From: a virus | Length of the DNA: 64,000 nucleotides | IMG/VR virus record: IMGVR_UViG_3300035180_001452 | Location: 32,001 to 96,000 of that record | Direction: 5' to 3' (one strand) | Shown here: one piece after another, positions 1-64,000 of the stretch | Layout: each line of letters begins with the position of its first letter | How positions within the stretch are numbered: the first letter of the stretch is position 1 | Translations under genes and position numbers: made by a program | The notes under the pieces: generated by a model | Told to the model about the DNA's origin: nothing | Database searches by the model: none | Seen by the model: the letters and a program-made list of their open reading frames with translations, nothing else

Positions 1-3000
1 GTTATTATATTGCCATCGACCAGCTGATACTGCTGATACTAAATCCCAAGATGGCCTGAACAATTCTCCTATAATATTTCTAGGCTCTTTACCATGAAGA
101 GCAAAGATTCCAGTATTTTGAAACATGTTGTGCTCTTTTTGTTTTTGTACTGAACTATCATATATCATATAGGAGTCTGTATCTGGAAACGGCTTCATAA
201 GTTCTATGGCATCACCTAAGGCTATTACTTGACAATACCTATCTGCTACAGGTACTTCTGATATCACACCATTAAACTTTACAGGGTACTTAGATGCATC
301 ACTATTTCCTGTATAGTAAGTTGTTCCTCTTCTTCTAGCAAACCACGTGCCATTAGGCGTGGTTGGACACCACACTATCCCAGTATGTTTTATCTTTACC
401 GGGAAGTGCTCTCCAACTTTAAGGTGTGGGGTATTACTAAAGGTTAGTATATATTCTAGACAGTTTGCTTTTCTGTTATACCGCTGGCGAAGGTTAGTCT
501 TCTTACCAGCAAGAATACAAGCAAGCTCTATAGGAACTAGTTTCTCTGGTTCTTTTTGTATTATAGAACCTTCTTCCTTATCTAGATCTTTACCAGCTAT
601 TACTCGTAGTAAAATCTCTAGCTGACCTAGCGTTAGTTCTTTTATCCAGTCTGAGGAGATTATTTTTCTAGGAGCAATTTCTAGTAGATCTTTAGAAGCA
701 GAACGACTTAAGCAGAAGAACGGAATATCCTTATACGAGCCTTTCTTTTCCGTCCATCTAGGAGGAGAGTTCTTTGTACTTGGACCTCCCTTACTAAGAG
801 ACGAGGAGATAGGCCCAAATAGTTTTTCTAGTAGATGGCTTATTCTATTACGACTTTCGTTACTTAGTCTTGCTCTCTTAGCTAGCTCAACCTGCTTTCT
901 GTCTTGGTTAGGCTTTATAGTTCCTGCTACTATAAACCATCCTACTAGTTCTACTAGCTCGTCAGAATACTTTTTATCCTTAGGTAAATCATTATTAACC
1001 GCTGCTACAGGAATACTTTCGCTAGGCAACAGCTCTTTAGACGTAGTCCACTTCCTAGCTACGGATTCATCTTTCCCGGTATCTAAATTAATAACAGGCC
1101 ACTTATGATCTAATGTAGTAAGAGAGGAGTGCTTAGGCCCATCTAGATATAGTAAATCCTCTCCTTCTACATCGTAGACGTTAACTCTAGATACTTGTTG
1201 CCACTCAGACTTTCCTGTGCTATGGTTTAGTGTAAGAACAGTGTCTCCTTCTTTTAGGTCTGTGTACTTACACCAGCCATTACTGGTTAATATTTCAGTT
1301 TCTTCATCCGCACAACCGTACCCTAGCCGTATATGTAGCCTAGCTCCTGGTCTAAGCATCATAGATCTTGCCCATTGGCTCCAACGTCTTTCTAGATCTT
1401 CTCCTATAAGTCCTGAAAGGAACTGTGATACACCACTAGTAACAGCCTCCATAGTCCACGTATTTATAGTGTTTTGTCTATCTTCAAGAGCTACACTTGT
1501 AGCGGTTGATGTGAGCTTACCGTATAAGTTTGAAAATGTTATAGTAGCTACATCTACCGGATCTTTTCTAGACTGTACTATGTCTATAGAATTTATTCCA
1601 TGGGCTCCGTACATATGATCCCATACTCTTTCTACTCCAATCCACCTACCACCATCAACTATAACTACTAAGTACGCTGGGAAAGCTCCAACTAGTCTGC
1701 TTTCATGTGACTTATTCCTAAGATCATTAAACATATTTCTAATTCTATTAGTAATATTACCTATATCATCATCGGATTCTAGTTTTATATCAAAATTATT
1801 ATCATCAGCAGATATTTCTACGTTATACTTTTTTGTATAGTCCTCAGGCATTTTAGCCATGTAGCTGTATAGCACACCATTACCACCATCAACACATCCA
1901 GGTGGAAGATCTTTCTTGAGAATTTTAGAATAGTGCTCTTCACCTTCCATTGTCCTCCACGAGCCATCTACAGGAATAAGCTCCTCTTCGTGTACATCAT
2001 ATGCATCATACTCAGAAAAAGCGGATTTTGGTATAAATGATGCTTCAAAACATAGTCTTGTTATATCATAAATCTTAATTTTTCTATTCATAAGATCATT
2101 TAGTAACTTTGTCTTATATGGTTCTGGTACTTTAGCTTTTGTTAAAACGTTATAATAACTATCATGTCTTTTCCTTTCTCCATTACTTGCACTTGGAGTA
2201 TTATGTAGAGAAGATACATTTCCTCCTTGATTCCACCAGTCTTTCATTTCTCGTATATCGTCAACATAATTCTGAGCCTCAGAAGACATATGACCTCTAG
2301 CTACTGTACCTGTTCCAGATAAATGCGCCCATAAAGCTTTTCTAACATCACCATTATACTTTTCTAGGTATCCAGCTATTCTAGCTATTCCTACAGTTAC
2401 ATTGACTATAGGATCTTCTAGATTATATATGTTATGGTTTTTACTAAACCCACTATTTACCAAAAATGATTTTACTGCATTAACATCGTCTTTATTAAGC
2501 TGCATTAAACCTATATAACCTTTTTCATTTGCAGATAAAGATCTACCGTCAGACTCTCTAAGTATTATTCCTACTATCAAACCATCATCTAGTCCTTTTA
2601 CATTATTAAAGTATCTCTGCCTAATTTCACTAATCTGATTTCGTATAGGACTAGTTATTCTATTGACTCCGCCCACATGAGCTGAAATACCTGTTGGTCT
2701 CGAATACTTAGATCTATCTACTCCATTAGCAGCTGGTACATTACTATTGCTAGATGCAGAGGCTTTATTAGCAGCTGGTACATTACTATTGCTAGATGCA
2801 GAGTCTTCATCATCATCTTGTGTATCTTCTTTATTTCTACTTCTAGCTCTAGCATCTAGTACCTTGTCATAGTACTCCTTTAGTCGCTTCTCTTGATACT
2901 TCCTAAATTTCTTATCCTTATCTTTAATATAGTCGTTAGGTGGCTCCTCCTCTTCTTCAAATTTTTTTCCGGGAGTAAGAAAGAACCTGCCTCCAAAGTC

Positions 3001-5895
3001 ATCATAGCATAATAGGCTACCAAAACCGGGGCTAGTCTCTCCAATATTAGTATCTAATAACTCCTTAGTTATTTTTCTTGGATCTTTATGTGGCGGGCAG
3101 TAAAAGTCAGGATCCACGTATCCTAATGGATCTCCTGAAATATCTAGTAAAGTTATTGTTTCTAAGTTATCTTTAGATAGATCTATATTCTTTAGCATAG
3201 AAGCTAAATAATGCTCTCCCTCTACACCTCCTGCTGCGCGTCCCGTACTATAAAAATACTTAAGTAGACTAATCCAATAGTCTAGTTTTCTATTTGAAGG
3301 AAGGTACATATCTGGGTACAGTTCTATCATACGAAGTCTAGTAGCTAGTGTAGATGATTTCCACATTCTATCTATAGGAGATTCTCCTATTTTTTCTATA
3401 AGAATGTCTTTATAGTTATTGGTAGTTTTATTTATAATCTTTTTTATATCTTCTGGAGTATTACCACTATATGGTTCAGGAACTATATCTTTATATTTAG
3501 GGTTATGCATCAATTTAACAATAACCCTATCCATTTCGTCAAACTCTTCTCTGTTTCTTTGTGCTGGTCTAAACTCCATCAGGTCTAATTGAAAACTATA
3601 TACATGTGGGTACCCTTCCATAGTAGAAATGGACAGACTAATAGGAATAAAATTGCTTACTCCTAATGTATTTAGAATAGTATTATCTATAGTCATAAAG
3701 CCTGCGTAAGGAATGTTCCAAGGTCTTGGTCTCCATTCTCTCGCAACTTTTCTTACTGTCTCTACCATATTAGTAAGCAGGTCTACATCGTCCTCACCGA
3801 CTAGAGTCCCTTGTATTGATACAAAGGCATCTCCACTACCAAGATACTGATGTTTAGGTAAAGGATCTTGTTGTACCTGCTGAGTAGCCAGGTTTGTAGT
3901 AAACTGAACCGAAATATTACTTATTACAGATTCTGGAGATAGTGTATATTCATCCATATCAGCAATACTTATTTCTGGTTCATCGCTTCTATCAATTCTC
4001 TGAGCTATATATGCCCATATAGAAGAATTTCTTGGTACTAGAAAATAAGGGGAGTTATTATAAACCGCATCTGATTTATACGTTTCTGTTTTTAACAGAT
4101 CGTATATATTTTTAGATATCGCTAACTTTTCAGAATCTTTTAGCCCACCATTAGGAAGCAGTTCTATCTGTTCAAAGGATTTATTTTTAACTGCCTCCTG
4201 TATACTTTTACTGCCTATAAGCTTATAGCTAGAATAGGCTGTTATAAGCGGGTCTTGTAAAGCCTTAATAATATTTCTAGCTAGCTTAAACTTAACTAGC
4301 GCATAGTCCTGACCATCAAGCTTTAAAGTTATTAGGTCTCGTCCATCTTCAAGTTTATATACAGAACTAGTATCAAGATCTATTATATTCGATACTATAA
4401 GAGCTATAGTAGCATCATCATCCATTATAAAGGTGTGTCCTTTAGAATCCTTCTTTTCTATATCTACTAGAGTAGGATTCTTATTAGAATATCTAGCCTC
4501 TAAAGTATCGTTATTAGGTATAAGAAATGTAGTGTCACCTGCTATAGAATCTACTGCTGGCTTGGGTCCTCTTACATTATCATTTCCATACGTGTCTTCA
4601 CACCAAGCCCTGAATAATGGCCAACACCACGAATCACCAAAGCTATCATTCTCCGGTAAATACTGCCACCAGGCAAATGGTTCAGCTATTATCCTAACTG
4701 CAACTCCTTCAGGTGTACTGTCTAAAGTTTCTAGATGGAACTCCTTTATTGCAATAGCGCTTATATTCCAGTCTTCATTAAGATATACATTCTCAATAGG
4801 AAGAAACGGAGTTCTATTGTACTGCTGCATTAAAGGTATAACTACTGAGTTATACTGATCCTGTCCTATAGCAGTAAAAGATATCTGTATTTGGGTTATG
4901 GTATTATAATCGACTGCTTTAATAGATCCTTGATTTCTTAGAATCTCTATATTATCCATACCATTATCTGTTCTAATGGCAATGGACTGCGGAGGTATCA
5001 TAAGATTAGTATATCCTATTCGAGTATAGGACTCTGGGTGTAGAAACTGCTCCTCGTCCTGTGCTAGTTCTATAGGCATTACTACATGTTTTCTTTCAGG
5101 CCTATCTTTACTAGAAGCCTGGTCACTACTAATAGAATCTAAAAACTCTTTCTCTGCTTCTACTAATATATCATTAGGGCTAGGAAACGCTGCTGAAGAG
5201 AAAGAATGTCCTGCTTTTAACATCTGATTCATTACTCTATCAATAATAGCTCTATCCTCTTCAGCAGTTCTTGTTCTACTATTTATTGGATTTTTTGCAA
5301 CAAGTATTAGTCCTAAGTTCTTTGGAGATCTATTTATAGAGCTAGTGGTTTGTATAATATCAGTAATGTCAGTACTATTAGAGTTATTGCTATTAGAACC
5401 CTTACCACTAGACCTCATATCTATTATGCTTTTAGGTGAAGAAGTCGAAGTTGATATATAGCTATCTGCTAGCTTAATCTCTACCCTACCTTTTTGTTCA
5501 ACGAGATACTTAGCTATAGTAGGACTAGATGATTTTGCTGGTAAGGTAATCTCTATACTATAGAAATTACCGGGGACTAGTTCTCTGGTCGCGTTGTAGG
5601 CTTGGTTAAGCTTAATCTTTCTTACTAAAACATTGCTACTCTTAAATAGGGATTGTTCGGGCTCGCACTCCCATATAACACCACCAAGATCTATGGGAGA
5701 GCTATTAAATATGGAATAGCTGTTATCTGATACCGATATACCAGCCCGTGGATAACTATCTATAGTAGCGCTGTCGGCTTCTATACTAAATGCGCTAGTA
5801 GCACCATTTGAATTATTATCTAGGGGATAGTCATTAATGCTAGAAACATTAAAATACCCAAACCCATCTTCTACTTTAGTTAGTAGCGCATACAC
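1..5895 (-). CDS. Large baseplate-hub/tail-associated protein with lytic transglycosylase domain and intein (partial, runs off window start)
   Basis: GTG start at 5895 behind AAAAGGG. Frame checked by hand at several points down to base 1, and the track lists no minus-strand ORF here, consistent with no internal stop. SLT motifs IILRESDG...GYIGLMQL...DPIVNV at ~2580-2330. Extein junction LRPGARLHIRLGYG/SDASKYPVKFNG. Lies downstream of the tail genes. Confidence 0.8.
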   Translation of the reverse strand, partial: MYALLTKVEDGFGYFNVSSINDYPLDNNSNGATSAFSIEADSATIDSYPRAGISVSDNSYSIFNSSPIDLGGVIWECEPEQSLFKSSNVLVRKIKLNQAYNATRELVPGNFYSIEITLPAKSSSPTIAKYLVEQKGRVEIKLADSYISTSTSSPKSIIDMRSSGKGSNSNNSNSTDITDIIQTTSSINRSPKNLGLILVAKNPINSRTRTAEEDRAIIDRVMNQMLKAGHSFSSAAFPSPNDILVEAEKEFLDSISSDQASSKDRPERKHVVMPIELAQDEEQFLHPESYTRIGYTNLMIPPQSIAIRTDNGMDNIEILRNQGSIKAVDYNTITQIQISFTAIGQDQYNSVVIPLMQQYNRTPFLPIENVYLNEDWNISAIAIKEFHLETLDSTPEGVAVRIIAEPFAWWQYLPENDSFGDSWCWPLFRAWCEDTYGNDNVRGPKPAVDSIAGDTTFLIPNNDTLEARYSNKNPTLVDIEKKDSKGHTFIMDDDATIALIVSNIIDLDTSSVYKLEDGRDLITLKLDGQDYALVKFKLARNIIKALQDPLITAYSSYKLIGSKSIQEAVKNKSFEQIELLPNGGLKDSEKLAISKNIYDLLKTETYKSDAVYNNSPYFLVPRNSSIWAYIAQRIDRSDEPEISIADMDEYTLSPESVISNISVQFTTNLATQQVQQDPLPKHQYLGSGDAFVSIQGTLVGEDDVDLLTNMVETVRKVAREWRPRPWNIPYAGFMTIDNTILNTLGVSNFIPISLSISTMEGYPHVYSFQLDLMEFRPAQRNREEFDEMDRVIVKLMHNPKYKDIVPEPYSGNTPEDIKKIINKTTNNYKDILIEKIGESPIDRMWKSSTLATRLRMIELYPDMYLPSNRKLDYWISLLKYFYSTGRAAGGVEGEHYLASMLKNIDLSKDNLETITLLDISGDPLGYVDPDFYCPPHKDPRKITKELLDTNIGETSPGFGSLLCYDDFGGRFFLTPGKKFEEEEEPPNDYIKDKDKKFRKYQEKRLKEYYDKVLDARARSRNKEDTQDDDEDSASSNSNVPAANKASASSNSNVPAANGVDRSKYSRPTGISAHVGGVNRITSPIRNQISEIRQRYFNNVKGLDDGLIVGIILRESDGRSLSANEKGYIGLMQLNKDDVNAVKSFLVNSGFSKNHNIYNLEDPIVNVTVGIARIAGYLEKYNGDVRKALWAHLSGTGTVARGHMSSEAQNYVDDIREMKDWWNQGGNVSSLHNTPSASNGERKRHDSYYNVLTKAKVPEPYKTKLLNDLMNRKIKIYDITRLCFEASFIPKSAFSEYDAYDVHEEELIPVDGSWRTMEGEEHYSKILKKDLPPGCVDGGNGVLYSYMAKMPEDYTKKYNVEISADDNNFDIKLESDDDIGNITNRIRNMFNDLRNKSHESRLVGAFPAYLVVIVDGGRWIGVERVWDHMYGAHGINSIDIVQSRKDPVDVATITFSNLYGKLTSTATSVALEDRQNTINTWTMEAVTSGVSQFLSGLIGEDLERRWSQWARSMMLRPGARLHIRLGYGCADEETEILTSNGWCKYTDLKEGDTVLTLNHSTGKSEWQQVSRVNVYDVEGEDLLYLDGPKHSSLTTLDHKWPVINLDTGKDESVARKWTTSKELLPSESIPVAAVNNDLPKDKKYSDELVELVGWFIVAGTIKPNQDRKQVELAKRARLSNESRNRISHLLEKLFGPISSSLSKGGPSTKNSPPRWTEKKGSYKDIPFFCLSRSASKDLLEIAPRKIISSDWIKELTLGQLEILLRVIAGKDLDKEEGSIIQKEPEKLVPIELACILAGKKTNLRQRYNRKANCLEYILTFSNTPHLKVGEHFPVKIKHTGIVWCPTTPNGTWFARRRGTTYYTGNSDASKYPVKFNGVISEVPVADRYCQVIALGDAIELMKPFPDTDSYMIYDSSVQKQKEHNMFQNTGIFALHGKEPRNIIGELFRPSWDLVSAVSAGRWQYNN
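304..1314 (-). mobile_element. Intein (337 aa) in baseplate-hub-like protein
   Basis: N-terminal CADEETEILTSNGW, C-terminal VWCPTTPNGTWFARRRGTTYYTGN followed by Ser+1. Degenerate LAGLIDADG-like block ELVELVGWFIVAG. Confidence 0.9.
2725..2803. repeat. Tandem duplication, 42-bp period, in linker beside the SLT domain
   Basis: ATTAGCAGCTGGTACATTACTATTGCTAGATGCAGAG at 2725 and 2767 (peptide SASSNSNVPAAN twice). Confidence 0.9.
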
Positions 5896-5911
5896 ACGAA
5901 CCCTTTTCTGA

Positions 5912-7654
5912 TTAAGCGACATTTCTCTTTAGTCTCCTAACTAATATCCTATCCAGCTTTTTTGTACTTACTGCACCGTCTGATATTTTAACATGAACAT
6001 GGCTCTTCACTGGAGATATAACCGCCTCCTGTCTATGCTCATGTACTATATCAGAATCCATAGAGGGTTCTGATACTATATTTATTTCGTTGCTTACTTC
6101 TGGCATAGGAGTATGTAATGCAGAATCTTTCTTACCATATACTTCAGGAGCCTTTACGGCTGTACTATCAAAAGCAATTCTGTTGGAATACTCCTTGCCG
6201 GAAAGCATACTTTGTATCTGTCGTTTATCTAGTTTTACTAGATTCTTTTTTTCTTTAGGACTAAGAAATACCCTTTGTTCTGTTGCACTGGAAGAACTTT
6301 TTATGGGGGAGGCACTAAGTTCTTGTGATACCTCTTTTAAGTTAATCCCTCTTTTTCTTAGCTTGGAACTTAGTCTATCAGTTCTTAGCCAGTTAGATAT
6401 CTCTCTTTTACTAACGGCATACTTATCAAATACTCTACGCATTATACTATCTAAATTTTCATAGGCAGTATTTTTATATGTAGAGGCTAACTTCATTTCT
6501 GCCAGTACGGCTGATTTTATTGGATTAGATATTCTTCTCTTAACTGTTTTGCTTACAATTCTTTCTGCATATTCAGCGGCTCTTCTAACATCAACAACTG
6601 ATGAATCTTTATATGTTCCTAGTCTATTTGCCTGCTCTCTTGACGCTGGTCCTTTCTCTCCAACCCCAGCATGGCCATATGCATGTCTACTAGATCTGTA
6701 ACTTGCATCTACAACATTTGCTATTTGGTTAAGCACTAGTCTAGTAGCACTAAAAGCCATTATATCAATAATAGGACCGCCTATTTCTTGAAATATAGGA
6801 GTTAGTTTTCGTACAGTATCTGCTCCTAACTTATTCTCTAGCTTTCCTATTGGTATAGCTTTATTGCCAATACCCTCCAATATCTTAATATCTTTTTCCC
6901 ACTCAGCAGCCTTATTAGTAAACCATGAGCTATCTAGGCTATTGCCAATCCATTTATATAAATCCGATCCTCTGCTGACAATTCCACCAGCAATATTTCT
7001 AGCAGTAGGACTTGATAGAGCAGCTCTACCAAATGCTCTAGATAAAGGATAAGATACTATCTCATGAAGAGCAAATGGTAACGATCTTATAATTCCTCCA
7101 GGACTTCTATTATCCTCTTTATAGTCTATATAAGCTCCTATAGACCTTCCTATTCCATAGTATAAACCAAATACAGGATAAGCATTAGCTGTAGTAAATA
7201 CAGATGCTAAAGATCTAGCTATAAATGGATCTCCTACAGACTGACTAAATGCAATTCCAGCTGATCCAAGTATAGGTATGCCTAATCCAATCGCTCCACC
7301 TATATTAGCATAGCTAGCAGCCTTATGAGGATCTACTCTTGACTGCTCTTCATAGGTTCCTAACCACTCTGACATGGTTCTAGAAGCAGGACCTTTTTCT
7401 CCTACACCCCAGTGACCATAGGCTAGCCTATGAGAATACTGTAAGGATGAATCTATACTAGGAAGTTCTCTTGGTACAAACTCTAATAAATATCTTAGAG
7501 GAGTCATACGTACAGGAGACTCCATACGGAAGTTACCAAGATGTGTTCCTACTATTTTCCTGGCAGACTCTGGATATGGTTGAGTATTCCAACCAATGTC
7601 TGATTTATTTATATAGGTTCCGCGTACCGACCGGTCATCAAATACACTAGCCAT
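5912..7654 (-). CDS. Hypothetical virion-associated protein with internal repeat
   Basis: 580 aa. Two copies of AYGHxGVGEKGPASR..LGTY...S.VD...AA.YA and Gly/Ala-rich hydrophobic segments. Confidence 0.6.
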   Translation of the reverse strand: MASVFDDRSVRGTYINKSDIGWNTQPYPESARKIVGTHLGNFRMESPVRMTPLRYLLEFVPRELPSIDSSLQYSHRLAYGHWGVGEKGPASRTMSEWLGTYEEQSRVDPHKAASYANIGGAIGLGIPILGSAGIAFSQSVGDPFIARSLASVFTTANAYPVFGLYYGIGRSIGAYIDYKEDNRSPGGIIRSLPFALHEIVSYPLSRAFGRAALSSPTARNIAGGIVSRGSDLYKWIGNSLDSSWFTNKAAEWEKDIKILEGIGNKAIPIGKLENKLGADTVRKLTPIFQEIGGPIIDIMAFSATRLVLNQIANVVDASYRSSRHAYGHAGVGEKGPASREQANRLGTYKDSSVVDVRRAAEYAERIVSKTVKRRISNPIKSAVLAEMKLASTYKNTAYENLDSIMRRVFDKYAVSKREISNWLRTDRLSSKLRKRGINLKEVSQELSASPIKSSSSATEQRVFLSPKEKKNLVKLDKRQIQSMLSGKEYSNRIAFDSTAVKAPEVYGKKDSALHTPMPEVSNEINIVSEPSMDSDIVHEHRQEAVISPVKSHVHVKISDGAVSTKKLDRILVRRLKRNVA

Positions 7655-7657
7655 TTT

Positions 7658-10600
7658 CTACCTCAACAGCTTTTTTGCTATTTTATTAGCTTCTTGTTTA
7701 GTAATCTTTCTTCTATCATTAGAAATGACATGGCTTTTATCTGAGGCTCCAGTAGAATGCATATCTATAGCAGCATGAACCGCATTTACTATTTCATTAG
7801 GATCTACGTTACTATCTACAACACCCTTTATTCTTCCATGTATTGATTTGTGTATAGGAACTTCCTTTCGTACTACTCTATTATCCATCTTGGGCTCATT
7901 GATTTGGTCGTCTTCTGTCAATATACTAGGAGCTGACTTACGTATGCCAATACGAGAAGACATGACTCCTAGAGTAAGTAGAGCCCCTCCTATGGCTAGT
8001 ACGCCTGAACCCTTAAGTAATCCTCGTAGTTTATTTCCTAAATTATCCATACTTGATGGCATTATTCCAGAAATAAATTTACCAAAGTCTTCTGCCTTAC
8101 CAGAATTTATTATCCATGCCTGACCCACAGCATTAGCAGACCTAGCAACAGATGGCCCCTTTGGTGCGCTATTCGCTATTGCAGCATTGGCTGCAGCAAC
8201 TGTAGCCTTAGCAACTGACGGACCGTTTTGAGTACTATTTGCTACAGCAGCACTAGCTATATTAGCCGCACCTTTATTGACAGTACCACCTACAGCAGTT
8301 CTAGTTGCTTTAGCTGTAGCTTTAGTAGCTGCTCTACCCACAGCATTACCGCCTATTGAAGTCGGTGCTCCACCAACCGCTCTTGGTTCAGCGTTACCAA
8401 AATACCTATGTACTGCTTCATAAAACATATTATTAGTATAGCTACTTTTATCTAACTCTTCTAATATTTTATCTTTTGCTTTACTTGCTAGAAGATCTCT
8501 TAGGTAGTATGACTTTCCTCCAAGAGGTACGATAGCTTCTCCAATATTTCTGGTAATACCGTTAACTTCTACTGGCTGTATACTACCTTTTGTTATTCCT
8601 TTAATAGATTCAGACATATCTTGCCAATTAAGTACTCTTTTTATTTCCTGTCTTTGTATGTCTGTAAGAAATCCACCATTAGCTCCATATCTAGATTCTT
8701 CAATATCTCTTATTAGTATCTTAGCAAGCTGTGTTTGTCCCTTAGCTCCATGAATTGATACCACCTGTCTTGGTGTTAGGTTAAGAACTGATGGTGCGTA
8801 TTCTCCAGACATAAAAGCATTAGGTATCTCTAAGCTAGAAAGTCTAAGACCTGCTTGTCTAAGTTCAGGATTGGCTTTATACATAGCTTCTTCTTCGCTA
8901 CGTATCATTTTGCTTAGCTCTGCAGGATCGTGTATTCTTTTCTGGAAGTTATTTAGGTAATCGAGCATTATACTTCTATTAACAGCTCTGCTTTTATATC
9001 CTCTTTGTTCTATTCCTTTCCACCAAAGAACTCCCTCAAACTCATTGTTAAGAGACGGGTTCGTAGCAAGCTGCTTCTCCATATTTGTCTGCATATAGCT
9101 TCTTATACCAAACGCTAAATTTCTAGTTGCGTCCATTCCAAGCTCAAGAGACACATTGTCAGGTACACCAGCAGCTTTTCTAATTAGATCTACTACACTC
9201 TTCCCTTCAAACTTAAAGTTGTTTTCTATTAGATGTCTTGATAAAATTTCCCTATATGCTACTTGATTATTTCTAAATACTCCTCCGTTCTCAAAGAACC
9301 CAATTAGGTCTTGTTCATTAGCAACTTTTCCTAGGGCTGTTCTCATTATTCCTAAAGCTTTACCGGGATCGTTTTCGTGTGCTCTATAGAAAGTTCTGAG
9401 TACGAATTCTTCGATGCCATACTTAGTAAGCTGTGGAGTTGCTAGTCTTATTCTATATGAGTTAGTTATATCTGGAGTTATGGTCCATTCATGGAAAGGC
9501 TTTTGTGCTACCTCTTTCGCAAAATTAAACAAAGCCCCTTCAGTATTCTGTGCTCCATATACCTCTTTCCAACGAAGCCTGATTAAGTGCTGGGCCTGCT
9601 CTGCATTTATACTACCAGCTTTCATTTCTTTATCTATTAGATTAAAGAATGGTCTATCATATATTTTATATTGGTTATTAAACCAATCTAAACCAGATCT
9701 ATACTGTCTACGTATTCTAGGGTCCTTAAGAAACTGCGTATCAATCCACTTTAGTCTTTCTCTAAGCTCTGGGCTATCACTACTTTCTACGTACTGTGCA
9801 AAAGCATCTCTGGTAACCTTAAGTTTTTCTTCTGGAACTTCGGCCAGTTTCATCTTCCATTCAATATCTTCAAACCCAAACTTACCAGTTCCACTCCTTT
9901 CACCAGACAGTATCTCATGTATTCTTCTATTAAATAGATCTTTAGCAATTCTATCTTCTTCTTTTGCTACTTGTGTAGTATTAAGATTAGCTTCCCTAAG
10001 ATTTTGTAGAACTGTAGATAGCTGCAGAGCATCTTCTGCAAATACTGTTCTTCTAGTGGTAGTATTTGCGTCTACTAGATCTACAGCCCACTGTTCACCC
10101 CCGGTACTTGGATCTATGCCTTTTCTAATACTTTCTACAGCTAGCATTCTATTGCTAATATCTACTGGAATGTTATTACCATACGGGTCTCTCATTCTAG
10201 TGGGGTGGCCATATAGTATTTTATCTTTAAACTCTTCTGCAGATAACTGATGCCACTTGCTAATATCAACTTTTAGATAGTCATTAACTCCCGCTTCCAT
10301 AACCTTAGCAGTTAATAAAGCATCTTCTGCACCGGTGTGAGACTGTGCTCCTTTTAGTATGCCTCTTCTTGCTGCTGCGGTAGATAAAGCCTGGAAGCCA
10401 CCTTCAGGAGCTATAGCAGACTCAAGGAACATCACGTTTATAGCTCTATTTTTATTAGCTTCTACAAACGTATTATAGGCTTTCTCCATCTCTGCTAGTC
10501 TTTTAACTAGTTGTGCAGCCTCAGGAGTTGTAGGTACTTGAGATGCTCCTGCTGCCATTTCAGCTATTTCTGCTTTTATACGATCTTGATGCTTTTTAGC

Positions 10601-13600
10601 CATCATAGCCATTTTCATAAGGTCAACGTTTTCGTTATACACAGCAATTTTAGCTGTTGGGTGCTTATTTATTATTTTAGCTGCTTCAGTTAACATTTGC
10701 ATATCAGCTTTATTCATAGCAGCTATGTCATTAACATTACCAAGTATATCTGTTGTGGCTTCTTGTATTCTACGAGTATTCTTCCACCCTCTAAAGGACT
10801 TGTCATATATAGTAGTTCCCTGTTTCTCTCCAAACTTCTTTTTAACTATACCAACATTTCCTAGTCTCGTATATCTAGGACCGTATGTTTCAATATCTAG
10901 AGCTAAGTACTCTTCTTTATTTGCTGCCACCTCTTTTAATCTAGCTAGCTGTGCTTCTGGTCCACCCTCCATAGATGAAGCTATATACGAGTCATCATTA
11001 ACTTTCCATATTGGAAGAGGGCCATCAACAGGTTTCATACCAAGTAGTCTTTCTTCATCTGTGAAAGTAGCGCTCCTCATCAGCTGATCAAAAGTCATCT
11101 TGGTAGTATAGCCTTCTTCTGTTGTAAAACCAGTTCCATATTCATCATAAACTATATGAGGAGCTGATGGGCCGTTTATATTAGCTATCTTAGCTCCAGA
11201 AGGACCCTCTTGTCCCATACCGTACTGGCCTTTTGTTTTTGCAGAAGGAAAGTCCTTTTCCCAATTTAGGGATAGCCCTTCCATAGGTACCACAAGATTC
11301 TTATCTTCTCCTGCTATTACAACTCCAGGTTTTCCAGCTACCTCTTTAGTTTCAAAGTTTTCTTTTCCTAATGTATTAATAATATTTTCTACATGGTTTA
11401 TATCCTCAACATTCCAAAAAACTTTACCGTTCTCAATACGCACACCTCCCGGTAAAGCATTACTATATCCTACGGTCTTATCTATAAATTCTAATAGCCA
11501 GTTAGCTACTTTTGTATTGTTAATATCTGATTCGTCTTCAGCATATTTAGAAGCTAGTCTTAGTGCTACAGTCTTAGCATATGCTTTTTCTTCTTCAGAT
11601 TCAGCGACTACTAAGTTACCTACTGCCTCTTCTAATAGAGGATGTTTATCATTTAAAGATTTATTCCATAATCTTGTATGTTCATTAAACCTTATCTTAT
11701 CGCTATCATTAATTTCTAACCAATTTTCTTCGTTTCCAAGCTTCATGTTATATGTTTCTAGTAAATTATTAAATTCGCTATTGTACTTATCAATTTTGGC
11801 TATAATCTCACCATACTCTTTATGTTTATCGCTTTCTATAATTTGGTTAACATACCAATCATATTGGTTATTCAACTCAGCCAATTGGGTAATATATCTA
11901 TTATTTTGTCTACGATACTTATCATATTGAGCCACAGCCTTCTTCAACTCTATTGTTTTATCTTTAAACTTATTCTTTATATCAGGATCATTATCTGTTA
12001 GAATATCCATAAATTCTATAATATGTCTATGTATACGTGGGATATTTTCACTTTCATTAAAACTAATATTATTATATATAGATGAATAGATATTATTTAC
12101 AAGTTTCCACTTCTTGTAATTTATTTCTAGTAAATCATCTAGTCCTTTTAGTATACCTTTATTCTGTGTAAGTTTTTCAGCATTATCTTTAGCTTTTTTT
12201 ATAATTTGGTTAATATACCAATCATATTGTTCACTATACCTATAGTATTGGTAAGCATAGTAATTATATTGTTTATTATACTCGTTCTGTTCGGCTATGA
12301 TATTACTTACTTCTGCTAGTTTATCTTTAAATATCCTTCTTGTAACAGAATATTTATATTCTATAGTGTCATCAAATTTTATAAGTCCTCTTTTAAGGTA
12401 CTTGTTACGTAAGCGAACTTTACTTCGGGTAAGCTTAATATTGTTAAATATAGACATTTGTATATTATTCATAGGCTCTTTAATATTTGCTATATATTCT
12501 TCCATATCTTCTACTCTAAACCCTATTATATCTTCTAGCCTATCTATAGATTTCATTATACTAACAGACTCTTCTGTATTTCTATTAGGAAGATTAAAAA
12601 TTCTTCTATGTGTTCTTTTAATACTAAGCTTAGTTCTTAGTAGAGATTTTATAGAAGCTCCTTCACCAGTAGGCCTACTTTCCATACCTACTGCTTCTAG
12701 TAAATCTTCTTTTTCCCATCCACCAGCAGCTACAGATGCGCTAAATATCTTACCATAGGCACCCATTTCTCTATAGAACAGCTGTTCGGCATTTTTTCTG
12801 TGCAGTTTTCCAGCTGTTGTAGATATTAACTTAGCTATACTCTTTGCCTCTTTACTACTAAGGTTATTAAACAAGCCTAGTAAGTGGTCTTCTATAGCTT
12901 TACTATCTGTTAAACTAACTTCCTTTGGTATAGAGTTTATAAACGTTTCTATTATAGAAGTACTTCCGCCTCTTTTCCTTATCTCTCTTAAGATTCTTTT
13001 TTTACTAGGTAGGCTAAATATAGTACGATCTATAACTTCTTGTGCATATCCACCCTTAGAGGCCGATTCAATAGCTTGCATAGCATAGTCTGTAGGATCC
13101 GCTATAGTGTCGGCAATAGTTAAGCCTTCTGTATCAGCAATCTCTTTAGATAGAGATACAGTTCCTTGGCCTGAAATAGGCTTACCTATACGAGTAAATA
13201 CATCTTCTCTTGAACCTAGCCTTCTACGAGTAATAGATGCTACTTCTTTCACAAACTTTTCGTTAAAGTTTTCTGCGGAAAACTTGGACTGGTTACTAGT
13301 TAAGGCAGCAATAATTTCTGTTGCTAGCTCTGACTGTAAATCTTCTAGTTCGTTTATATCCATAGAAGCAATAGTAGCGGGCGATATTCCAAGACTACTT
13401 AATATCTGCTCTCCTACTCTTGACTTTAGTACTTTTCTAGGGTCAATTGTTCCATTTGTGGCTACTCCTAACAGTTCATATACTCTTGAAAGATCTAGCG
13501 CTTTATCTCCTAGAGAAATGGAGGTTCTATTAAATACTTCTTTAGCACCACTAGTAAGGCTACTTATATCTGCATCAGACATATCTAAAGTCTCGCCTGC

Positions 13601-15472
13601 ATTAGACATAATCCTTAGTAGAGCTTGTGCTGGTGTTTCACCCTCATGGTTAGACATATATAATCTATATAGTGGCTTTGATACAGTTTTACCTGCTTCC
13701 TCAACTTCAGTACGAAGAGGCATAGTTACCGGAGAAAGTGTTACCTTAGGCCCTCCATCAGCTAGTGGATCAAACTCAGTTATACGCATAGCAACATTAT
13801 ATGGTCTTAATATTACTGTGTCATTTACTCCTTTAACATCCTCTAACATTGGGCCTAAAGTATTTGTATATTTTCCAAACTCGCCTATACCACCTCCTTG
13901 TGCAGCTGTTGGAAATTTGGTCAGAGCTCTTCTAATTTTATTAATATTATTCGGTGTGTGGCTCCCCCATATACCAAGGCATATCTCTTCTTCTGTTGGA
14001 GGCATACCATTAGACTGTTTATACTTTTCTATAAACTCTCTAATCATTAAGTTATTTATAGAATCATTATTAGCTATAGACCCGTTAAGATATTGAGTCA
14101 TTTTAAATCCAGGCTTATCTATTTTACCCTGTAAATAATCTCTAAACTCTCTAATTAATAAAACATTAGAACTATCCATAGGCTGCATTAGCTCGCCCTG
14201 TCTCATTACAAATTCATTCCATTCTCTAAGGTTCATATCTCTAGAAAAGCCATAAGTATAAGACTGTTCTCTTATGTCCTCACTAAAGAACTCTCCTAGA
14301 GAATCTTTACCCGCTATAGATTCGCTAAGAGATTCAGCTGTTCTAAATCCATGAATATTTGCTATTTTTCCAAACCTATCTATATCCTGTAAATACTCTC
14401 TTAACATCCTCTCTCTACTCTTGACTTCTGGATTTAACATCTCAGAAAGAGCTATAGCAGTTTTACGTACTCCCTCTCTTTTAGGGTTGAGATAACCTAT
14501 TCCAGCCCCCTGGCCTAAACCGGTATGCTGTGAGAAAAGCTGAGAGGCTTTTGAGTGCCCACCTATATATTTTCTAAACTCTTCTATTAAAGATTCAGCA
14601 TCTTGTTCTCGGCCCATCTGCTTAGCAACAGCCCTTATATCTTCAATTGCTTGGGCTACTTTGTCTGCTACTTCTGGTACATACTCTTTACCGGAGTAAA
14701 ACTCTCTGAGTATTCTTTGTGTTTTTTTAATCCTAAGAATATAGTCTCTACGTCTTCTTGCTCCTCGCTCTAGCCAGGATAGTACATCTAAAGGTTCGTT
14801 ATCAATTAATAGCCCCTCATTAAACCTAGCGTTAGGTCTATTTTTAAAAGTAACCTCTAGCTGTAGTCCATTTTCGTCTATCATTTCTGATAGAACTTTT
14901 TTTGCTATAGAACCTATTATCTTTTTTTCGTCATTATTAAGTACTGACGATACTCCTTCTATACCATATATCTTTTTAATTTCTTCTTCTAAGAAGTATC
15001 TAGATTTACGAATAAGCTCTCTTTTTTCTCGTTGCGAAAGACGTGAGGTATTATATACTAATAGTTTAGGATCAACTGGAACAGGTTCAGGCGGTGATTT
15101 AGGTACTCGCTTAGAGCGAGTAGGCTTAGCTGGAGTAGGTGGAGTAGGTGATGTAGGGGCTGGCCTAGGAGTTCCATGAGAAACTCCTACTTCATGAGCA
15201 GGACGAGGCACTTCAGGATGTGGATTTCTTAGCGCTCTATCTATAAATCCTCCAGCAGCTCTGTTAACGCTCCCTACAATATTAAGAGCACGTAGCTGTA
15301 TCCTAGCTACATACCCCTTACGTATAAGGTATACAAATGCAGCTGTATTAATCCCAGCCCAGGCAATATTCTCTATTCGCTGGATAATACCAATTTCACC
15401 GCTCTCTGTATCTTTAACGGTATCTCCAACTCTAAAGTCTCTTGGGTTTTCTGAGTAGTGCTGTTTTCTCAT
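7658..15472 (-). CDS. Giant 2604-aa protein with DEDDh 3'-5' exonuclease domain and HTH-like motif; probable internal virion protein
   Basis: ExoI LALDIETYG, ExoII AVYNENVDL, ExoIII SHTGAEDA. Also EFIEKYKQSNGMPPTEEEIC, a Pro-rich N-terminal linker and an Ala-rich C-terminus with one hydrophobic segment. Confidence 0.65.
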   Translation of the reverse strand: MRKQHYSENPRDFRVGDTVKDTESGEIGIIQRIENIAWAGINTAAFVYLIRKGYVARIQLRALNIVGSVNRAAGGFIDRALRNPHPEVPRPAHEVGVSHGTPRPAPTSPTPPTPAKPTRSKRVPKSPPEPVPVDPKLLVYNTSRLSQREKRELIRKSRYFLEEEIKKIYGIEGVSSVLNNDEKKIIGSIAKKVLSEMIDENGLQLEVTFKNRPNARFNEGLLIDNEPLDVLSWLERGARRRRDYILRIKKTQRILREFYSGKEYVPEVADKVAQAIEDIRAVAKQMGREQDAESLIEEFRKYIGGHSKASQLFSQHTGLGQGAGIGYLNPKREGVRKTAIALSEMLNPEVKSRERMLREYLQDIDRFGKIANIHGFRTAESLSESIAGKDSLGEFFSEDIREQSYTYGFSRDMNLREWNEFVMRQGELMQPMDSSNVLLIREFRDYLQGKIDKPGFKMTQYLNGSIANNDSINNLMIREFIEKYKQSNGMPPTEEEICLGIWGSHTPNNINKIRRALTKFPTAAQGGGIGEFGKYTNTLGPMLEDVKGVNDTVILRPYNVAMRITEFDPLADGGPKVTLSPVTMPLRTEVEEAGKTVSKPLYRLYMSNHEGETPAQALLRIMSNAGETLDMSDADISSLTSGAKEVFNRTSISLGDKALDLSRVYELLGVATNGTIDPRKVLKSRVGEQILSSLGISPATIASMDINELEDLQSELATEIIAALTSNQSKFSAENFNEKFVKEVASITRRRLGSREDVFTRIGKPISGQGTVSLSKEIADTEGLTIADTIADPTDYAMQAIESASKGGYAQEVIDRTIFSLPSKKRILREIRKRGGSTSIIETFINSIPKEVSLTDSKAIEDHLLGLFNNLSSKEAKSIAKLISTTAGKLHRKNAEQLFYREMGAYGKIFSASVAAGGWEKEDLLEAVGMESRPTGEGASIKSLLRTKLSIKRTHRRIFNLPNRNTEESVSIMKSIDRLEDIIGFRVEDMEEYIANIKEPMNNIQMSIFNNIKLTRSKVRLRNKYLKRGLIKFDDTIEYKYSVTRRIFKDKLAEVSNIIAEQNEYNKQYNYYAYQYYRYSEQYDWYINQIIKKAKDNAEKLTQNKGILKGLDDLLEINYKKWKLVNNIYSSIYNNISFNESENIPRIHRHIIEFMDILTDNDPDIKNKFKDKTIELKKAVAQYDKYRRQNNRYITQLAELNNQYDWYVNQIIESDKHKEYGEIIAKIDKYNSEFNNLLETYNMKLGNEENWLEINDSDKIRFNEHTRLWNKSLNDKHPLLEEAVGNLVVAESEEEKAYAKTVALRLASKYAEDESDINNTKVANWLLEFIDKTVGYSNALPGGVRIENGKVFWNVEDINHVENIINTLGKENFETKEVAGKPGVVIAGEDKNLVVPMEGLSLNWEKDFPSAKTKGQYGMGQEGPSGAKIANINGPSAPHIVYDEYGTGFTTEEGYTTKMTFDQLMRSATFTDEERLLGMKPVDGPLPIWKVNDDSYIASSMEGGPEAQLARLKEVAANKEEYLALDIETYGPRYTRLGNVGIVKKKFGEKQGTTIYDKSFRGWKNTRRIQEATTDILGNVNDIAAMNKADMQMLTEAAKIINKHPTAKIAVYNENVDLMKMAMMAKKHQDRIKAEIAEMAAGASQVPTTPEAAQLVKRLAEMEKAYNTFVEANKNRAINVMFLESAIAPEGGFQALSTAAARRGILKGAQSHTGAEDALLTAKVMEAGVNDYLKVDISKWHQLSAEEFKDKILYGHPTRMRDPYGNNIPVDISNRMLAVESIRKGIDPSTGGEQWAVDLVDANTTTRRTVFAEDALQLSTVLQNLREANLNTTQVAKEEDRIAKDLFNRRIHEILSGERSGTGKFGFEDIEWKMKLAEVPEEKLKVTRDAFAQYVESSDSPELRERLKWIDTQFLKDPRIRRQYRSGLDWFNNQYKIYDRPFFNLIDKEMKAGSINAEQAQHLIRLRWKEVYGAQNTEGALFNFAKEVAQKPFHEWTITPDITNSYRIRLATPQLTKYGIEEFVLRTFYRAHENDPGKALGIMRTALGKVANEQDLIGFFENGGVFRNNQVAYREILSRHLIENNFKFEGKSVVDLIRKAAGVPDNVSLELGMDATRNLAFGIRSYMQTNMEKQLATNPSLNNEFEGVLWWKGIEQRGYKSRAVNRSIMLDYLNNFQKRIHDPAELSKMIRSEEEAMYKANPELRQAGLRLSSLEIPNAFMSGEYAPSVLNLTPRQVVSIHGAKGQTQLAKILIRDIEESRYGANGGFLTDIQRQEIKRVLNWQDMSESIKGITKGSIQPVEVNGITRNIGEAIVPLGGKSYYLRDLLASKAKDKILEELDKSSYTNNMFYEAVHRYFGNAEPRAVGGAPTSIGGNAVGRAATKATAKATRTAVGGTVNKGAANIASAAVANSTQNGPSVAKATVAAANAAIANSAPKGPSVARSANAVGQAWIINSGKAEDFGKFISGIMPSSMDNLGNKLRGLLKGSGVLAIGGALLTLGVMSSRIGIRKSAPSILTEDDQINEPKMDNRVVRKEVPIHKSIHGRIKGVVDSNVDPNEIVNAVHAAIDMHSTGASDKSHVISNDRRKITKQEANKIAKKLLR

Positions 15473-15485
15473 GGCTTATTAATAT

Positions 15486-15530
15486 AGGCCTCTATTTGCA
15501 ATCACAATAGTGAAACGCAAATAGAGGCCT
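15486..15530. promoter_or_regulatory. 14-bp inverted repeat upstream of the giant ORF
   Basis: AGGCCTCTATTTGC...GCAAATAGAGGCCT with inner TCAC/GTGA. Terminator or stability hairpin. Confidence 0.6.
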
Positions 15531-15571
15531 TAAGTGTGTAGTACTATAAATAACTATAGGTATTACCGTGG

Positions 15572-15829
15572 TTACTCAGTATCGTATAGGTCGCTAAGTG
15601 TAATCTTCATGCTACGTAGTCTAGCTCTTCTACTTGGTAGAGGTCTGGAAGCAGCCCTCTGTAATAAGATATTTTTCCTTAGATTTTCTACGGCTTTTCT
15701 GGTTTCTTGATAAGAAGGCCTAGTAGACGGTTCCGTCTTTTCTGCTGATTCTTGTATAGGCTTTTTCCACGGTCTAGGAACCTTTTTATTAACTAGCTTG
15801 TGTAACCTATCAGCTCTTCCTCTTCTCAA
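15572..15829 (-). CDS. Small basic hypothetical protein
   Basis: 85 aa, Arg/Lys-rich, GGAG SD before TTG. Confidence 0.55.
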   Translation of the reverse strand: MRRGRADRLHKLVNKKVPRPWKKPIQESAEKTEPSTRPSYQETRKAVENLRKNILLQRAASRPLPSRRARLRSMKITLSDLYDTE

Positions 15830-15839
15830 TTGATTGCTC

Positions 15840-16052
15840 CTAGAAGGGCAGTACTTTGTTATATACCTGGTTGTCTAGCTGGGTAACGACTGCAGTAGCA
15901 ATCTCATTCTCCATTGCTCTAACAACATCAACAGATACCTTATACTTTGATGCTAAAGACTGTAGTTGCTTTTCAGGAATTCTTAAAGCTCTACCGTGTA
16001 CCCAGTCTACTAACATTGGTCTAATTGCGCTATAAACGAATTTAAGCCACAT
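15840..16052 (-). CDS. Hypothetical protein
   Basis: 70-aa ORF co-oriented with neighbours. Confidence 0.6.
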   Translation of the reverse strand: MWLKFVYSAIRPMLVDWVHGRALRIPEKQLQSLASKYKVSVDVVRAMENEIATAVVTQLDNQVYNKVLPF

Positions 16053-16132
16053 TGTTTTATGCTTTACTAAGACTCTTTATAGAGTAGTCTTAGAAGGCCG
16101 CTCCTTATCGGCCAGTCTTAACATCTATATTA

Positions 16133-17098
16133 CTAGGCAATAGCTGCTGCAGGATGTTTGAAAAACTCTTTTGTGTTAAAGGCTATAAGGTCTCTAAATA
16201 TTTCCTTAACACTACTAAGTGGTCTCTTGTCTAATGCCCATATTATGGCATTGGTTGATGATATGCCCTTCCAGGGGATATTACTTTCCTTGTCTATAAG
16301 CTGGAAAGTGAGCGGCTTCGAAAAGATCCAGGATAGATAAACTCGCCAATCTTCTCCAATGACTCCCAAACAATTAGGGTTTTCAATTAGAGCAACCTGC
16401 TCAGCAGTAGTTAGTACTTCACTACTACCCCAAATAGTACCATTAGACTCTACATATACAGAAGCAATTCCTGTCTTATGTACTTTACACCACTCCCATA
16501 CAGTATCCCGGTATTCTTCACTAGCGTCCTCTGATATGGGAAATACCATATAGTAGTCATCTCTAACAGGCTTTCCATCCTCAGCAGCTATACTAGTCCT
16601 CAATTTAGTCTTAATAGACTTTTTAGTCTTACCCCTTACATATGCGTAAGGTATCATATAAGATGGTTCAAGATAATCTGTAATGTCATAGCTAGGTCGT
16701 AGGCCCTGTAAAGCCCTAGCAAAATCAGTAGTTACTGTAGAGAATATGCCATAGATATCTCCTGGAACCCCGCCTTCTGGAGCATTTCCAAGAAACTTCA
16801 TCATATCCTCTAGCTTCTTAGCTTTCGACTCTTCTGAATAAGTATGGGCCATTTCTAGTGTTGGATCAACAGTATATACAAGGTCATAGCCAATATGTGA
16901 GGCTTCAGAAAAATCGTCTAGACTATATATGTTACTAGCTAACGAAGACTCAACTACTAGCTCTTTACACGATTCAGTAGAAACTGCCGCATCCATAAAA
17001 ACTTGGTAAGGAAAGTACTTAATAGTTTCCCTCATAGCTCCTAGAGCAGCTAGCGTTTCTACTTCTTTTCCTGGAATCTTTACTAAGATCTTGATCAC
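16133..17098 (-). CDS. Divergent glycosyltransferase family 9-like (GT-B) protein
   Basis: N-terminal KILVKIPG..ETLAALGAMRETIKYFP and C-terminal TTAEQVALIE...VIGED..VYLSWIFSKP follow the heptosyltransferase pattern. The canonical GD and DSG motifs are not conserved. Confidence 0.5.
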   Translation of the reverse strand: MIKILVKIPGKEVETLAALGAMRETIKYFPYQVFMDAAVSTESCKELVVESSLASNIYSLDDFSEASHIGYDLVYTVDPTLEMAHTYSEESKAKKLEDMMKFLGNAPEGGVPGDIYGIFSTVTTDFARALQGLRPSYDITDYLEPSYMIPYAYVRGKTKKSIKTKLRTSIAAEDGKPVRDDYYMVFPISEDASEEYRDTVWEWCKVHKTGIASVYVESNGTIWGSSEVLTTAEQVALIENPNCLGVIGEDWRVYLSWIFSKPLTFQLIDKESNIPWKGISSTNAIIWALDKRPLSSVKEIFRDLIAFNTKEFFKHPAAAIA

Positions 17099-17099
17099 T

Positions 17100-17318
17100 C
17101 TAAGCCTTCTTTCTTATTGGAGGTTTAGTCTCTACAATATATAGATCATCTGTGGCCAAACAGTTACCTGAAACTTCTATAACAGAACCGTTTACTGTAT
17201 AATCTTCTTCTGGAGCCAGGTATCTTCCATTGAAAAATACTATACAGTTACTAGCATCTACTCCCTCTGGTACTAGATATCTTCCAGGTCCCAATAGTTT
17301 TAGTTTTAATTGTAGCAT
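17100..17318 (-). CDS. Small beta-rich protein resembling a tail-fibre repeat module
   Basis: VFFNGRYLAPEEDYTVNGSVIEV; SD AAGGA. Confidence 0.55.
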   Translation of the reverse strand: MLQLKLKLLGPGRYLVPEGVDASNCIVFFNGRYLAPEEDYTVNGSVIEVSGNCLATDDLYIVETKPPIRKKA

Positions 17319-17349
17319 GTTTTATCCTTATTGCACGTTCTTCCAGAGA

Positions 17350-17361
17350 TATTATGGCACA
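17350..17361 (-). promoter_or_regulatory. Candidate extended -10 promoter TGTGCCATAATA
   Basis: Identical 12-mer at 51519-51530 and 52172-52183, each upstream of a minus-strand start. Confidence 0.6.
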
Positions 17362-17373
17362 AATTCTACTAGG

Positions 17374-20300
17374 CTATATCTTTGATGCTACCTCATTAGT
17401 TCGGTCATGAGATAGGTTAACTTCTATATTAGACTCACTACCCTTAGTAGAATTTGACATATTAAGTTCTATGGAAATATCTCTAACTCCCCTACCCTTT
17501 AGTAGGGTTTCTAGTGTTCTATGTACATCGGCTACCTCTCCATGAATTACGGGAATAGGAACCTCTCTAGTTGCTATCTTAGCATCCATAGAATTTATAG
17601 GATATATCCCCATTTCCATAGGAGTAACGCCTTCTTTCTGCGCAGTTACTACTCTAGCGTTCTCTAGGTTAAACTCTTCTTTCCATCCGGCCCAGGTATC
17701 ATCTGGAAGTTGATAATTCTTAAAGAACTCTTTTAACGATTCTTTCTGTGGTGTATCTTTTTTACGTATACCTAAGTACTGTCCTAGTACTGATTTCTGT
17801 CTCTTAGTAAGTAATGAAAAGAACTCCTTCTTCTCTCTAGGACTTCCATTAGCTACTATATCCATCGCTAGCTCTCTTTCATACCTAGGCAATCCGCCCA
17901 TCACATTATTTAACGGATCACCTGGAATAGCACCAGTTATGGTCCTTTTAGCTAGCCCTCTATATAACAAAGCTCTAGCCGCTAATGGTCCTATATCATA
18001 CTCTTTTCTATTGGACTCTACAATCTTATTTATTTCTCTATTAATTCTCTTAACTTTTTTTCTCTTCCAGTCTACGCTAGCATCAGATAACATTATAGCT
18101 CTTTTTCTATTCTCTAACTTATCCAGCTCTTTTTTAATTCTATCTCCTTCTAGATCTTTTTCATCCGCAACCTTTAGAATATCTATACCTTCCTTTTCTA
18201 AAGCGGCATCAGCGTATTGTTTAGATAGTCTGGTATACTTTACATATCTTAGTGCATCATAGTACTCTTCTATTTCTCTTCTCTTTCGTACTCTCTTTGG
18301 AATGTACTTCTCACCGGTAAACACTTCTCCTAGAACTCTTCTTATAGACATTTGAGCAGCTAGCGCTCCTCCTACTGCAGCGCCTATCTTTTTACCGCCT
18401 ACCAGTCTTCCAAATAGAGATCCTATAAACGCACCAGTAAGAGTTGCTAATATTGGATTGCGAGAAGCTATAGCATCCATAGTCGGTCTAACGTAGGTTT
18501 TTATCGGTGCTGCCCAGTCTCCTGCAGTAGTACCATATACCTGAGATCTTTTATATTCTTCGAGAGCCGATCTAACTCTTAATAGCTTAGTATGAAATGG
18601 AGTATCTAGATGAGCAAACTTTTCCCATAGTAGGCCATATAGTCTTGACAACTTACCATATCTTGCTACTATACCGGGAGCGCTGTTGTCTCCTGTCTTT
18701 TCTATACCTACGCCTGTATCTATTAGAGCTCTGTTTACATTAGTACCGCCAGCAAATACTGCTGCCCGCTTAGTTTGTAGCATATCATCAGAGATCTGGT
18801 CATCATCCTTTGTAGCCATTACGGCTCTTATCTTAGCGCCAGGTTCTATGCCAAAGGTTCTGTAGAATGCGGTTATTGAATCATCGCCCTTTTTTACTCT
18901 AATATTTTGTTCCTTAAGATACTTACGTATTCTATCTTTACTTACTCTAGTACCAGCCAATCGTATCGGATGCTCGTCCTCCTCGACTATAAAAGTATTA
19001 GCATCTAGTATAGACTTTATAGTATATTCCCTGGACTCCGTTTTTTGATTAAACCTATAGTCTCTTATTTTATATATTTTCTTCTGCTGACTTGCCCTCT
19101 TTACTGCCTCATTAACTCTTTTTTGCTTATACTCAGCTACCTCTGGAGTATCCTCCGCTATCTCTGCTCTTACATTAGCAAGCTCTGTTTTTAGTTCATT
19201 AGACCACGGAGCAACGTCAGATAGAATCTCTACTCTAGTTAAAGAACCATATCCTGATACACCGTGTATTCTTTCATAAGCCTCTCCCGGTAATCTTATC
19301 TCACCGGCAGGAATCTTAACGTAAGGATCTCCAGTCTTAAAGTTTATAAAGTAGTCTTCTCCAGGCATCCAATCAGGCATTTTGTTAGGAACTGGGTTAT
19401 ACTCATGTATATTTCTATTTCTATGTGGAATAATTCTACGCCAGAATTCTGAAAGATCACCGGGGATACCACCCAGATTTCTGTCCCAAAATCTTCTTTC
19501 GTATCCATACCCTCTATCTGCTGATTGTATTACCGGGGTGTTTATAGTCGGAGCAGTTCCTAGTGCTGTTGCTGCTACCTTTTGAGCATAGCCATAGATA
19601 CCAGCAAGATCCCAGAACTGTTCTGTTAGCTTAGTACTCTGTACCTTAAAGGACTTTGAACTAATAGCATTACTATAATCAAAGCTACTATCAACTAAGT
19701 CTCCGCCTTTTATAGGAGTCCAGGTACCAGAACCTCCGGATTGTCCTCCGCCTGCACTAGAGTACGGCCCTTCTCCTCCTGTTCCAAGTCCTGTTTGTAA
19801 AGCACCTCCTCCTTGTAGTACTTTATACTCGCCACTCTTAGTGAAGCTGACTCTAGTAGCACTTGGAGCGCCATATCTACCGCTATCAGAACCTTCCTCT
19901 ACGCCCTCTTCTAGATATTCGGGATGCATGATTCTTGTAGGTTTAAGTATCCTACCAATAGTCATATTACCTATATTACCTAGGAAAGTATCTGGGCTAA
20001 ATAAAGTACCAGTTTCTATATACGGACGATCTTCTTTGTGCTTTTCTTCCCACCAATATGGGTCTAGTAGCTTCTTTATAGGAGAAAATGGATGTGATGG
20101 TGTTGGTATAGCACTATGCCCCCAGTACTCATCACTATTTAGATCTACATTAGAGGCTTCTTGCCACTTACTCTGAGATAGCTGATACCATGACGGGGAA
20201 TAATACTGAATCTTATCTCCTACAAAAGCCTGTCTGCTATTATGAACCGCCTGTGCTATAAGGCAAAAACTTTCTCCTTCTGCTACTTCAAAGTCATACA

Positions 20301-23300
20301 CAGTCCCACTATACTTAGTTGTATCTATACTTTTTATTTGAAAATAAACATAGTCATCTGTAAATACTGTTATGCTAGTATCGCGCAAGTTTATACAGTA
20401 GGGATATACTGTGCTTTTATTTTTTACTTTATCGTCATACTGTAAGGGCTTTTCAATAGAGCACTGTATACCAAGCTGTAGACAAATCTTTTGTATAAAT
20501 AGCTGTAGTTGTCTGTTTGTTGTGCTACCGTTTATTATCCCTTCACCAGAAAAATCAGCCCCGCTCTCTAGTAAGTAGGACATTAGCATGAACAGTATAC
20601 AGTCGCTAGGCGCGTTTAACAACTCATCCGGTATTCTCTTTTCATTATCTTCTCTAAGTAAAGTCTTTATAGATTTAGCAAGAGTACTATTATATAGAGT
20701 TACTTTTAGTACTGTACCAAGATCGCTTATATCTACTTGATATTCGGTTATTTCTTTTAGTAGGCTAGATATAGTATCAGCGTGCTCTTTACTTAAAGTA
20801 AATGATATACCGGAGGGTTCTCCTTGGTCGTATATTATTATTCCGTTGGCTAGATACCATCCAAATATGGGGAATAGGTCTGTAGTTAATTCTAATGTAT
20901 CCGTGTTAGAAATAGTAATATTCTTAAGCTGCCCGGTTCCTACTGGTCTTGGATATGCTAGATACTGCCCCTCTTTTAATTCATCTGCTCTTACCCATTC
21001 CCAGGATATATAGCGCGAATAATTAGGCCGTGTTCTTTGCACTGCTACAGGAACAGGATGGTTTCCTGTTACTATAAAGCTAGCCCCATCTCCTGCATAT
21101 GTTGTTATAGAGTATACAGGCTCATCTACGCTTCTTGTAAATACGTGAGTAATAGTAGTGTCTATTCCATAGATGTTCTTTACTGTATCGCCAATAGCTA
21201 CTTTATCTGCTCTAACAGGGTTACCTTCTACCATAACTTCTACGTCTGGTAGTAAGCATCCAGTTAGCCACCATCTGCCTCTTCTTACTGGCTCTCTTCC
21301 TTCTGATAGATACTCCTGCTGTTCTTCATAGCTCCTAGGCTGCCAATAGTCCTCAACCCCAGGCATTAAATCAACAAGAGCCTTAGAGCGGTTAGTTATT
21401 CCAAGTATATCAGCGGTCCACGATCCTGCTAGTGCAGCATGCGCTCTAATATTACCAATAGCCTTATCTGGCGTAAAGCCTATTGTATTACTAGAAACAT
21501 AGTTAGCATATTTCCAGGCTTCAACTGCACCAAAAGCTGGAAGAACTCTCTTTAGAGCTAGATTTTTGTATATCGAAGCAGTATTTTGTAGGTCTGAGTC
21601 TGGAAGTCCTAGACCATACTCCGCAAGCATTTTATTAAGTCTATATGCCATGTGGTATCCAGGACCTGGGTTGACGGCTCTACCCATTCCCGGTACTGTT
21701 TCCCCATATATATAGGAGACTATAGGATTTATACTTCTGTCTTTGATCGCCTCTAGCGTAGCTCCTACATAATTACTACCAGCAGGAACTGCATATAATC
21801 TAGTTCCTACACCTTCTATACCTTCACCATTAATCCATGGAGTAGCGCCTCCATGCCATCTATTTAGTACGTCTTTTAATATGTCTCCTACATTACTACC
21901 GGGACTCCTAATGATATTAGCTATTTCTTCTGCTCTAGCGCCTTGATCTAAGAACTTATTACTTAAGTATTTTTCATTAAATAAGCCCCAGATACTAGCC
22001 ATCAGATCATTCTTAGCACTTTTAGATAGCTTAGGAATACTGTTTATATTCTCTCGCATCACATCAAATATATAGGGGGCGTCTGGATTATCGGCTATGT
22101 GAGAGAATATCTCATCATAAAATACTTCTCTAATCTTATCGAACCCTGCTACTGGATCCGATTCTCCTAACAGTCCGCTAAGATTAATTATACTAGGACT
22201 TGGATTCTTTAGTATCCCTTGAGATAACAGTCCTATATCATTTTGTACAAATCGTCTAGCATTAATTTTAGTATGTAGCCCACTAAATATTCCTGCTGAT
22301 GCTCTATCAAAAAATCTAACGTTGTGTAGAATTTCTCCTCCTACTGCAGCATCTATTTCTCTTAGCGCAGTAGCGAGAGACTCATCAGAAAAACCTTCAT
22401 TAATAAGACCTATAAATCCTGGATGAAGATTGCTGTGCTTTATTATTTCTGGGCTAAATATCTGGCTAGGTTTAATACCTTTAGGTATAGAGGTATACTT
22501 ACGTACTGTTCCAAGAATATTTTCTATATCATCTATGCTATTACTTCCCTGCATAACTCTATTTAGTGAGTTTACTGGGTTGCTCGCATACTTATCTGCA
22601 TTAGGCCATAGCCATTTTCCTATAGCGCTCCAGGCTTTTCCAAATTTAGACGGCTCCCCCTGCCTATCTAGGCCCATAACATCCATTATTTGGCCTAGTG
22701 TATTGTAACCTACCCACTTTCTTAGATTACCTTTTTGTGAATAATAAAGATTTGGGTTAGATCTTATGCGAGAAAACTCCTGCATAAGTCCAAATCTAGC
22801 ATCTTTAATATTCCATTTATTAATTTCATCTGGAAATGGAACAGAACCTACTACTCTATTTCCACCTTCTCCTACCTCTTCCGTTCCAAATATTCTATTA
22901 CCAACATAGTATACGTCTCTAAGAAGTTCGCCTTTATTATTAAATAGCTTAGAACGTAGTTTTTGTGGTGCAGCCTCATAAATTTCTCTTTGTAGGCTTC
23001 CAGCTCCTAGAGTACCAGCAAAGTCTTTTGCTCCCCCTCTTAACCAAGGCATGAACTTAAATGGCATTAGACCACCAAGTCCTGGAGCTACTGGTACAAT
23101 GAAATTATTAGATAGTATATTAAACCCGGCCTCTGCCATATTCATAAGAGGCCCTAGATTAAAAGCTGACTCTCCTGTGCTTACTATATCAGTAGGCAGA
23201 TTTTCTATAATGCTTCTTATAGCTAAAGTGTCTATACTCTTAGTAGTTGCTTTTACTGCGTGCTCTTCAGCTAGTGCTAAAGAATAGGCAGCTTTTGCAG

Positions 23301-24153
23301 CCATAATATCCGCTTTAGTTAGACCCTTCATACGATGCTGAAGAACTTTTATAAACACTTCTTCGCCAGCGCTTGGAGAAGAATAGAAATTGTTTCTAAT
23401 AGTAGGATGTCTTAATATTCCTTCTATCTCAGGTAGAACGCCCTTAGAGGTTAATTCTCCTAGTCTCAGCCGTTTTATTCCGAAGGCTCCGAGAATTCCA
23501 CCTGTTTTATTACCAGTAGCAATTTCTTTAAGATGAGCGGCAAATAGTTTATTAGCTTCTAGGAACGCTTGTCCAGGAACTACATGTACGAAGTTACTAG
23601 CTTTAATCCTGGCTTCTTCTACGTCTACTAGCAGCTGTTGTTGATTATGTGCCCTTGCTTGGGTTAGCTTAGAAATAACGTTCTTTCTATAGAACGGACT
23701 TGATAGTACCTTATCTGTAGTCAGGCTACTCAAGATATCTTGAGATGTACCACTAGCATTAAATAGTAACCTTGCTTCTTCTTCAGACCACCCTTTAGAA
23801 ACAAGGTGCCTCATGCCTATAGCTCTCATAGACTGCTTAGGTAAGTCTATACCTACAAGTCTATTAAAGCTACGAAACGCTACCCCTAATCTACTTTCTT
23901 CTATAGCTAGTCTAGAAGCCTGTTGTATAGGAACTTCTCCGGCACGTACATTTCTTAGGGTACCAGAGTATACTCTTCTTTCAACAAACTTACCTAGTCT
24001 CTGAGCTCCTCTAATTACTTGATTTCCTATATACCGTCTAATATTAGGAGCAGCTAAAAAAACACCAAGACCAATAGCTCCAGCGGCTCCTAAGGCCCAC
24101 CTGGTGCGTGATTGATCTTGGTCTCTATCCTGATAACTTCTAAAGTTTGCCAT
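17374..24153 (-). CDS. Tape-measure-like giant tail protein with intein and degenerate SNase (thermonuclease)-like domain
   Basis: 2259 aa, directly downstream of the tail chaperones, with Gly/Ala-rich hydrophobic segments. KSILDANTF...PIRLAG...NVNRALIDTG resembles the SNase fold. Confidence 0.6.
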   Translation of the reverse strand: MANFRSYQDRDQDQSRTRWALGAAGAIGLGVFLAAPNIRRYIGNQVIRGAQRLGKFVERRVYSGTLRNVRAGEVPIQQASRLAIEESRLGVAFRSFNRLVGIDLPKQSMRAIGMRHLVSKGWSEEEARLLFNASGTSQDILSSLTTDKVLSSPFYRKNVISKLTQARAHNQQQLLVDVEEARIKASNFVHVVPGQAFLEANKLFAAHLKEIATGNKTGGILGAFGIKRLRLGELTSKGVLPEIEGILRHPTIRNNFYSSPSAGEEVFIKVLQHRMKGLTKADIMAAKAAYSLALAEEHAVKATTKSIDTLAIRSIIENLPTDIVSTGESAFNLGPLMNMAEAGFNILSNNFIVPVAPGLGGLMPFKFMPWLRGGAKDFAGTLGAGSLQREIYEAAPQKLRSKLFNNKGELLRDVYYVGNRIFGTEEVGEGGNRVVGSVPFPDEINKWNIKDARFGLMQEFSRIRSNPNLYYSQKGNLRKWVGYNTLGQIMDVMGLDRQGEPSKFGKAWSAIGKWLWPNADKYASNPVNSLNRVMQGSNSIDDIENILGTVRKYTSIPKGIKPSQIFSPEIIKHSNLHPGFIGLINEGFSDESLATALREIDAAVGGEILHNVRFFDRASAGIFSGLHTKINARRFVQNDIGLLSQGILKNPSPSIINLSGLLGESDPVAGFDKIREVFYDEIFSHIADNPDAPYIFDVMRENINSIPKLSKSAKNDLMASIWGLFNEKYLSNKFLDQGARAEEIANIIRSPGSNVGDILKDVLNRWHGGATPWINGEGIEGVGTRLYAVPAGSNYVGATLEAIKDRSINPIVSYIYGETVPGMGRAVNPGPGYHMAYRLNKMLAEYGLGLPDSDLQNTASIYKNLALKRVLPAFGAVEAWKYANYVSSNTIGFTPDKAIGNIRAHAALAGSWTADILGITNRSKALVDLMPGVEDYWQPRSYEEQQEYLSEGREPVRRGRWWLTGCLLPDVEVMVEGNPVRADKVAIGDTVKNIYGIDTTITHVFTRSVDEPVYSITTYAGDGASFIVTGNHPVPVAVQRTRPNYSRYISWEWVRADELKEGQYLAYPRPVGTGQLKNITISNTDTLELTTDLFPIFGWYLANGIIIYDQGEPSGISFTLSKEHADTISSLLKEITEYQVDISDLGTVLKVTLYNSTLAKSIKTLLREDNEKRIPDELLNAPSDCILFMLMSYLLESGADFSGEGIINGSTTNRQLQLFIQKICLQLGIQCSIEKPLQYDDKVKNKSTVYPYCINLRDTSITVFTDDYVYFQIKSIDTTKYSGTVYDFEVAEGESFCLIAQAVHNSRQAFVGDKIQYYSPSWYQLSQSKWQEASNVDLNSDEYWGHSAIPTPSHPFSPIKKLLDPYWWEEKHKEDRPYIETGTLFSPDTFLGNIGNMTIGRILKPTRIMHPEYLEEGVEEGSDSGRYGAPSATRVSFTKSGEYKVLQGGGALQTGLGTGGEGPYSSAGGGQSGGSGTWTPIKGGDLVDSSFDYSNAISSKSFKVQSTKLTEQFWDLAGIYGYAQKVAATALGTAPTINTPVIQSADRGYGYERRFWDRNLGGIPGDLSEFWRRIIPHRNRNIHEYNPVPNKMPDWMPGEDYFINFKTGDPYVKIPAGEIRLPGEAYERIHGVSGYGSLTRVEILSDVAPWSNELKTELANVRAEIAEDTPEVAEYKQKRVNEAVKRASQQKKIYKIRDYRFNQKTESREYTIKSILDANTFIVEEDEHPIRLAGTRVSKDRIRKYLKEQNIRVKKGDDSITAFYRTFGIEPGAKIRAVMATKDDDQISDDMLQTKRAAVFAGGTNVNRALIDTGVGIEKTGDNSAPGIVARYGKLSRLYGLLWEKFAHLDTPFHTKLLRVRSALEEYKRSQVYGTTAGDWAAPIKTYVRPTMDAIASRNPILATLTGAFIGSLFGRLVGGKKIGAAVGGALAAQMSIRRVLGEVFTGEKYIPKRVRKRREIEEYYDALRYVKYTRLSKQYADAALEKEGIDILKVADEKDLEGDRIKKELDKLENRKRAIMLSDASVDWKRKKVKRINREINKIVESNRKEYDIGPLAARALLYRGLAKRTITGAIPGDPLNNVMGGLPRYERELAMDIVANGSPREKKEFFSLLTKRQKSVLGQYLGIRKKDTPQKESLKEFFKNYQLPDDTWAGWKEEFNLENARVVTAQKEGVTPMEMGIYPINSMDAKIATREVPIPVIHGEVADVHRTLETLLKGRGVRDISIELNMSNSTKGSESNIEVNLSHDRTNEVASKI
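20239..21258 (-). mobile_element. Intein (340 aa) in tape-measure-like protein
   Basis: CLLPDVEV start, block B VTGNHP, end VYDFEV..ESF...AVHN/S. Degenerate LAGLIDADG block IFGWYLANG. Confidence 0.93.
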
Positions 24154-24158
24154 AATTA

Positions 24159-24767
24159 CTATCTACTTATTACGGAACTATGCTCTTCCTCCCATTGTCT
24201 TAACTTGTGCTCAGGAATTTCTCCGGGTCCTACTAGAATAGGAGGAACAACTCGTCCACTTGGATTATTAGGAGCAGGAGGTACCGGCTTTTTATTTGAC
24301 CTACGTTCAAACGGGTTCATGGTTATAAACTTATCTACGTCTAGCCCATACATAGAAGCTGCTAATAACTGTGCTGCTCCGGCAGACTTAAACCAATCTA
24401 TAGGATCCATATTCCTTATCTGGTCTAAAGGTAGATGAAGTACTCCCATCATTAATATTTCTAGTTTGCCAGAGGATGAGATTATCCATTCTTCTACTTC
24501 TTCTTGTAGAAGTTCGGTACCCTCTTCCGTCATACCAGAGGCTTCTAGAATCTTTCTTGCTAGTGTGGTTGGTATTCCAGCCAGACAGTTGTCTAAATCT
24601 ATATCTGGATAGACTACACAAGCTCTACAAAGAGAGTCTTCTATATCTACCTGAAATTCACACCTAAGGGCTTCTTCTAGCTCTGCACGAGTAGCTCCAC
24701 GGTATTTATATAATGTACCAAGAACCTCTGTTTTGTAGACACGGGGCATGTATTTTAATCCGTACAA
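24159..24767 (-). CDS. Putative tail assembly chaperone
   Basis: CVVYP...AGIPTTLARKILEASG domain shared with the upstream gene. Lies between tube and tape-measure-like genes. Start may be ATG 24749. Confidence 0.6.
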   Translation of the reverse strand: MYGLKYMPRVYKTEVLGTLYKYRGATRAELEEALRCEFQVDIEDSLCRACVVYPDIDLDNCLAGIPTTLARKILEASGMTEEGTELLQEEVEEWIISSSGKLEILMMGVLHLPLDQIRNMDPIDWFKSAGAAQLLAASMYGLDVDKFITMNPFERRSNKKPVPPAPNNPSGRVVPPILVGPGEIPEHKLRQWEEEHSSVISR

Positions 24768-24815
24768 GTTATGGGCCAGCCCCTATCATAATAGATAGGG
24801 GCGACCAAATATTAT

Positions 24816-25484
24816 TTATAGCTCTTCTACTTTGCTAGGATCCGAGAACCCAGAAAGTAGCATAATCTGTGCGGCCAGTATTGTAGGAACTCCTGCGCCA
24901 GTAGCAGACCAGTCTACATTCTCTGGCCAGATAAGACATCTCTTGACGCCCTCTACCTCTCCGTCCATTTCTCTTGGTAGCTTTTGTAAACTAGAGTACT
25001 CGGGTCTTAGCATGGGTCTAATAACATAGGTGCTATTACCAATAGTAACAGCTCTCATTGGGTAAGAATACTTTTTCTTTAGGGTTTCTTTGTCCTTATC
25101 TGTTAGTACCTGTACAGTAGGCATCTCTGTAAGATCTTCAACATCTAGATCCTCAAAGTCATTCATACCAGATGCATCTAGATAAGACTTTTCCTGGATA
25201 TGCTTAGCTAATGTTGGAATAGCCCCGGCAGGAAGCGTAGCCCAATCTGGTGGGGCTAGCTGAGGCCACAATAAAGCATAGTCTACGATCTTTTCTTCTA
25301 TGTCCGATAGCCTTACTCCCTGTCCATTCTCATCAATCCATCTTTGAATCTTAGCGTACTCTTCCCTATTTATATAGGTAAATACAAAATCCTGCCCAAA
25401 TAACGTTTTCTTATACAGAGGCCTATTTGAAACCTGTTCTTTTAAGCTTGCAATGATCTCCTCTGTAAGTTCCTGTCTAGTCAT
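24816..25484 (-). CDS. Putative tail assembly chaperone (two tandem domains)
   Basis: Two copies of R.EY...L(L/I)WP...AG..PT.LA..I...S. Confidence 0.6.
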   Translation of the reverse strand: MTRQELTEEIIASLKEQVSNRPLYKKTLFGQDFVFTYINREEYAKIQRWIDENGQGVRLSDIEEKIVDYALLWPQLAPPDWATLPAGAIPTLAKHIQEKSYLDASGMNDFEDLDVEDLTEMPTVQVLTDKDKETLKKKYSYPMRAVTIGNSTYVIRPMLRPEYSSLQKLPREMDGEVEGVKRCLIWPENVDWSATGAGVPTILAAQIMLLSGFSDPSKVEEL

Positions 25485-25517
25485 ACTTAATCCTTTCTAT
25501 TGATAATATTGTGAACT

Positions 25518-26375
25518 TTAAGGTAAGTCAATACTCTTACCAGTTTCCGGAATAAGGTCTCTAGCTATAAAGCTATATATTTCTAGTATATTTCTACCGC
25601 TGTCGTCTATGGACTTACCTGCTACATTGATCTGAACCCCATCCAATGCCTCAATAGTTCCCGCAGTCTTTGATGGAAGGCCTGTTCCTATCTTACCAAA
25701 TACTGCTCTCTCATCAATATTTAGTTTAATATCACCGTACTTTATATATATGGTAATCCCATCGCTGCCTACATCATATAGTGGAGAGTTAGTATTTCTA
25801 GCAGAGGTTTCTACTGACCTATCTTCAGCCCCCCAAAACTTTTCTATATTCTTCTGTCTGATCTCATCTAAGATAGCGTAGTTAAACCCACCAGTACTGT
25901 TGTGTCTTGACGCTCCTAATATCTCCTCTGGCGTGGAAGGAAACTGTGATATTATAGAAGACTTCATCTTATTACTTGTTCTTACGTCTTCTTTAGAGGA
26001 GCCGGCTTTTATATTTTTAAGTTCTTTCAGTACTAGTGGAATATAAAACGATCGCTTGAAGTTAATACTAAATGATCCTTGAATAATCCTACTTCCTCTA
26101 GCTACTGATCTATATGTATAATCTCCATAAGAATATAATGGCAGAGTATTTTCAGACACCTGATACTGTATATTTACAATATCATCTATATACATATCAT
26201 TAAAAAATATAGAAACATCGACACCTGACCAATAGGCCGAGTTAAACTCATCTACAACAGTTTGGTATTCTCGGTCATTAGTCTTAGAATAAAGATATGG
26301 AGCAGTCTGAACTCTTTCGCTGCGGGATGTTTTAAATAGTCTAGATAGAGTAGAGGGGACAGATGTTGGTAGCAT
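25518..26375 (-). CDS. Tail tube-like protein (paralog 3)
   Basis: WSGVDV...RGSRIIQGSFSINF...YSFIARD, shared with the other two tube-like genes. Confidence 0.65.
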   Translation of the reverse strand: MLPTSVPSTLSRLFKTSRSERVQTAPYLYSKTNDREYQTVVDEFNSAYWSGVDVSIFFNDMYIDDIVNIQYQVSENTLPLYSYGDYTYRSVARGSRIIQGSFSINFKRSFYIPLVLKELKNIKAGSSKEDVRTSNKMKSSIISQFPSTPEEILGASRHNSTGGFNYAILDEIRQKNIEKFWGAEDRSVETSARNTNSPLYDVGSDGITIYIKYGDIKLNIDERAVFGKIGTGLPSKTAGTIEALDGVQINVAGKSIDDSGRNILEIYSFIARDLIPETGKSIDLP

Positions 26376-26394
26376 TATATTATTTATTCCTTAC

Positions 26395-27273
26395 TTACCA
26401 TAGAGTAACAGGAGTAGCTCCTCCTGTACCGTCATCTATTGGTGTTGCTAGAGGAGGAGGCCCCCATGCCCAAACATTAGGGTTGGGTTGAGGAGACGAG
26501 GGGTATTGGGAAGGATCTGTATTTGATGTCACTCCAGGAGGCAGAGGAGTTTGCCCAGTCATACTAATAGCAGTATTAGTAGGATCTAGAATAGGCACAC
26601 TACTTTGTGAAGTGTTAGAAAAGTGACTACTATCTATTGGTTCCAAATCCTCTTTTTCTCTTCTCTTTGAGTCTATAGCTCCTGTATCAGGCATAATATC
26701 AAGAGGTTGAAACGGTATTCTATCAACTGCCATATAGGAGTAGGTTTCCATAACAGAGATATTATCTAGAGAGTACGTTTCTCCTTCATCTAAGATACTT
26801 ACTCCCAATACCCCAGTATAAGACACTGTACCTGCTTCATTAACAAATGTAACGCTTACGTCAAATGGAGGAAGCTCGTCTGGTAAGAACATCTCTAATG
26901 GCCTATTAGAGCTTCCTCTAGGATCAAGAGGCTTAGGATTTTTATCTCTGTCTTCAGTAGCCATTACCATTCTATGCCATACAGTTCTATCAAACGAGGA
27001 GAATACCATAGTACCACCACAGGTTCTATGCCCTGCTGTAAATCCTCTAACTCTTATTTTACCTAGTGCTGTTACCGGGAACTTGTCTCTATGCGTAGAG
27101 ATAGAGAGCATGTTTAGAGTGCCAAGAGTATAGCTTTTTCTTCCTGGAAGAACCACATAAGCGACTATATCTACTCCAGAGAACACCTTAGCAGTAGAAT
27201 AATCATCTTCTGCAACATATCTATCTAGCATCTTTTCGTTGCTTACAAACATGTACTTATTAGTTTCAGCCAT
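26395..27273 (-). CDS. Tail tube-like protein (paralog 2)
   Basis: FSGVDIVA...GHRTCGGTMVF...DELPPFDVSVTFVNE.G; Pro-rich tail. Confidence 0.7.
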   Translation of the reverse strand: MAETNKYMFVSNEKMLDRYVAEDDYSTAKVFSGVDIVAYVVLPGRKSYTLGTLNMLSISTHRDKFPVTALGKIRVRGFTAGHRTCGGTMVFSSFDRTVWHRMVMATEDRDKNPKPLDPRGSSNRPLEMFLPDELPPFDVSVTFVNEAGTVSYTGVLGVSILDEGETYSLDNISVMETYSYMAVDRIPFQPLDIMPDTGAIDSKRREKEDLEPIDSSHFSNTSQSSVPILDPTNTAISMTGQTPLPPGVTSNTDPSQYPSSPQPNPNVWAWGPPPLATPIDDGTGGATPVTLW

Positions 27274-27313
27274 CTTATTCTTCCAACGAAGCCGTGCTTC
27301 TCATTATAAGATA

Positions 27314-28093
27314 TTAGCCCTTAGTTGCTTCGACCTGTCTAATGGTCCAGAAGTCAGAGCATAGATCCGGGCTGGTTATGTAGGCATAGGGCATCATGAA
27401 GTACCCTGCCAGTCCCCACTTTGCACCCCAAGAATTTCTAACGATAAACATTTTCTTACTATCATCATATCCAACAGCCATAACCGCATGCCCGCCAACA
27501 AGGCCTTCGGTTGGGCCAGGCATTGGTAAGATACCGGTCTTAGCAACAGCATCAGACTCAAAGCTTTCGTATACTGACATTCCAAAAACAAATGGGTATC
27601 CTTCTACAAGACATGACTTTAGATGATCTAAATCCTGTACTATAGATAGATACTTAATAACAAGATGCTTTAAGCCGTCTGTATATGCAGATTTGGTAGG
27701 CTTTCTTGCAAACTTCTGAATATCATAAGGCATAAACTTTTCGTGGCATGCTCCCTTTGAAGCCATAGCCTTCATTGTATCTCTAAGGCTTGCACCACTA
27801 TCTTGTGAGGCTGTATTCTCTAATACTCGAGTATTGTAATATACGAATAGTCTGGAGGGCAGATAATCCCCAAGACTAGATTTATCCTGTACAAATTCGT
27901 ATAATGCACTACCAGCGTTAGCTGTACAGCTCCCAAGGTCTCCCTGGTCATATACAGGAGGACACACAGGTCTAAGATCAACTACTCCCGGTAGTGTTTT
28001 CTTAGGCGCTGCATCTTTTAATGGGAAATACTTAAAGTCACGATGGTCTGGTAAATCTGGCGTCCATCCATAGCGAGCTATTTTACGAACCAT
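27314..28093 (-). CDS. Papain-like cysteine peptidase (C1A)
   Basis: DQGDLGSC (Gln/Cys), GGHAV (His), RNSWG (Asn). ATG 28093 behind GGGAGG. Confidence 0.93.
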   Translation of the reverse strand: MVRKIARYGWTPDLPDHRDFKYFPLKDAAPKKTLPGVVDLRPVCPPVYDQGDLGSCTANAGSALYEFVQDKSSLGDYLPSRLFVYYNTRVLENTASQDSGASLRDTMKAMASKGACHEKFMPYDIQKFARKPTKSAYTDGLKHLVIKYLSIVQDLDHLKSCLVEGYPFVFGMSVYESFESDAVAKTGILPMPGPTEGLVGGHAVMAVGYDDSKKMFIVRNSWGAKWGLAGYFMMPYAYITSPDLCSDFWTIRQVEATKG

Positions 28094-28135
28094 TGCACCC
28101 TCCCGAAAAATACAGTACAAATTTAGGAATCATTT

Positions 28136-28147
28136 TATTATAGCATA
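28136..28147 (-). promoter_or_regulatory. Extended -10 promoter TGCTATAAT for the peptidase
   Basis: Perfect TGnTATAAT about 45 nt upstream of the ATG. Confidence 0.65.
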
Positions 28148-28151
28148 AAAT

Positions 28152-28180
28152 AGGGGGAGAGCATTACCTGCCCTCCCCCT
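28152..28180 (-). terminator. Rho-independent terminator after tail tube gene
   Basis: AGGGGGAGGGCA-GGTAA-TGCTCTCCCCCT followed by ATTTTAT on the minus strand. Confidence 0.7.
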
Positions 28181-28194
28181 TTATTACTTAAGTG

Positions 28195-28989
28195 TTAGGC
28201 GGGAATCCTATCTCCAGCAGAATCGTTCCAAGACGTATTAGGATCGTTTGGATTGAGAATACTATCAAGAGGACTTACCGCTCTTGCTACAAACGTAAAT
28301 GCAGCTTCTGAGTTTAGATCGTCTAGAGTATACCCCCATCCTTCATTAACGAGCTGTACATTATGGATAGCAGTATATGCTACCTGTCCTAGCTCATTTA
28401 CCATTGTTATGGTAACATCGAATGGAGGAACCTGGTCAGAGTATCTTACTCTTCGAGTAGCAACTAAGGCGTAGGTTTCAGCAAGCTCTCTAGCAATTGC
28501 ATTATATATTCCTGCATCATCAGTTAGAGATACCCTTGTAGAATTTACATTGCCACCTGCTCCAAACTGAGAAGCTAGGCTCTGAACATTGACGGTCTGA
28601 GACTGTAGGTTATTTAGTTTTATATTATTAGGAATTTGAAAATAGTCTATGTCACCAATAAAGTTAACATTCTGGTCTAGTAACTTAGACATCTTCAAGA
28701 TAGCATGCTTATCGAACTGAGTGAATACAAGGTTACCGGCTATAGCGCGCTTACCTTTAACAAAGGCCTTTGGGTTAGGATCTCCCATTACAAAGACAGG
28801 CATTACCTCTCTAGTAATGGAAACCGTAATACCCTGTAAGCTAGCCACTCTCTTGTGCCCCATATAAGCAACAATGTCTGCACCAGAGAATGCACTAAAC
28901 GTCTTCTCAGCCTCCTCAAAAGATTGCTTAGCTTTAGGATTGTTCTGAATGGTATTATAAATTGAGCCACCAGCTCCGATCTGTCCCAT
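28195..28989 (-). CDS. Major tail tube protein
   Basis: Immediately after the sheath, strong SD AAGGAG. FSGADIVA...GKRAIAGNLVF...DQVPPFDVTI. Confidence 0.75.
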   Translation of the reverse strand: MGQIGAGGSIYNTIQNNPKAKQSFEEAEKTFSAFSGADIVAYMGHKRVASLQGITVSITREVMPVFVMGDPNPKAFVKGKRAIAGNLVFTQFDKHAILKMSKLLDQNVNFIGDIDYFQIPNNIKLNNLQSQTVNVQSLASQFGAGGNVNSTRVSLTDDAGIYNAIARELAETYALVATRRVRYSDQVPPFDVTITMVNELGQVAYTAIHNVQLVNEGWGYTLDDLNSEAAFTFVARAVSPLDSILNPNDPNTSWNDSAGDRIPA

Positions 28990-29002
28990 ATTTTATCTCC
29001 TT

Positions 29003-30697
29003 TTAAGCCGTTATGTTAACAACGACCTTTACGTACTTAATCTGAAGAGCCGGTCTTAAGAACAGAGTAACTGTAATCTGTCCTAGAAGAGTTTCTACTG
29101 GGTCGGAACTAATAGAGAACTTAAAGCCATTCCCGTCTCCTCCAAGCAGAGCTCCTGCATCAACTAGTCTTTGTAAGGCAGAGCCTAGCTGAGTACGCAT
29201 AGCCGTTCTCGCTTCAATACTGTTAGGCTCTCCAATGAATGGATACATAACAGCCTTAGTCATAACAGCAGCAAGATTAGCGATTCTGAGAACCTGTAGA
29301 GTTCTAAAGTCAGAGGTTCTTGCAGAACAGGTATTATCTGCTACGACAACAGGTCTGTTAACAACATTATTTGTCTTAAATGTTACATAAGCAGCCTGTC
29401 CATAGTCACCTGTAGAATCGTCTCTACCAATACCCTGGTTAAGTAGCTCATGAATGGTCTTTGTAAAGTTACCATTAAGAAGCTTAACTGTACCTAAGGC
29501 CTTATTAGTTGTAGCAGACTGAGAAGGAAGATTTGTTATCATTCCTGCGTATACTGCGGCACCATTTTCAATATAGTACCCAATCTCTTTCTGGGTAAGA
29601 ATTAAATCAGGCCCCGCAACAACACTAATAAATCTACCAATATCTACAGGTGCGGTCTCGTCTGGATCATTATAGTAAAATCCCTGATTCATAAAGTACC
29701 CGAACTTAAGCTGCTTAGAGTTAGCATCATAGTACCCAGACGTAGTGCTTAGTAGAGAAGCCTGTGCATAAGCAGCTAAGTCAGCAGGGCTCTTAAGACC
29801 AGTTGGTCGTAGTCCTATAACACCGTGGCATGGACTAGTTTCCTTGCTTACTGTGTATAGGAACTTAGCAAAGTCCTGTGCTACAGTAGTAGTAGTATTT
29901 CCTTGGACAGCCTCATCATCCGCATAAATACCTACTAATACTGCTACATCAAACTCAGTAGTAGCGAGGGTATCAAACGTACCAAATGGCTGTGTTAGAA
30001 GCGTATAGTATCCGTTCTTGCTAGATGCAAAGTCTTCACCAGCAGCAGAGGTACCGTTTGTTCCAGCTACAGTGCCAGATAGCGCAACTGTACCAGACTT
30101 AATACTACTAGCTGGGCTAGTTACATTAGCTGCAGGTATAGTCATTACGATACTTCTGTTTCTATTATCATTGTTGATAGTAGATACAACATCTCCTAGA
30201 GTTTTAGTTGTATCAAATGCCCAGGAGATAGTACCTCCCTTGCTAGTAGGCTGATTAAGAGTAATTGTACATCCAGTAGCGCCTGTGGTAGCAACAGCAG
30301 TAACCGAGTTATATACTCGACCTGGGTTAGCAGCAATAATATTAATTACAGTCTGCCAAGCTCCAGTAACCTGAGCTGTTTTACCTCCGACTCTAACACA
30401 AATGATATTACCACCACCACCCTGTAAAGCCTCATTTACTGCTTTAGTAAGGTTGTTATCCGCATATGCACCATCTGCGGTTCCCGTCTGGGGATTGATA
30501 TAATCACCAGTATAGGTTAGTGGACCAAAAATGTCCTCAGCGTCCGAAAGATTTCTAATGAATATTGGCGAGTTAACAGGACCATCAAGAGCATTACCAA
30601 TAATCAGTAGCCTTTCAGTAACAGGAATCATAACAGCAGGAACTAGCCCACCATCCCTATAAGTAAAGATAACCCCCGGTAGTTTTTGATTTGCCAT
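29003..30697 (-). CDS. Tail sheath protein
   Basis: N-terminal LPGV, LLIIGNALDGPVN, C-terminal FIGEPN...ITVTLFLRPALQIKYVKVVV typical of contractile sheaths. Confidence 0.88.
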   Translation of the reverse strand: MANQKLPGVIFTYRDGGLVPAVMIPVTERLLIIGNALDGPVNSPIFIRNLSDAEDIFGPLTYTGDYINPQTGTADGAYADNNLTKAVNEALQGGGGNIICVRVGGKTAQVTGAWQTVINIIAANPGRVYNSVTAVATTGATGCTITLNQPTSKGGTISWAFDTTKTLGDVVSTINNDNRNRSIVMTIPAANVTSPASSIKSGTVALSGTVAGTNGTSAAGEDFASSKNGYYTLLTQPFGTFDTLATTEFDVAVLVGIYADDEAVQGNTTTTVAQDFAKFLYTVSKETSPCHGVIGLRPTGLKSPADLAAYAQASLLSTTSGYYDANSKQLKFGYFMNQGFYYNDPDETAPVDIGRFISVVAGPDLILTQKEIGYYIENGAAVYAGMITNLPSQSATTNKALGTVKLLNGNFTKTIHELLNQGIGRDDSTGDYGQAAYVTFKTNNVVNRPVVVADNTCSARTSDFRTLQVLRIANLAAVMTKAVMYPFIGEPNSIEARTAMRTQLGSALQRLVDAGALLGGDGNGFKFSISSDPVETLLGQITVTLFLRPALQIKYVKVVVNITA

Positions 30698-30730
30698 AAC
30701 TATTTCCTCCAGTCAGTTGAAGGTAGTCCT

Positions 30731-31645
30731 TTATGTAGGACTAGTCTTTGTAGCAGGAAACTTGAGTCCTATATCTCTATAGAAGTAAGTCACATAATAC
30801 ACCTCTCCAGGTAGTGGATGTTTTCCTCGTGGCAGCCATTCTATATACGAGGCACCATCCGGTATAGATAGAGTAATCTTAAAATCAACCCCTTCTAAGT
30901 ATTGAGTACCGGAAGATGATATACTACTGTACTCAAGTTTGTACTCTTTGGTAATAGACCATACACTAGATATCCAGTTCTTAGCCAGTCTATCTTTAGT
31001 AAGAACATCGCTTCTAACTACTGACTCGTTCTCAACCATATGGTTTGCTTCTATCCCAAGTTGTGTCCATATGGACTGGATAATTGGTACGGACTTAACG
31101 AATTTCCTCTCAAGAATACATCTAAAGCGTAGAGTTCTTTTGTATATTTCTTGAGATACAGCTCTTTCTAGCTCTTTATCTACTAGCTGCTCATCAAATA
31201 TCCATTCACTTACTCCTAGCTCTCTTAGTATAGGAGTTATGTGAAACATGAGTTCATCGAACTCTTCAGTTAGATCATTAGTAGACTCGTTATCTATATC
31301 ATAAATATCGAACTGATATATTATTGTCATCCACTGAGCGTATTGATCATAAGTTATAGTAGGATCTTCTTCGTCTGGAACAGTTCCTCTTAGCCTAGGC
31401 TTATTGATTTCTAGACCATCTCTACCAGGAACTCTTCTATATATACTCCATACTATAGTAGGCGTACCTACATTTTCTCGTGGGTGGGATTGTGTGAATA
31501 CAACTCCCTTATCTGCCCAGTTAGCTTCTATTAGGTCCCATATAGCTATAGGTAGACTATATGGAGTTAGCGGTAAATGCTTATTAAGGTCAAAGTGCAG
31601 TTCTACATTGGCCGATGAACTTAATATATTGGTTATATTAGGCAT
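30731..31645 (-). CDS. Putative tail terminator/neck protein
   Basis: Position before the sheath; IYQFDIY strand; C-terminal YLEGVDF...PGEVYYVTY beta module. Confidence 0.5.
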   Translation of the reverse strand: MPNITNILSSSANVELHFDLNKHLPLTPYSLPIAIWDLIEANWADKGVVFTQSHPRENVGTPTIVWSIYRRVPGRDGLEINKPRLRGTVPDEEDPTITYDQYAQWMTIIYQFDIYDIDNESTNDLTEEFDELMFHITPILRELGVSEWIFDEQLVDKELERAVSQEIYKRTLRFRCILERKFVKSVPIIQSIWTQLGIEANHMVENESVVRSDVLTKDRLAKNWISSVWSITKEYKLEYSSISSSGTQYLEGVDFKITLSIPDGASYIEWLPRGKHPLPGEVYYVTYFYRDIGLKFPATKTSPT

Positions 31646-33089
31646 TCTCTGGCCTCCTGCTTATTAAGTTCATCTGTATGTATTGAGTTTCGCCATATAC
31701 TATAACATACACAGTTATAATTATATAGTAAGTCCCTATCTCGCATGTATATTGTATATCTCTAACATTGTCTAAATCTTCTAGAGCTTCACCAGTGATA
31801 TCATATACTCTATCAGGCAGTATTCCCTGCTCCCCTATAATGTACTCAAAAGCTGATCCTATTCTATTAGCTATATCTATTTTTACTTTAGTTATTAGAG
31901 GATTCTCTCCATTAGTTGGACAGCTTCTCCATGGAGAAAGATTACTAATAATGTACTTATTAAATACACAGTACTTATTCCCAAGAGAGTGCAGCTGATC
32001 AGTACTCCATATAGGAGATATGTCATATAGAGAAGTACTCTTGTTAGTTGGAGCAGAAGTATTTGCTAGCCATAGCCCAGCAAATACATAGGATAATGGT
32101 ATCCATGCTGGATTAACTGGACTTGCTATATCTGCCCCCCAACCTGGAACATAAAATAGCTTATTACTATTAAACGGTAGCGAGTTTAAGAATGCCTCTA
32201 GGTCTTCAGCAGAAGCACCTCTTAGTGACCATGGAGCGGATGCTATCAAACATGCTGGACCAGCATACTCTCCCTGTGATTCTATAAATCCTAGCGCAGA
32301 ATTAACTACTTCAGAAGGAGGACTACCAGCAATTACTATCATTCCTACGCTATCTAGATCCATGGAGTCTAAAGCGTTACATACACTCCAAGAATTTACT
32401 GTACCATTAGCCCCACCACTAGTAGCATAAGTACCACTAGGAATAGCAGGATTAAATACAGAGTAGGCCATTAGAGGATGCTTATTAGTATAGTGATCTT
32501 TATTAATCTGGTCCACTAAAAGATTAGCTGGCTGATGTATATCATACGATATACCGGAGGGCGGTGCGTAGTCAGAGGTATAGACTATTGTGAGAGTATC
32601 ATTATCAACTATTACAGGGATGTCGTTGTACTTTTCTCCTGAGTACTCTGCTTCTAGCTTTAGCCCCCCAATGATAACATTCGCTTTAGTACCTGGCACT
32701 CTATATAGATAGGGCATATCTGCCCCTTGGTTTAAGACTGTGTGCATTGCCAGTACGATATTGTCATCGTTAGGTACTCTTACATAGCTAAATATATAGC
32801 TACCGCTAGCTCCAGGCTGACCAAACGTAACATAGGTACCAGAGGCTTGCACTCTTAACATGTATAGAGGATCTCTATATATCCTACTACCTACCTTCTT
32901 ATATACATCAATTAGTCCGCCCCATATAGGATATTTTGTAGAGGCTGATGCTTGATCAGACTGAAGAGTATAGTACTCTGTTTGCTTCCAACCAAAAACT
33001 GTTTCTGCGTCATTAGGGGTTTCTGGTAGAAACAGAGTACCATCTGGTCCATCGTCTGCGGTACCAATTATTACGAGAGGAACAAACAT
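31638..33089 (-). CDS. Second, divergent sheath-like protein
   Basis: LVIIGTADDGP...AETVFG, Y.GEKYN and C-terminal IIGE...ITVYVIVYGE parallel the sheath. Confidence 0.65.
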   Translation of the reverse strand: MFVPLVIIGTADDGPDGTLFLPETPNDAETVFGWKQTEYYTLQSDQASASTKYPIWGGLIDVYKKVGSRIYRDPLYMLRVQASGTYVTFGQPGASGSYIFSYVRVPNDDNIVLAMHTVLNQGADMPYLYRVPGTKANVIIGGLKLEAEYSGEKYNDIPVIVDNDTLTIVYTSDYAPPSGISYDIHQPANLLVDQINKDHYTNKHPLMAYSVFNPAIPSGTYATSGGANGTVNSWSVCNALDSMDLDSVGMIVIAGSPPSEVVNSALGFIESQGEYAGPACLIASAPWSLRGASAEDLEAFLNSLPFNSNKLFYVPGWGADIASPVNPAWIPLSYVFAGLWLANTSAPTNKSTSLYDISPIWSTDQLHSLGNKYCVFNKYIISNLSPWRSCPTNGENPLITKVKIDIANRIGSAFEYIIGEQGILPDRVYDITGEALEDLDNVRDIQYTCEIGTYYIIITVYVIVYGETQYIQMNLISRRPENA

Positions 33090-33118
33090 TATTTAACTTC
33101 TCTCTTTAGCGGTATATT

Positions 33119-33703
33119 CTATATAACCTTTTTAGAAACCCAAACGTCACCAAGGTCTTTAAGCCATTTCTCTTGATCGCCTATTGTAAAGTTATAGGTA
33201 TCGCAGCCACAACCAAAGAACGTAACTTCATCTTCTCTAAATGCTATTGGCTCATCTATCTGGAATGCGTTAACTATGGATATTGGCTTTCCATATAGCT
33301 CTACATCTCTCCAGTCTACATCCCACTCTACTTCTAGATAAAGATCCTTGCTTTTTGGGTAGTAGTATCTAGGGGTATATATAATAGTTTTGAACTTAGC
33401 TAGATAGCCGAACTCTTCCATAGGAGATTGTGCATCTGATGCTCTTACTACTCTTCTAACTGCATGCTTTTCATACTGTACTTTGTATCCCATACCGAAG
33501 GTAGCTGGGTCATCAGTATCAGGAGACATGCTATGAGGATCATACGAAGTAGAGCTAGGGTATCTAGGGTCCCTTCTTACATAGACCATCCAGTTTGGTC
33601 TTTTATCAATAAACTTATTAAACCCTGTGCGTAATGAAGTAGAGTCGTTTAGATTAAAAATATTATTCTTAGTATAGGAGGTTAGATTGAATATATCGCT
33701 CAT
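33119..33703 (-). CDS. Putative head closure/neck protein
   Basis: Synteny only; degenerate DPATFGMGY knuckle. Confidence 0.45.
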   Translation of the reverse strand: MSDIFNLTSYTKNNIFNLNDSTSLRTGFNKFIDKRPNWMVYVRRDPRYPSSTSYDPHSMSPDTDDPATFGMGYKVQYEKHAVRRVVRASDAQSPMEEFGYLAKFKTIIYTPRYYYPKSKDLYLEVEWDVDWRDVELYGKPISIVNAFQIDEPIAFREDEVTFFGCGCDTYNFTIGDQEKWLKDLGDVWVSKKVI

Positions 33704-35262
33704 TAAATATTATCCCTCCTAAAGGAGTTCCAAGAGTAGTCAGTTGACTTCTGCCAGACCGGCCATCTCTCAGACTTTCTAGTAGAACGAACTCTAGCTC
33801 TATGCCTGGAGAATTCAGATATCCACTGTAGAGCCATTTGTTTCTGTCTTTTTATTTCATCCTCAAGGCTTCTTAGCAGATTAACACCATGCTGCTCTTG
33901 GTAGTCTCCCAGCCTTTTCATGCTATCAGCAGTATCGAGTAGTTCGTAGTACTTCATAGTAAGAAGTCTGACAGCCGTCTCACACTCGACCCATCGCTCC
34001 ATAGCATAGCTTAGTAGGAAGGTTTGAGCTCTTACTTGTTCTTCAGTAGGTCCCCCAATCAGTGGGTTATAGTAAAGAATCCAATGTCTATTAACATCCA
34101 GGGATACTCTAAATATTTGGAAGTTTAGAATATCGTCCGGTATACCAATTAGAAACTGTCCAAAGTTAGCTCTTAGTACATTAGACCCCATATATAGTGG
34201 AGAGTATCTGGAAGTAAAGTATCTTGTTACAGTTTCTTGTAAGTAATTACCTGAGTAATCACCAACACCTGTAGTTATATATAAGGTATATCTGCTATTT
34301 ACAATAATAGGATCTTCAGGGTATATGTATAAAGTTCTTCCAGTAACCGAAAGGTTCAGAGTTACTCTAAACTTATCTGAAGTAGGCCAACCGTCAACTG
34401 ATTCTCTGGTCATATAGACTGTATCTGGCGTAACAGTACTTGGATCTATATCCCCGGAGAGTATGAACACCATAGACGGGAAGTCTAGTTGGTTACTTAA
34501 ACCATTTTCAAACCCAGAAGTAGCGTCTACTTGAAACGTAACAGCATCTGGATATGTCTGTCTAGTAGAAGGACTGGGTTGAAGGAACGTTCCATAGTAC
34601 CATACGAATGGGTCAGACCACTGCCCAACAGAACTACCAGCACTAGTTATAAACTCGCCACGAACTCTCCAGAAATAATGCTTACTAGGAGTTAGTGATA
34701 CGCCAGGCATTGCACTACTATCTGTAGTTAAAGTAGACCACCCATTAGAAGCTACAGATTTAAAGGCTATTGTATCATCTAGCTCTACTCTATAGAAGAT
34801 AGTCCCGGTAGAACCGCTTGTTGATACAGATATTGGATTCCATATAAAAGGACCAACACTAGAGGTAGAAGTAAAATTAGCAGGCTCAAGTAGTTCAACT
34901 TGTGGAACGTCAGTTTGAGATACTGTAAATACAAAGCTTCTATTAGCTGAAGCTTCTCTTCCTTCTACAGATTGTATGGTCTTGAGAACTGTAACTTGAT
35001 AGGTGCTGCCTGGATTTAGATCTTGTGCGGGCTCGAACTCAAGTATTTTTTGAGAGTAGTTTATAAACTTTACGCCTATAGTACTATCAGACGATTCTTC
35101 AACAAGTATTATCTGTTGGTTTAGCTTTTCATCGGAGTTTATCAGATCTACTAGAAGCTCTATATTAAACCTAATAATTATACTAGGTCTTACACTAACA
35201 AATGGTGTAAGTATATTAGGTTCAAAGCTTATAGGAGATGGGAAGAAATCGTTTAGTCTCAC
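33703..35262 (-). CDS. Virion protein with Ig-like/FnIII domains and probable C-terminal head-tail adaptor
   Basis: FEPAQDLNPGSTYQVTV, YFWRVRG...GQWS, IYPEDPIIVNSRYTLYI; follows the capsid gene. Confidence 0.7.
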   Translation of the reverse strand: MRLNDFFPSPISFEPNILTPFVSVRPSIIIRFNIELLVDLINSDEKLNQQIILVEESSDSTIGVKFINYSQKILEFEPAQDLNPGSTYQVTVLKTIQSVEGREASANRSFVFTVSQTDVPQVELLEPANFTSTSSVGPFIWNPISVSTSGSTGTIFYRVELDDTIAFKSVASNGWSTLTTDSSAMPGVSLTPSKHYFWRVRGEFITSAGSSVGQWSDPFVWYYGTFLQPSPSTRQTYPDAVTFQVDATSGFENGLSNQLDFPSMVFILSGDIDPSTVTPDTVYMTRESVDGWPTSDKFRVTLNLSVTGRTLYIYPEDPIIVNSRYTLYITTGVGDYSGNYLQETVTRYFTSRYSPLYMGSNVLRANFGQFLIGIPDDILNFQIFRVSLDVNRHWILYYNPLIGGPTEEQVRAQTFLLSYAMERWVECETAVRLLTMKYYELLDTADSMKRLGDYQEQHGVNLLRSLEDEIKRQKQMALQWISEFSRHRARVRSTRKSERWPVWQKSTDYSWNSFRRDNI

Positions 35263-35290
35263 GGTATACTCCGAGTACTCCGATAGTATG

Positions 35291-35320
35291 TAGGGGGCCT
35301 ACTGGCCCGTAGGCCCCCTA
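35291..35320 (-). terminator. 12-bp hairpin after major capsid gene (terminator or stabiliser)
   Basis: TAGGGGGCCTAC-TGGCCC-GTAGGCCCCCTA; no clear U-tract. Confidence 0.55.
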
Positions 35321-35327
35321 TAAGGAC

Positions 35328-36482
35328 TTAGGAAGGCGTTACATTAAGGTATGTATTAATTGGCGACCAGTTCTGCTCAAGTCTCACATTAGAGATAACA
35401 GCAGCGGATCGCCCGCCATTAAGCGTACCAACCCCATACCTCTCGCGAACCTTTAGATTAAGGATATCTCTGCGAGGATCCTTAAACTCTTCGGTCTCCA
35501 TGGGGTCCCTCTGAAGGATAAGTACGCTATGATTCCTATCCACAATATAGATGTCAGTAATATTAGTTGCAGGAAGTGACGATGCAGGACCAGTAGTAAA
35601 GGTTCCGTTTAGTGTAAATGGAACGAATGGTGATACCTGATAGGCAACGTTCCAAGGAACATTAACTGTCTGATCAAAGTCAGGCTTGCTAGTCCAGACG
35701 GACTGGCCAATCTGACCCTGCGTGTACATAATATTACGTAGGATAGGATCCTTAGCAAATACCGCCCAAGCTAGCGGGTGCATGATAATATCCGTTGGGA
35801 TATATTCATGAGAAACTAGAGCGCCCATAGCATCGATGAAATCATCAAACGTTGCGCTGAAGTTTCTTGCCTGGGAGTAAGACTTGCCATTAGTCCACAT
35901 AGTAGAATCGGTAGAGCTGTTGTCAAATACCTTGTGCCCATGTGCCTGGAACTCAAGGAAGATCTTCTCTTCCTTTCGTCTCATCATAGCAAAGCCAGCA
36001 GCTTCGACATATAGCGCTAGAAGATCCCACATAGAATCCTTAATAAGATCCTCTGAGAGTGAGATCATGGTACCAACCTTGTTGACCTTGATCTCAGTCA
36101 GATGCTCGGTGAAGGCAGGTAGCTGCTCTCTGTATTCACCTACATCTGTCATATCGAAGGCCCTGATAGCGCCCATTACTGGAAACTCAATAGACCTTAC
36201 GTTATCGACCTGAATAGTTCTGGCAAGTAGTGCCTGGCCAATCATAAGCGGCTCTTTTGGCCTAAGCAGTACGTCAGAAATAACCTTTGGGAATAGAATA
36301 GAAACGTCAGCTGCTCTTAAAGCCTCTTCCATAGGAATACGAGGACCTCGATAAGAGCCGTCCGTCTTCATCATATTTTCTAAAACTTCTACATTTTTAG
36401 CAAACTCTACCGGGTTGAAGTCACTAGCGGTGCCGGGCTTCTTGGTATGTTGCTCTAGAATTTCAGCAAATTTAAGGGACAT
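35328..36482 (-). CDS. Major capsid protein (HK97-like)
   Basis: 384 aa. KVGTMISLSEDLIKDS, PTDIIMHPLAW, LKVRERYGVG; downstream of protease and decoration genes. Confidence 0.88.
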   Translation of the reverse strand: MSLKFAEILEQHTKKPGTASDFNPVEFAKNVEVLENMMKTDGSYRGPRIPMEEALRAADVSILFPKVISDVLLRPKEPLMIGQALLARTIQVDNVRSIEFPVMGAIRAFDMTDVGEYREQLPAFTEHLTEIKVNKVGTMISLSEDLIKDSMWDLLALYVEAAGFAMMRRKEEKIFLEFQAHGHKVFDNSSTDSTMWTNGKSYSQARNFSATFDDFIDAMGALVSHEYIPTDIIMHPLAWAVFAKDPILRNIMYTQGQIGQSVWTSKPDFDQTVNVPWNVAYQVSPFVPFTLNGTFTTGPASSLPATNITDIYIVDRNHSVLILQRDPMETEEFKDPRRDILNLKVRERYGVGTLNGGRSAAVISNVRLEQNWSPINTYLNVTPS

Positions 36483-36557
36483 AGAAGAATCTCCTTATCT
36501 GTTAACCAAATCAGATTGGGGAGGGGAGGGTTAATCCACTCCCCTCTCTAGTTGGTA

Positions 36558-37814
36558 TTAGTAGATAATACACCGTAGAGATCCGACAACACCGGCAACC
36601 TCTAGGTTTGCAGGGGTTCCAGGAACTCCAGAGTATCGACCATCGGTAAGACCAATGATACCAGCGTTAAACAGACGACCATCCCTATACGAAGTTTCGT
36701 AGCTGTAGCTTACAGTTACAGAGTTTACAGTTACGTTGCTAGCAAAGTATAGATCGCCAGTTACCGGGTTGACATTGTAGTACTGACCCATGGTATAGTC
36801 TACAAATGGCATGTCAGCAGTAGAGAGCGGAGTGCTTGTAAGTGTTGTTACTGTTCCGTCTGGAGCAACTAGAGTACCGGTTACGGTTACAACGATAGAC
36901 TTCCATGGTGCGATTGGCTTGTTAGCTAGTCTATACCAGGACCCTGAGGTTATAGTAGCGGGAGTCTCATTAGTTACATCCGTAGTAGGAACTCTTAGTA
37001 GCTGCGGAGGATATTCCCAAGCAAGGAAGTTATCAGTCACCCACTCTAGCCAGCCACTTAGATGATGTGCTGCAGAGATAGGCTCTACTCTAACTACTTC
37101 TCCTGCGATCTGGTCAGCCGACTGCCCAAACTCGTATACAAGTGCGGTAGCTGATCCAGGAATGGTAGCAACCCAACACCCGAAGGTAGGATTCCATGCT
37201 ACCGATACAGTACTACCATCAACAAGAGTTGTACCATTCCAAGCTACAATAACTCTTGGAGTAAATGCAGGAAGGTTAGCTGCTGATAGCTGTACCGTAG
37301 CCGAAGCTGAAGAAGTCTTTAGATATAGCTTCTTCTCCATCCACTTTACAATCTTACCTTTGTCATTAGGAACCGCAGTAGTGCTAGTAGCAGAGCCATA
37401 GTAGGCAGTAATTTTATCACCACCAGCAGGTACACCATATGCGCCATTAACTGAAGCGACATAAGGTACCTCAATAAATTCCTCTCTGCTCATAGAAGGC
37501 ATCCACTGAACCTTCTCTTCCCACTGCCGGAAGATATTAGTTTCAGTATAGCCTGCAGGCTTGTTACTCACACCATCAGCAATGGTGAGTACAGCCTGCC
37601 CGGTATAAGAGGTTGTATCTGGCCTCACAGCAAGAATTCTACCACGAGGAATTACAATCTGATCGCTTGAAGGATATCGAGGATCGGTTCCTAGTGGAAC
37701 AAGATTAGGATCAACCACCCAGGATTCTGCAGGGGAGTTCATGCCGGAGATTTTAACACCCGGAGTCCAAACTCTACCAGCAAAGGGCTGAGAACCTATT
37801 AATTGTCCTGCCAT
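36558..37814 (-). CDS. Putative head decoration/minor capsid protein
   Basis: IVIPRGRILA; beta- and Thr-rich; between protease and capsid; SD AAGGAG. Confidence 0.6.
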   Translation of the reverse strand: MAGQLIGSQPFAGRVWTPGVKISGMNSPAESWVVDPNLVPLGTDPRYPSSDQIVIPRGRILAVRPDTTSYTGQAVLTIADGVSNKPAGYTETNIFRQWEEKVQWMPSMSREEFIEVPYVASVNGAYGVPAGGDKITAYYGSATSTTAVPNDKGKIVKWMEKKLYLKTSSASATVQLSAANLPAFTPRVIVAWNGTTLVDGSTVSVAWNPTFGCWVATIPGSATALVYEFGQSADQIAGEVVRVEPISAAHHLSGWLEWVTDNFLAWEYPPQLLRVPTTDVTNETPATITSGSWYRLANKPIAPWKSIVVTVTGTLVAPDGTVTTLTSTPLSTADMPFVDYTMGQYYNVNPVTGDLYFASNVTVNSVTVSYSYETSYRDGRLFNAGIIGLTDGRYSGVPGTPANLEVAGVVGSLRCIIY

Positions 37815-37843
37815 AGTTATTTCTCCTTATTATTCGGCTAGTC

Positions 37844-39508
37844 CTAGATATTGCTAGAGGACTGCATTTCCTTAAGTCTTTTTTCTAGTTTCTTTGGATC
37901 TAGTCCAAAGTGTACATAGACAGAATCTTCTTCTACCTCAGTCACTTCTCCTACCTTACCCAACTGCTTAGGAGCTACTTCCGTTTCATCGGTTTTGATT
38001 ACCGGACTCTTTACCTTTTCTATGGCCTCGATGCTAACTGGAGCACTTCCATTGAACTCTAATAGCAGGTCAGATAGAGAGTCTTCTAAGGATTGTGTAG
38101 TCCTCTTAGAGAAATCTTTTATACAATCGTCTAAGGACCTTTCTCGAATAGCTGGTTTATTAAGTACCTTAGATAGGATAGCAACCTCACTAGCTAGTCT
38201 TAGGTGAGCCTGTACTCCTACCTCCATACATTTTTCATTTAGAGCCTCTATCTGCTCATCTAGTTTATGATCTTCTTTATGAGCAGCTTTAGCTAGCTTC
38301 TTATTCTTCTTTCTGGCCTTATCCATACTGGTAGAGAGCTCCATAGTATGCTGCTCTAAAGCTTCAATCAGAGCATAGAGCACTGGATAAGTTGACTCGT
38401 CTAGTGGAACGCGTACCGGCTGCCTGGTACTATTCTTTTCGAGAGTCTCTATAATATGATCGGCTTTCTTAAGGCTCTCGGGTACATCGACCTTTTCTTC
38501 CTTACAGTAGCCAATCAAACTAGCATACAACCTATTCTTATAGTCCTGTGGAATATTAGAAGACTCTACAGTCGCATAAATAGGCTTAACGCTATTCTTA
38601 CTTAGAGTAAGTAGAGGATATTCTACGTTCTTCTTTTCATCCTTAAAAACTATAAGACATGACTTCTGTGTAACTTTAGGTTCTTCTGTAGTAGTTACTT
38701 TGGTTTCAGGTACCTTAGTCTCAACTACAGGCTCTGTGTTAGTAGCTTGCGTATTTTTCACTGGAATACTCCACATTCTCTTGAGATTGTTAAAATCGGA
38801 TGCGTGCTCCTTAAGAATGATCTCACCCTTATTACTACTCTCCCCACCTAAGATTTTAATATCTTCTACTTGAACCTGTTTATTAATTACTCTTGCATCA
38901 GTATCACTAGGTACTATCACGAAAGACACCTCATGAAATCTCACAGGACCTACTATATAGTAACATTCCTTAAGTCTTCCATCTATAAAGTAGGTCTGAC
39001 CTTTAACATGGTCACATCCGTCTTCTAAATAAGGGCTACCATTACAGATAGAGCAGGTAACACTTTCCGTTTCAACCCCAATAGAAACCGTTAAGAATCG
39101 TTCAGTAAGAATCATTTCGATAGCAGTAGGATCTGTAATAGCCGGTATTACTGAAACATATCCACCACTACCATTACTTCCTGGAACAAATTTAGCATAT
39201 TTCGCCCTACCATAAACAGGGCTGCTCTCACTCCCTAATAATCCAGTAGCTGTTGCATGATCCTGTATTATTGGAATAGGATAGGGGTATAGTATTGAAT
39301 AGACTCCAGTACCCTCAGCTTCATTACCTATTAAGCTTTCTGATGGATAGAAGGTTTTATTCCTTGTTACTTTATCAGCAGTAATAGCTCTTATCTCAGG
39401 ATAAAGGACGCTTGGTATATCCCCGCCAAATGCCTCCATAACACGCTTTTCTAGAGTATCCTTACCAGGGCTAAGTACAACGGATTCTACTAGTCTAATT
39501 CTTCCCAT
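37844..39508 (-). CDS. Prohead protease with C-terminal scaffold-like region
   Basis: IIQDH, FLTVSIG, CSIC...CDH, HEVSFVIVPSD; coiled-coil C-terminus. Confidence 0.82.
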   Translation of the reverse strand: MGRIRLVESVVLSPGKDTLEKRVMEAFGGDIPSVLYPEIRAITADKVTRNKTFYPSESLIGNEAEGTGVYSILYPYPIPIIQDHATATGLLGSESSPVYGRAKYAKFVPGSNGSGGYVSVIPAITDPTAIEMILTERFLTVSIGVETESVTCSICNGSPYLEDGCDHVKGQTYFIDGRLKECYYIVGPVRFHEVSFVIVPSDTDARVINKQVQVEDIKILGGESSNKGEIILKEHASDFNNLKRMWSIPVKNTQATNTEPVVETKVPETKVTTTEEPKVTQKSCLIVFKDEKKNVEYPLLTLSKNSVKPIYATVESSNIPQDYKNRLYASLIGYCKEEKVDVPESLKKADHIIETLEKNSTRQPVRVPLDESTYPVLYALIEALEQHTMELSTSMDKARKKNKKLAKAAHKEDHKLDEQIEALNEKCMEVGVQAHLRLASEVAILSKVLNKPAIRERSLDDCIKDFSKRTTQSLEDSLSDLLLEFNGSAPVSIEAIEKVKSPVIKTDETEVAPKQLGKVGEVTEVEEDSVYVHFGLDPKKLEKRLKEMQSSSNI

Positions 39509-39510
39509 AG

Positions 39511-39846
39511 TTAGCTCCCTATTTCTTTTTGATCAGCTAACTTATTTTCTCTTAGCTTCTCTTCTGCTTCTCTAATCCTAGCAGTCAGTCTTTCATTAAT
39601 CATTTCCAGCTTTAGATTCTTTCTCCTTTCTTCTAGAAGCTCATTGTATAGCTGCACTTTTTCTATTCTGCTTGATCTGACTTCAGCCCACAGTTCTTCA
39701 GTAAGTTTTGCTCGGTCGTCTATTTCTCTTATTTCGACAGTGGCGTCATCACTTTTCTGTCTGTCTTTTTTACTAATCCAATGGCCCAGGAGGAAGACTA
39801 GTAGTCCGCTTATTACTGACGCTAGAAATGGTAGATACTCCTTCAT
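39511..39846 (-). CDS. Membrane-anchored coiled-coil protein (holin-like candidate)
   Basis: One N-terminal TM segment followed by a charged coiled coil. Confidence 0.5.
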   Translation of the reverse strand: MKEYLPFLASVISGLLVFLLGHWISKKDRQKSDDATVEIREIDDRAKLTEELWAEVRSSRIEKVQLYNELLEERRKNLKLEMINERLTARIREAEEKLRENKLADQKEIGS

Positions 39847-40261
39847 TTACATTATTTCTCCTCTGGCTTCTAGACAGTATGCCTGTAAGTCTTAGGTATA
39901 CTAGAGCAGAAGATAGAGCGAAGGTTGAGGATAATATAGCAAATATATCATGAGTCTTTCCAATAACTACTGTTAGATATGACCATATAACGCAAGATAG
40001 TAGACTCGCTAATCTTCTGTAATTTACCTTGTCCCCCATCATACCTATAATATGAAATATACCGAGAATACAAACTGCTACTGATAGTATTCTATAGTCT
40101 ACCGAAGTTTCTATTGCCTTATATCCGGCATCATCTACATTAGGTAGATTAATTAAAAATACTACTCCAAGTATTACTTTAGCTAAAATAGACTGCAGCT
40201 CGGCAATCTCTATATCATATCTATACAGTAGATTCCAGATTAAGTTCATAAAGCCTCTCAT
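39773..40261 (-). CDS. Multi-pass membrane protein (holin-like candidate)
   Basis: About four hydrophobic segments; ATGA overlap with the portal stop. Confidence 0.5.
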   Translation of the reverse strand: MRGFMNLIWNLLYRYDIEIAELQSILAKVILGVVFLINLPNVDDAGYKAIETSVDYRILSVAVCILGIFHIIGMMGDKVNYRRLASLLSCVIWSYLTVVIGKTHDIFAILSSTFALSSALVYLRLTGILSRSQRRNNVNEGVSTISSVSNKRTTSLPPGPLD

Positions 40262-42048
40262 TTCTCTCCTTCCATTAGAACCAGTAAGACTGGTCTCTCG
40301 TTTGAGAGTCTAGCATTAACTCTTATATATCCTGTAGTTTCGTTATTAGATAGAACATCATTGACTATCATATTACATAAAGGTAGGATATACGAATCGT
40401 TGCTAATATTACCAAATGCTTTAGCTCTTAGATCAGAGGCCTTTATAGTTCCTTCTTTTATTCCTGGAATGAGAGAGACTACGGTTTCACACATATTGCC
40501 AAAGGCTTCTATATTACTCGAGTAGTTCTCAACTGACATCTTCTGGGCAGTAGGAGCTCCAGCTTTAGCTAATGGACCGGTAGTTTTATTCGAGGGGGAT
40601 ATAATATTCTTTGTTTGCTTCTTGTCTTTAGTAATACTTTTGGCAGCTACTTTTCCAGAGGACTTAGGTGCAGCTACCATATCTTTAATTTCCCCGTCCT
40701 TAAGATCTATCGGATCCATACCAATCTTAGAAGCTACTAACTGAGGTATCTGTACCTGGTGAACGTAGTAGTCTTTCCAATTGGCCTCATCCGATCTACC
40801 CAGTGCCTGTCTAAGTTCCTCCGAGCTAATAGCATTCATGGTCCACAGGTTTAGAGCATGGGTCTGTTCTTTAATCTGGCGCTCAACTTCGATCTCGTGC
40901 CAGCCAAGAACTACCTGATCCTCTGGGTTATTCCACGGGTCAAACCCACCTTCTATTAACAGCTCATTAAATATGTACATAGTAATGTAGTGGGTTAAAA
41001 GTAATTGGTACATCTTAGCACGATTGTGCATTTGTGTGGTAAGGGCATCTGCGGTACCGGCAGGAGCACCAACGTTCTCCCCCATAACCAGCTCTGATAC
41101 TCCAAGACCTGAGAATACTCTCTGCTTAAAAAGTTTTAGATATCCTTCTGCTCTAATGGCTTGAGATTCAGCTCCAACAACCTGAATCTTATGTCCTGGG
41201 GGAGTTATTATAAAACCATCTGGGGCAGTAGTTTGGAAATTACGTATAGCATCGTCTATATCTTCCTGCCTACCCTCACCCGTCCCGGTAATGTCTGGAA
41301 CCTGTTGATGAATAATAGGATTAAGATGCTTATATATAAGCTTGAGAACATTCTCCTCTGCCTGTCTTAGAGCTCTAATGTCCTCAATAACAGATACTAC
41401 CGGAGGGATTCCCCATATGCCGCCAGCTTCCTTACAGTAGGTAAAGTGTAAAATATCTTCTGGCTTAAATGTTTTTGTAACGTTCCTTACTTTTTGTATC
41501 CAGTAGGCTATATCACCATTTTCATTTAGCTGGGGAGCCATCTGATGTGCGGGTAGATTAAAATACGCTCCTACTGGAGGCTTGCCCTCATACCCTTTTA
41601 GAGATAGCCCTGGAATAGGATCTGGGCTATTAGTTCTTACAGTTACCAAGAAGCAGTTACCATATTTTACAAAGTCTCGTATGGCATTTTCTAGTATAAG
41701 CTCCCAGGGTTCTCCACTAGCAAAGCCCATAATCTTTAATCTTTTTTCTATATAAGCTTTAGGAGCTGGTTGACCTTCTAGCTTCCATCCTTCTTTTATA
41801 ATTATTTCGATATATTTATCGATGCCTTGTCTAATATAGCTGTCTACAAGATAGGCATTTCTTACAGCTTCTATATCAAAAGGAGGAGCTGTACCAACTT
41901 GCTGAGCTCTAAGCCCTGATCCAACTTGATAGTTTAAAACTGGATTGGCTACTCTCTTTATATTAGTAGATTTCTTTTGTACGTTCTTACTACTATTAAG
42001 AGCCTGTATTCCAGTTCTTGTTGGTAGCTTTATGTTAAAAGATGCCAT
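40258..42048 (-). CDS. Portal protein
   Basis: D.YIRQGIDK, RDFVKYGNCF, EDILHF...GIP, RVFSGLGVS; between terminase and protease. Confidence 0.88.
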   Translation of the reverse strand: MASFNIKLPTRTGIQALNSSKNVQKKSTNIKRVANPVLNYQVGSGLRAQQVGTAPPFDIEAVRNAYLVDSYIRQGIDKYIEIIIKEGWKLEGQPAPKAYIEKRLKIMGFASGEPWELILENAIRDFVKYGNCFLVTVRTNSPDPIPGLSLKGYEGKPPVGAYFNLPAHQMAPQLNENGDIAYWIQKVRNVTKTFKPEDILHFTYCKEAGGIWGIPPVVSVIEDIRALRQAEENVLKLIYKHLNPIIHQQVPDITGTGEGRQEDIDDAIRNFQTTAPDGFIITPPGHKIQVVGAESQAIRAEGYLKLFKQRVFSGLGVSELVMGENVGAPAGTADALTTQMHNRAKMYQLLLTHYITMYIFNELLIEGGFDPWNNPEDQVVLGWHEIEVERQIKEQTHALNLWTMNAISSEELRQALGRSDEANWKDYYVHQVQIPQLVASKIGMDPIDLKDGEIKDMVAAPKSSGKVAAKSITKDKKQTKNIISPSNKTTGPLAKAGAPTAQKMSVENYSSNIEAFGNMCETVVSLIPGIKEGTIKASDLRAKAFGNISNDSYILPLCNMIVNDVLSNNETTGYIRVNARLSNERPVLLVLMEGEK

Positions 42049-42051
42049 AGT

Positions 42052-42498
42052 TTATTCCTTTTTTGAAAGGGCTTGATCGAGCACTATTTTCAGACTTATA
42101 GCATCTACTGGGTCGTTCCAGTATATAGGTACTAAAGGTAAACCAATTTCTTTACATGTAAGACGTAACGTACTTTCAGCTTCATTAGCTGCTTCCCATG
42201 CACGCTTGTTCTTACAATACTTTCTACATGTTTCCCAAGAACCTACTTCTGGGCCATATACTTGAACAGCTAGGGGAAGATCTGTAAATATTATAGTAAT
42301 AGGAGGATGCACGCTAGAAGAAATGTACCAGCTCCACTTACCGTCTATAACATAGGGTTCGCTGGAGTCAAGGAGTGTAAGGAGAGTTTCTATAACTAGT
42401 CTACACCTATTCTTGTAATCACTTTTAATATGGAGACCTCCTAGTATATACAACCATACTATATCAGATAGCCACCATATAAGCCTTCTAAGAACCAT
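42052..42498 (-). CDS. Degenerate Vsr/DUF559-like endonuclease-fold protein
   Basis: LAVQVYGPE...CKEIGLPLVPIYWND; catalytic residues appear substituted. Confidence 0.4.
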   Translation of the reverse strand: MVLRRLIWWLSDIVWLYILGGLHIKSDYKNRCRLVIETLLTLLDSSEPYVIDGKWSWYISSSVHPPITIIFTDLPLAVQVYGPEVGSWETCRKYCKNKRAWEAANEAESTLRLTCKEIGLPLVPIYWNDPVDAISLKIVLDQALSKKE

Positions 42499-42605
42499 AT
42501 CCTGCCCTTTCTACCGCCATCCCTTGGCCACTGGTAGTTGACCAACTCTATAAAGATTCGCTCATACCGCCTTTCTCGGCAGAGAAGTTTGGTAAGGCGG
42601 CAGGG

Positions 42606-43802
42606 TTATTTACTCTTAGCCAATCTACCTTTTACGTACTGTACCATTTGCTCATCGAGGCTACCAGAACTCAGTATAGTATCTAGAGACTCGAGAATTA
42701 TATCCAAGGTTGCTAGATGCTTATTCATGGTAACATTTTTATCGGCTAAATCAACTAGAAGGCCTCTTACTTCATACTTTTTATATATCTCTTTCTGTAG
42801 CTCATATATTTTTGATACGTAATCAAATCTAAGATTTCGTGCTTCCTCTATTATTATTCCAATAAGTTCATCAAAAGCATCGCAATCAGGATCATTTATT
42901 AAATCCACAACATTGGTTAGTAGATTTATTAGCGGATCATTAAGCTTGCTTTGTAGCTGTCCTACTACAGAAGCTACCTCTTCTAATGCTTTAATAGCTA
43001 ATAGTTGAACGAACCTGTTTAACAAATTCCTTCTAGTAGATTTCCAGTTAACCTTATCCTTAAGTACAGAGTATCTAATGATAGCACGAGCAGCTCTAAT
43101 AGTATTAATGAAGTCTTGCTTAGATGATGCTATGCTAGATAGTGAAGAAGAAGGTATTATACCTGAGTTATATTTACTACCATACATGTTATGTAGCATT
43201 CTGGCAATCTTTCTGATTGCACACTCAGGCAACTTCTTCTTAGCTCTATCTAACGCCATTTTAATCCTATCTCTAAGAGTTTGAGCCTGGTACAGGTTAT
43301 CACGATGAACATCTCTTATCTCAGGTAATATATTAGGCCTATTAACAGAATTAGCTAAATAAGATAAGGAGTTTTCTAATTCTTGCTTTACTTCTAGTAG
43401 AGTTCCATACAGTATTCCCAGTATAGAGTTTCCATTGTTCCAATGGTGCTCCTCGTACTGTACAACCATATCTGGCCATATAGTATTACCGGTGAGTAAC
43501 CAATTCTGTATATCTGCTATAGTAAACTGTTCCTGCTCTACTATATCTTTGTACTCATCTGGAACCGGAACTACTACATTAGAAAGTTCTGCATTAGCCT
43601 CATTTATAAGGCCGTTCCATTCTTCTATCTCTGAAGTAAGCTCGTCTACCAGGCTATCTATAGGAGATTCATTATTAACAGATTCCTGATTAATAAATTC
43701 CTGTCCTGAAGCTGGTTGCTCAACAGAACTATCCTCAGGTAAAAGAACCTCCGGGATCGTTTCCTTAAGTACTCTCTTCTTAGTAATCTTATCTAAGGAC
43801 AT
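42606..43802 (-). CDS. Hypothetical helical protein
   Basis: 398 aa between terminase and portal; SD AAGGA. Confidence 0.65.
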   Translation of the reverse strand: MSLDKITKKRVLKETIPEVLLPEDSSVEQPASGQEFINQESVNNESPIDSLVDELTSEIEEWNGLINEANAELSNVVVPVPDEYKDIVEQEQFTIADIQNWLLTGNTIWPDMVVQYEEHHWNNGNSILGILYGTLLEVKQELENSLSYLANSVNRPNILPEIRDVHRDNLYQAQTLRDRIKMALDRAKKKLPECAIRKIARMLHNMYGSKYNSGIIPSSSLSSIASSKQDFINTIRAARAIIRYSVLKDKVNWKSTRRNLLNRFVQLLAIKALEEVASVVGQLQSKLNDPLINLLTNVVDLINDPDCDAFDELIGIIIEEARNLRFDYVSKIYELQKEIYKKYEVRGLLVDLADKNVTMNKHLATLDIILESLDTILSSGSLDEQMVQYVKGRLAKSK

Positions 43803-43812
43803 CCGCGTTCCT

Positions 43813-46338
43813 TTAGAATTTAGTTCTTTCTGGCTCTTTGCCTAAGAAGCTACCACGTCCAAGATTTTTATATACTCTTTTATCTGTAAAGGCGGCCTGC
43901 ATATTATCAAACAGCTCTCTATTAGAAGCTATAGTTATCTTACTTGGAACAACTTTTGGAGCTGGCATAGAGTAGCTGATAGAAGCAGGTATAAATTTTG
44001 TATTATCTGAATGATTAGAGTATATTGCATAACAGGCTAGACCACAGGCATCTATTATATGCTCATTAGATCTAGTTGTTTTTATAGTATTGGCTCCGGC
44101 TTCTATAACTTTGTAATTTCTTAACTGAGTTTCAAATGTTCTATCGTAGGTACTGAACTCGAAGTTCTTATCCTCAAACAGTTTAAATAAAGTATTAAGC
44201 ATTACTGCTTTAAACTGTTTCTTTATCGGAGTTCCGTCTATAGGATCTTTAATGGTTACGTTCTCATTAAAGTTAAATCCCTTTAGCTTTTCATATAACT
44301 TAGAACCTGGATTATTCTTACCGTAAATCTTTAGCTGTTCTACAGCATGCTCTCCATATCCACGATCTACATAGATATAATCTGGAGCAAAAGCATCGTT
44401 TAGAGCAATGATTCTTTCTACTCCGGTAGTAAGTGTATACTCTCCGCGAGGAACCTCTTCTCTATAGATAACCTTATACTTTGGTTGTCCTGGTAGCCAT
44501 TCTACTATACATATATTTACACCGGCCTGATACTTATCCCAGTCAACTCCCATTGCTCTATATACACCAGATCTTATAGAGCCTTTATCCATATATCTAT
44601 AATTACCCATAGCAGCATCTATGTCAGAGTTCTTAAAGGCATTCATACCGGAGTCTAGAAACTCTGCTAGCTGCTCAGTAATCCACTCTACCTCAGTAGA
44701 TAGCGCCTTTCTTTCATTTACTTCTTGCTCTGTATAGTCTGGGTTCTCTGTAATAGGTACATGAATCTGGTGCCACTCACCGGTAGTATCATGGCAGTTA
44801 TGTACTGAGAATCCATTAGCTACATAGCTATGGCTTTGGGTCTCGAAGTTGTATACTTTACCGGAGTAATTCTTTATAGAGGAGGATAGTACTTTTACAT
44901 AGAAGTAGCCGTCTTTAATAATGTCACTACTTTTACCTAGGTAATAGGCTGTATCAGTCTTGTATACTGAGCATGCGATTCCACTACGTAGCATTACCTG
45001 CTGTATCTGATCGCACAGTTCTTTAGAAGTAGTATAAGTCTTTTTATACGCTCTTATAGTTGCCTTTGCATGCTTAGATAAGAATATGGCAGGATGTATT
45101 TTATCATCCTTACCTAGATATTCCATTAAATCTTTAAACCACTGGGAGTATACAAGTACTACTGTCTTGGAGTCTACTACCTTCATCTTTACCAGGACAT
45201 CTTGAAACAGCTTGGATACTATATAATATACATCCTGTATCTGTTTCACCTCACCGGTAAACACAACTCCTTCTGTAGTAGACTTACCTATAGAAAGGTA
45301 GTATCCTAGTAGCTTAGCTAAATAGTGTCTATAGTCCTGATCGCTAGAGTTATACTTATCTACGGTCTCTATAATTTTACTATTAGCTACAGCTGGATAC
45401 TCCATAGGAATATCCTGTTCCTTTACTATACAAAAGCCTACTCTATCACCGGGAGATATTTCTTTTATGGGGACATATCCCTTATCAGTCCAGACTGGAT
45501 GTTCTGAGGTTGCTACTAAGGAATGAGGAGTAGAGGAAACTATTAAGGAGATTAGATTATCGGAGGACTCATGCACAAAGGTCTTTACTACAGTATCTAG
45601 AGAACCATCTCCGGCAATAACCACGTCACCAACTTTAATATCTTCTATATTCCTTACAGCACTATTGCCTATAGTAACAGAAGTCCCCGGTAAGAAGCAC
45701 CACTGATAATATCTACCATGCTGTTCTGTTGGAGTACTTGCTGCAAAAGTTCTTATTACCTTACCATCGCTAGTCTTATACTTATCTCCTAGGATGATTG
45801 GGTTTAAAGCTTTAAAGTCTCCTTCAGCTAGATAGGCAGCTTCATCAATAATAACAAGATTAGCCCCCTTTCCTCTTAGTGCCGCTCCTTCCCTTTTAGA
45901 TGCTGCTCCAGTAGTCTTACCTTTTATAGTAGATCCATTCTTAAACTTTATTGCGTGAGGACTTTTTGTTTTCTCGGCAAGTGCATCAAGTACTACTGGT
46001 GTAGAATTTATAAATGACTCAATAGTTTCAAACAGCTCAGATACCTTATCATCGTCAGGGCAGGCTATTAGTACGTCATAGTACTTATGTACCATACATG
46101 CCCATAATGCAAGAATAGCTAAGGAATAAGACTTACCAGCTCTACGATGTACTCTGATTACAACTCTCTTTTCATTAGAGCCTAGTATCAATCTTTCTAC
46201 GTAGTTAGCAACGAACGGCTCTCCAGACTCTGGATCTTTAAGTATTGCTTCAGCCCAGAGTAAAGGGCTTTCTAGAATCTTAGCTATTTTTGATAGGTCT
46301 GATTGCTGATACATAGAGGTTAAGTATAGGCCAGCCAC
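43813..46338 (-). CDS. terL: Terminase large subunit with intein
   Basis: Walker A RRAGKS, Walker B LVIIDEAA, coupling motif ASTP, nuclease motifs GVDWD, YVDRG and EHIIDA. Confidence 0.93.
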   Translation of the reverse strand: MAGLYLTSMYQQSDLSKIAKILESPLLWAEAILKDPESGEPFVANYVERLILGSNEKRVVIRVHRRAGKSYSLAILALWACMVHKYYDVLIACPDDDKVSELFETIESFINSTPVVLDALAEKTKSPHAIKFKNGSTIKGKTTGAASKREGAALRGKGANLVIIDEAAYLAEGDFKALNPIILGDKYKTSDGKVIRTFAASTPTEQHGRYYQWCFLPGTSVTIGNSAVRNIEDIKVGDVVIAGDGSLDTVVKTFVHESSDNLISLIVSSTPHSLVATSEHPVWTDKGYVPIKEISPGDRVGFCIVKEQDIPMEYPAVANSKIIETVDKYNSSDQDYRHYLAKLLGYYLSIGKSTTEGVVFTGEVKQIQDVYYIVSKLFQDVLVKMKVVDSKTVVLVYSQWFKDLMEYLGKDDKIHPAIFLSKHAKATIRAYKKTYTTSKELCDQIQQVMLRSGIACSVYKTDTAYYLGKSSDIIKDGYFYVKVLSSSIKNYSGKVYNFETQSHSYVANGFSVHNCHDTTGEWHQIHVPITENPDYTEQEVNERKALSTEVEWITEQLAEFLDSGMNAFKNSDIDAAMGNYRYMDKGSIRSGVYRAMGVDWDKYQAGVNICIVEWLPGQPKYKVIYREEVPRGEYTLTTGVERIIALNDAFAPDYIYVDRGYGEHAVEQLKIYGKNNPGSKLYEKLKGFNFNENVTIKDPIDGTPIKKQFKAVMLNTLFKLFEDKNFEFSTYDRTFETQLRNYKVIEAGANTIKTTRSNEHIIDACGLACYAIYSNHSDNTKFIPASISYSMPAPKVVPSKITIASNRELFDNMQAAFTDKRVYKNLGRGSFLGKEPERTKF
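44797..45699 (-). mobile_element. Intein (301 aa) in terminase
   Basis: CFLPGTSV start, ATSEHPV, end VYNFET..HSYVANGFSVHN/C. Degenerate block LLGYYLSIG. Confidence 0.93.
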
Positions 46339-46374
46339 TTATTACTATAAGATAAATGGCTGGCCTATTAGTTT

Positions 46375-46638
46375 TTACTTCGGGCTCTGATTGTATGAAT
46401 CGTAATTAGTAGGCATAGGAATCTTGCCCGCACTCATTGGCTTCTTCCTATTACCGCCATCATTAGCTGGTACACCAGGACCGCCCTTACCATCTCCTGC
46501 ACCGTAGGTAGTCTTATACGTAGGAGGAACTGGAACCTTCTTAGCGATCGGTGGAACTCTTGGTGAATTGGAAGTACCGCTATTCCCACCACCATTTGCT
46601 GCGCTGCCGGCAGGGGCTCTCTTATCTACCTTTGCCAT
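46375..46638 (-). CDS. Small Gly/Pro-rich disordered protein
   Basis: 87 aa, SD AAGGAG. Confidence 0.7.
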   Translation of the reverse strand: MAKVDKRAPAGSAANGGGNSGTSNSPRVPPIAKKVPVPPTYKTTYGAGDGKGGPGVPANDGGNRKKPMSAGKIPMPTNYDSYNQSPK

Positions 46639-46768
46639 GCTTTATCTCCTTTAAACTATCTTCCATCATACCCTCTAGCAAACGTGCTAGTCTTACTACT
46701 AATGGTAACTCGTAAGTTCTACTATTTGCTACGCTATCGGCAAGGGTTCTCTTATCTACCTTTGCCAT
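46622..46768 (-). pseudogene. Decayed partial duplicate (48-codon ORF MAKVDKRTLADSVANS...)
   Basis: CTCTTATCTACCTTTGCCATGCTTTATCTCCTT occurs at ~46619 and ~46749; flanks are diverged copies of the adjacent gene ends. Confidence 0.6.
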
Positions 46769-46805
46769 GCTTTATCTCCTTCTAGTCTTACTACAGTTAT
46801 ACTAC

Positions 46806-47234
46806 CTATCTTCTACTATACCTTCTAGCAAACGCACCAGCCTCACTACCAATCATATTTCTTGCGCCTGATATAGCACTCATTCCTCTTTGCTGTTCTC
46901 TCCATGTCCAGTCTGAGTGTTCAAATCTTTGAGAAAATGGAGTAGCTGCCAATCGAATATTATCGTTTCTCTCTCTAGCCATACCAACACCATAGGACAT
47001 TAGAAATGGTGAGGCAAGAAGCAGAGAAACCCCAGTCATAGCTATAGTTGGGTTAGCTGTACCTAATATTAAAAGATAGGTCCAGTTATTTTTAATAGCA
47101 GATGTAGCACCTGCCCACAGAACAGACCTATTTTCTCTTCTAGCGTTATCTATATCTTCTCTAATTGCACCATAAGAAAATAGTAGCTGTCCAGGAAAGT
47201 CTCTAAACCCCTTAGCAAATGTTGATATATGCAT
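46806..47234 (-). CDS. Hypothetical protein with hydrophobic segment
   Basis: 142-aa ORF. Confidence 0.65.
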   Translation of the reverse strand: MHISTFAKGFRDFPGQLLFSYGAIREDIDNARRENRSVLWAGATSAIKNNWTYLLILGTANPTIAMTGVSLLLASPFLMSYGVGMARERNDNIRLAATPFSQRFEHSDWTWREQQRGMSAISGARNMIGSEAGAFARRYSRR

Positions 47235-47287
47235 AAGACATAGTACCTTTATCGTATTTATTATAAATACGAATAATAATAGGTAGC

Positions 47288-47893
47288 TTATCTATTATTA
47301 TAATACATGGATAAAGCAAGATCGCCATCAGCACCCATATCATTTGAGCTATTACTATATACAGGGACACGTCTATCATGCCCTCCAGGACCATTCATAG
47401 CACCAAGAGCACCTATAGCTCCAACAGCCATGCCGCCATAAACTAGTCTTTTTCTAAGAGTAGGGTTTAGTACAAGCATCTCTCTACTCGCTTCTCTTCT
47501 TTTTAGGAAGTCTTTAAGCGGTTCGTCTTCTTTTCGAAATGCAAGACCAAGCCTTTCTAATGTTTCCTTAGACGCCCCCATTCTTTCAGCAGCAAGTATG
47601 TGTGGGTTTTCTATTACTTTGAACAGTCCTTCTCCACCCATACCCCAGTGGTAAAACACCTTAGCAGCAGTCTTTCCACTTTCCCATGTTCTAGTTGCTA
47701 GGTTAACAGCATTTGGCCATGCTATATTTTCTATACCCGAGCGAATAAGAGAAGGAGCCTTCTTAGCTACAACTGCTGCTTTTTTCAGTGCAGCTTTTTG
47801 GAGCTTCTCACTAAGCTCTGTTCGGGCTTTTGCAAATGTTATTTCTGGGGCAATTCTATACCTGTAAAGGTCATATAGGAATCTAAACAACAC
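47288..47893 (-). CDS. Hypothetical protein
   Basis: 201 aa, SD GGAGG, Gly-rich hydrophobic C-terminus. Confidence 0.65.
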   Translation of the reverse strand: MLFRFLYDLYRYRIAPEITFAKARTELSEKLQKAALKKAAVVAKKAPSLIRSGIENIAWPNAVNLATRTWESGKTAAKVFYHWGMGGEGLFKVIENPHILAAERMGASKETLERLGLAFRKEDEPLKDFLKRREASREMLVLNPTLRKRLVYGGMAVGAIGALGAMNGPGGHDRRVPVYSNSSNDMGADGDLALSMYYNNR

Positions 47894-47977
47894 TAGCCTC
47901 CTGAAGCAACAGCGCTATTACTTTGTTATACTTAGAATATTTTAGTTCTTATACTAAGCTTGAACTATGTAATATGA

Positions 47978-48772
47978 CTACATAATACTTTCTGGGTCAC
48001 TCGCTGAATATCTTCCAGTTCCCTCGAATACAGATCCATATCCTACCATCTCTGGATCAGCTGACCCTCTTGCTATACTTTTTGCCGCTGCTGCTGCTGC
48101 TCTTCTTCTTGCTTTTTTTCCTCCTCCCGCAATTCCTGGCCGTTCTAGGTCATTTAATGCATATTTTCCTACTACATTTCCTGCTGCACGTCCTGGCCGT
48201 TCTGGGTCATTTAATGCATATTTTCCTACTCTATTTCCTGTTCCTAGTACAGTTTCTGACATTTCTCCTACTTCTCTCATCATACTAGCCTTTGCTTTAT
48301 TCGATACCACTCTATTGACAGCTCCTTCTTCTAGTCCTAGAGGACCAACGTTACGTAGCATGCTCCAAATTGATCCACCTGCTAGGAGGCCTGCAACACC
48401 ACCGGCTCCAATTCTTTCCCACCCAGGACGGTTTTTATCAAGTGCAACTCTAGCACTCATATAGCCCCCAAGCTGTGAGCCAGCTAGTGCTCCTACTCTA
48501 AGGGCTTTACCCCAACCGTTAGTACCGCCCCACCAGTTAGTAGCCATATTCTGTGCTGCATCTCGTAAGTAGTCCTTCATATGATATCCTACGGCTGATG
48601 GATACATAGATAGACCCTTCCTAGCCATAACCTTTCCTAAGCCCCTAAGACTAGGCATAGTAGCAAGCCTAACGCCTGTGCGTCTTAATATTCCAGCCAT
48701 TACAATACTTCTTGAATTAGCAATATCTTCAAATCCTATGTCCTTTAATAGGCCAGCTAAACTAAATGCCAT
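47978..48772 (-). CDS. Gly/Ala-rich hypothetical protein with 19-aa tandem repeat
   Basis: GN.VGKYALND.ERPG twice (57-bp period, ~48135-48240); SD GAGGTG. Confidence 0.7.
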   Translation of the reverse strand: MAFSLAGLLKDIGFEDIANSRSIVMAGILRRTGVRLATMPSLRGLGKVMARKGLSMYPSAVGYHMKDYLRDAAQNMATNWWGGTNGWGKALRVGALAGSQLGGYMSARVALDKNRPGWERIGAGGVAGLLAGGSIWSMLRNVGPLGLEEGAVNRVVSNKAKASMMREVGEMSETVLGTGNRVGKYALNDPERPGRAAGNVVGKYALNDLERPGIAGGGKKARRRAAAAAAKSIARGSADPEMVGYGSVFEGTGRYSASDPESIM

Positions 48773-48785
48773 TATAGCACCTCTT

Positions 48786-48877
48786 CCGTAGTTGTTCCAA
48801 CTACGGCTAACGTAGTTTTATAAACTACGGCTACGTATTTATTCTAGCCGCATTTATACTAAATGCGGTAAATACGG
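48786..48877. repeat. Cluster of 9-3-9 palindromes
   Basis: CCGTAGTTG-TTC-CAACTACGG, ACGTAGTTT-TAT-AAACTACGG, CCGCATTTA-TAC-TAAATGCGG. Confidence 0.8.
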
Positions 48878-49039
48878 TTTACGATAGATCTGCTAAATCT
48901 GGATCTACCTTTACTATATGTGTGGTTTTTATATTACCTAAAGCTTTACTGGGATCTTTAACTATAGTTGGTTTACTTGGGGATTTCTTATTAACGGAGG
49001 AATCTTTCTTTACTGCGTGCGTTGTTGGTCTTGCAGCTT

Positions 49040-49783
49040 TCATAATTCTAGTCTCCCCATTCTTTGTTCAGTAGGGTTATTAGTATCTTCCAGCTTCTTA
49101 GCATACTCAAGTAAATCTGCCATCTGGTTACTAACATCAGCTTTTCTTTGCTGCTTAGCTTCTGCATCAACCTTAGCTTGTCTAGAGGCTACTAGTAGCT
49201 GGTAGATCTTATGTATATCCTGTCTAAGTCTTCTCTGTGCTTCTAATAACTGATTAGGCTGTCTAGTATCATGCTTAAGACCGGTCTTAGAATCTGTACC
49301 AACAACCATAGTTTCTACCGGGGATTCTCTCCTGATCAGCTTGTCACATCTACCCATAAGAATCTGTAGTCTAACCAGATCGTTCACCATCTGGATATCT
49401 ACATAATCCGTTGGGGTAATAGACAGATCGTTGATATATCCAGCAAAGTGTCTGAATGCATCAACTACCTCAATAGGACAGCCTACTCCTAGCCATCTCT
49501 TAACTAAACCATTACTTACTAATGGACAAATGTCTGCGAAGGGACAGCTATCACCTTTACAAACTATAGGTAATTCCTTATATATAGTTAACTGTTCTTC
49601 AACAGCACTTATCTCTTCAGCAGTCCATCCGTCAAGATACCAGATCTTTCTTCTAAGAGATAGCACATTGGGAGGAGAAAACAGATATTTCCCCTCCGAG
49701 TCTTTCTCATCAAACTTATCGTAGTCCACATTCATGGACCCTAATATTCTTTTCTTCTTTCCCTCATTATCATTATCACTCAT
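49040..49783 (-). CDS. Cys-cluster protein, possible terminase small subunit
   Basis: CKGDSCPFADICP...CPIE followed by helical coiled coil; upstream of terL. Start taken at MSDND. Confidence 0.4.
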   Translation of the reverse strand: MSDNDNEGKKKRILGSMNVDYDKFDEKDSEGKYLFSPPNVLSLRRKIWYLDGWTAEEISAVEEQLTIYKELPIVCKGDSCPFADICPLVSNGLVKRWLGVGCPIEVVDAFRHFAGYINDLSITPTDYVDIQMVNDLVRLQILMGRCDKLIRRESPVETMVVGTDSKTGLKHDTRQPNQLLEAQRRLRQDIHKIYQLLVASRQAKVDAEAKQQRKADVSNQMADLLEYAKKLEDTNNPTEQRMGRLEL

Positions 49784-49816
49784 AAGTATACATCCATTAA
49801 TCCTAATTATCAATAA

Positions 49817-50089
49817 TTATTTTCTATGCTCATCAACGTCTTTTCGATTTTTATAATATTCTTTCTGGTAGCAGATTTTGCAAAGACCATTACCTTTGTG
49901 TGGAACATCATCTCTCTTACATCTAATACACCTATCATAGTTTCTAGCCCAGCCTATTCTAGGTATATACTCACACTTAATACCGTACTGGTCTCTAGCA
50001 TAACAGGCTACACATAAACCTCTAGCGTGATGAGGCCAGGTAACATCCCCACATCCCTGGCATCGTGAATATTTTCTACTCCACTTCAT
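49817..50089 (-). CDS. Tandem zinc-finger protein
   Basis: Two W.R.Y..C..C......H...GLC..CY repeats. Confidence 0.75.
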   Translation of the reverse strand: MKWSRKYSRCQGCGDVTWPHHARGLCVACYARDQYGIKCEYIPRIGWARNYDRCIRCKRDDVPHKGNGLCKICYQKEYYKNRKDVDEHRK

Positions 50090-50520
50090 TAGCTAGAGGA
50101 ATCCTTTGGCATGAGATTCTCTGACTTTACATAAGAAGATAGTTTCTTTAAATCATAGTCGCATCTTCTTAAAGTTATTACAGTTATCTCAGTACCCATA
50201 TGAATATCTCTTCTATACTCAGGGTGCATCTTTCTTAAGGAGCGTATAGTATCTCCTTTTGTTTTAAACCCTGGCTTCTGTCTAGCTAGGTCAGTTGGCT
50301 CCAGATCTCCTATGCAGCATTTCTTCACGCTTACTACTTCTGCAATACCAAAGTGTGTGGGGACTTCACCGGGATCTCCTATCGTTATCTGAATAGGTTC
50401 TAGTATAGATACTTGAGGAGCCATAGAGCTAAGACTAAATATAGAGTGGAGGGGCTTCTTCTTAATATCCTCTAGCGAGTTACGAAACCAGTGTATTCTT
50501 TTAATTCTGCTGTTGTTCAT
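50089..50520 (-). CDS. ASCH/PUA-like domain protein
   Basis: AEVVSVKK..IGDL...DLARQ.PG......L..MHP....TEITVI; ATG behind GGAGG. Confidence 0.55.
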   Translation of the reverse strand: MNNSRIKRIHWFRNSLEDIKKKPLHSIFSLSSMAPQVSILEPIQITIGDPGEVPTHFGIAEVVSVKKCCIGDLEPTDLARQKPGFKTKGDTIRSLRKMHPEYRRDIHMGTEITVITLRRCDYDLKKLSSYVKSENLMPKDSSS

Positions 50521-50559
50521 CACTCCCTCCAAAGCCGTGCTTATTATAACCGTGTTTAC

Positions 50560-50627
50560 CGTATTTATTCTAGCCGCATTTATTCTAAATGCGGTAGCCG
50601 CATTTATATTAAATGCGGTAAATACGG
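50560..50627. repeat. Tandem CCGCATTTA-NNN-TAAATGCGG palindromes, 24-bp period
   Basis: Copies at 50574 and 50598, flanked by CCGTATTTA and TAAATACGG. Confidence 0.85.
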
Positions 50628-50722
50628 TTAAAAATAAACACGATAAATAATACAGCTCCTAGCTACACTAACCATATACGGGTAGTGTAGCTAGAAGCTA
50701 GAAGATTGACCTGTGTACGGCC

Positions 50723-51466
50723 TTATTTTACAGTAGGAACTCCACCACTATCTTTAATACAAACACCTGTAGTTATAATTCCTTGAGTATTATTAACAGT
50801 TCCACCTGTAGTTGTAGCAGCTGTAGCCGTATCTACACTAGATGCGGTAGCCGCATCTATAGCGGTATTGGGTGTTTCTATAGTAATCAGACTCTTAATA
50901 TATTCTTGAGCGCATGATAGAGAGCACAGAACCCTTCTCTTCCTCTTATACCCAATAGTTACAGCTTCTTCTATCTTCTTACCACACTGCGCGCACGTGA
51001 TACCAGCAGCTATATCCTTCGCGAGCTTAGCTGACTTTACTTCATCAATCAGTTTAGTACAGCTCCACTTATTATCATGAGCCTTCTTAAGCCATGTTAT
51101 TGGATCTTCTACACTAGCACAAATTCTGTAGTGAGTCCATGTTACCGGTAGATGTCTGATAGCCTCATCCTCAAATGTCTTGGCAACCCATCTATACTGA
51201 AGGAATGTACTTCTCGCTTCTCCAGTCTTAGTAAGGAACTGATCTATGATATCTGACTTACCCTTCTCTTCCTTTTCTTTATTATGTAGATCGGTTATTA
51301 AAGAAGCAATGTCACCTCTAAGCCAGTTATCTTCTACCTCAGCTTTTAGAATAGCAGAATACTGGTTGACATACTCTTCAAGTTCCATTATGCTTCCTTT
51401 CTTGTTTATACTATCCACAGACTCAGTATTTATTCTAAATATAGTGTGTATATAAGATGCGTCCAT
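50723..51466 (-). CDS. LmbU-like HTH DNA-binding protein with C-terminal zinc ribbon
   Basis: NWLRGD, TFLQYRWVAKTF, TWTHYR, WLKKAHDNKWS; CAQC...CSLSC. Alternative start MELEE at 51388. Confidence 0.55.
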   Translation of the reverse strand: MDASYIHTIFRINTESVDSINKKGSIMELEEYVNQYSAILKAEVEDNWLRGDIASLITDLHNKEKEEKGKSDIIDQFLTKTGEARSTFLQYRWVAKTFEDEAIRHLPVTWTHYRICASVEDPITWLKKAHDNKWSCTKLIDEVKSAKLAKDIAAGITCAQCGKKIEEAVTIGYKRKRRVLCSLSCAQEYIKSLITIETPNTAIDAATASSVDTATAATTTGGTVNNTQGIITTGVCIKDSGGVPTVK

Positions 51467-51495
51467 TTGAACTTCCTTATACTTCCATATTTATC

Positions 51496-52122
51496 CTAAA
51501 TACGGGACACTTCTATCTTATTATGGCACAAACTACGTATGTCCCACAAGGCTGATTTAGGAGTCACCCAGCATATGTCTCTTCGGAGTTTAATCCCCGG
51601 TACACTCTCAGCAGCTTCATAATGTTTATTATTGATACTACCTAGTTTTAAGAATTCCTTTACAGGTAACCATCCAAGGAATTTTATGTCTTGGAATGTG
51701 TACCCTTGAATTATTACCGGGTGAGTTTCTGATGGCGATGGGGTCGCATTCATACTAGGTACGGTGGTCTTACAGACTGTAGGTATTACCTGTACAGCTA
51801 CAACTACATCAGAGCTACTAGCATTATCTAAACAATCCTTAGGTATCCAAATGGATTTAGGTAGCGCTACTGATTTAACTATAAGTTTTCTACCGTCAGG
51901 TAGAACCCCGTCCGGTTTAGACCTATCTCCTCTCTTCCCATACAAGTTCCAATCCATAGTAGCGTTTAAATACTTTTGGCAAGCATACTCTGCATAAACC
52001 CCCATTACATGCTTTATTAAAGGTGGCCATCCTCTAGATATGGTCTGGTTAGTTTTTGGTTTATTCCTTTTAATCGCCATATCTACACAGAATTTAATAT
52101 CTTCTTCTGTAAACTCAATCAT
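51496..52122 (-). CDS. PD-(D/E)XK nuclease-fold protein
   Basis: GVYAEYAC...PDGVL.DG...IVKS. Confidence 0.45.
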   Translation of the reverse strand: MIEFTEEDIKFCVDMAIKRNKPKTNQTISRGWPPLIKHVMGVYAEYACQKYLNATMDWNLYGKRGDRSKPDGVLPDGRKLIVKSVALPKSIWIPKDCLDNASSSDVVVAVQVIPTVCKTTVPSMNATPSPSETHPVIIQGYTFQDIKFLGWLPVKEFLKLGSINNKHYEAAESVPGIKLRRDICWVTPKSALWDIRSLCHNKIEVSRI

Positions 52123-52288
52123 TAATATATCCTTGTTTATTACACGGACTAGGTCTTACTAAACTCTACATTATTATGGCACACTCAGATTATCTTGTAT
52201 AGCAGGGTTTAGCATAAATACGGACATAGTTTATCAGGCCAGAAACCAATCCTGCCTCTAGGTACTATATTACCTAGATGATCTAGGG

Positions 52289-52329
52289 GGTGTGTCTCAA
52301 ATTTACCCACGGTAAGTTTGAGATGTGCC
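52289..52329 (+). promoter_or_regulatory. 19-bp leader hairpin at start of the plus-strand array
   Basis: GGTGTGTCTCAAATTTACC-CAC-GGTAAGTTTGAGATGTGCC, fully paired only if five G-U pairs are allowed. Confidence 0.7.
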
Positions 52330-52377
52330 AGCGAGTGCTCTGGGGACATGAGCCCCTGCACTCAGAAAGGTAAGAGA

Positions 52378-52725
52378 ATGTCCAAGGTTAAGGAGTGGTT
52401 GGAGAAGCTTGCGGGGCTTTTGGCCCCAAAGGCGAGGATCGTGGAGAGCACGGCTACCGGTGACGATCAGACCGGCATCGTCACTGTCGCCCTTATCCAG
52501 GGCGATGCGCGCATCGAGATGGCGGTCAGCTATGACCGCCAGAATTTCCGGGTTGGCTTCTCCGTCAAGAAGGCGGAGGGCTACCCGGTCTCTTCTGGAA
52601 GCGTTACCTTCGAGAACAACTGGTACGAGGTTCATCTCGAGAATATTCTCGAGATGAAGTTCAAAAGTGCATCGATGATCCCGTGGGGGATCATCGGGGC
52701 TGAGATCGAGAAGGCTATCAGGTAG
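52378..52725 (+). CDS. Cassette protein, family 1
   Basis: ATG after repeat B and SD; C-terminal SMIPWGIIGAEIEKAIR. Confidence 0.8.
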   Translation: MSKVKEWLEKLAGLLAPKARIVESTATGDDQTGIVTVALIQGDARIEMAVSYDRQNFRVGFSVKKAEGYPVSSGSVTFENNWYEVHLENILEMKFKSASMIPWGIIGAEIEKAIR

Positions 52726-52820
52726 CCTTCTCGATCACCAAGGAGGAGGGGCTAACGCCCCTCCTTCTTGGGCTGAGTGCTTAGGGGACATGAGCCCCTG
52801 CACTCGGAAAGGAAAAGGAA

Positions 52821-53186
52821 ATGGAGTTGAAGATTGAGAAGTTTCTGCGCCTGGTGACGGGGCTTCTCCTGCCCCCCGACACGGTCTGTGTCGAGGAGAC
52901 CGTGCTCGGTACTGACGAGTCGGGCATCGTGGGGTACATGTTCCAGATTGGCGAGGTCAACCTGGACGTTGCACTCACGAACAACCGGGACGAGTGGACG
53001 TTCACCCTTGATACTATCAAGGGAGGTCGGAAGATCCTGATGGTCACCGTCTTGTACCAGCACGCGTGGTACAGCATGTCTATCCGGGCCAAGGACGTGG
53101 AGACGACCCGGAAGTTCCGGGATGCCTCGAGCATTCCCTGGGACGAGGTCGGGAAGGAGATCGGCAAGGCCCTCTCTGACATCTAG
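52821..53186 (+). CDS. Cassette protein, family 1
   Basis: RKFRDASSIPWDEVGKEIGKAL; paralog of 55329. Confidence 0.82.
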   Translation: MELKIEKFLRLVTGLLLPPDTVCVEETVLGTDESGIVGYMFQIGEVNLDVALTNNRDEWTFTLDTIKGGRKILMVTVLYQHAWYSMSIRAKDVETTRKFRDASSIPWDEVGKEIGKALSDI

Positions 53187-53279
53187 AGAGGGCCTGGGCC
53201 TAAGGAGGAGGGGCTAACGCCCCTCCTTCTTGGGCTGAGCCAGAAGAATGTACCTCTGGCTTGGGAGGAGGTGAATAAA

Positions 53280-53417
53280 ATGGTGGGCCTCGTTGTGGTG
53301 GTAGTAGTTGTGGCGGGCCTGGTTAAGCTCCTCGAGTCGGTTCGTGAGGAGCAAAACCGTGCCCTCACCTTCTCCTTTATGGAGATCATGAAGGAGGAGA
53401 AGGAGGAGGAGAAGTAA
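53280..53417 (+). CDS. 45-aa membrane peptide (not in ORF track)
   Basis: SD GGAGGTGA; MVGLVVVVVVVAGLVKLL...MKEEKEEEK. Confidence 0.75.
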   Translation: MVGLVVVVVVVAGLVKLLESVREEQNRALTFSFMEIMKEEKEEEK

Positions 53418-53514
53418 TTCTCCTCCTCCAGCCTAAGGAGGAGGGGCTAACGCCCCTCCTTCTTGGGCTGAGTGTTTAGAGGACATGAGCCTCTGCACTC
53501 AGAAAGGTAGGAAG

Positions 53515-53982
53515 ATGAAGCCTAGCAAGAAGATCCTTGCTGGGTTCCAGGTCCTCTTTGGATCTGGGATCCAGCAGGGGGTGACCCCAGAAGTTTGGGT
53601 CACTACCAGCAAGCGGACTTTTAAGATGGTCCGCTGTGACATCGGAACCCCCGTTGTGGGGGTCATCACCCGCAGCGGCTGGCAGGTTGCCGCTATCCAG
53701 TCCGAGGAGAAGTATGTCTGGCTCGCTCCTGGCGAGAGCGAGCCAAGGATCGGGTCTCTCGTCAAGCTCCTTCAGGAGTTCTTGAAGGATAAGGGTGATG
53801 GCGTGTTCGACATCATCCTTGCCTTCAAGAAGGAGGTCGAGGAGACCAAGGCTAGCAAGAAGGATGATGAGACCTTTATCGACCTGCTTTATAAGCAGGC
53901 CGAGATGGTCTCCTCAACCATCTCGAGCACGTACTCCAGCGTGGTGGAGTACGTTACCAACATCCCCAAGATTTTCTCGTAG
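53515..53982 (+). CDS. Cassette protein, family 2
   Basis: LAGFQVLFG...GW...VWLAP.ESEP; paralog of 56946 and 58831. Confidence 0.82.
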   Translation: MKPSKKILAGFQVLFGSGIQQGVTPEVWVTTSKRTFKMVRCDIGTPVVGVITRSGWQVAAIQSEEKYVWLAPGESEPRIGSLVKLLQEFLKDKGDGVFDIILAFKKEVEETKASKKDDETFIDLLYKQAEMVSSTISSTYSSVVEYVTNIPKIFS

Positions 53983-54067
53983 GGGATGTTGGTAGCCTGA
54001 GGAGGAGGGGCTAACGCCCCTCCTTCTTAGGCTGAGTGTTTAGAGGACACGAGCCTCTGCACTCAGA

Positions 54068-54205
54068 AAGGCAGTGCAATGACTTGACTGCCTTGGATCG
54101 CTGATCGCTAGGCTAGTTAATGCTTTAGGGGCAGTATTAACTAGCTAGAGTGCAGCCTTGGTATTAAAGTGTGGCTGCAATAGGGCTAACGCCCTTCCTT
54201 TTTAT
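54068..54205 (+). ncRNA. Element C copy 1: ~140-nt structured non-coding unit (ncRNA or promoter module)
   Basis: Stems AAGGCAGT/ACTGCCTT, CTAGTTAATGCT/AGTATTAACTAG, TGCAGCC/GGCTGCA and AGGGC-TAAC-GCCCT, then TCCTTTTT. Confidence 0.55.
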
Positions 54206-54255
54206 GCTGAGTGCTTAGAGGACATGAGCCTCTGCACTCAGAAAGGAAGAAGAAG

Positions 54256-54666
54256 ATGAAGTTGTTGATCCGGCTGTTCACGATGTATCTTGACTTCCTC
54301 CTTAAGAATTCAATGGAGGTAGTTAAGATGGAGGTAGTGGGCGGTAGCTTTGACATCGATTCCGTTCAGGATGGTGTCAGGCTCTCTGTTTCTGCAAAGC
54401 TTACCCAGGAAGGTATGCTTTTGCAGTATGTGTTGGGTTTTAAGGAAAGATACCTAGTAACGACACGTTTGGCAGGTAATAGTGGATATGGACATAAGTC
54501 AATGGTGGCAAGGAAGCCACATGAGAAGAGAAAGATCCGTCTGGAGAGTCGGCTCCTCCAGACGGAGGATGAGGTCGTTCGGTTCCTCCAGCCAGGGGGA
54601 ACCGATGAGGTTTCCGTTGAGGATGCTATGAAGATTCATAGCATCCTTATCTGGCTGGATGAGTAG
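54256..54666 (+). CDS. Cassette protein, family 3
   Basis: MKLLIRLF...LQTEDEVVRFLQP; paralog of 56422. Confidence 0.82.
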   Translation: MKLLIRLFTMYLDFLLKNSMEVVKMEVVGGSFDIDSVQDGVRLSVSAKLTQEGMLLQYVLGFKERYLVTTRLAGNSGYGHKSMVARKPHEKRKIRLESRLLQTEDEVVRFLQPGGTDEVSVEDAMKIHSILIWLDE

Positions 54667-54763
54667 TTTCGACCAGCCAGCTTGAGAGGGAGGGGCTAAC
54701 GCCCCTCCTTCTTGGGCTGAGCACTCTGGGGACATGAGCCCCTGTGCTTGAAAGGAGACAGCG

Positions 54764-55183
54764 ATGCTATATGCTATCGCTGAGGCGTACCGAAGCATCT
54801 TCGGTGCGCCCGTCCACGAGACAATCGTGGACGGTATCCTCCACCAGGCTTTTCTGGTGGGGGATGGTGTGGTGGAGCTTTCGTTCCACCATACCATGGA
54901 CAAGATGATGATGTCTATGGTCTTGTCCATTGTTCCGGCCTCGGTCGAGGTCGGATATGATGTTATCCTCAAGGACAACATCGTGACTTTCCGTCTTGCC
55001 CTTTCCAAGGGCGAGCTTGACTCTGAGGAAGTTGCGCTTAGCGCGCAGCTTCCTTGTGGGGTGCACCCCATCAAGGTGTTCCTTCCTGGGAAGGAGGGAC
55101 CTGTTCCCTCCTTCCTCAACCTCAGTGAGGAGCAGCACATGCTCCTCAAGGAGTGGACTAAGAAGTTGATGGGGAGCATGTAG
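54764..55183 (+). CDS. Cassette protein, singleton
   Basis: SD AAGGAG after a B variant. Confidence 0.78.
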   Translation: MLYAIAEAYRSIFGAPVHETIVDGILHQAFLVGDGVVELSFHHTMDKMMMSMVLSIVPASVEVGYDVILKDNIVTFRLALSKGELDSEEVALSAQLPCGVHPIKVFLPGKEGPVPSFLNLSEEQHMLLKEWTKKLMGSM

Positions 55184-55328
55184 TGGTTTTGTATTACCGG
55201 GAAATGAGCTCACATCCCGGTAATACAGACGTAGCTAACTACTAGACTAAGGAGGAGGGGCTAACGCCCCTCCTTCTTGGTCTGAGTGCTTAGGGGACAT
55301 GAGCCCCTGCACTTGGAAGGAGAAGGAA

Positions 55329-55649
55329 ATGGAGTTGAATATCGAGCAGATGATGTACAATCTGATTGCGGCCCTGCTTCCCGGAAACATTTCCGGGATC
55401 GATCGGACGCTCCAGATCAATGTCAAGACCATTGATTTGGCGCTCGGAGAGTTCGGTCTCGAGGGGATGCTTACTCTGGAAATCGTTGAGAATGACAACA
55501 AGCTCGTTAAGGTTGTTATTCGATACGAGGAGGGTGAGTACACTCTTGGCATCCGGACCAAGGAGATGCATACGATCCGGAAGTTCCGGGATATCTCGGT
55601 GATCCCCTGGAACACCATCACGGATGAGATCGAGGAGGCTATCAAGTAG
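55329..55649 (+). CDS. Cassette protein, family 1
   Basis: RKFRDISVIPWNTITDEIEEAIK. Confidence 0.82.
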   Translation: MELNIEQMMYNLIAALLPGNISGIDRTLQINVKTIDLALGEFGLEGMLTLEIVENDNKLVKVVIRYEEGEYTLGIRTKEMHTIRKFRDISVIPWNTITDEIEEAIK

Positions 55650-55741
55650 CCTTCTCGACCCCTAAGGAGGAGGGGCTAACGCCCCTCCTTCTTGGGCTGA
55701 GCCAGAAGAATGTATCTCTGGCTGGAGAGGAGGTGAATAAG

Positions 55742-55900
55742 ATGGATGTTCTCGCTGCTCTTCTGTCAGTCGTGGTTTTCGTAGCAGTAATGCTACGAGT
55801 ACTCGGCTGTGCTCAGGAGGAGCATAAGCGGGTGATTACCAGCTCCTTCATCGAGGTTTGCAAGGCGATGAGGGAGGCGGAGGAGGCGGAGGAGAAATAA
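55742..55900 (+). CDS. 52-aa membrane peptide (not in ORF track), paralog of 53280
   Basis: SD GGAGGTGA; MDVLAALLSVVVFVAVML...EAEEK. Confidence 0.75.
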   Translation: MDVLAALLSVVVFVAVMLRVLGCAQEEHKRVITSSFIEVCKAMREAEEAEEK

Positions 55901-55991
55901 TCTCCTCTAGCCTGAGGAGGAGGGGCTAACGCCCCTCCTTCTTGGGCTGAGCCAGAAGAATGTACCTCTGGCTGGAGAGGAGGTGAATAAG

Positions 55992-56147
55992 ATGACCGTC
56001 AAGATTTTCGATGGCTTTAATGCCGTGGTCGATGATGATGGCACCATCATCGGGTTCTATACGGACCCGGGTGTTCTCATCGACCTTTGCCTTGACGAGG
56101 CTAATAATATTATTGGCTTCGTCAAGGCCAAGGAGGAGGAGAAGTAA
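55992..56147 (+). CDS. 51-aa acidic peptide (not in ORF track)
   Basis: SD GGAGGTGA; MTVKIFDGFNAVVDDDG...KAKEEEK. Confidence 0.72.
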   Translation: MTVKIFDGFNAVVDDDGTIIGFYTDPGVLIDLCLDEANNIIGFVKAKEEEK

Positions 56148-56233
56148 TTCTCCTCCTCCAGCCTGAGGAGGAGGGGCTAACGCCCCTCCTTCTTGGGCTG
56201 AGTGTTTAGAGGACACGAGCCTCTGCACTCAGA

Positions 56234-56371
56234 AAGGCAGTGCAATGACTTGACTGCCTTGGATTGCTAGTTGCCAAGCTAGTTAATGCTAAGGGGCTAG
56301 TATTAACTAGCTTGAGTGCAGCCCTAGTACTAACGTGTGGCTGCAATAGGGCTAACGCCCTTCCTTTTTAT
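56234..56371 (+). ncRNA. Element C copy 2
   Basis: Same four stems; outer pair changed to CAAGCTAG/CTAGCTTG. Confidence 0.55.
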
Positions 56372-56421
56372 ACTGAGTGCTTAGAGGACATGAGCCTCTG
56401 CACTCAGAAAGGAAGAAGAAG

Positions 56422-56847
56422 ATGAAGCTGTTGGTCCGGCTGTTCGTGATGTACTTGGATTTTCTCCGCAGCGGCTTCGCGGAGGTTACCAAGCTTGAAG
56501 CTGGTGAGGAGGGCTTCAAGCTCGAGGCGGTGGATGCTTACGGAGGGATTGTTCTTACGACCTCTTTTGAGGTCGTTCCGACAGGGGTTGTCCTTCAGTA
56601 TGTTCTTCTTTACGAATCGCGCAACTATCTCATAACAACGCGATTCGTTGGGAATGACGGATGGTCGTTCAAGTCAATGACGGCAACAAAGTCAAATCCG
56701 TCTGAGACTAGAAAGATCCGTCTAGAGACTCGCACCCTCCAGACGGAGGATGAGGTCGTTCGGTTCCTTCAACCAGAAGGGACCGATGAGGTTTCTGTCG
56801 AGGATGCTATGAAGATTCATAGCATTCTCGCGTGGCTGGTCGAGTAG
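56422..56847 (+). CDS. Cassette protein, family 3
   Basis: Paralog of 54256. Confidence 0.82.
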   Translation: MKLLVRLFVMYLDFLRSGFAEVTKLEAGEEGFKLEAVDAYGGIVLTTSFEVVPTGVVLQYVLLYESRNYLITTRFVGNDGWSFKSMTATKSNPSETRKIRLETRTLQTEDEVVRFLQPEGTDEVSVEDAMKIHSILAWLVE

Positions 56848-56945
56848 TTTCGACCAGCCAGCCTAAGGAGGAGGGGCTAACGCCCCTCCTTCTTGGGCTG
56901 AGTGTTTAGAGGACATGAGCCTCTGCACTCAGAAAGGGGAGGCAT

Positions 56946-57398
56946 ATGACGCCTCGCGAGAAGTACCTCGCGGGGTTCCAGGTCCTCTTTGGACCTGGAA
57001 TTCCACGGGGTGTCACCCCCGAGGTCCGCATTGCCGTTGGTAAGCGGACCAGCACGATGGTGCGATGCACCATCGGGACCCCCATTGTGGGGGTCATCGT
57101 CCGCGAGGGCTGGATGGTCGCAAAGATCCAGCCTGAGGAGAAGTATGTCTGGCTCGCTCCTAATGAGAGCGAGCCAAGCGTTGGTTCTCTCACTCAGCTC
57201 CTTCAGGGGTTCCTGAAGGACAAGGGGTGCGTGTTCGATCTCCTTCTTGAGTTCAAGAAGGAGATCGAGGAGTCCAAGGAGGATGTCACCTTCCTTGACT
57301 TGATGTACAAGCAGCTCGAGATGGTTGGTGATACCATCTCGAGCACGTACTCCACTATGCTGGAGTACGTTACCAACATCCCCAAGATTTTCTCGTAG
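56946..57398 (+). CDS. Cassette protein, family 2
   Basis: Paralog of 53515; SD GGGGAGG. Confidence 0.82.
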   Translation: MTPREKYLAGFQVLFGPGIPRGVTPEVRIAVGKRTSTMVRCTIGTPIVGVIVREGWMVAKIQPEEKYVWLAPNESEPSVGSLTQLLQGFLKDKGCVFDLLLEFKKEIEESKEDVTFLDLMYKQLEMVGDTISSTYSTMLEYVTNIPKIFS

Positions 57399-57524
57399 GG
57401 GATGTTGGTAGCCTGAGGAGGAGGGGCTAACGCCCCTCCTTCTTGGGCTGAGGAGATATTAGTATCTCCTCTTATTACTTTGGTATTACCGGGAATGTGA
57501 GACACTCTCCGGTAATAAGAAAGG

Positions 57525-57660
57525 AGTGGTAGAATGACTTGACTACCTAGTGACATCCGTAGCTAGGCTAGTTAATGCTAGGGGGCTAGTATTAACTAGC
57601 CAGAATGCAGCCCTAGTATTAACGTGTGGCTGCAATAGGGCTAACGCCCTTCCTTTTTAT
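57525..57660 (+). ncRNA. Element C copy 3 (first stem diverged)
   Basis: ATGACTTGACT...CTAGTTAATGCTA/TAGTATTAACTAG...GTGTGGCTGCAATAGGGCTAACGCCCTTCCTTTTT. Confidence 0.5.
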
Positions 57661-57710
57661 ACTGAGTGTTTAGAGGACATGAGCCTCTGCACTCAGAAAG
57701 GCAGGAGAAG

Positions 57711-58079
57711 ATGAAGTTTGACGTTGTGGAAATGCTGGCATGGTTTGCCAGCATGTTGGGCGTATCCGCTGATACGTCCAACATCGAGACCGGGATCTCT
57801 TCTCGGTCTAAGTATGCCTCCATCGATAAGACTATCGATGGGATTGCCTTCTCAATGAAGGCATCAGTGGCTCTGGACGGAGAGTGGTGTATTCTCGGCA
57901 TGGTGGCCGAGAACAAGGAGGGTAGCTGTGCTACCCTCTCGGTCTGTGTCGACCGTGACGTTACGGTCGGGATGGAGGATGGCAATGGTGTTTACACCGT
58001 TGCCATCTACGAGTCGGCTGCTGATGTTCCGTGGGAGGATATCAGCGACAAGGCTAACAAGGTCATCTCTAGCCTGTAG
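57711..58079 (+). CDS. Cassette protein, family 1-related
   Basis: MKFDVVEMLAWFA...ADVPWEDISDKANKVI. Confidence 0.8.
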   Translation: MKFDVVEMLAWFASMLGVSADTSNIETGISSRSKYASIDKTIDGIAFSMKASVALDGEWCILGMVAENKEGSCATLSVCVDRDVTVGMEDGNGVYTVAIYESAADVPWEDISDKANKVISSL

Positions 58080-58176
58080 AGGTGGCTTTGGCCTGAGGAG
58101 GAGGGGCTAACGCCCCTCCTTCTTAGGCTGAGTGTTTAGAGGACATGAGCCTCTGCACTCAGAAAGGCAGGAGAAG

Positions 58177-58560
58177 ATGATGTTTGATGTTGTGGAGATG
58201 CTGGCATGGTTTGCTGGCATTCTCCTGCCTGACGCGTACTACCGCGCGTCAGGCGTGGCAACCGGTAAGTCTGATGATTCTTGCTACGCTGAGACTGGTT
58301 ATCTCAGCAGCAAGAATAGCGGACTTGCGATCGGTGTGAAGTGCACCTCCTCGTTCGACAATAGCTGGTGGATTCTCGGCTTGGTAGCCGAGAATCTGGA
58401 TGGGGAGTTCTTCACGCTGTCCCTGTCATTTGACAGGGGGACTGTCACGTACTCGGTGGAGGATAAGGGGCTTTATTCCTCCTATGAGTATGACAACATC
58501 ACTGATGTTCAGTGGGATGTTGTCATTAATGAGACCATTAAGGCCCTCTCTAGGATGTAG
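58177..58560 (+). CDS. Cassette protein, family 1-related
   Basis: MMFDVVEMLAWFA...TDVQWDVVINETIKAL; tandem paralog of 57711. Confidence 0.8.
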   Translation: MMFDVVEMLAWFAGILLPDAYYRASGVATGKSDDSCYAETGYLSSKNSGLAIGVKCTSSFDNSWWILGLVAENLDGEFFTLSLSFDRGTVTYSVEDKGLYSSYEYDNITDVQWDVVINETIKALSRM

Positions 58561-58644
58561 AGAGGGCCTGAGCCTGAGGAGGAGGGGCTAACGCCCCTCC
58601 TTCTTGGGCTGAGTGTTTAGAGGACATGAGCCTCTGCACTCAAG

Positions 58645-58782
58645 GAGGCAGTGCAATGACTTGACTGCCTTGGATTGCTAGTTGTTAAGCTAGTTAATAC
58701 TTTAGGGGCAGTATTAACTAGCTAGAATGCGGTTCTAGTGTTAAAGTGTGGCTGCAATAGGGCTAACGCCCTTCCTTTTTAT
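58645..58782 (+). ncRNA. Element C copy 4
   Basis: Same architecture; third stem TGCGGTT/GGCTGCA retained through G-U pairs. Confidence 0.5.
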
Positions 58783-58830
58783 ACTGAGCATTCTGGGGAC
58801 ATGAGCCCCTGTGCTTGAAAGGGGAGGCAT

Positions 58831-59223
58831 ATGACGCCTCGCGAGAAGTATCTTGCGGGATTCTGGGCGTTGTTTGAGCCCGTAATTCCCGCAGCCCTCC
58901 GGACGGTAGTCCGGAGGACCGTCCGGCTTAGTAAAAGCCGTCAAACGTTTGAGACTGCTCTCGTAGTAGTCTCAATCGAAGTCGGTGGGCGAACCCTTAG
59001 GATGGTTCGACAGCCGATCAAGGACTCCCAAACGGGAGTCCTTGCGAGCAGTGGCTGGAAGATCGCTTGGGTTTTCCAGCCAGATCCAGAGAATGGAACG
59101 TATGTTCCATTTCCCGAGGGCCGGTGCGTTTGGCTGGCCCCGGGATCCGACCAGCCCAAGATCGGGTTGGTCGGGGACCTTCTCCGGGAGGCGTACGGAC
59201 TCCCGGAGAGGATCAACCGGTAG
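58831..59223 (+). CDS. Cassette protein, family 2 (divergent)
   Basis: MTPREKYLAGF...SGWKIA...VWLAPGSDQPKIG. Confidence 0.8.
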   Translation: MTPREKYLAGFWALFEPVIPAALRTVVRRTVRLSKSRQTFETALVVVSIEVGGRTLRMVRQPIKDSQTGVLASSGWKIAWVFQPDPENGTYVPFPEGRCVWLAPGSDQPKIGLVGDLLREAYGLPERINR

Positions 59224-59349
59224 CTTTGTATAAGGAGGAGAAGGCTAGTATTTTCTCCTCCTTATACTACGACTGGTGATTTTTTTACCGGGAGGTGTGT
59301 TCCGTCAGCTTATGCGTAAGTATAGGCTCGGATCACATCTCCCGGTAGA

Positions 59350-59491
59350 AAGGCAAAAGTAAAAATGACCTGACTACCTATTGGTAGCTGGCGCTAGATT
59401 AGTTAATACTTTAGGGGTAGTATTAACTATCTAGTGTATAGCTCTAATATTAAGGTGTGGCTGCAATAGGGCTAACGCCCTTCCTTTTTAT
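59350..59491 (+). ncRNA. Element C copy 5 (most diverged)
   Basis: CTAGATTAGTTAATACT/AGTATTAACTATCTAG; identical 3' end. Confidence 0.5.
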
Positions 59492-59540
59492 ATTGAGTGC
59501 TTAGAGGACATGAGCCTCTGCACTCAGAAAGGAGATGTAG

Positions 59541-59945
59541 ATGATTGCGGGTGTCTTGGTCGGGCTCATCGAGCAGCTGCTGCTCGGTGACTTCAGCATC
59601 TTAGGGCGGTATGTGCTTGGTAACCCTAAGATGCACGAGTGCTGTCACAAGACATTGGTTGTTGATGGTGCCGCTGTGTTGGTCACCGTTGCCGTGTCCG
59701 GTTTTGGTCACGGTATCGTGACCGTCTCCTCTAGCTCCTCTAGCGGTACCTATGGTGCTCGGTCTGTGGAGGTAGTGGGCATCATGGGACTCCCGGATCA
59801 TACCTGGGCCGTCAACGGGCATACCGTTGATGGTGGGAGGCTGATCTCAGTGGAGGAGGTCGTTGGAAAGGTTGGTGTTGGTGGAAGCTTCGCGTGGAAG
59901 GGCGTATGCAAGGAGGTGGTGGACCTCTACCTTAAGTTGAGGTAG
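59541..59945 (+). CDS. Cassette protein, singleton (Val/Gly-rich)
   Basis: SD AAGGAG after repeat B; ends in a stop-codon hairpin. Confidence 0.75.
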   Translation: MIAGVLVGLIEQLLLGDFSILGRYVLGNPKMHECCHKTLVVDGAAVLVTVAVSGFGHGIVTVSSSSSSGTYGARSVEVVGIMGLPDHTWAVNGHTVDGGRLISVEEVVGKVGVGGSFAWKGVCKEVVDLYLKLR

Positions 59946-60578
59946 AGGTCCAGCCTGAGGAGGAGGGGCTAATGCCCCTCCTTCTTGGGCTGTCTGAGGG
60001 CTAAAAGTTTGTTACTACTCTCTGACAAATGTCTACATGTTTAGGGGCTAACGCCCCTCTTTTTAGTGCTGGGGTATAGTACTATACCCTAGGAGGATGT
60101 TACATGGTACGTCCAGATGGCATCCGATTCGGGGCCTTCGGCCCCTGTTGCTATGCCGGGCATACCATGACGGCAATCTTCTTTACTACAAAGACTACCG
60201 GTAGGGTGCAATCCTGCCTGTACTTTTAGTAATAGCCTATACTCAAGTAAACAGTACCGGGAAGTGTGCACACTCTCCGGTATATCAGTCATAGCTACGC
60301 TATGGTATCAGTAGCAGCTACACTAGAGCTTTAGCCGGTAGGTTTCAGTCGCAGCTAGGCTATGATCTTTTGGTGAAAGTGGCCACCATAGGGCAAAAAG
60401 TGCCACATTTTTGGGCCGAAAATGGACAAAAATGGGCCAAAACATGGATGGGTACTTTTGGGGCTATGGGAGCCACTTATCCAATAGCCTATAGCTACTT
60501 TACCTGGGTAAACAATACTCACCCTGCGGTAAGGGTGTTTACATATAGTGCACAGTTGGTAGACTACCAGAGAGGAGG

Positions 60579-61016
60579 ATGGATATGGTAGTCAGAGTCC
60601 TCTTGGGGAGGACGACAAACCCCAGGAGGGGGCTGGATACTACGGTCAAGTCAGGAAACGGACTTGGCCGTACGTTCGCTCCCTCCTGGGAGCTGGTCCT
60701 GGGATTCAAGAACTACCAGGACCAGCAGGCGGGCAGGGTAGCTCGCTTCCCAGGGTATAATCCTATATCCTGGGAAGAATACTCCCTTTTCTACCGGGAG
60801 ATGTTGAACAGTCTCCCGGTAGACGGTAAGGGGATCCCGTACGCTGTGCGGGATCTTTACAACTTCGGAAAGGAGCAGCCCGGTAACGTGCTGCTTCTAC
60901 GTTGCTACTGCTCGGTAGCAACCCCGTGCTGTCACAACCAGCTAATCATTGATTGGCTGGTTGGGAGGTGGCCGAAGGCCTTCGGCCTCCTCCAGGATAG
61001 CCTCCCCGGTATCTAG
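60579..61016 (+). CDS. DUF488-like protein
   Basis: FAPSWELV...ISWEEY..FY..ML...LLRCYC.....CH; SD GAGGAGG (start possibly 60585). Confidence 0.65.
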   Translation: MDMVVRVLLGRTTNPRRGLDTTVKSGNGLGRTFAPSWELVLGFKNYQDQQAGRVARFPGYNPISWEEYSLFYREMLNSLPVDGKGIPYAVRDLYNFGKEQPGNVLLLRCYCSVATPCCHNQLIIDWLVGRWPKAFGLLQDSLPGI

Positions 61017-61166
61017 TATATCGGGGAGAAAGCCAAGCAGGACGTGGTGCGTTCGATACTACGTCCTGCTTGGCACTACTCAAGTATACCATCGGAATAC
61101 CTTTTGCTCTGATCCTGATGGTGAAACTAGCCTTGCACATGAGAGCGAGGCAGAGAGGAGAGAGAA

Positions 61167-61847
61167 GTGAATAGTATGGATCGGGAAGAGGTGTGGCGTA
61201 CCTGCCCACCGTGGCTAAGAAACGCTGCCCTGGCTATAGCCAGGGGATATGACCACGGATGGTCGCGATCGACAGCCGTTCCGTCAGCTCCTTACTTTTG
61301 GGAGTATGACGACCCATTTCCTTCTCTCAGTGAGATTGAAGAAGGGACACCAGAGGGACCCCTTGGCAAGGGGATCACACAGCCTGATATCTCGTTCGAA
61401 GATGGGCGATACTTTGCCCGACATAGAACGGGAACTGGTAGGGTCTTTATAGAAGTTGCGGTAGACCCTACGAATGATTGTGACCTTTCTTATACGGTCA
61501 TTGTCTCCAGACCCAGTGGAGAAATCGCCTCTGGTACCAAGGTTGGTAATGAGGTATACGTGACTGCAGATCGGGCAGTTTGGGGGACTCGCCATGAGGA
61601 CGCTTGGGAGAAGGCGTGGAAAGCTCTTGGGATTCCTGCTCCCAAGTTCCCCAGCAAGGTTCTTAGGACCATTGAGAAGAACCTTGTTGTAGATGGTAAG
61701 GGACTGAAAGTCGATCCCTTGCGCTGTAGGGTTACGGTACTCCCTACAGCAGTGCTCTCAGTAGAGGACCTTCTAAGCCTTAGGAGGGCTGAGAAGGTCG
61801 AGATAGTTGATATTGTCGGTCAGAGCTATGACCTCACTATCAGCTGA
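61167..61847 (+). CDS. Hypothetical protein, tandem paralog 1
   Basis: Clearly similar to 61897-62568 throughout (APYFWEYDD..PSL.EIEEGTPEGPLGKGIT). Confidence 0.82.
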   Translation: MNSMDREEVWRTCPPWLRNAALAIARGYDHGWSRSTAVPSAPYFWEYDDPFPSLSEIEEGTPEGPLGKGITQPDISFEDGRYFARHRTGTGRVFIEVAVDPTNDCDLSYTVIVSRPSGEIASGTKVGNEVYVTADRAVWGTRHEDAWEKAWKALGIPAPKFPSKVLRTIEKNLVVDGKGLKVDPLRCRVTVLPTAVLSVEDLLSLRRAEKVEIVDIVGQSYDLTIS

Positions 61848-61896
61848 AGTCGTAACAGCCTTGCACATGAGAGCGAGGCAGAGAGGAGAAAACAGC

Positions 61897-62568
61897 ATGA
61901 GCCGGGAAGAGGTGTGGCAATCGATGCCGGTGTCTTTGCGGAATACTGCGCTGGGAATCGCCCGTGCCTATGGGCACGGGTGGGCGTGGTCAACAGTAGT
62001 GCCAGCTGCTCCCTACTTTTGGGAGTACGATGACGTTGTTCCTTCCCTCGAGGAAATCGAGGAAGGAACACCGGAGGGTCCCCTCGGGAAGGGGATCACT
62101 GGGCCAGATATATCGTTCAGGGATGGACGATACTTCGTCTTCCATAAGACTGGGACCGGTAGAGTCACTATCGAGGTCTCAGTGGATCCAGTATCAGATC
62201 CGGGGACAACCTACGAGGTAGTAGTATCCCGCCCCAATGGGGATAGCGCGGTCGGTATTCGGGATGGGAAGAGAACCGAGGATAACGTACGGACGTTCGC
62301 GGATTGGTCCATCTGGGGAATTCGCCACGAGAACGCCTGGAAGAAGGCGTGGGTGGCTCTCGGGATTCCTGCTCCCGAGTTCCCTGGAAAGCTCCTTGAG
62401 AAGGAGCTTGTTGTGAGTGGAAACCTGGAGGGTGATCCTCTGTACTCCAAGGTTAAGATCCTCCCCAAATCGGTTCTTTCTGTGGAGGATCTTTTGCGGC
62501 TCAGAAGGGCTGCATCGGTAGAGATAGTTGATGAGGTAGGGCAGGTCTACCCCCTGATCATCGGGTAG
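61897..62568 (+). CDS. Hypothetical protein, tandem paralog 2
   Basis: ATG behind the same leader and GAGGAG SD. Confidence 0.82.
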   Translation: MSREEVWQSMPVSLRNTALGIARAYGHGWAWSTVVPAAPYFWEYDDVVPSLEEIEEGTPEGPLGKGITGPDISFRDGRYFVFHKTGTGRVTIEVSVDPVSDPGTTYEVVVSRPNGDSAVGIRDGKRTEDNVRTFADWSIWGIRHENAWKKAWVALGIPAPEFPGKLLEKELVVSGNLEGDPLYSKVKILPKSVLSVEDLLRLRRAASVEIVDEVGQVYPLIIG

Positions 62569-62670
62569 AACCGCCACAGAGGAGAGGGAGATCACACCCT
62601 CCCTCTCTTCTGAATACAGGATCTAGGTGTGAACAACACCCCCCGCGCCTAGCGGGGAAAGGAGAGAACA

Positions 62671-63384
62671 GTGGGATTTCTGAAGATCGCTGAGCTGCCC
62701 GAATGGGCAGTATCAGCAGTACGATCCATGGTGGATCGGAGCATTGACCGAAGGGTTTTTGTACTTTCCGGGGATGAGATCCTCGGAAAGGTCGAGGAAG
62801 ACGAATATGCAGTACCAGGCAGTCCGAGTCTGTCTGGTACGATCTCCCTGATGACTGGGGAGGTCTTGGAGTTTAACAACTCCCCGGTGTATCTAGCCAC
62901 GCAACTGGAGCGTGGCTCCCGTGGTATTAATCCTGTCTGCCGGGCAATCGTGCATTGCCCGGTGTCCGAAACCCCTGCGCGGTTTGCTATCGTGCAGGGG
63001 CGCTTTGGAGCGTTCCCCGCTACCATGGGGATACGTTCCAAAAGCGTTGTAGAGTTGATCGAGGCGAAACCCGCCTCGATCCCAAAGCTCGCTCAGGCTC
63101 GAGGTCTTGATGTTAAGGAACTCGAGGAGCGAGTTGCATTCCTCCGCTCCTACGCTGTTAAGAGCGGAGATTTTTGGAACTGGAGAGGCGTCCGCCTCTC
63201 TAACAGTTCCTCTTCTATTCTTGCACAGCTCGGAAATGCTGTGCAGGGAATCTCCATTGTGTCGAGGGATGGGACTGAGTACCCATTCCTCGCCCCGGTC
63301 AACGCCACATCCGTCACCGCCTCCCCGTTCGAGGCGGTTACTCCGCTTGCAGTTTCCGTTACAGTTCCGGAGGTTATCGGATAA
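62671..63384 (+). CDS. Hypothetical protein
   Basis: SD AAGGAG preceded by CCCCGC/GCGGGG hairpin. Confidence 0.75.
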   Translation: MGFLKIAELPEWAVSAVRSMVDRSIDRRVFVLSGDEILGKVEEDEYAVPGSPSLSGTISLMTGEVLEFNNSPVYLATQLERGSRGINPVCRAIVHCPVSETPARFAIVQGRFGAFPATMGIRSKSVVELIEAKPASIPKLAQARGLDVKELEERVAFLRSYAVKSGDFWNWRGVRLSNSSSSILAQLGNAVQGISIVSRDGTEYPFLAPVNATSVTASPFEAVTPLAVSVTVPEVIG

Positions 63385-63412
63385 CCTCCAGTACAGCTAG
63401 AGGGAGGTGCTC

Positions 63413-64000
63413 ATGGATGAGCATCTCCCTCCATTCTCACTACGTTGTACGTTGAAGGAGAATGGGATGAAGGCTGTCTTTGTACAGCAGCCTCGGCTGC
63501 TGGAAAGGGTTGGAAACGTGTTCACCGTGCGGGTGGACACGGATATGACGGGGACCGTTCTCCACCAGGTGTCGCATCCGGAAGAGCAGCCTGTTTTCAG
63601 GCTGCTTGGCAGCCGCATTAAAGTACCGGATCTTCGGGCATTCTACATGCCCGAGCGGACACTTTGGAACGCGAATGGTGTTAGAGGCACTATTCGCGTG
63701 GTAGACTTACCGGAACCGCTTCGCATCATCGATTCGGTGATAGGCGATGCGAAGAATGGTAAGAACTCTGCCTTTAGGGCAGACTCTATGCTCCCGTACA
63801 TCTCTAGGATGTTGCAAGTCGAGGTGTCCCATACCCAGGTAAATGCGCCTGGGATTATGGGCTTCGCGATGGGAGCTGACGGGCAGCTCTCTAGCCGGGA
63901 AGTTGCAATATCCTCCAGAATGGCGGTACGGCTTCTTAGGGTCATTTCCACCCTGCACTGGGACTGGGTGGAATGGCTGGTAAGCCGTACCCCGGAACCT
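63413..64000 (+). CDS. Hypothetical protein (partial, runs off window end)
   Basis: SD GGAGGTG, MDEHLPPFSLRC..., open to the end of the window. Confidence 0.7.
   Translation, partial: MDEHLPPFSLRCTLKENGMKAVFVQQPRLLERVGNVFTVRVDTDMTGTVLHQVSHPEEQPVFRLLGSRIKVPDLRAFYMPERTLWNANGVRGTIRVVDLPEPLRIIDSVIGDAKNGKNSAFRADSMLPYISRMLQVEVSHTQVNAPGIMGFAMGADGQLSSREVAISSRMAVRLLRVISTLHWDWVEWLVSRTPEP

Follow-up and report, generated by a model that had tools for sequence, protein, structure and literature searches.

Listeria LhrC1-5 are sibling multicopy small RNAs with intrinsic terminators (PMC4132741, PMC5880928). As far as the available text of these reports goes, such RNAs are encoded by several paralogous genes, are structured molecules of ca. 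100-130 nt with few hairpins, end in a terminator hairpin followed by a U-tract and repeat a short motif in their loops, and may owe their multiplicity to dosage or redundancy. These traits are shared by element C, which is carried in five copies by an uncultivated hot-spring/microbial-mat phage (IMG/VR record IMGVR_UViG_3300035180_001452; "the window" below is the 64,000-nt stretch from position 32,001 to 96,000 of this record). Qrr1-5 and csRNAs, which we take to be further sibling small RNAs, can be likened to C as well. Unlike the siblings, C is phage-encoded, resides in the same hairpin and Shine-Dalgarno (SD) cassette as protein genes and contains a two-codon ORF that is conserved; G-rich or AU-rich loops set it apart from the siblings, whose loops are C/U-rich in the available part of the descriptions, and C is known here from sequence alone, without Rfam likeness.

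The repeat search revealed one 169-nt family with five copies (starts at 54078, 56244, 57533, 58655 and 59364) that are 78-100% identical to the reference copy. BLAST with one C copy against the whole 122,380-nt record returned the same five + strand sites and no sixth full copy. A covariance model built from nine distinct sequences also retrieved exactly five full-length matches in the record (133-169 bits), the next-best match, at 28.6 bits, being on a hairpin of the type termed A. All five copies were thus located where the sequence-only reading had placed them. Six more matches, amounting to four additional distinct sequences, were found in the three small metagenome contigs L005-L007, where C occupies slots, in the same order, corresponding to those of copies 3, 4 and 5; the copy 3 counterpart in L007 is identical at 140 of 142 positions. 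No homologue was found in L010, a more distant relative that shares the hairpin grammar. Coordinates are collected in Table 1.

Table 1. Element C copies, their parts and upstream hairpins (window coordinates; bits are covariance-model scores)
Feature	Copy	Position	Strand	Remark
B hairpin (CTGAGTG...CACTCAG)	1, directly upstream	54032..54066	+	repeat family D5
B hairpin	2, upstream	56198-56232	+	repeat family D5
B hairpin	4, upstream	58609-58643	+	repeat family D5
Alternative 5' hairpin (TACCGGGA...TCTCCGGTA)	3, upstream	57487..57514	+	
Long alternative 5' hairpin (TACCGGGAGG...TCTCCCGGTA)	5, upstream	59286..59347	+	
Element C	1	54066..54203	+	SD, mini-ORF, P1, linker, P2, P3, P4, U-tract; 167.0 bits
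Element C	2	56232..56369	+	169.4 bits
Element C	3	57521..57658	+	164.4 bits
Element C	4	58643..58780	+	165.5 bits
Element C	5	59352..59489	+	divergent subtype; 133.3 bits
Two-codon ORF ATG ACT TGA	1	54079..54087	+	7 nt after AAAGG, apical part of P1
Two-codon ORF ATG ACT TGA	2	56245..56253	+	
Two-codon ORF ATG ACT TGA	3	57534..57542	+	
Two-codon ORF ATG ACT TGA	4	58656..58664	+	
Two-codon ORF ATG ACC TGA	5	59365..59373	+	
P2, 14-bp AU-rich hairpin CTAGTTAATGCT / AGTATTAACTAG, G-rich loop	1	54111..54146	+	96.8% of cells paired over nine sequences
P2	2	56277-56312	+	alignment
P2	3	57566-57601	+	alignment
P2	4	58688-58723	+	alignment
P2	5	59397-59432	+	alignment
P3, 7-bp stem, 15-nt loop with second AGTATTAA-like motif	1	54151..54179	+	98.4% paired over nine sequences
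P3	2	56317-56345	+	alignment
P3	3	57606-57634	+	alignment
P3	4	58728-58756	+	alignment
P3	5	59437-59465	+	alignment
P4 + U-tract (AGGGC TAAC GCCCT TCCTTTTT), intrinsic-terminator-like	1	54182..54203	+	terminator scan
P4 + U-tract	2	56348..56369	+	terminator scan
P4 + U-tract	3	57637..57658	+	terminator scan
P4 + U-tract	4	58759..58780	+	terminator scan
P4 + U-tract	5	59468..59489	+	terminator scan

Each copy has the same order of parts: a 5' hairpin with the SD, ATG-ACN-TGA, three hairpins and a short cUAACg hairpin with a U-tract. The B hairpin followed by AAAGG or GGAGG is common to copies 1, 2 and 4 and to the starts of protein genes, which bears out the claim that C sits in a gene-like slot. 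Copies 3 and 5 are preceded by a different hairpin (TACCGGGA...CCGGTA) and then AAAGG; region 57414-57520 is identical to L007 at 107/107 positions, and region 59224-59351 to L005 and L007 at 126/128. Complete 5' elements flank C on both sides, with a B hairpin and SD between P4 and the next gene, and C is therefore framed as a gene rather than as a leader.

These surroundings form a GC-rich, early-gene-like island of small-gene cassettes. The early or host-takeover modules of large virulent phages of the SPO1 type likewise consist of numerous small genes with individual expression signals, and the start-associated sequences of mycobacteriophages provide a comparable setting. The island shares with SPO1-type modules small, fast-evolving paralogous genes, stereotyped pre-start signals and a hairpin after each stop, and the same grammar (a TAAC-loop hairpin, a second hairpin and then the SD) is seen in L010. 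The likeness concerns the setting of C and not C itself; we know of no SPO1-type or mycobacteriophage module in which an RNA payload occupies gene slots five times.

As can be seen from folding calculations, every copy folds better than its own shuffles (z of -2.8 to -5.3; 0, 0, 0, 0 and 1 of 200 shuffles fold as well as the five native copies). The four hairpins are the minimum-energy fold in seven of the nine sequences and remain so up to 65 C, in agreement with the up to four stems described earlier; the UGAC apical loop claimed for copies 1, 2 and 4 was also seen in their folds. Copy 5, which is without P1, and its counterpart differ: their minimum-energy folds lack P3, and P2 is lengthened, in copy 5 into a long hairpin. 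In seven of the nine sequences, P1 pairs the SD and presents AUG-ACN-UGA at its tip. The linker between P1 and P2 is ca. 17 nt long and poorly conserved, the linkers of the copies being diverged versions of one another. The P2 loop contains GGGG, and the 15-nt loop of P3 exposes a second copy of AGUAUUAA(C).

Across the nine distinct sequences, 93.5% of the 306 cells of the four-hairpin fold are paired, compared to 23-48% when partners are slid; the native paired share was matched by 0/500 shuffles and the covariation score by 2/500. Three pairs change on both sides, while 10/14 pairs of P2 and 5/5 of P4 never vary; in P3, four pairs have become G-U and one change is compensatory. Covariation is thin because the sequences are only nine and closely related, in part paralogues open to gene conversion, and conservation by itself would be no proof of function. 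The mirror structure on the minus strand is paired in 87.6% of cells, with P3 falling from 98.4 to 85.7% and P2 from 96.8 to 90.5%, since many of the changes are G-U wobbles on the + strand.

One can also suppose that C acts as DNA, either with its three GTTAATRCT/AGTATTAAC motifs as operator or iteron protein sites or by holding a promoter or a recombination site for cassette shuffling; to this we assign a very small probability. The P2 arms do make up an inverted repeat of 12 bp, with a further half-site, the third, at a distance of 20-odd bases; they are AT-rich within a GC-rich island and sequence-invariant where a mere stem could vary, and the metagenome contigs show cassettes shuffling between strains, with many joints at repeat elements. 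However, double-stranded DNA sites would not need changes in P3 and at the G-U pair of P2 that keep pairing only on the + strand, P1, P3, the terminator and the gene slot would be superfluous, and one origin or operator repeated five times in a conserved 140-nt context would be unusual. The promoter variant, also raised by the sequence-only reading, gained nothing from the consensus scan: no σ70-like site lies inside any C copy, and the region contains 7 such sites vs 6.3 ± 2.0 expected. No promoter was identified for any cassette.

The least probable of the alternatives, in our judgement, is that C is a decayed, functionless cassette, a gene remnant cut to its first codons and copied, together with its neighbours, by segmental duplication. 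Its SD and ATG are kept in the right place, other island genes open with ATG ACG or ATG ACC, and a segmental duplication holds copies 1 and 2, the genes downstream of them being paralogous (families D2 and D9). Decay is countered by conservation between strains that is at least as high for C (98.6, 87.3 and 91.5% identity) as for adjacent ORFs (88.6, 83.2 and 65.1%), by a fold kept through wobble and compensatory changes, and by the retention of C in all five slots and in related contigs; when copy 3 was compared by BLAST with the whole genome, only C copies came up, and none of the record's coding sequences was detectably similar.

Every copy ends in AGGGC-TAAC-GCCCT followed by TCCTTTTT, the short A hairpin and tract noted before. 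The terminator scan calls all five C ends, which make up five of the eight + strand sites in 52000-61000, while ordinary A hairpins have merely UUCUU after the stem; on both strands, this region holds 18 terminator-like sites compared to 8.1 ± 2.3 in shuffles. C may be a cis-acting 3' or regulatory module instead of a trans RNA, which we consider unlikely. It would then be either a regulated or constitutive terminator (insulator) that closes early operons and shields upstream mRNA from 3' exonucleases, or a leader in which the mini-ORF and alternative pairings decide termination at P4 before the next gene. The share of C ends among the terminator sites speaks for such a module, as does the weakness of P4, which at 5 bp resembles many regulated terminators. 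We compared C with leader-peptide attenuators and with the termination-modifying RNA elements of phages, HK022 put and lambda nut; the classical anatomy of an attenuator combines a short ORF, hairpins that may pair in alternative ways and, before a gene, an intrinsic terminator.

The second partner claimed for the arm TTAATRCT, in the third loop, is real, the 8-bp core being pairable in 69/72 cells of the nine sequences, and CCCTAGTATTAAC at 57611-57623 complements GTTAATGCTAGGG with one G-U. In addition, GYYCU on the 5' side of P3 (alignment columns 90-94) can pair with the 5' arm of P4 in 9/9 sequences, with 5/5 pairs each. Energetically, however, both are poor: in the seven copies with the four-hairpin minimum-energy fold, the helix between the P2 arm and loop 3 costs 3.4-15.9 kcal/mol, and the antiterminator-type pairing costs 6.9-11.9 kcal/mol. 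P2 can close before loop 3 is transcribed, and a ribosome stopped at the UGA (alignment columns 20-22) stays >20 nt short of P2 (column 46), which places the switching arm out of its reach. A leader would not have a full second 5' element between terminator and gene, none of the leader families in Rfam matches, and termination or 3' protection alone requires neither an invariant P2 nor a repeated loop motif. The bistable attenuator proposed earlier is thus disfavoured.

ATG-ACN-TGA stands at start-codon distance from an SD (AAAGG, GGAGG or GGAG) in 9/9 distinct copies, the spacing being 7-8 nt in seven sequences, whereas copy 5 and its counterpart have 11 nt. The 12-mer AATGACNTGACT varies at one base alone, the wobble position of its Thr codon (ACT in seven sequences, ACC in one and ACA in one). 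No other frame is open in all copies, consistent with the cassette having been called non-coding. Two-codon minigenes have been described in lambda bar, mentioned along with peptidyl-tRNA drop-off in PMC12487901, and as axe-txe mg2 (ATG-ACT-TAA) and the LEE1 leader minigene (PMC8708949). According to the available passages of these sources, they too consist of an SD, AUG, one sense codon and a stop (mg2 also uses the Thr codon ACT), are translated and influence expression, with ACT classed among the toxic last codons (PMC8708949); they are single elements in leaders or attP-region transcripts, whereas the candidate minigene of C occurs five times, each time at the head of a conserved structured RNA of 100 nt that has a terminator of its own.

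It seems distinctly improbable that this minigene (Met-Thr-stop) would be the functional core of C and the rest a stable terminated carrier, with translation from five copies loading or trapping ribosomes or releasing peptidyl-tRNA as lambda bar does. Chance alone supplies many two-codon ORFs behind an SD, the record having 18 on its + strand and 19 on its minus strand, and the 12-mer reads equally as tandem TGACN-TGACT with a free spacer base. In most copies, and unlike in known minigenes, the SD takes part in the P1 stem, which points to an SD that is masked and not used. Since different tRNAs decode the three Thr codons, trapping of one particular tRNA would not result, and the conserved P2 and P3 would be left unexplained.

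Rfam, which covers ToxI-type antitoxins, CRISPR repeats, tracrRNA and small self-cleaving ribozymes, gave no match in C at the gathering score, only sub-threshold rows with E of about 5, and ARAGORN gave no match in C. The antitoxin, ribozyme-like RNA and CRISPR decoy suggested along with this Infernal search found no positive support, and no toxin-like or Cas-like gene is recognisable near C. That C is an RNA anti-CRISPR, a decoy that mimics a repeat or a whole guide against an RNA-guided defence of the host, is highly improbable. Its architecture is guide-like: ~20 poorly conserved nt, then a 14-bp loop-closed duplex, two stem-loops and a U-tract. The phage also appears to be under CRISPR attack, as in one metagenome run repeat-like letters stand on either side of a 33-nt stretch of the island; the repeat-like palindrome core from that run, however, has 0 matches in the window. 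The 14-bp perfect stem of P2 exceeds usual CRISPR repeat hairpins in length. No Rfam CRISPR-DR or tracrRNA model matches C, and its linkers, as diverged versions of each other, are not unrelated spacers. rAcrIIA1, a reported guide-mimicking Cas9 inhibitor, is an RNA of ~111 nt with a crRNA-tracrRNA duplex and three stem-loops (bioRxiv 10.64898/2026.06.03.729762), and solitary repeat units, Racrs, are RNA anti-CRISPRs that act dose-dependently (PMC10651486). In the accessible text of the latter report, what defines a Racr is its resemblance to a CRISPR repeat or tracrRNA; for C, the Rfam models and the palindrome-core search showed no such resemblance. C is, unlike Racrs and rAcrIIA1, dispersed in five copies.

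We tentatively favour the reading that C represents a new sibling small-RNA family whose members form separate units within the early-gene-like GC-rich cassette island and would act in trans by dosage. A multicopy + strand structured RNA, the general part of the earlier proposal, is best supported because of the structure-preserving wobbles, the strand asymmetry, the self-contained cassette with a terminator and conservation above that of neighbouring ORFs; the specific functions attached to it found no support. The five conserved + strand copies, with their common fold, terminator-like ends and no other conserved ORF, would be paralogous genes for a structured non-coding RNA, the payload of a cassette that otherwise expresses small protein genes. 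The RNA would be about 125-140 nt long from the SD, or about 180 nt with the 5' hairpin kept; P4 with UCCUUUUU would end the transcript and simultaneously close the transcription unit, and P1 together with the immediate stop codon would prevent ribosomes from opening the fold. Since SD-AUG-ACN-UGA is conserved, translation may be of importance, something not required by a purely non-coding reading.

An 11-mer complementarity scan of the phage genome yielded only chance-level matches, the best being 14 nt at window positions 15787-15800. Released as a discrete molecule, the C RNA would act by dosage, for which the RNA anti-CRISPRs provide a precedent, and hence be encoded five times. Its invariant P2 duplex and exposed loop motifs may be offered to a host or phage partner, the RNA serving as a decoy or sponge or as a base-pairing regulator. 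The most likely product of each C unit is a folded small RNA that belongs to no family described so far.

The 122,380-nt IMG/VR virus record (completeness 79%), from which positions 32001-96000 were taken as the window, carries a minus-strand structural module with ~38% G+C that extends up to ~52,200 of the window. A portal, a large terminase and tail-sheath homologues are encoded in the module, together with three ORFs of ~2,000-2,600 aa; the very large minus-strand ORFs at window 1-24153 measure 1974+ aa (open-ended), 2604 aa and 2259 aa. The nearest named relatives of the portal are 0305phi8-36-like Bacillus phages and a Moorella phage (~35% identity). At ~52,200, the G+C content rises to 52-60% and transcription switches to the plus strand; the step at this divergent junction, from ~0.37 to ~0.57, takes place within 300 nt (window 52150-52350). 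The GC-rich island that begins here runs from window 52290 to ~66860, i.e., beyond the window end (genome ~84,200-98,900), and has a G+C content of 0.52-0.55 vs. ~0.39 for the phage.

In its first 8 kb, the island consists of arrayed small ORFs that belong to paralogous families (53515/56946/58831, 54256/56422, 57711/58177 and 52821/55329, all within window 52378-59945). Each small ORF has a B element (a hairpin plus a Shine-Dalgarno sequence, SD) on its 5′ side and the A element, which is a long cUAACg hairpin, on its 3′ side, and these hairpins, all on the plus strand, frame every small ORF of window 52738-60058 (see the table). By eye, an N-terminal helix and a C-terminal IPW..I..EI motif are common to several of the small island ORFs. 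One homologue is called "exosome complex RNA-binding protein Rrp4" by its source; the paralogue at 55299-55649 has a sub-threshold match to the S1 domain. Island proteins produced no match in Pfam, PHROGs or PADLOC, and nothing usable was obtained for the small ones from PDB sequences or the protein Atlas either.

A 520-aa ORF that begins at window position 63413 contains a DCDGD motif (HQGDCDGDRIG). In the protein Atlas, its product resembles PF05183 "RdRP"-type and Rpb1-domain-2 proteins (feature score 0.95, 191 shared features), the structural TM against these look-alikes being only 0.2-0.34; no match was found in Pfam, PHROGs, PDB sequences or GenBank phages. A second ORF, of ~630-647 aa, adjoins it (window 63413-64000 and beyond; 3413-6860 of locus L009). 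The two adjacent ORFs possibly encode a split two-barrel RNA polymerase of the phage's own.

Table. Hairpin elements of the island, copies of element C and helices of its fold (P1-P4, in 5′ to 3′ order; A4, alignment of nine element C sequences)
Feature	Position	Strand	Description
A hairpin	20 copies, window 52738-60058	+	GGAGGAGGGGC TAAC GCCCCTCCTTCTT; stem extendable to ~16 bp with G-U pairs
B hairpin	15 copies, window 52738-60058	+	CTGAGTG..GGACATGAGCC..CACTCAG, then AAAGG
Variant B hairpin	5′ of three tiny ORFs		GAGCCAGAAGAATGTACCTCTGGCT
Element C, copy 1	54066-54203	+	repeat-family copy at 54078
Element C, copy 2	56232-56369	+	repeat-family copy at 56244
Element C, copy 3	57521-57658	+	repeat-family copy at 57533
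Element C, copy 4	58643-58780	+	repeat-family copy at 58655
Element C, copy 5	59352-59489	+	repeat-family copy at 59364
P1	A4 columns 3-10 with 22-29		79% of cells paired
P2	A4 columns 46-59 with 68-81		97% of cells paired
P3	A4 columns 86-92 with 108-114		98% of cells paired
P4	A4 columns 117-121 with 126-130		100% of cells paired

Element C, a ~140-nt non-coding cassette, is real and exactly five-fold in the record. The repeat family, BLAST against the whole 122,380-nt record and a covariance model (five matches of 133-169 bits, with the next one, at 28.6 bits, falling on an A hairpin) each gave the five copies that had been counted in the sequence-only reading. Several details of that reading were likewise recovered, namely the UGAC loop in the folds of copies 1, 2 and 4, the CCCTAGTATTAAC motif at 57611 and the short A-type hairpin followed by TCCTTTTT, which the terminator scan located at the 3′ end of all copies. 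The element had also been described as occupying a gene-like slot, and gene-type elements indeed frame it on both sides: copies 1, 2 and 4 stand after an ordinary A+B cassette, copies 3 and 5 are preceded by another hairpin type (TACCGGGA...CCGGTA) and AAAGG, and every copy is followed by a full B hairpin, a Shine-Dalgarno sequence and a protein gene. Since complete expression elements are present on both flanks, C is framed like a gene. Two more copies of the TACCGGGA...CCGGTA hairpin type, at window 55195-55222 and 60255-60282, have no element C after them.

All five copies were called by the terminator scan on the basis of a 5-pair stem, four pairs of which are G-C, followed by TCCTTTTTAT; in other words, the G+C-rich hairpin and U-tract that characterize an sRNA gene with an intrinsic terminator are found in 5/5 copies. 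Terminator-like sites are enriched in the island (18 vs. 8.1 ± 2.3), and the ends of C make up five of the eight located on the plus strand. Ordinary A hairpins have only UUCUU 3′ of the stem, and extension of the A stem can draw these bases into pairs. Sites resembling σ70 promoters are not in excess in the island (7 vs. 6.3 ± 2.0); the scan found no σ70-like promoter for the cassettes, and a σ70 promoter within C was discarded as a candidate, the consensus scan placing none inside any copy.

Relatives were sought in several collections. Neither the P2 palindrome nor the P3-P4 junction had an exact-pattern match in IMG/VR, the A-hairpin pattern matched one unrelated low-GC phage contig, the gene adjoining the island retrieved no relative, and the portal retrieved only two short contigs, both without the island. 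Megablast of the region against GenBank phages was also without a match, as was a profile of the protein encoded 3′ of C when scanned against JGI metagenomes. The A+B DNA pattern retrieved four JGI metagenome contigs (L004-L007), three of which carry C: two copies in L005, one in L006 and three, one of them cut by the contig end, in L007. Two of the L007 copies repeat L005 copies (2232-2373 equals L005 944-1085, and the 3′-truncated 2935-3052 is identical to the first 118 nt of L005 241-382) and were omitted from alignment A4, which therefore holds four new distinct sequences and nine in total.

The L005 and L007 copies match copies 3, 4 and 5 in order and slots. Between the window and the contigs, C itself is 98.6%, 87.3% and 91.5% identical for copies 3, 4 and 5, respectively, compared with 88.6%, 83.2% and 65.1% for the adjoining ORFs; the upstream hairpin regions are 100% (copy 3) and 98.4% (copy 5) identical. 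A relative with 45% identity in the polymerase-like protein, L010, shares the hairpin grammar and is without element C (best covariance-model score 18.6 bits, on a terminator hairpin). In L010, the grammar at 3000-8000 consists of GAGGGTC TAAC GACCCTC with a U-rich tail, a GTGGCG..CGCCAC hairpin and then a Shine-Dalgarno sequence; several structured non-coding gaps of 176-312 nt are present, and two tandem terminator-plus-hairpin units lie at 7773-7917.

The runs that hold the stretch are labelled as microbial mat, sediment and hot springs metagenomes. In the four runs compared, whose data are DNA contigs broken up at repeats, joints between distant cassettes are frequent and jump forward or back by 2-4 kb at repeat elements (window 53500-59600). 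These joints, together with a chimeric C variant seen in run X6, suggest that cassettes are shuffled between strains. Variant copies are visible in runs X5 and X6.

Every copy of C was found to be more stable than its own shuffled versions (z from -2.8 to -5.3). The four-hairpin fold is the minimum-energy fold in seven of the nine sequences and persists in silico to 65 °C; in copy 5 and its counterpart, the equivalent element in metagenome contigs, P1 is missing and a longer P2 hairpin is favoured. On the plus strand, 93.5% of 306 cells are paired, vs. 23-48% in slid controls, these counts being based on nine related sequences that include paralogues possibly subject to gene conversion. The paired share was attained in none of 500 shuffles, and the covariation score in two of 500. 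Three pairs vary on both sides and nine on one side only, as G-U wobbles (three in P1, two in P2 and four in P3), and 10/14 pairs of P2 and 5/5 of P4 are invariant.

The most telling helix by this sequence comparison is P3, where four of the seven pairs vary C-to-U or A-to-G on the 5′ arm with G-U pairing kept; pairing is disrupted only once, by an A-C in copy 5 where the related contig has A-U. When the same helices are read on the opposite strand, pairing falls to 87.6% overall, 85.7% in P3 and 90.5% in P2. It follows that the constraint acts on the plus strand in single-stranded form, which is what an RNA transcribed in the same sense as the island genes would show. The one-strand structure with structure-preserving changes that is looked for in an sRNA gene is thus found, in a small sample of nine related sequences.

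The sequence-only reading had assigned the arm TTAATRCT a second partner inside loop 3 (the P3 loop) and had proposed a bistable attenuator. The pairing itself is available, since the TTAATRCT core pairs with the loop-3 motif in 69/72 cells, again with wobble-type changes; its use as a switch did not hold up, the resulting fold being energetically worse. In the seven sequences with the four-hairpin minimum, forcing the helix between the P2 arm and loop 3 costs 3.4-15.9 kcal/mol, the lowest value being that of copy 3. In the manner of an antiterminator, columns 90-94 could also pair with the P4 5′ arm in 9/9 sequences, at a cost of 6.9-11.9 kcal/mol in the same seven. Since these forced folds are costly and P2 can close before loop 3 exists, we take the loop-3 motif to be a displayed second copy of the P2 3′-arm sequence rather than part of a switch. 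A leader-peptide transcription attenuator was rejected, since neither candidate alternative fold reaches the comparable stability that defines an antiterminator; the stop codon of the mini-ORF described below lies >20 nt upstream of P2. That C is purely a cis-acting terminator or attenuator module, as the terminator-like ends of all copies would allow and the cost of both alternative folds would argue against for the attenuator part, appears unlikely to us, and the remaining rival readings less likely still.

Six-frame translation of the nine sequences showed every frame to be stopped in several copies, with the exception of Met-Thr-stop; as in an sRNA gene, there is no conserved protein frame. 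The ATG-ACN-TGA mini-ORF near the 5′ end is present in 9/9 sequences at start-codon distance from an SD, with a spacing of 7-8 nt in seven and 11 nt in two. The sequence AATGACNTGACT is invariant except at the third position of the Thr codon (ACT in seven, ACC in one, ACA in one), and both a minigene and a tandem TGACN-TGACT motif are possible readings of it. The sequence has the layout of a two-codon minigene, an SD followed at functional spacing by an AUG, a single sense codon and a stop, against a chance background of 18 SD-led two-codon ORFs on the plus strand of the record. P1 pairs the SD in 7/9 sequences and holds the AUG in its apical part. A longer ORF produced by TGA recoding was dismissed because TAG soon follows in the same frame. 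The head of C resembles two-codon minigenes such as axe-txe mg2, given as ATG-ACT-TAA in PMC8708949; minigenes of phage lambda are cited in PMC12487901.

A search of the 64-kb window with Rfam 15, which had been proposed as a check in the sequence-only reading, returned no match at gathering score, so no Rfam family covers C. The families compared span sRNAs, leaders, riboswitches, ribozymes, antitoxin RNAs, CRISPR repeats, tracrRNA and tRNA-like RNAs. At E up to 10, only two rows from 52000-64000 touch a C copy, AniS (21.8 bits vs. gathering 50, E 5) and Pospi_RY (21 bits vs. gathering 40, E 4.8); these sub-threshold rows are noise. No tRNA or tmRNA genes were found in the window by ARAGORN. 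An antitoxin role had been suggested for C and finds no backing here: a type III (ToxI-like) antitoxin is disfavoured, as the copies are dispersed, 709-2166 nt apart, rather than tandem, and no recognisable toxin family occurs among the neighbouring ORFs, none of which match Pfam, PHROGs or PADLOC families. The suggestion of a ribozyme-like RNA fared similarly for small self-cleaving ribozymes of known families, as no Rfam ribozyme family matches C.

In run X2, a 33-nt island piece (54983-55015) is flanked on both sides by 27-28-nt stretches with a CCCCAC..GTGGGG palindrome, and a piece starting at 53919 has the same palindromic letters on the one side listed. The flanked pieces look like CRISPR spacers against the phage, from an array that we take to be type I-E-like. 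A repeat-like 24-mer from this run had no exact match in GTDB species genomes. A Cyclobacteriaceae MAG was dropped as a host lead, its single match to a degenerate A/C-terminator pattern being taken as chance.

The overall layout of C recalls rAcrIIA1, a guide-mimicking RNA anti-CRISPR, as described in bioRxiv 10.64898/2026.06.03.729762; Racrs act by dosage according to PMC10651486. The defining feature of a Racr is likeness to the host repeat (or repeat plus tracrRNA), and for C none was found among the candidates compared: no Rfam CRISPR-DR or tracrRNA model matched it, and the core of the sole candidate host repeat, from run X2, had no match in the window. A search for 11-mer complementarity between the five C copies and both strands of the record gave scattered matches only, the longest being 14 nt in a late-region intergenic stretch (window 15787-15800), approximately at chance by a rough estimate.

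C is a conserved plus-strand structured element that occupies a gene slot. A replication origin was also considered and is disfavoured because the copies are dispersed and the pairing is strand-specific. Most likely, the C copies form a new family of sibling small RNAs whose 3′ ends double as the clearest terminators in the early-type island; among known systems, C is most like sibling sRNAs with an intrinsic terminator, such as LhrC1-5. Action of these small RNAs in trans is a tentative proposal that we would place slightly short of an even chance.

To our knowledge, a phage-encoded small RNA is seldom understood; where one is, as with RNA anti-CRISPRs, pseudo-antitoxins and base-pairing regulators, it proved to be a tool of counter-defence or takeover. 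It is conceivable, if rather improbable, that C RNAs are an early, dosage-driven phage weapon, either a decoy or a hybrid of decoy and ribosome-loading minigene. As a decoy, the stable invariant duplex and the displayed AGUAUUAAC and GGGG loops would titrate a host factor, which might belong to RNA-guided or RNA-binding defence or be a housekeeping one, with C mimicking a guide RNA of another system, much as rAcrIIA1 does. In the hybrid form, the conserved SD-led Met-Thr minigene would additionally load or trap ribosomes.

Should C be merely a terminator module, the finding would be an ordinary one; its interest is moderate and would be greater if the decoy or minigene reading were true. With its order of hairpin, hairpin, Shine-Dalgarno sequence and payload, the cassette amounts to a natural expression module of compact size, which probably comes from a thermophile. 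In this uncultivated large myovirus of mat, sediment and hot-spring metagenomes, five slots of a fast-evolving island are given to one conserved structured RNA. Since C is conserved above the surrounding proteins and fills five slots, it is a well-defined candidate, inexpensive to synthesise, for a new phage function based on RNA. If C is indeed a weapon, RNA payloads would stand as interchangeable cassettes beside protein payloads in the takeover array.
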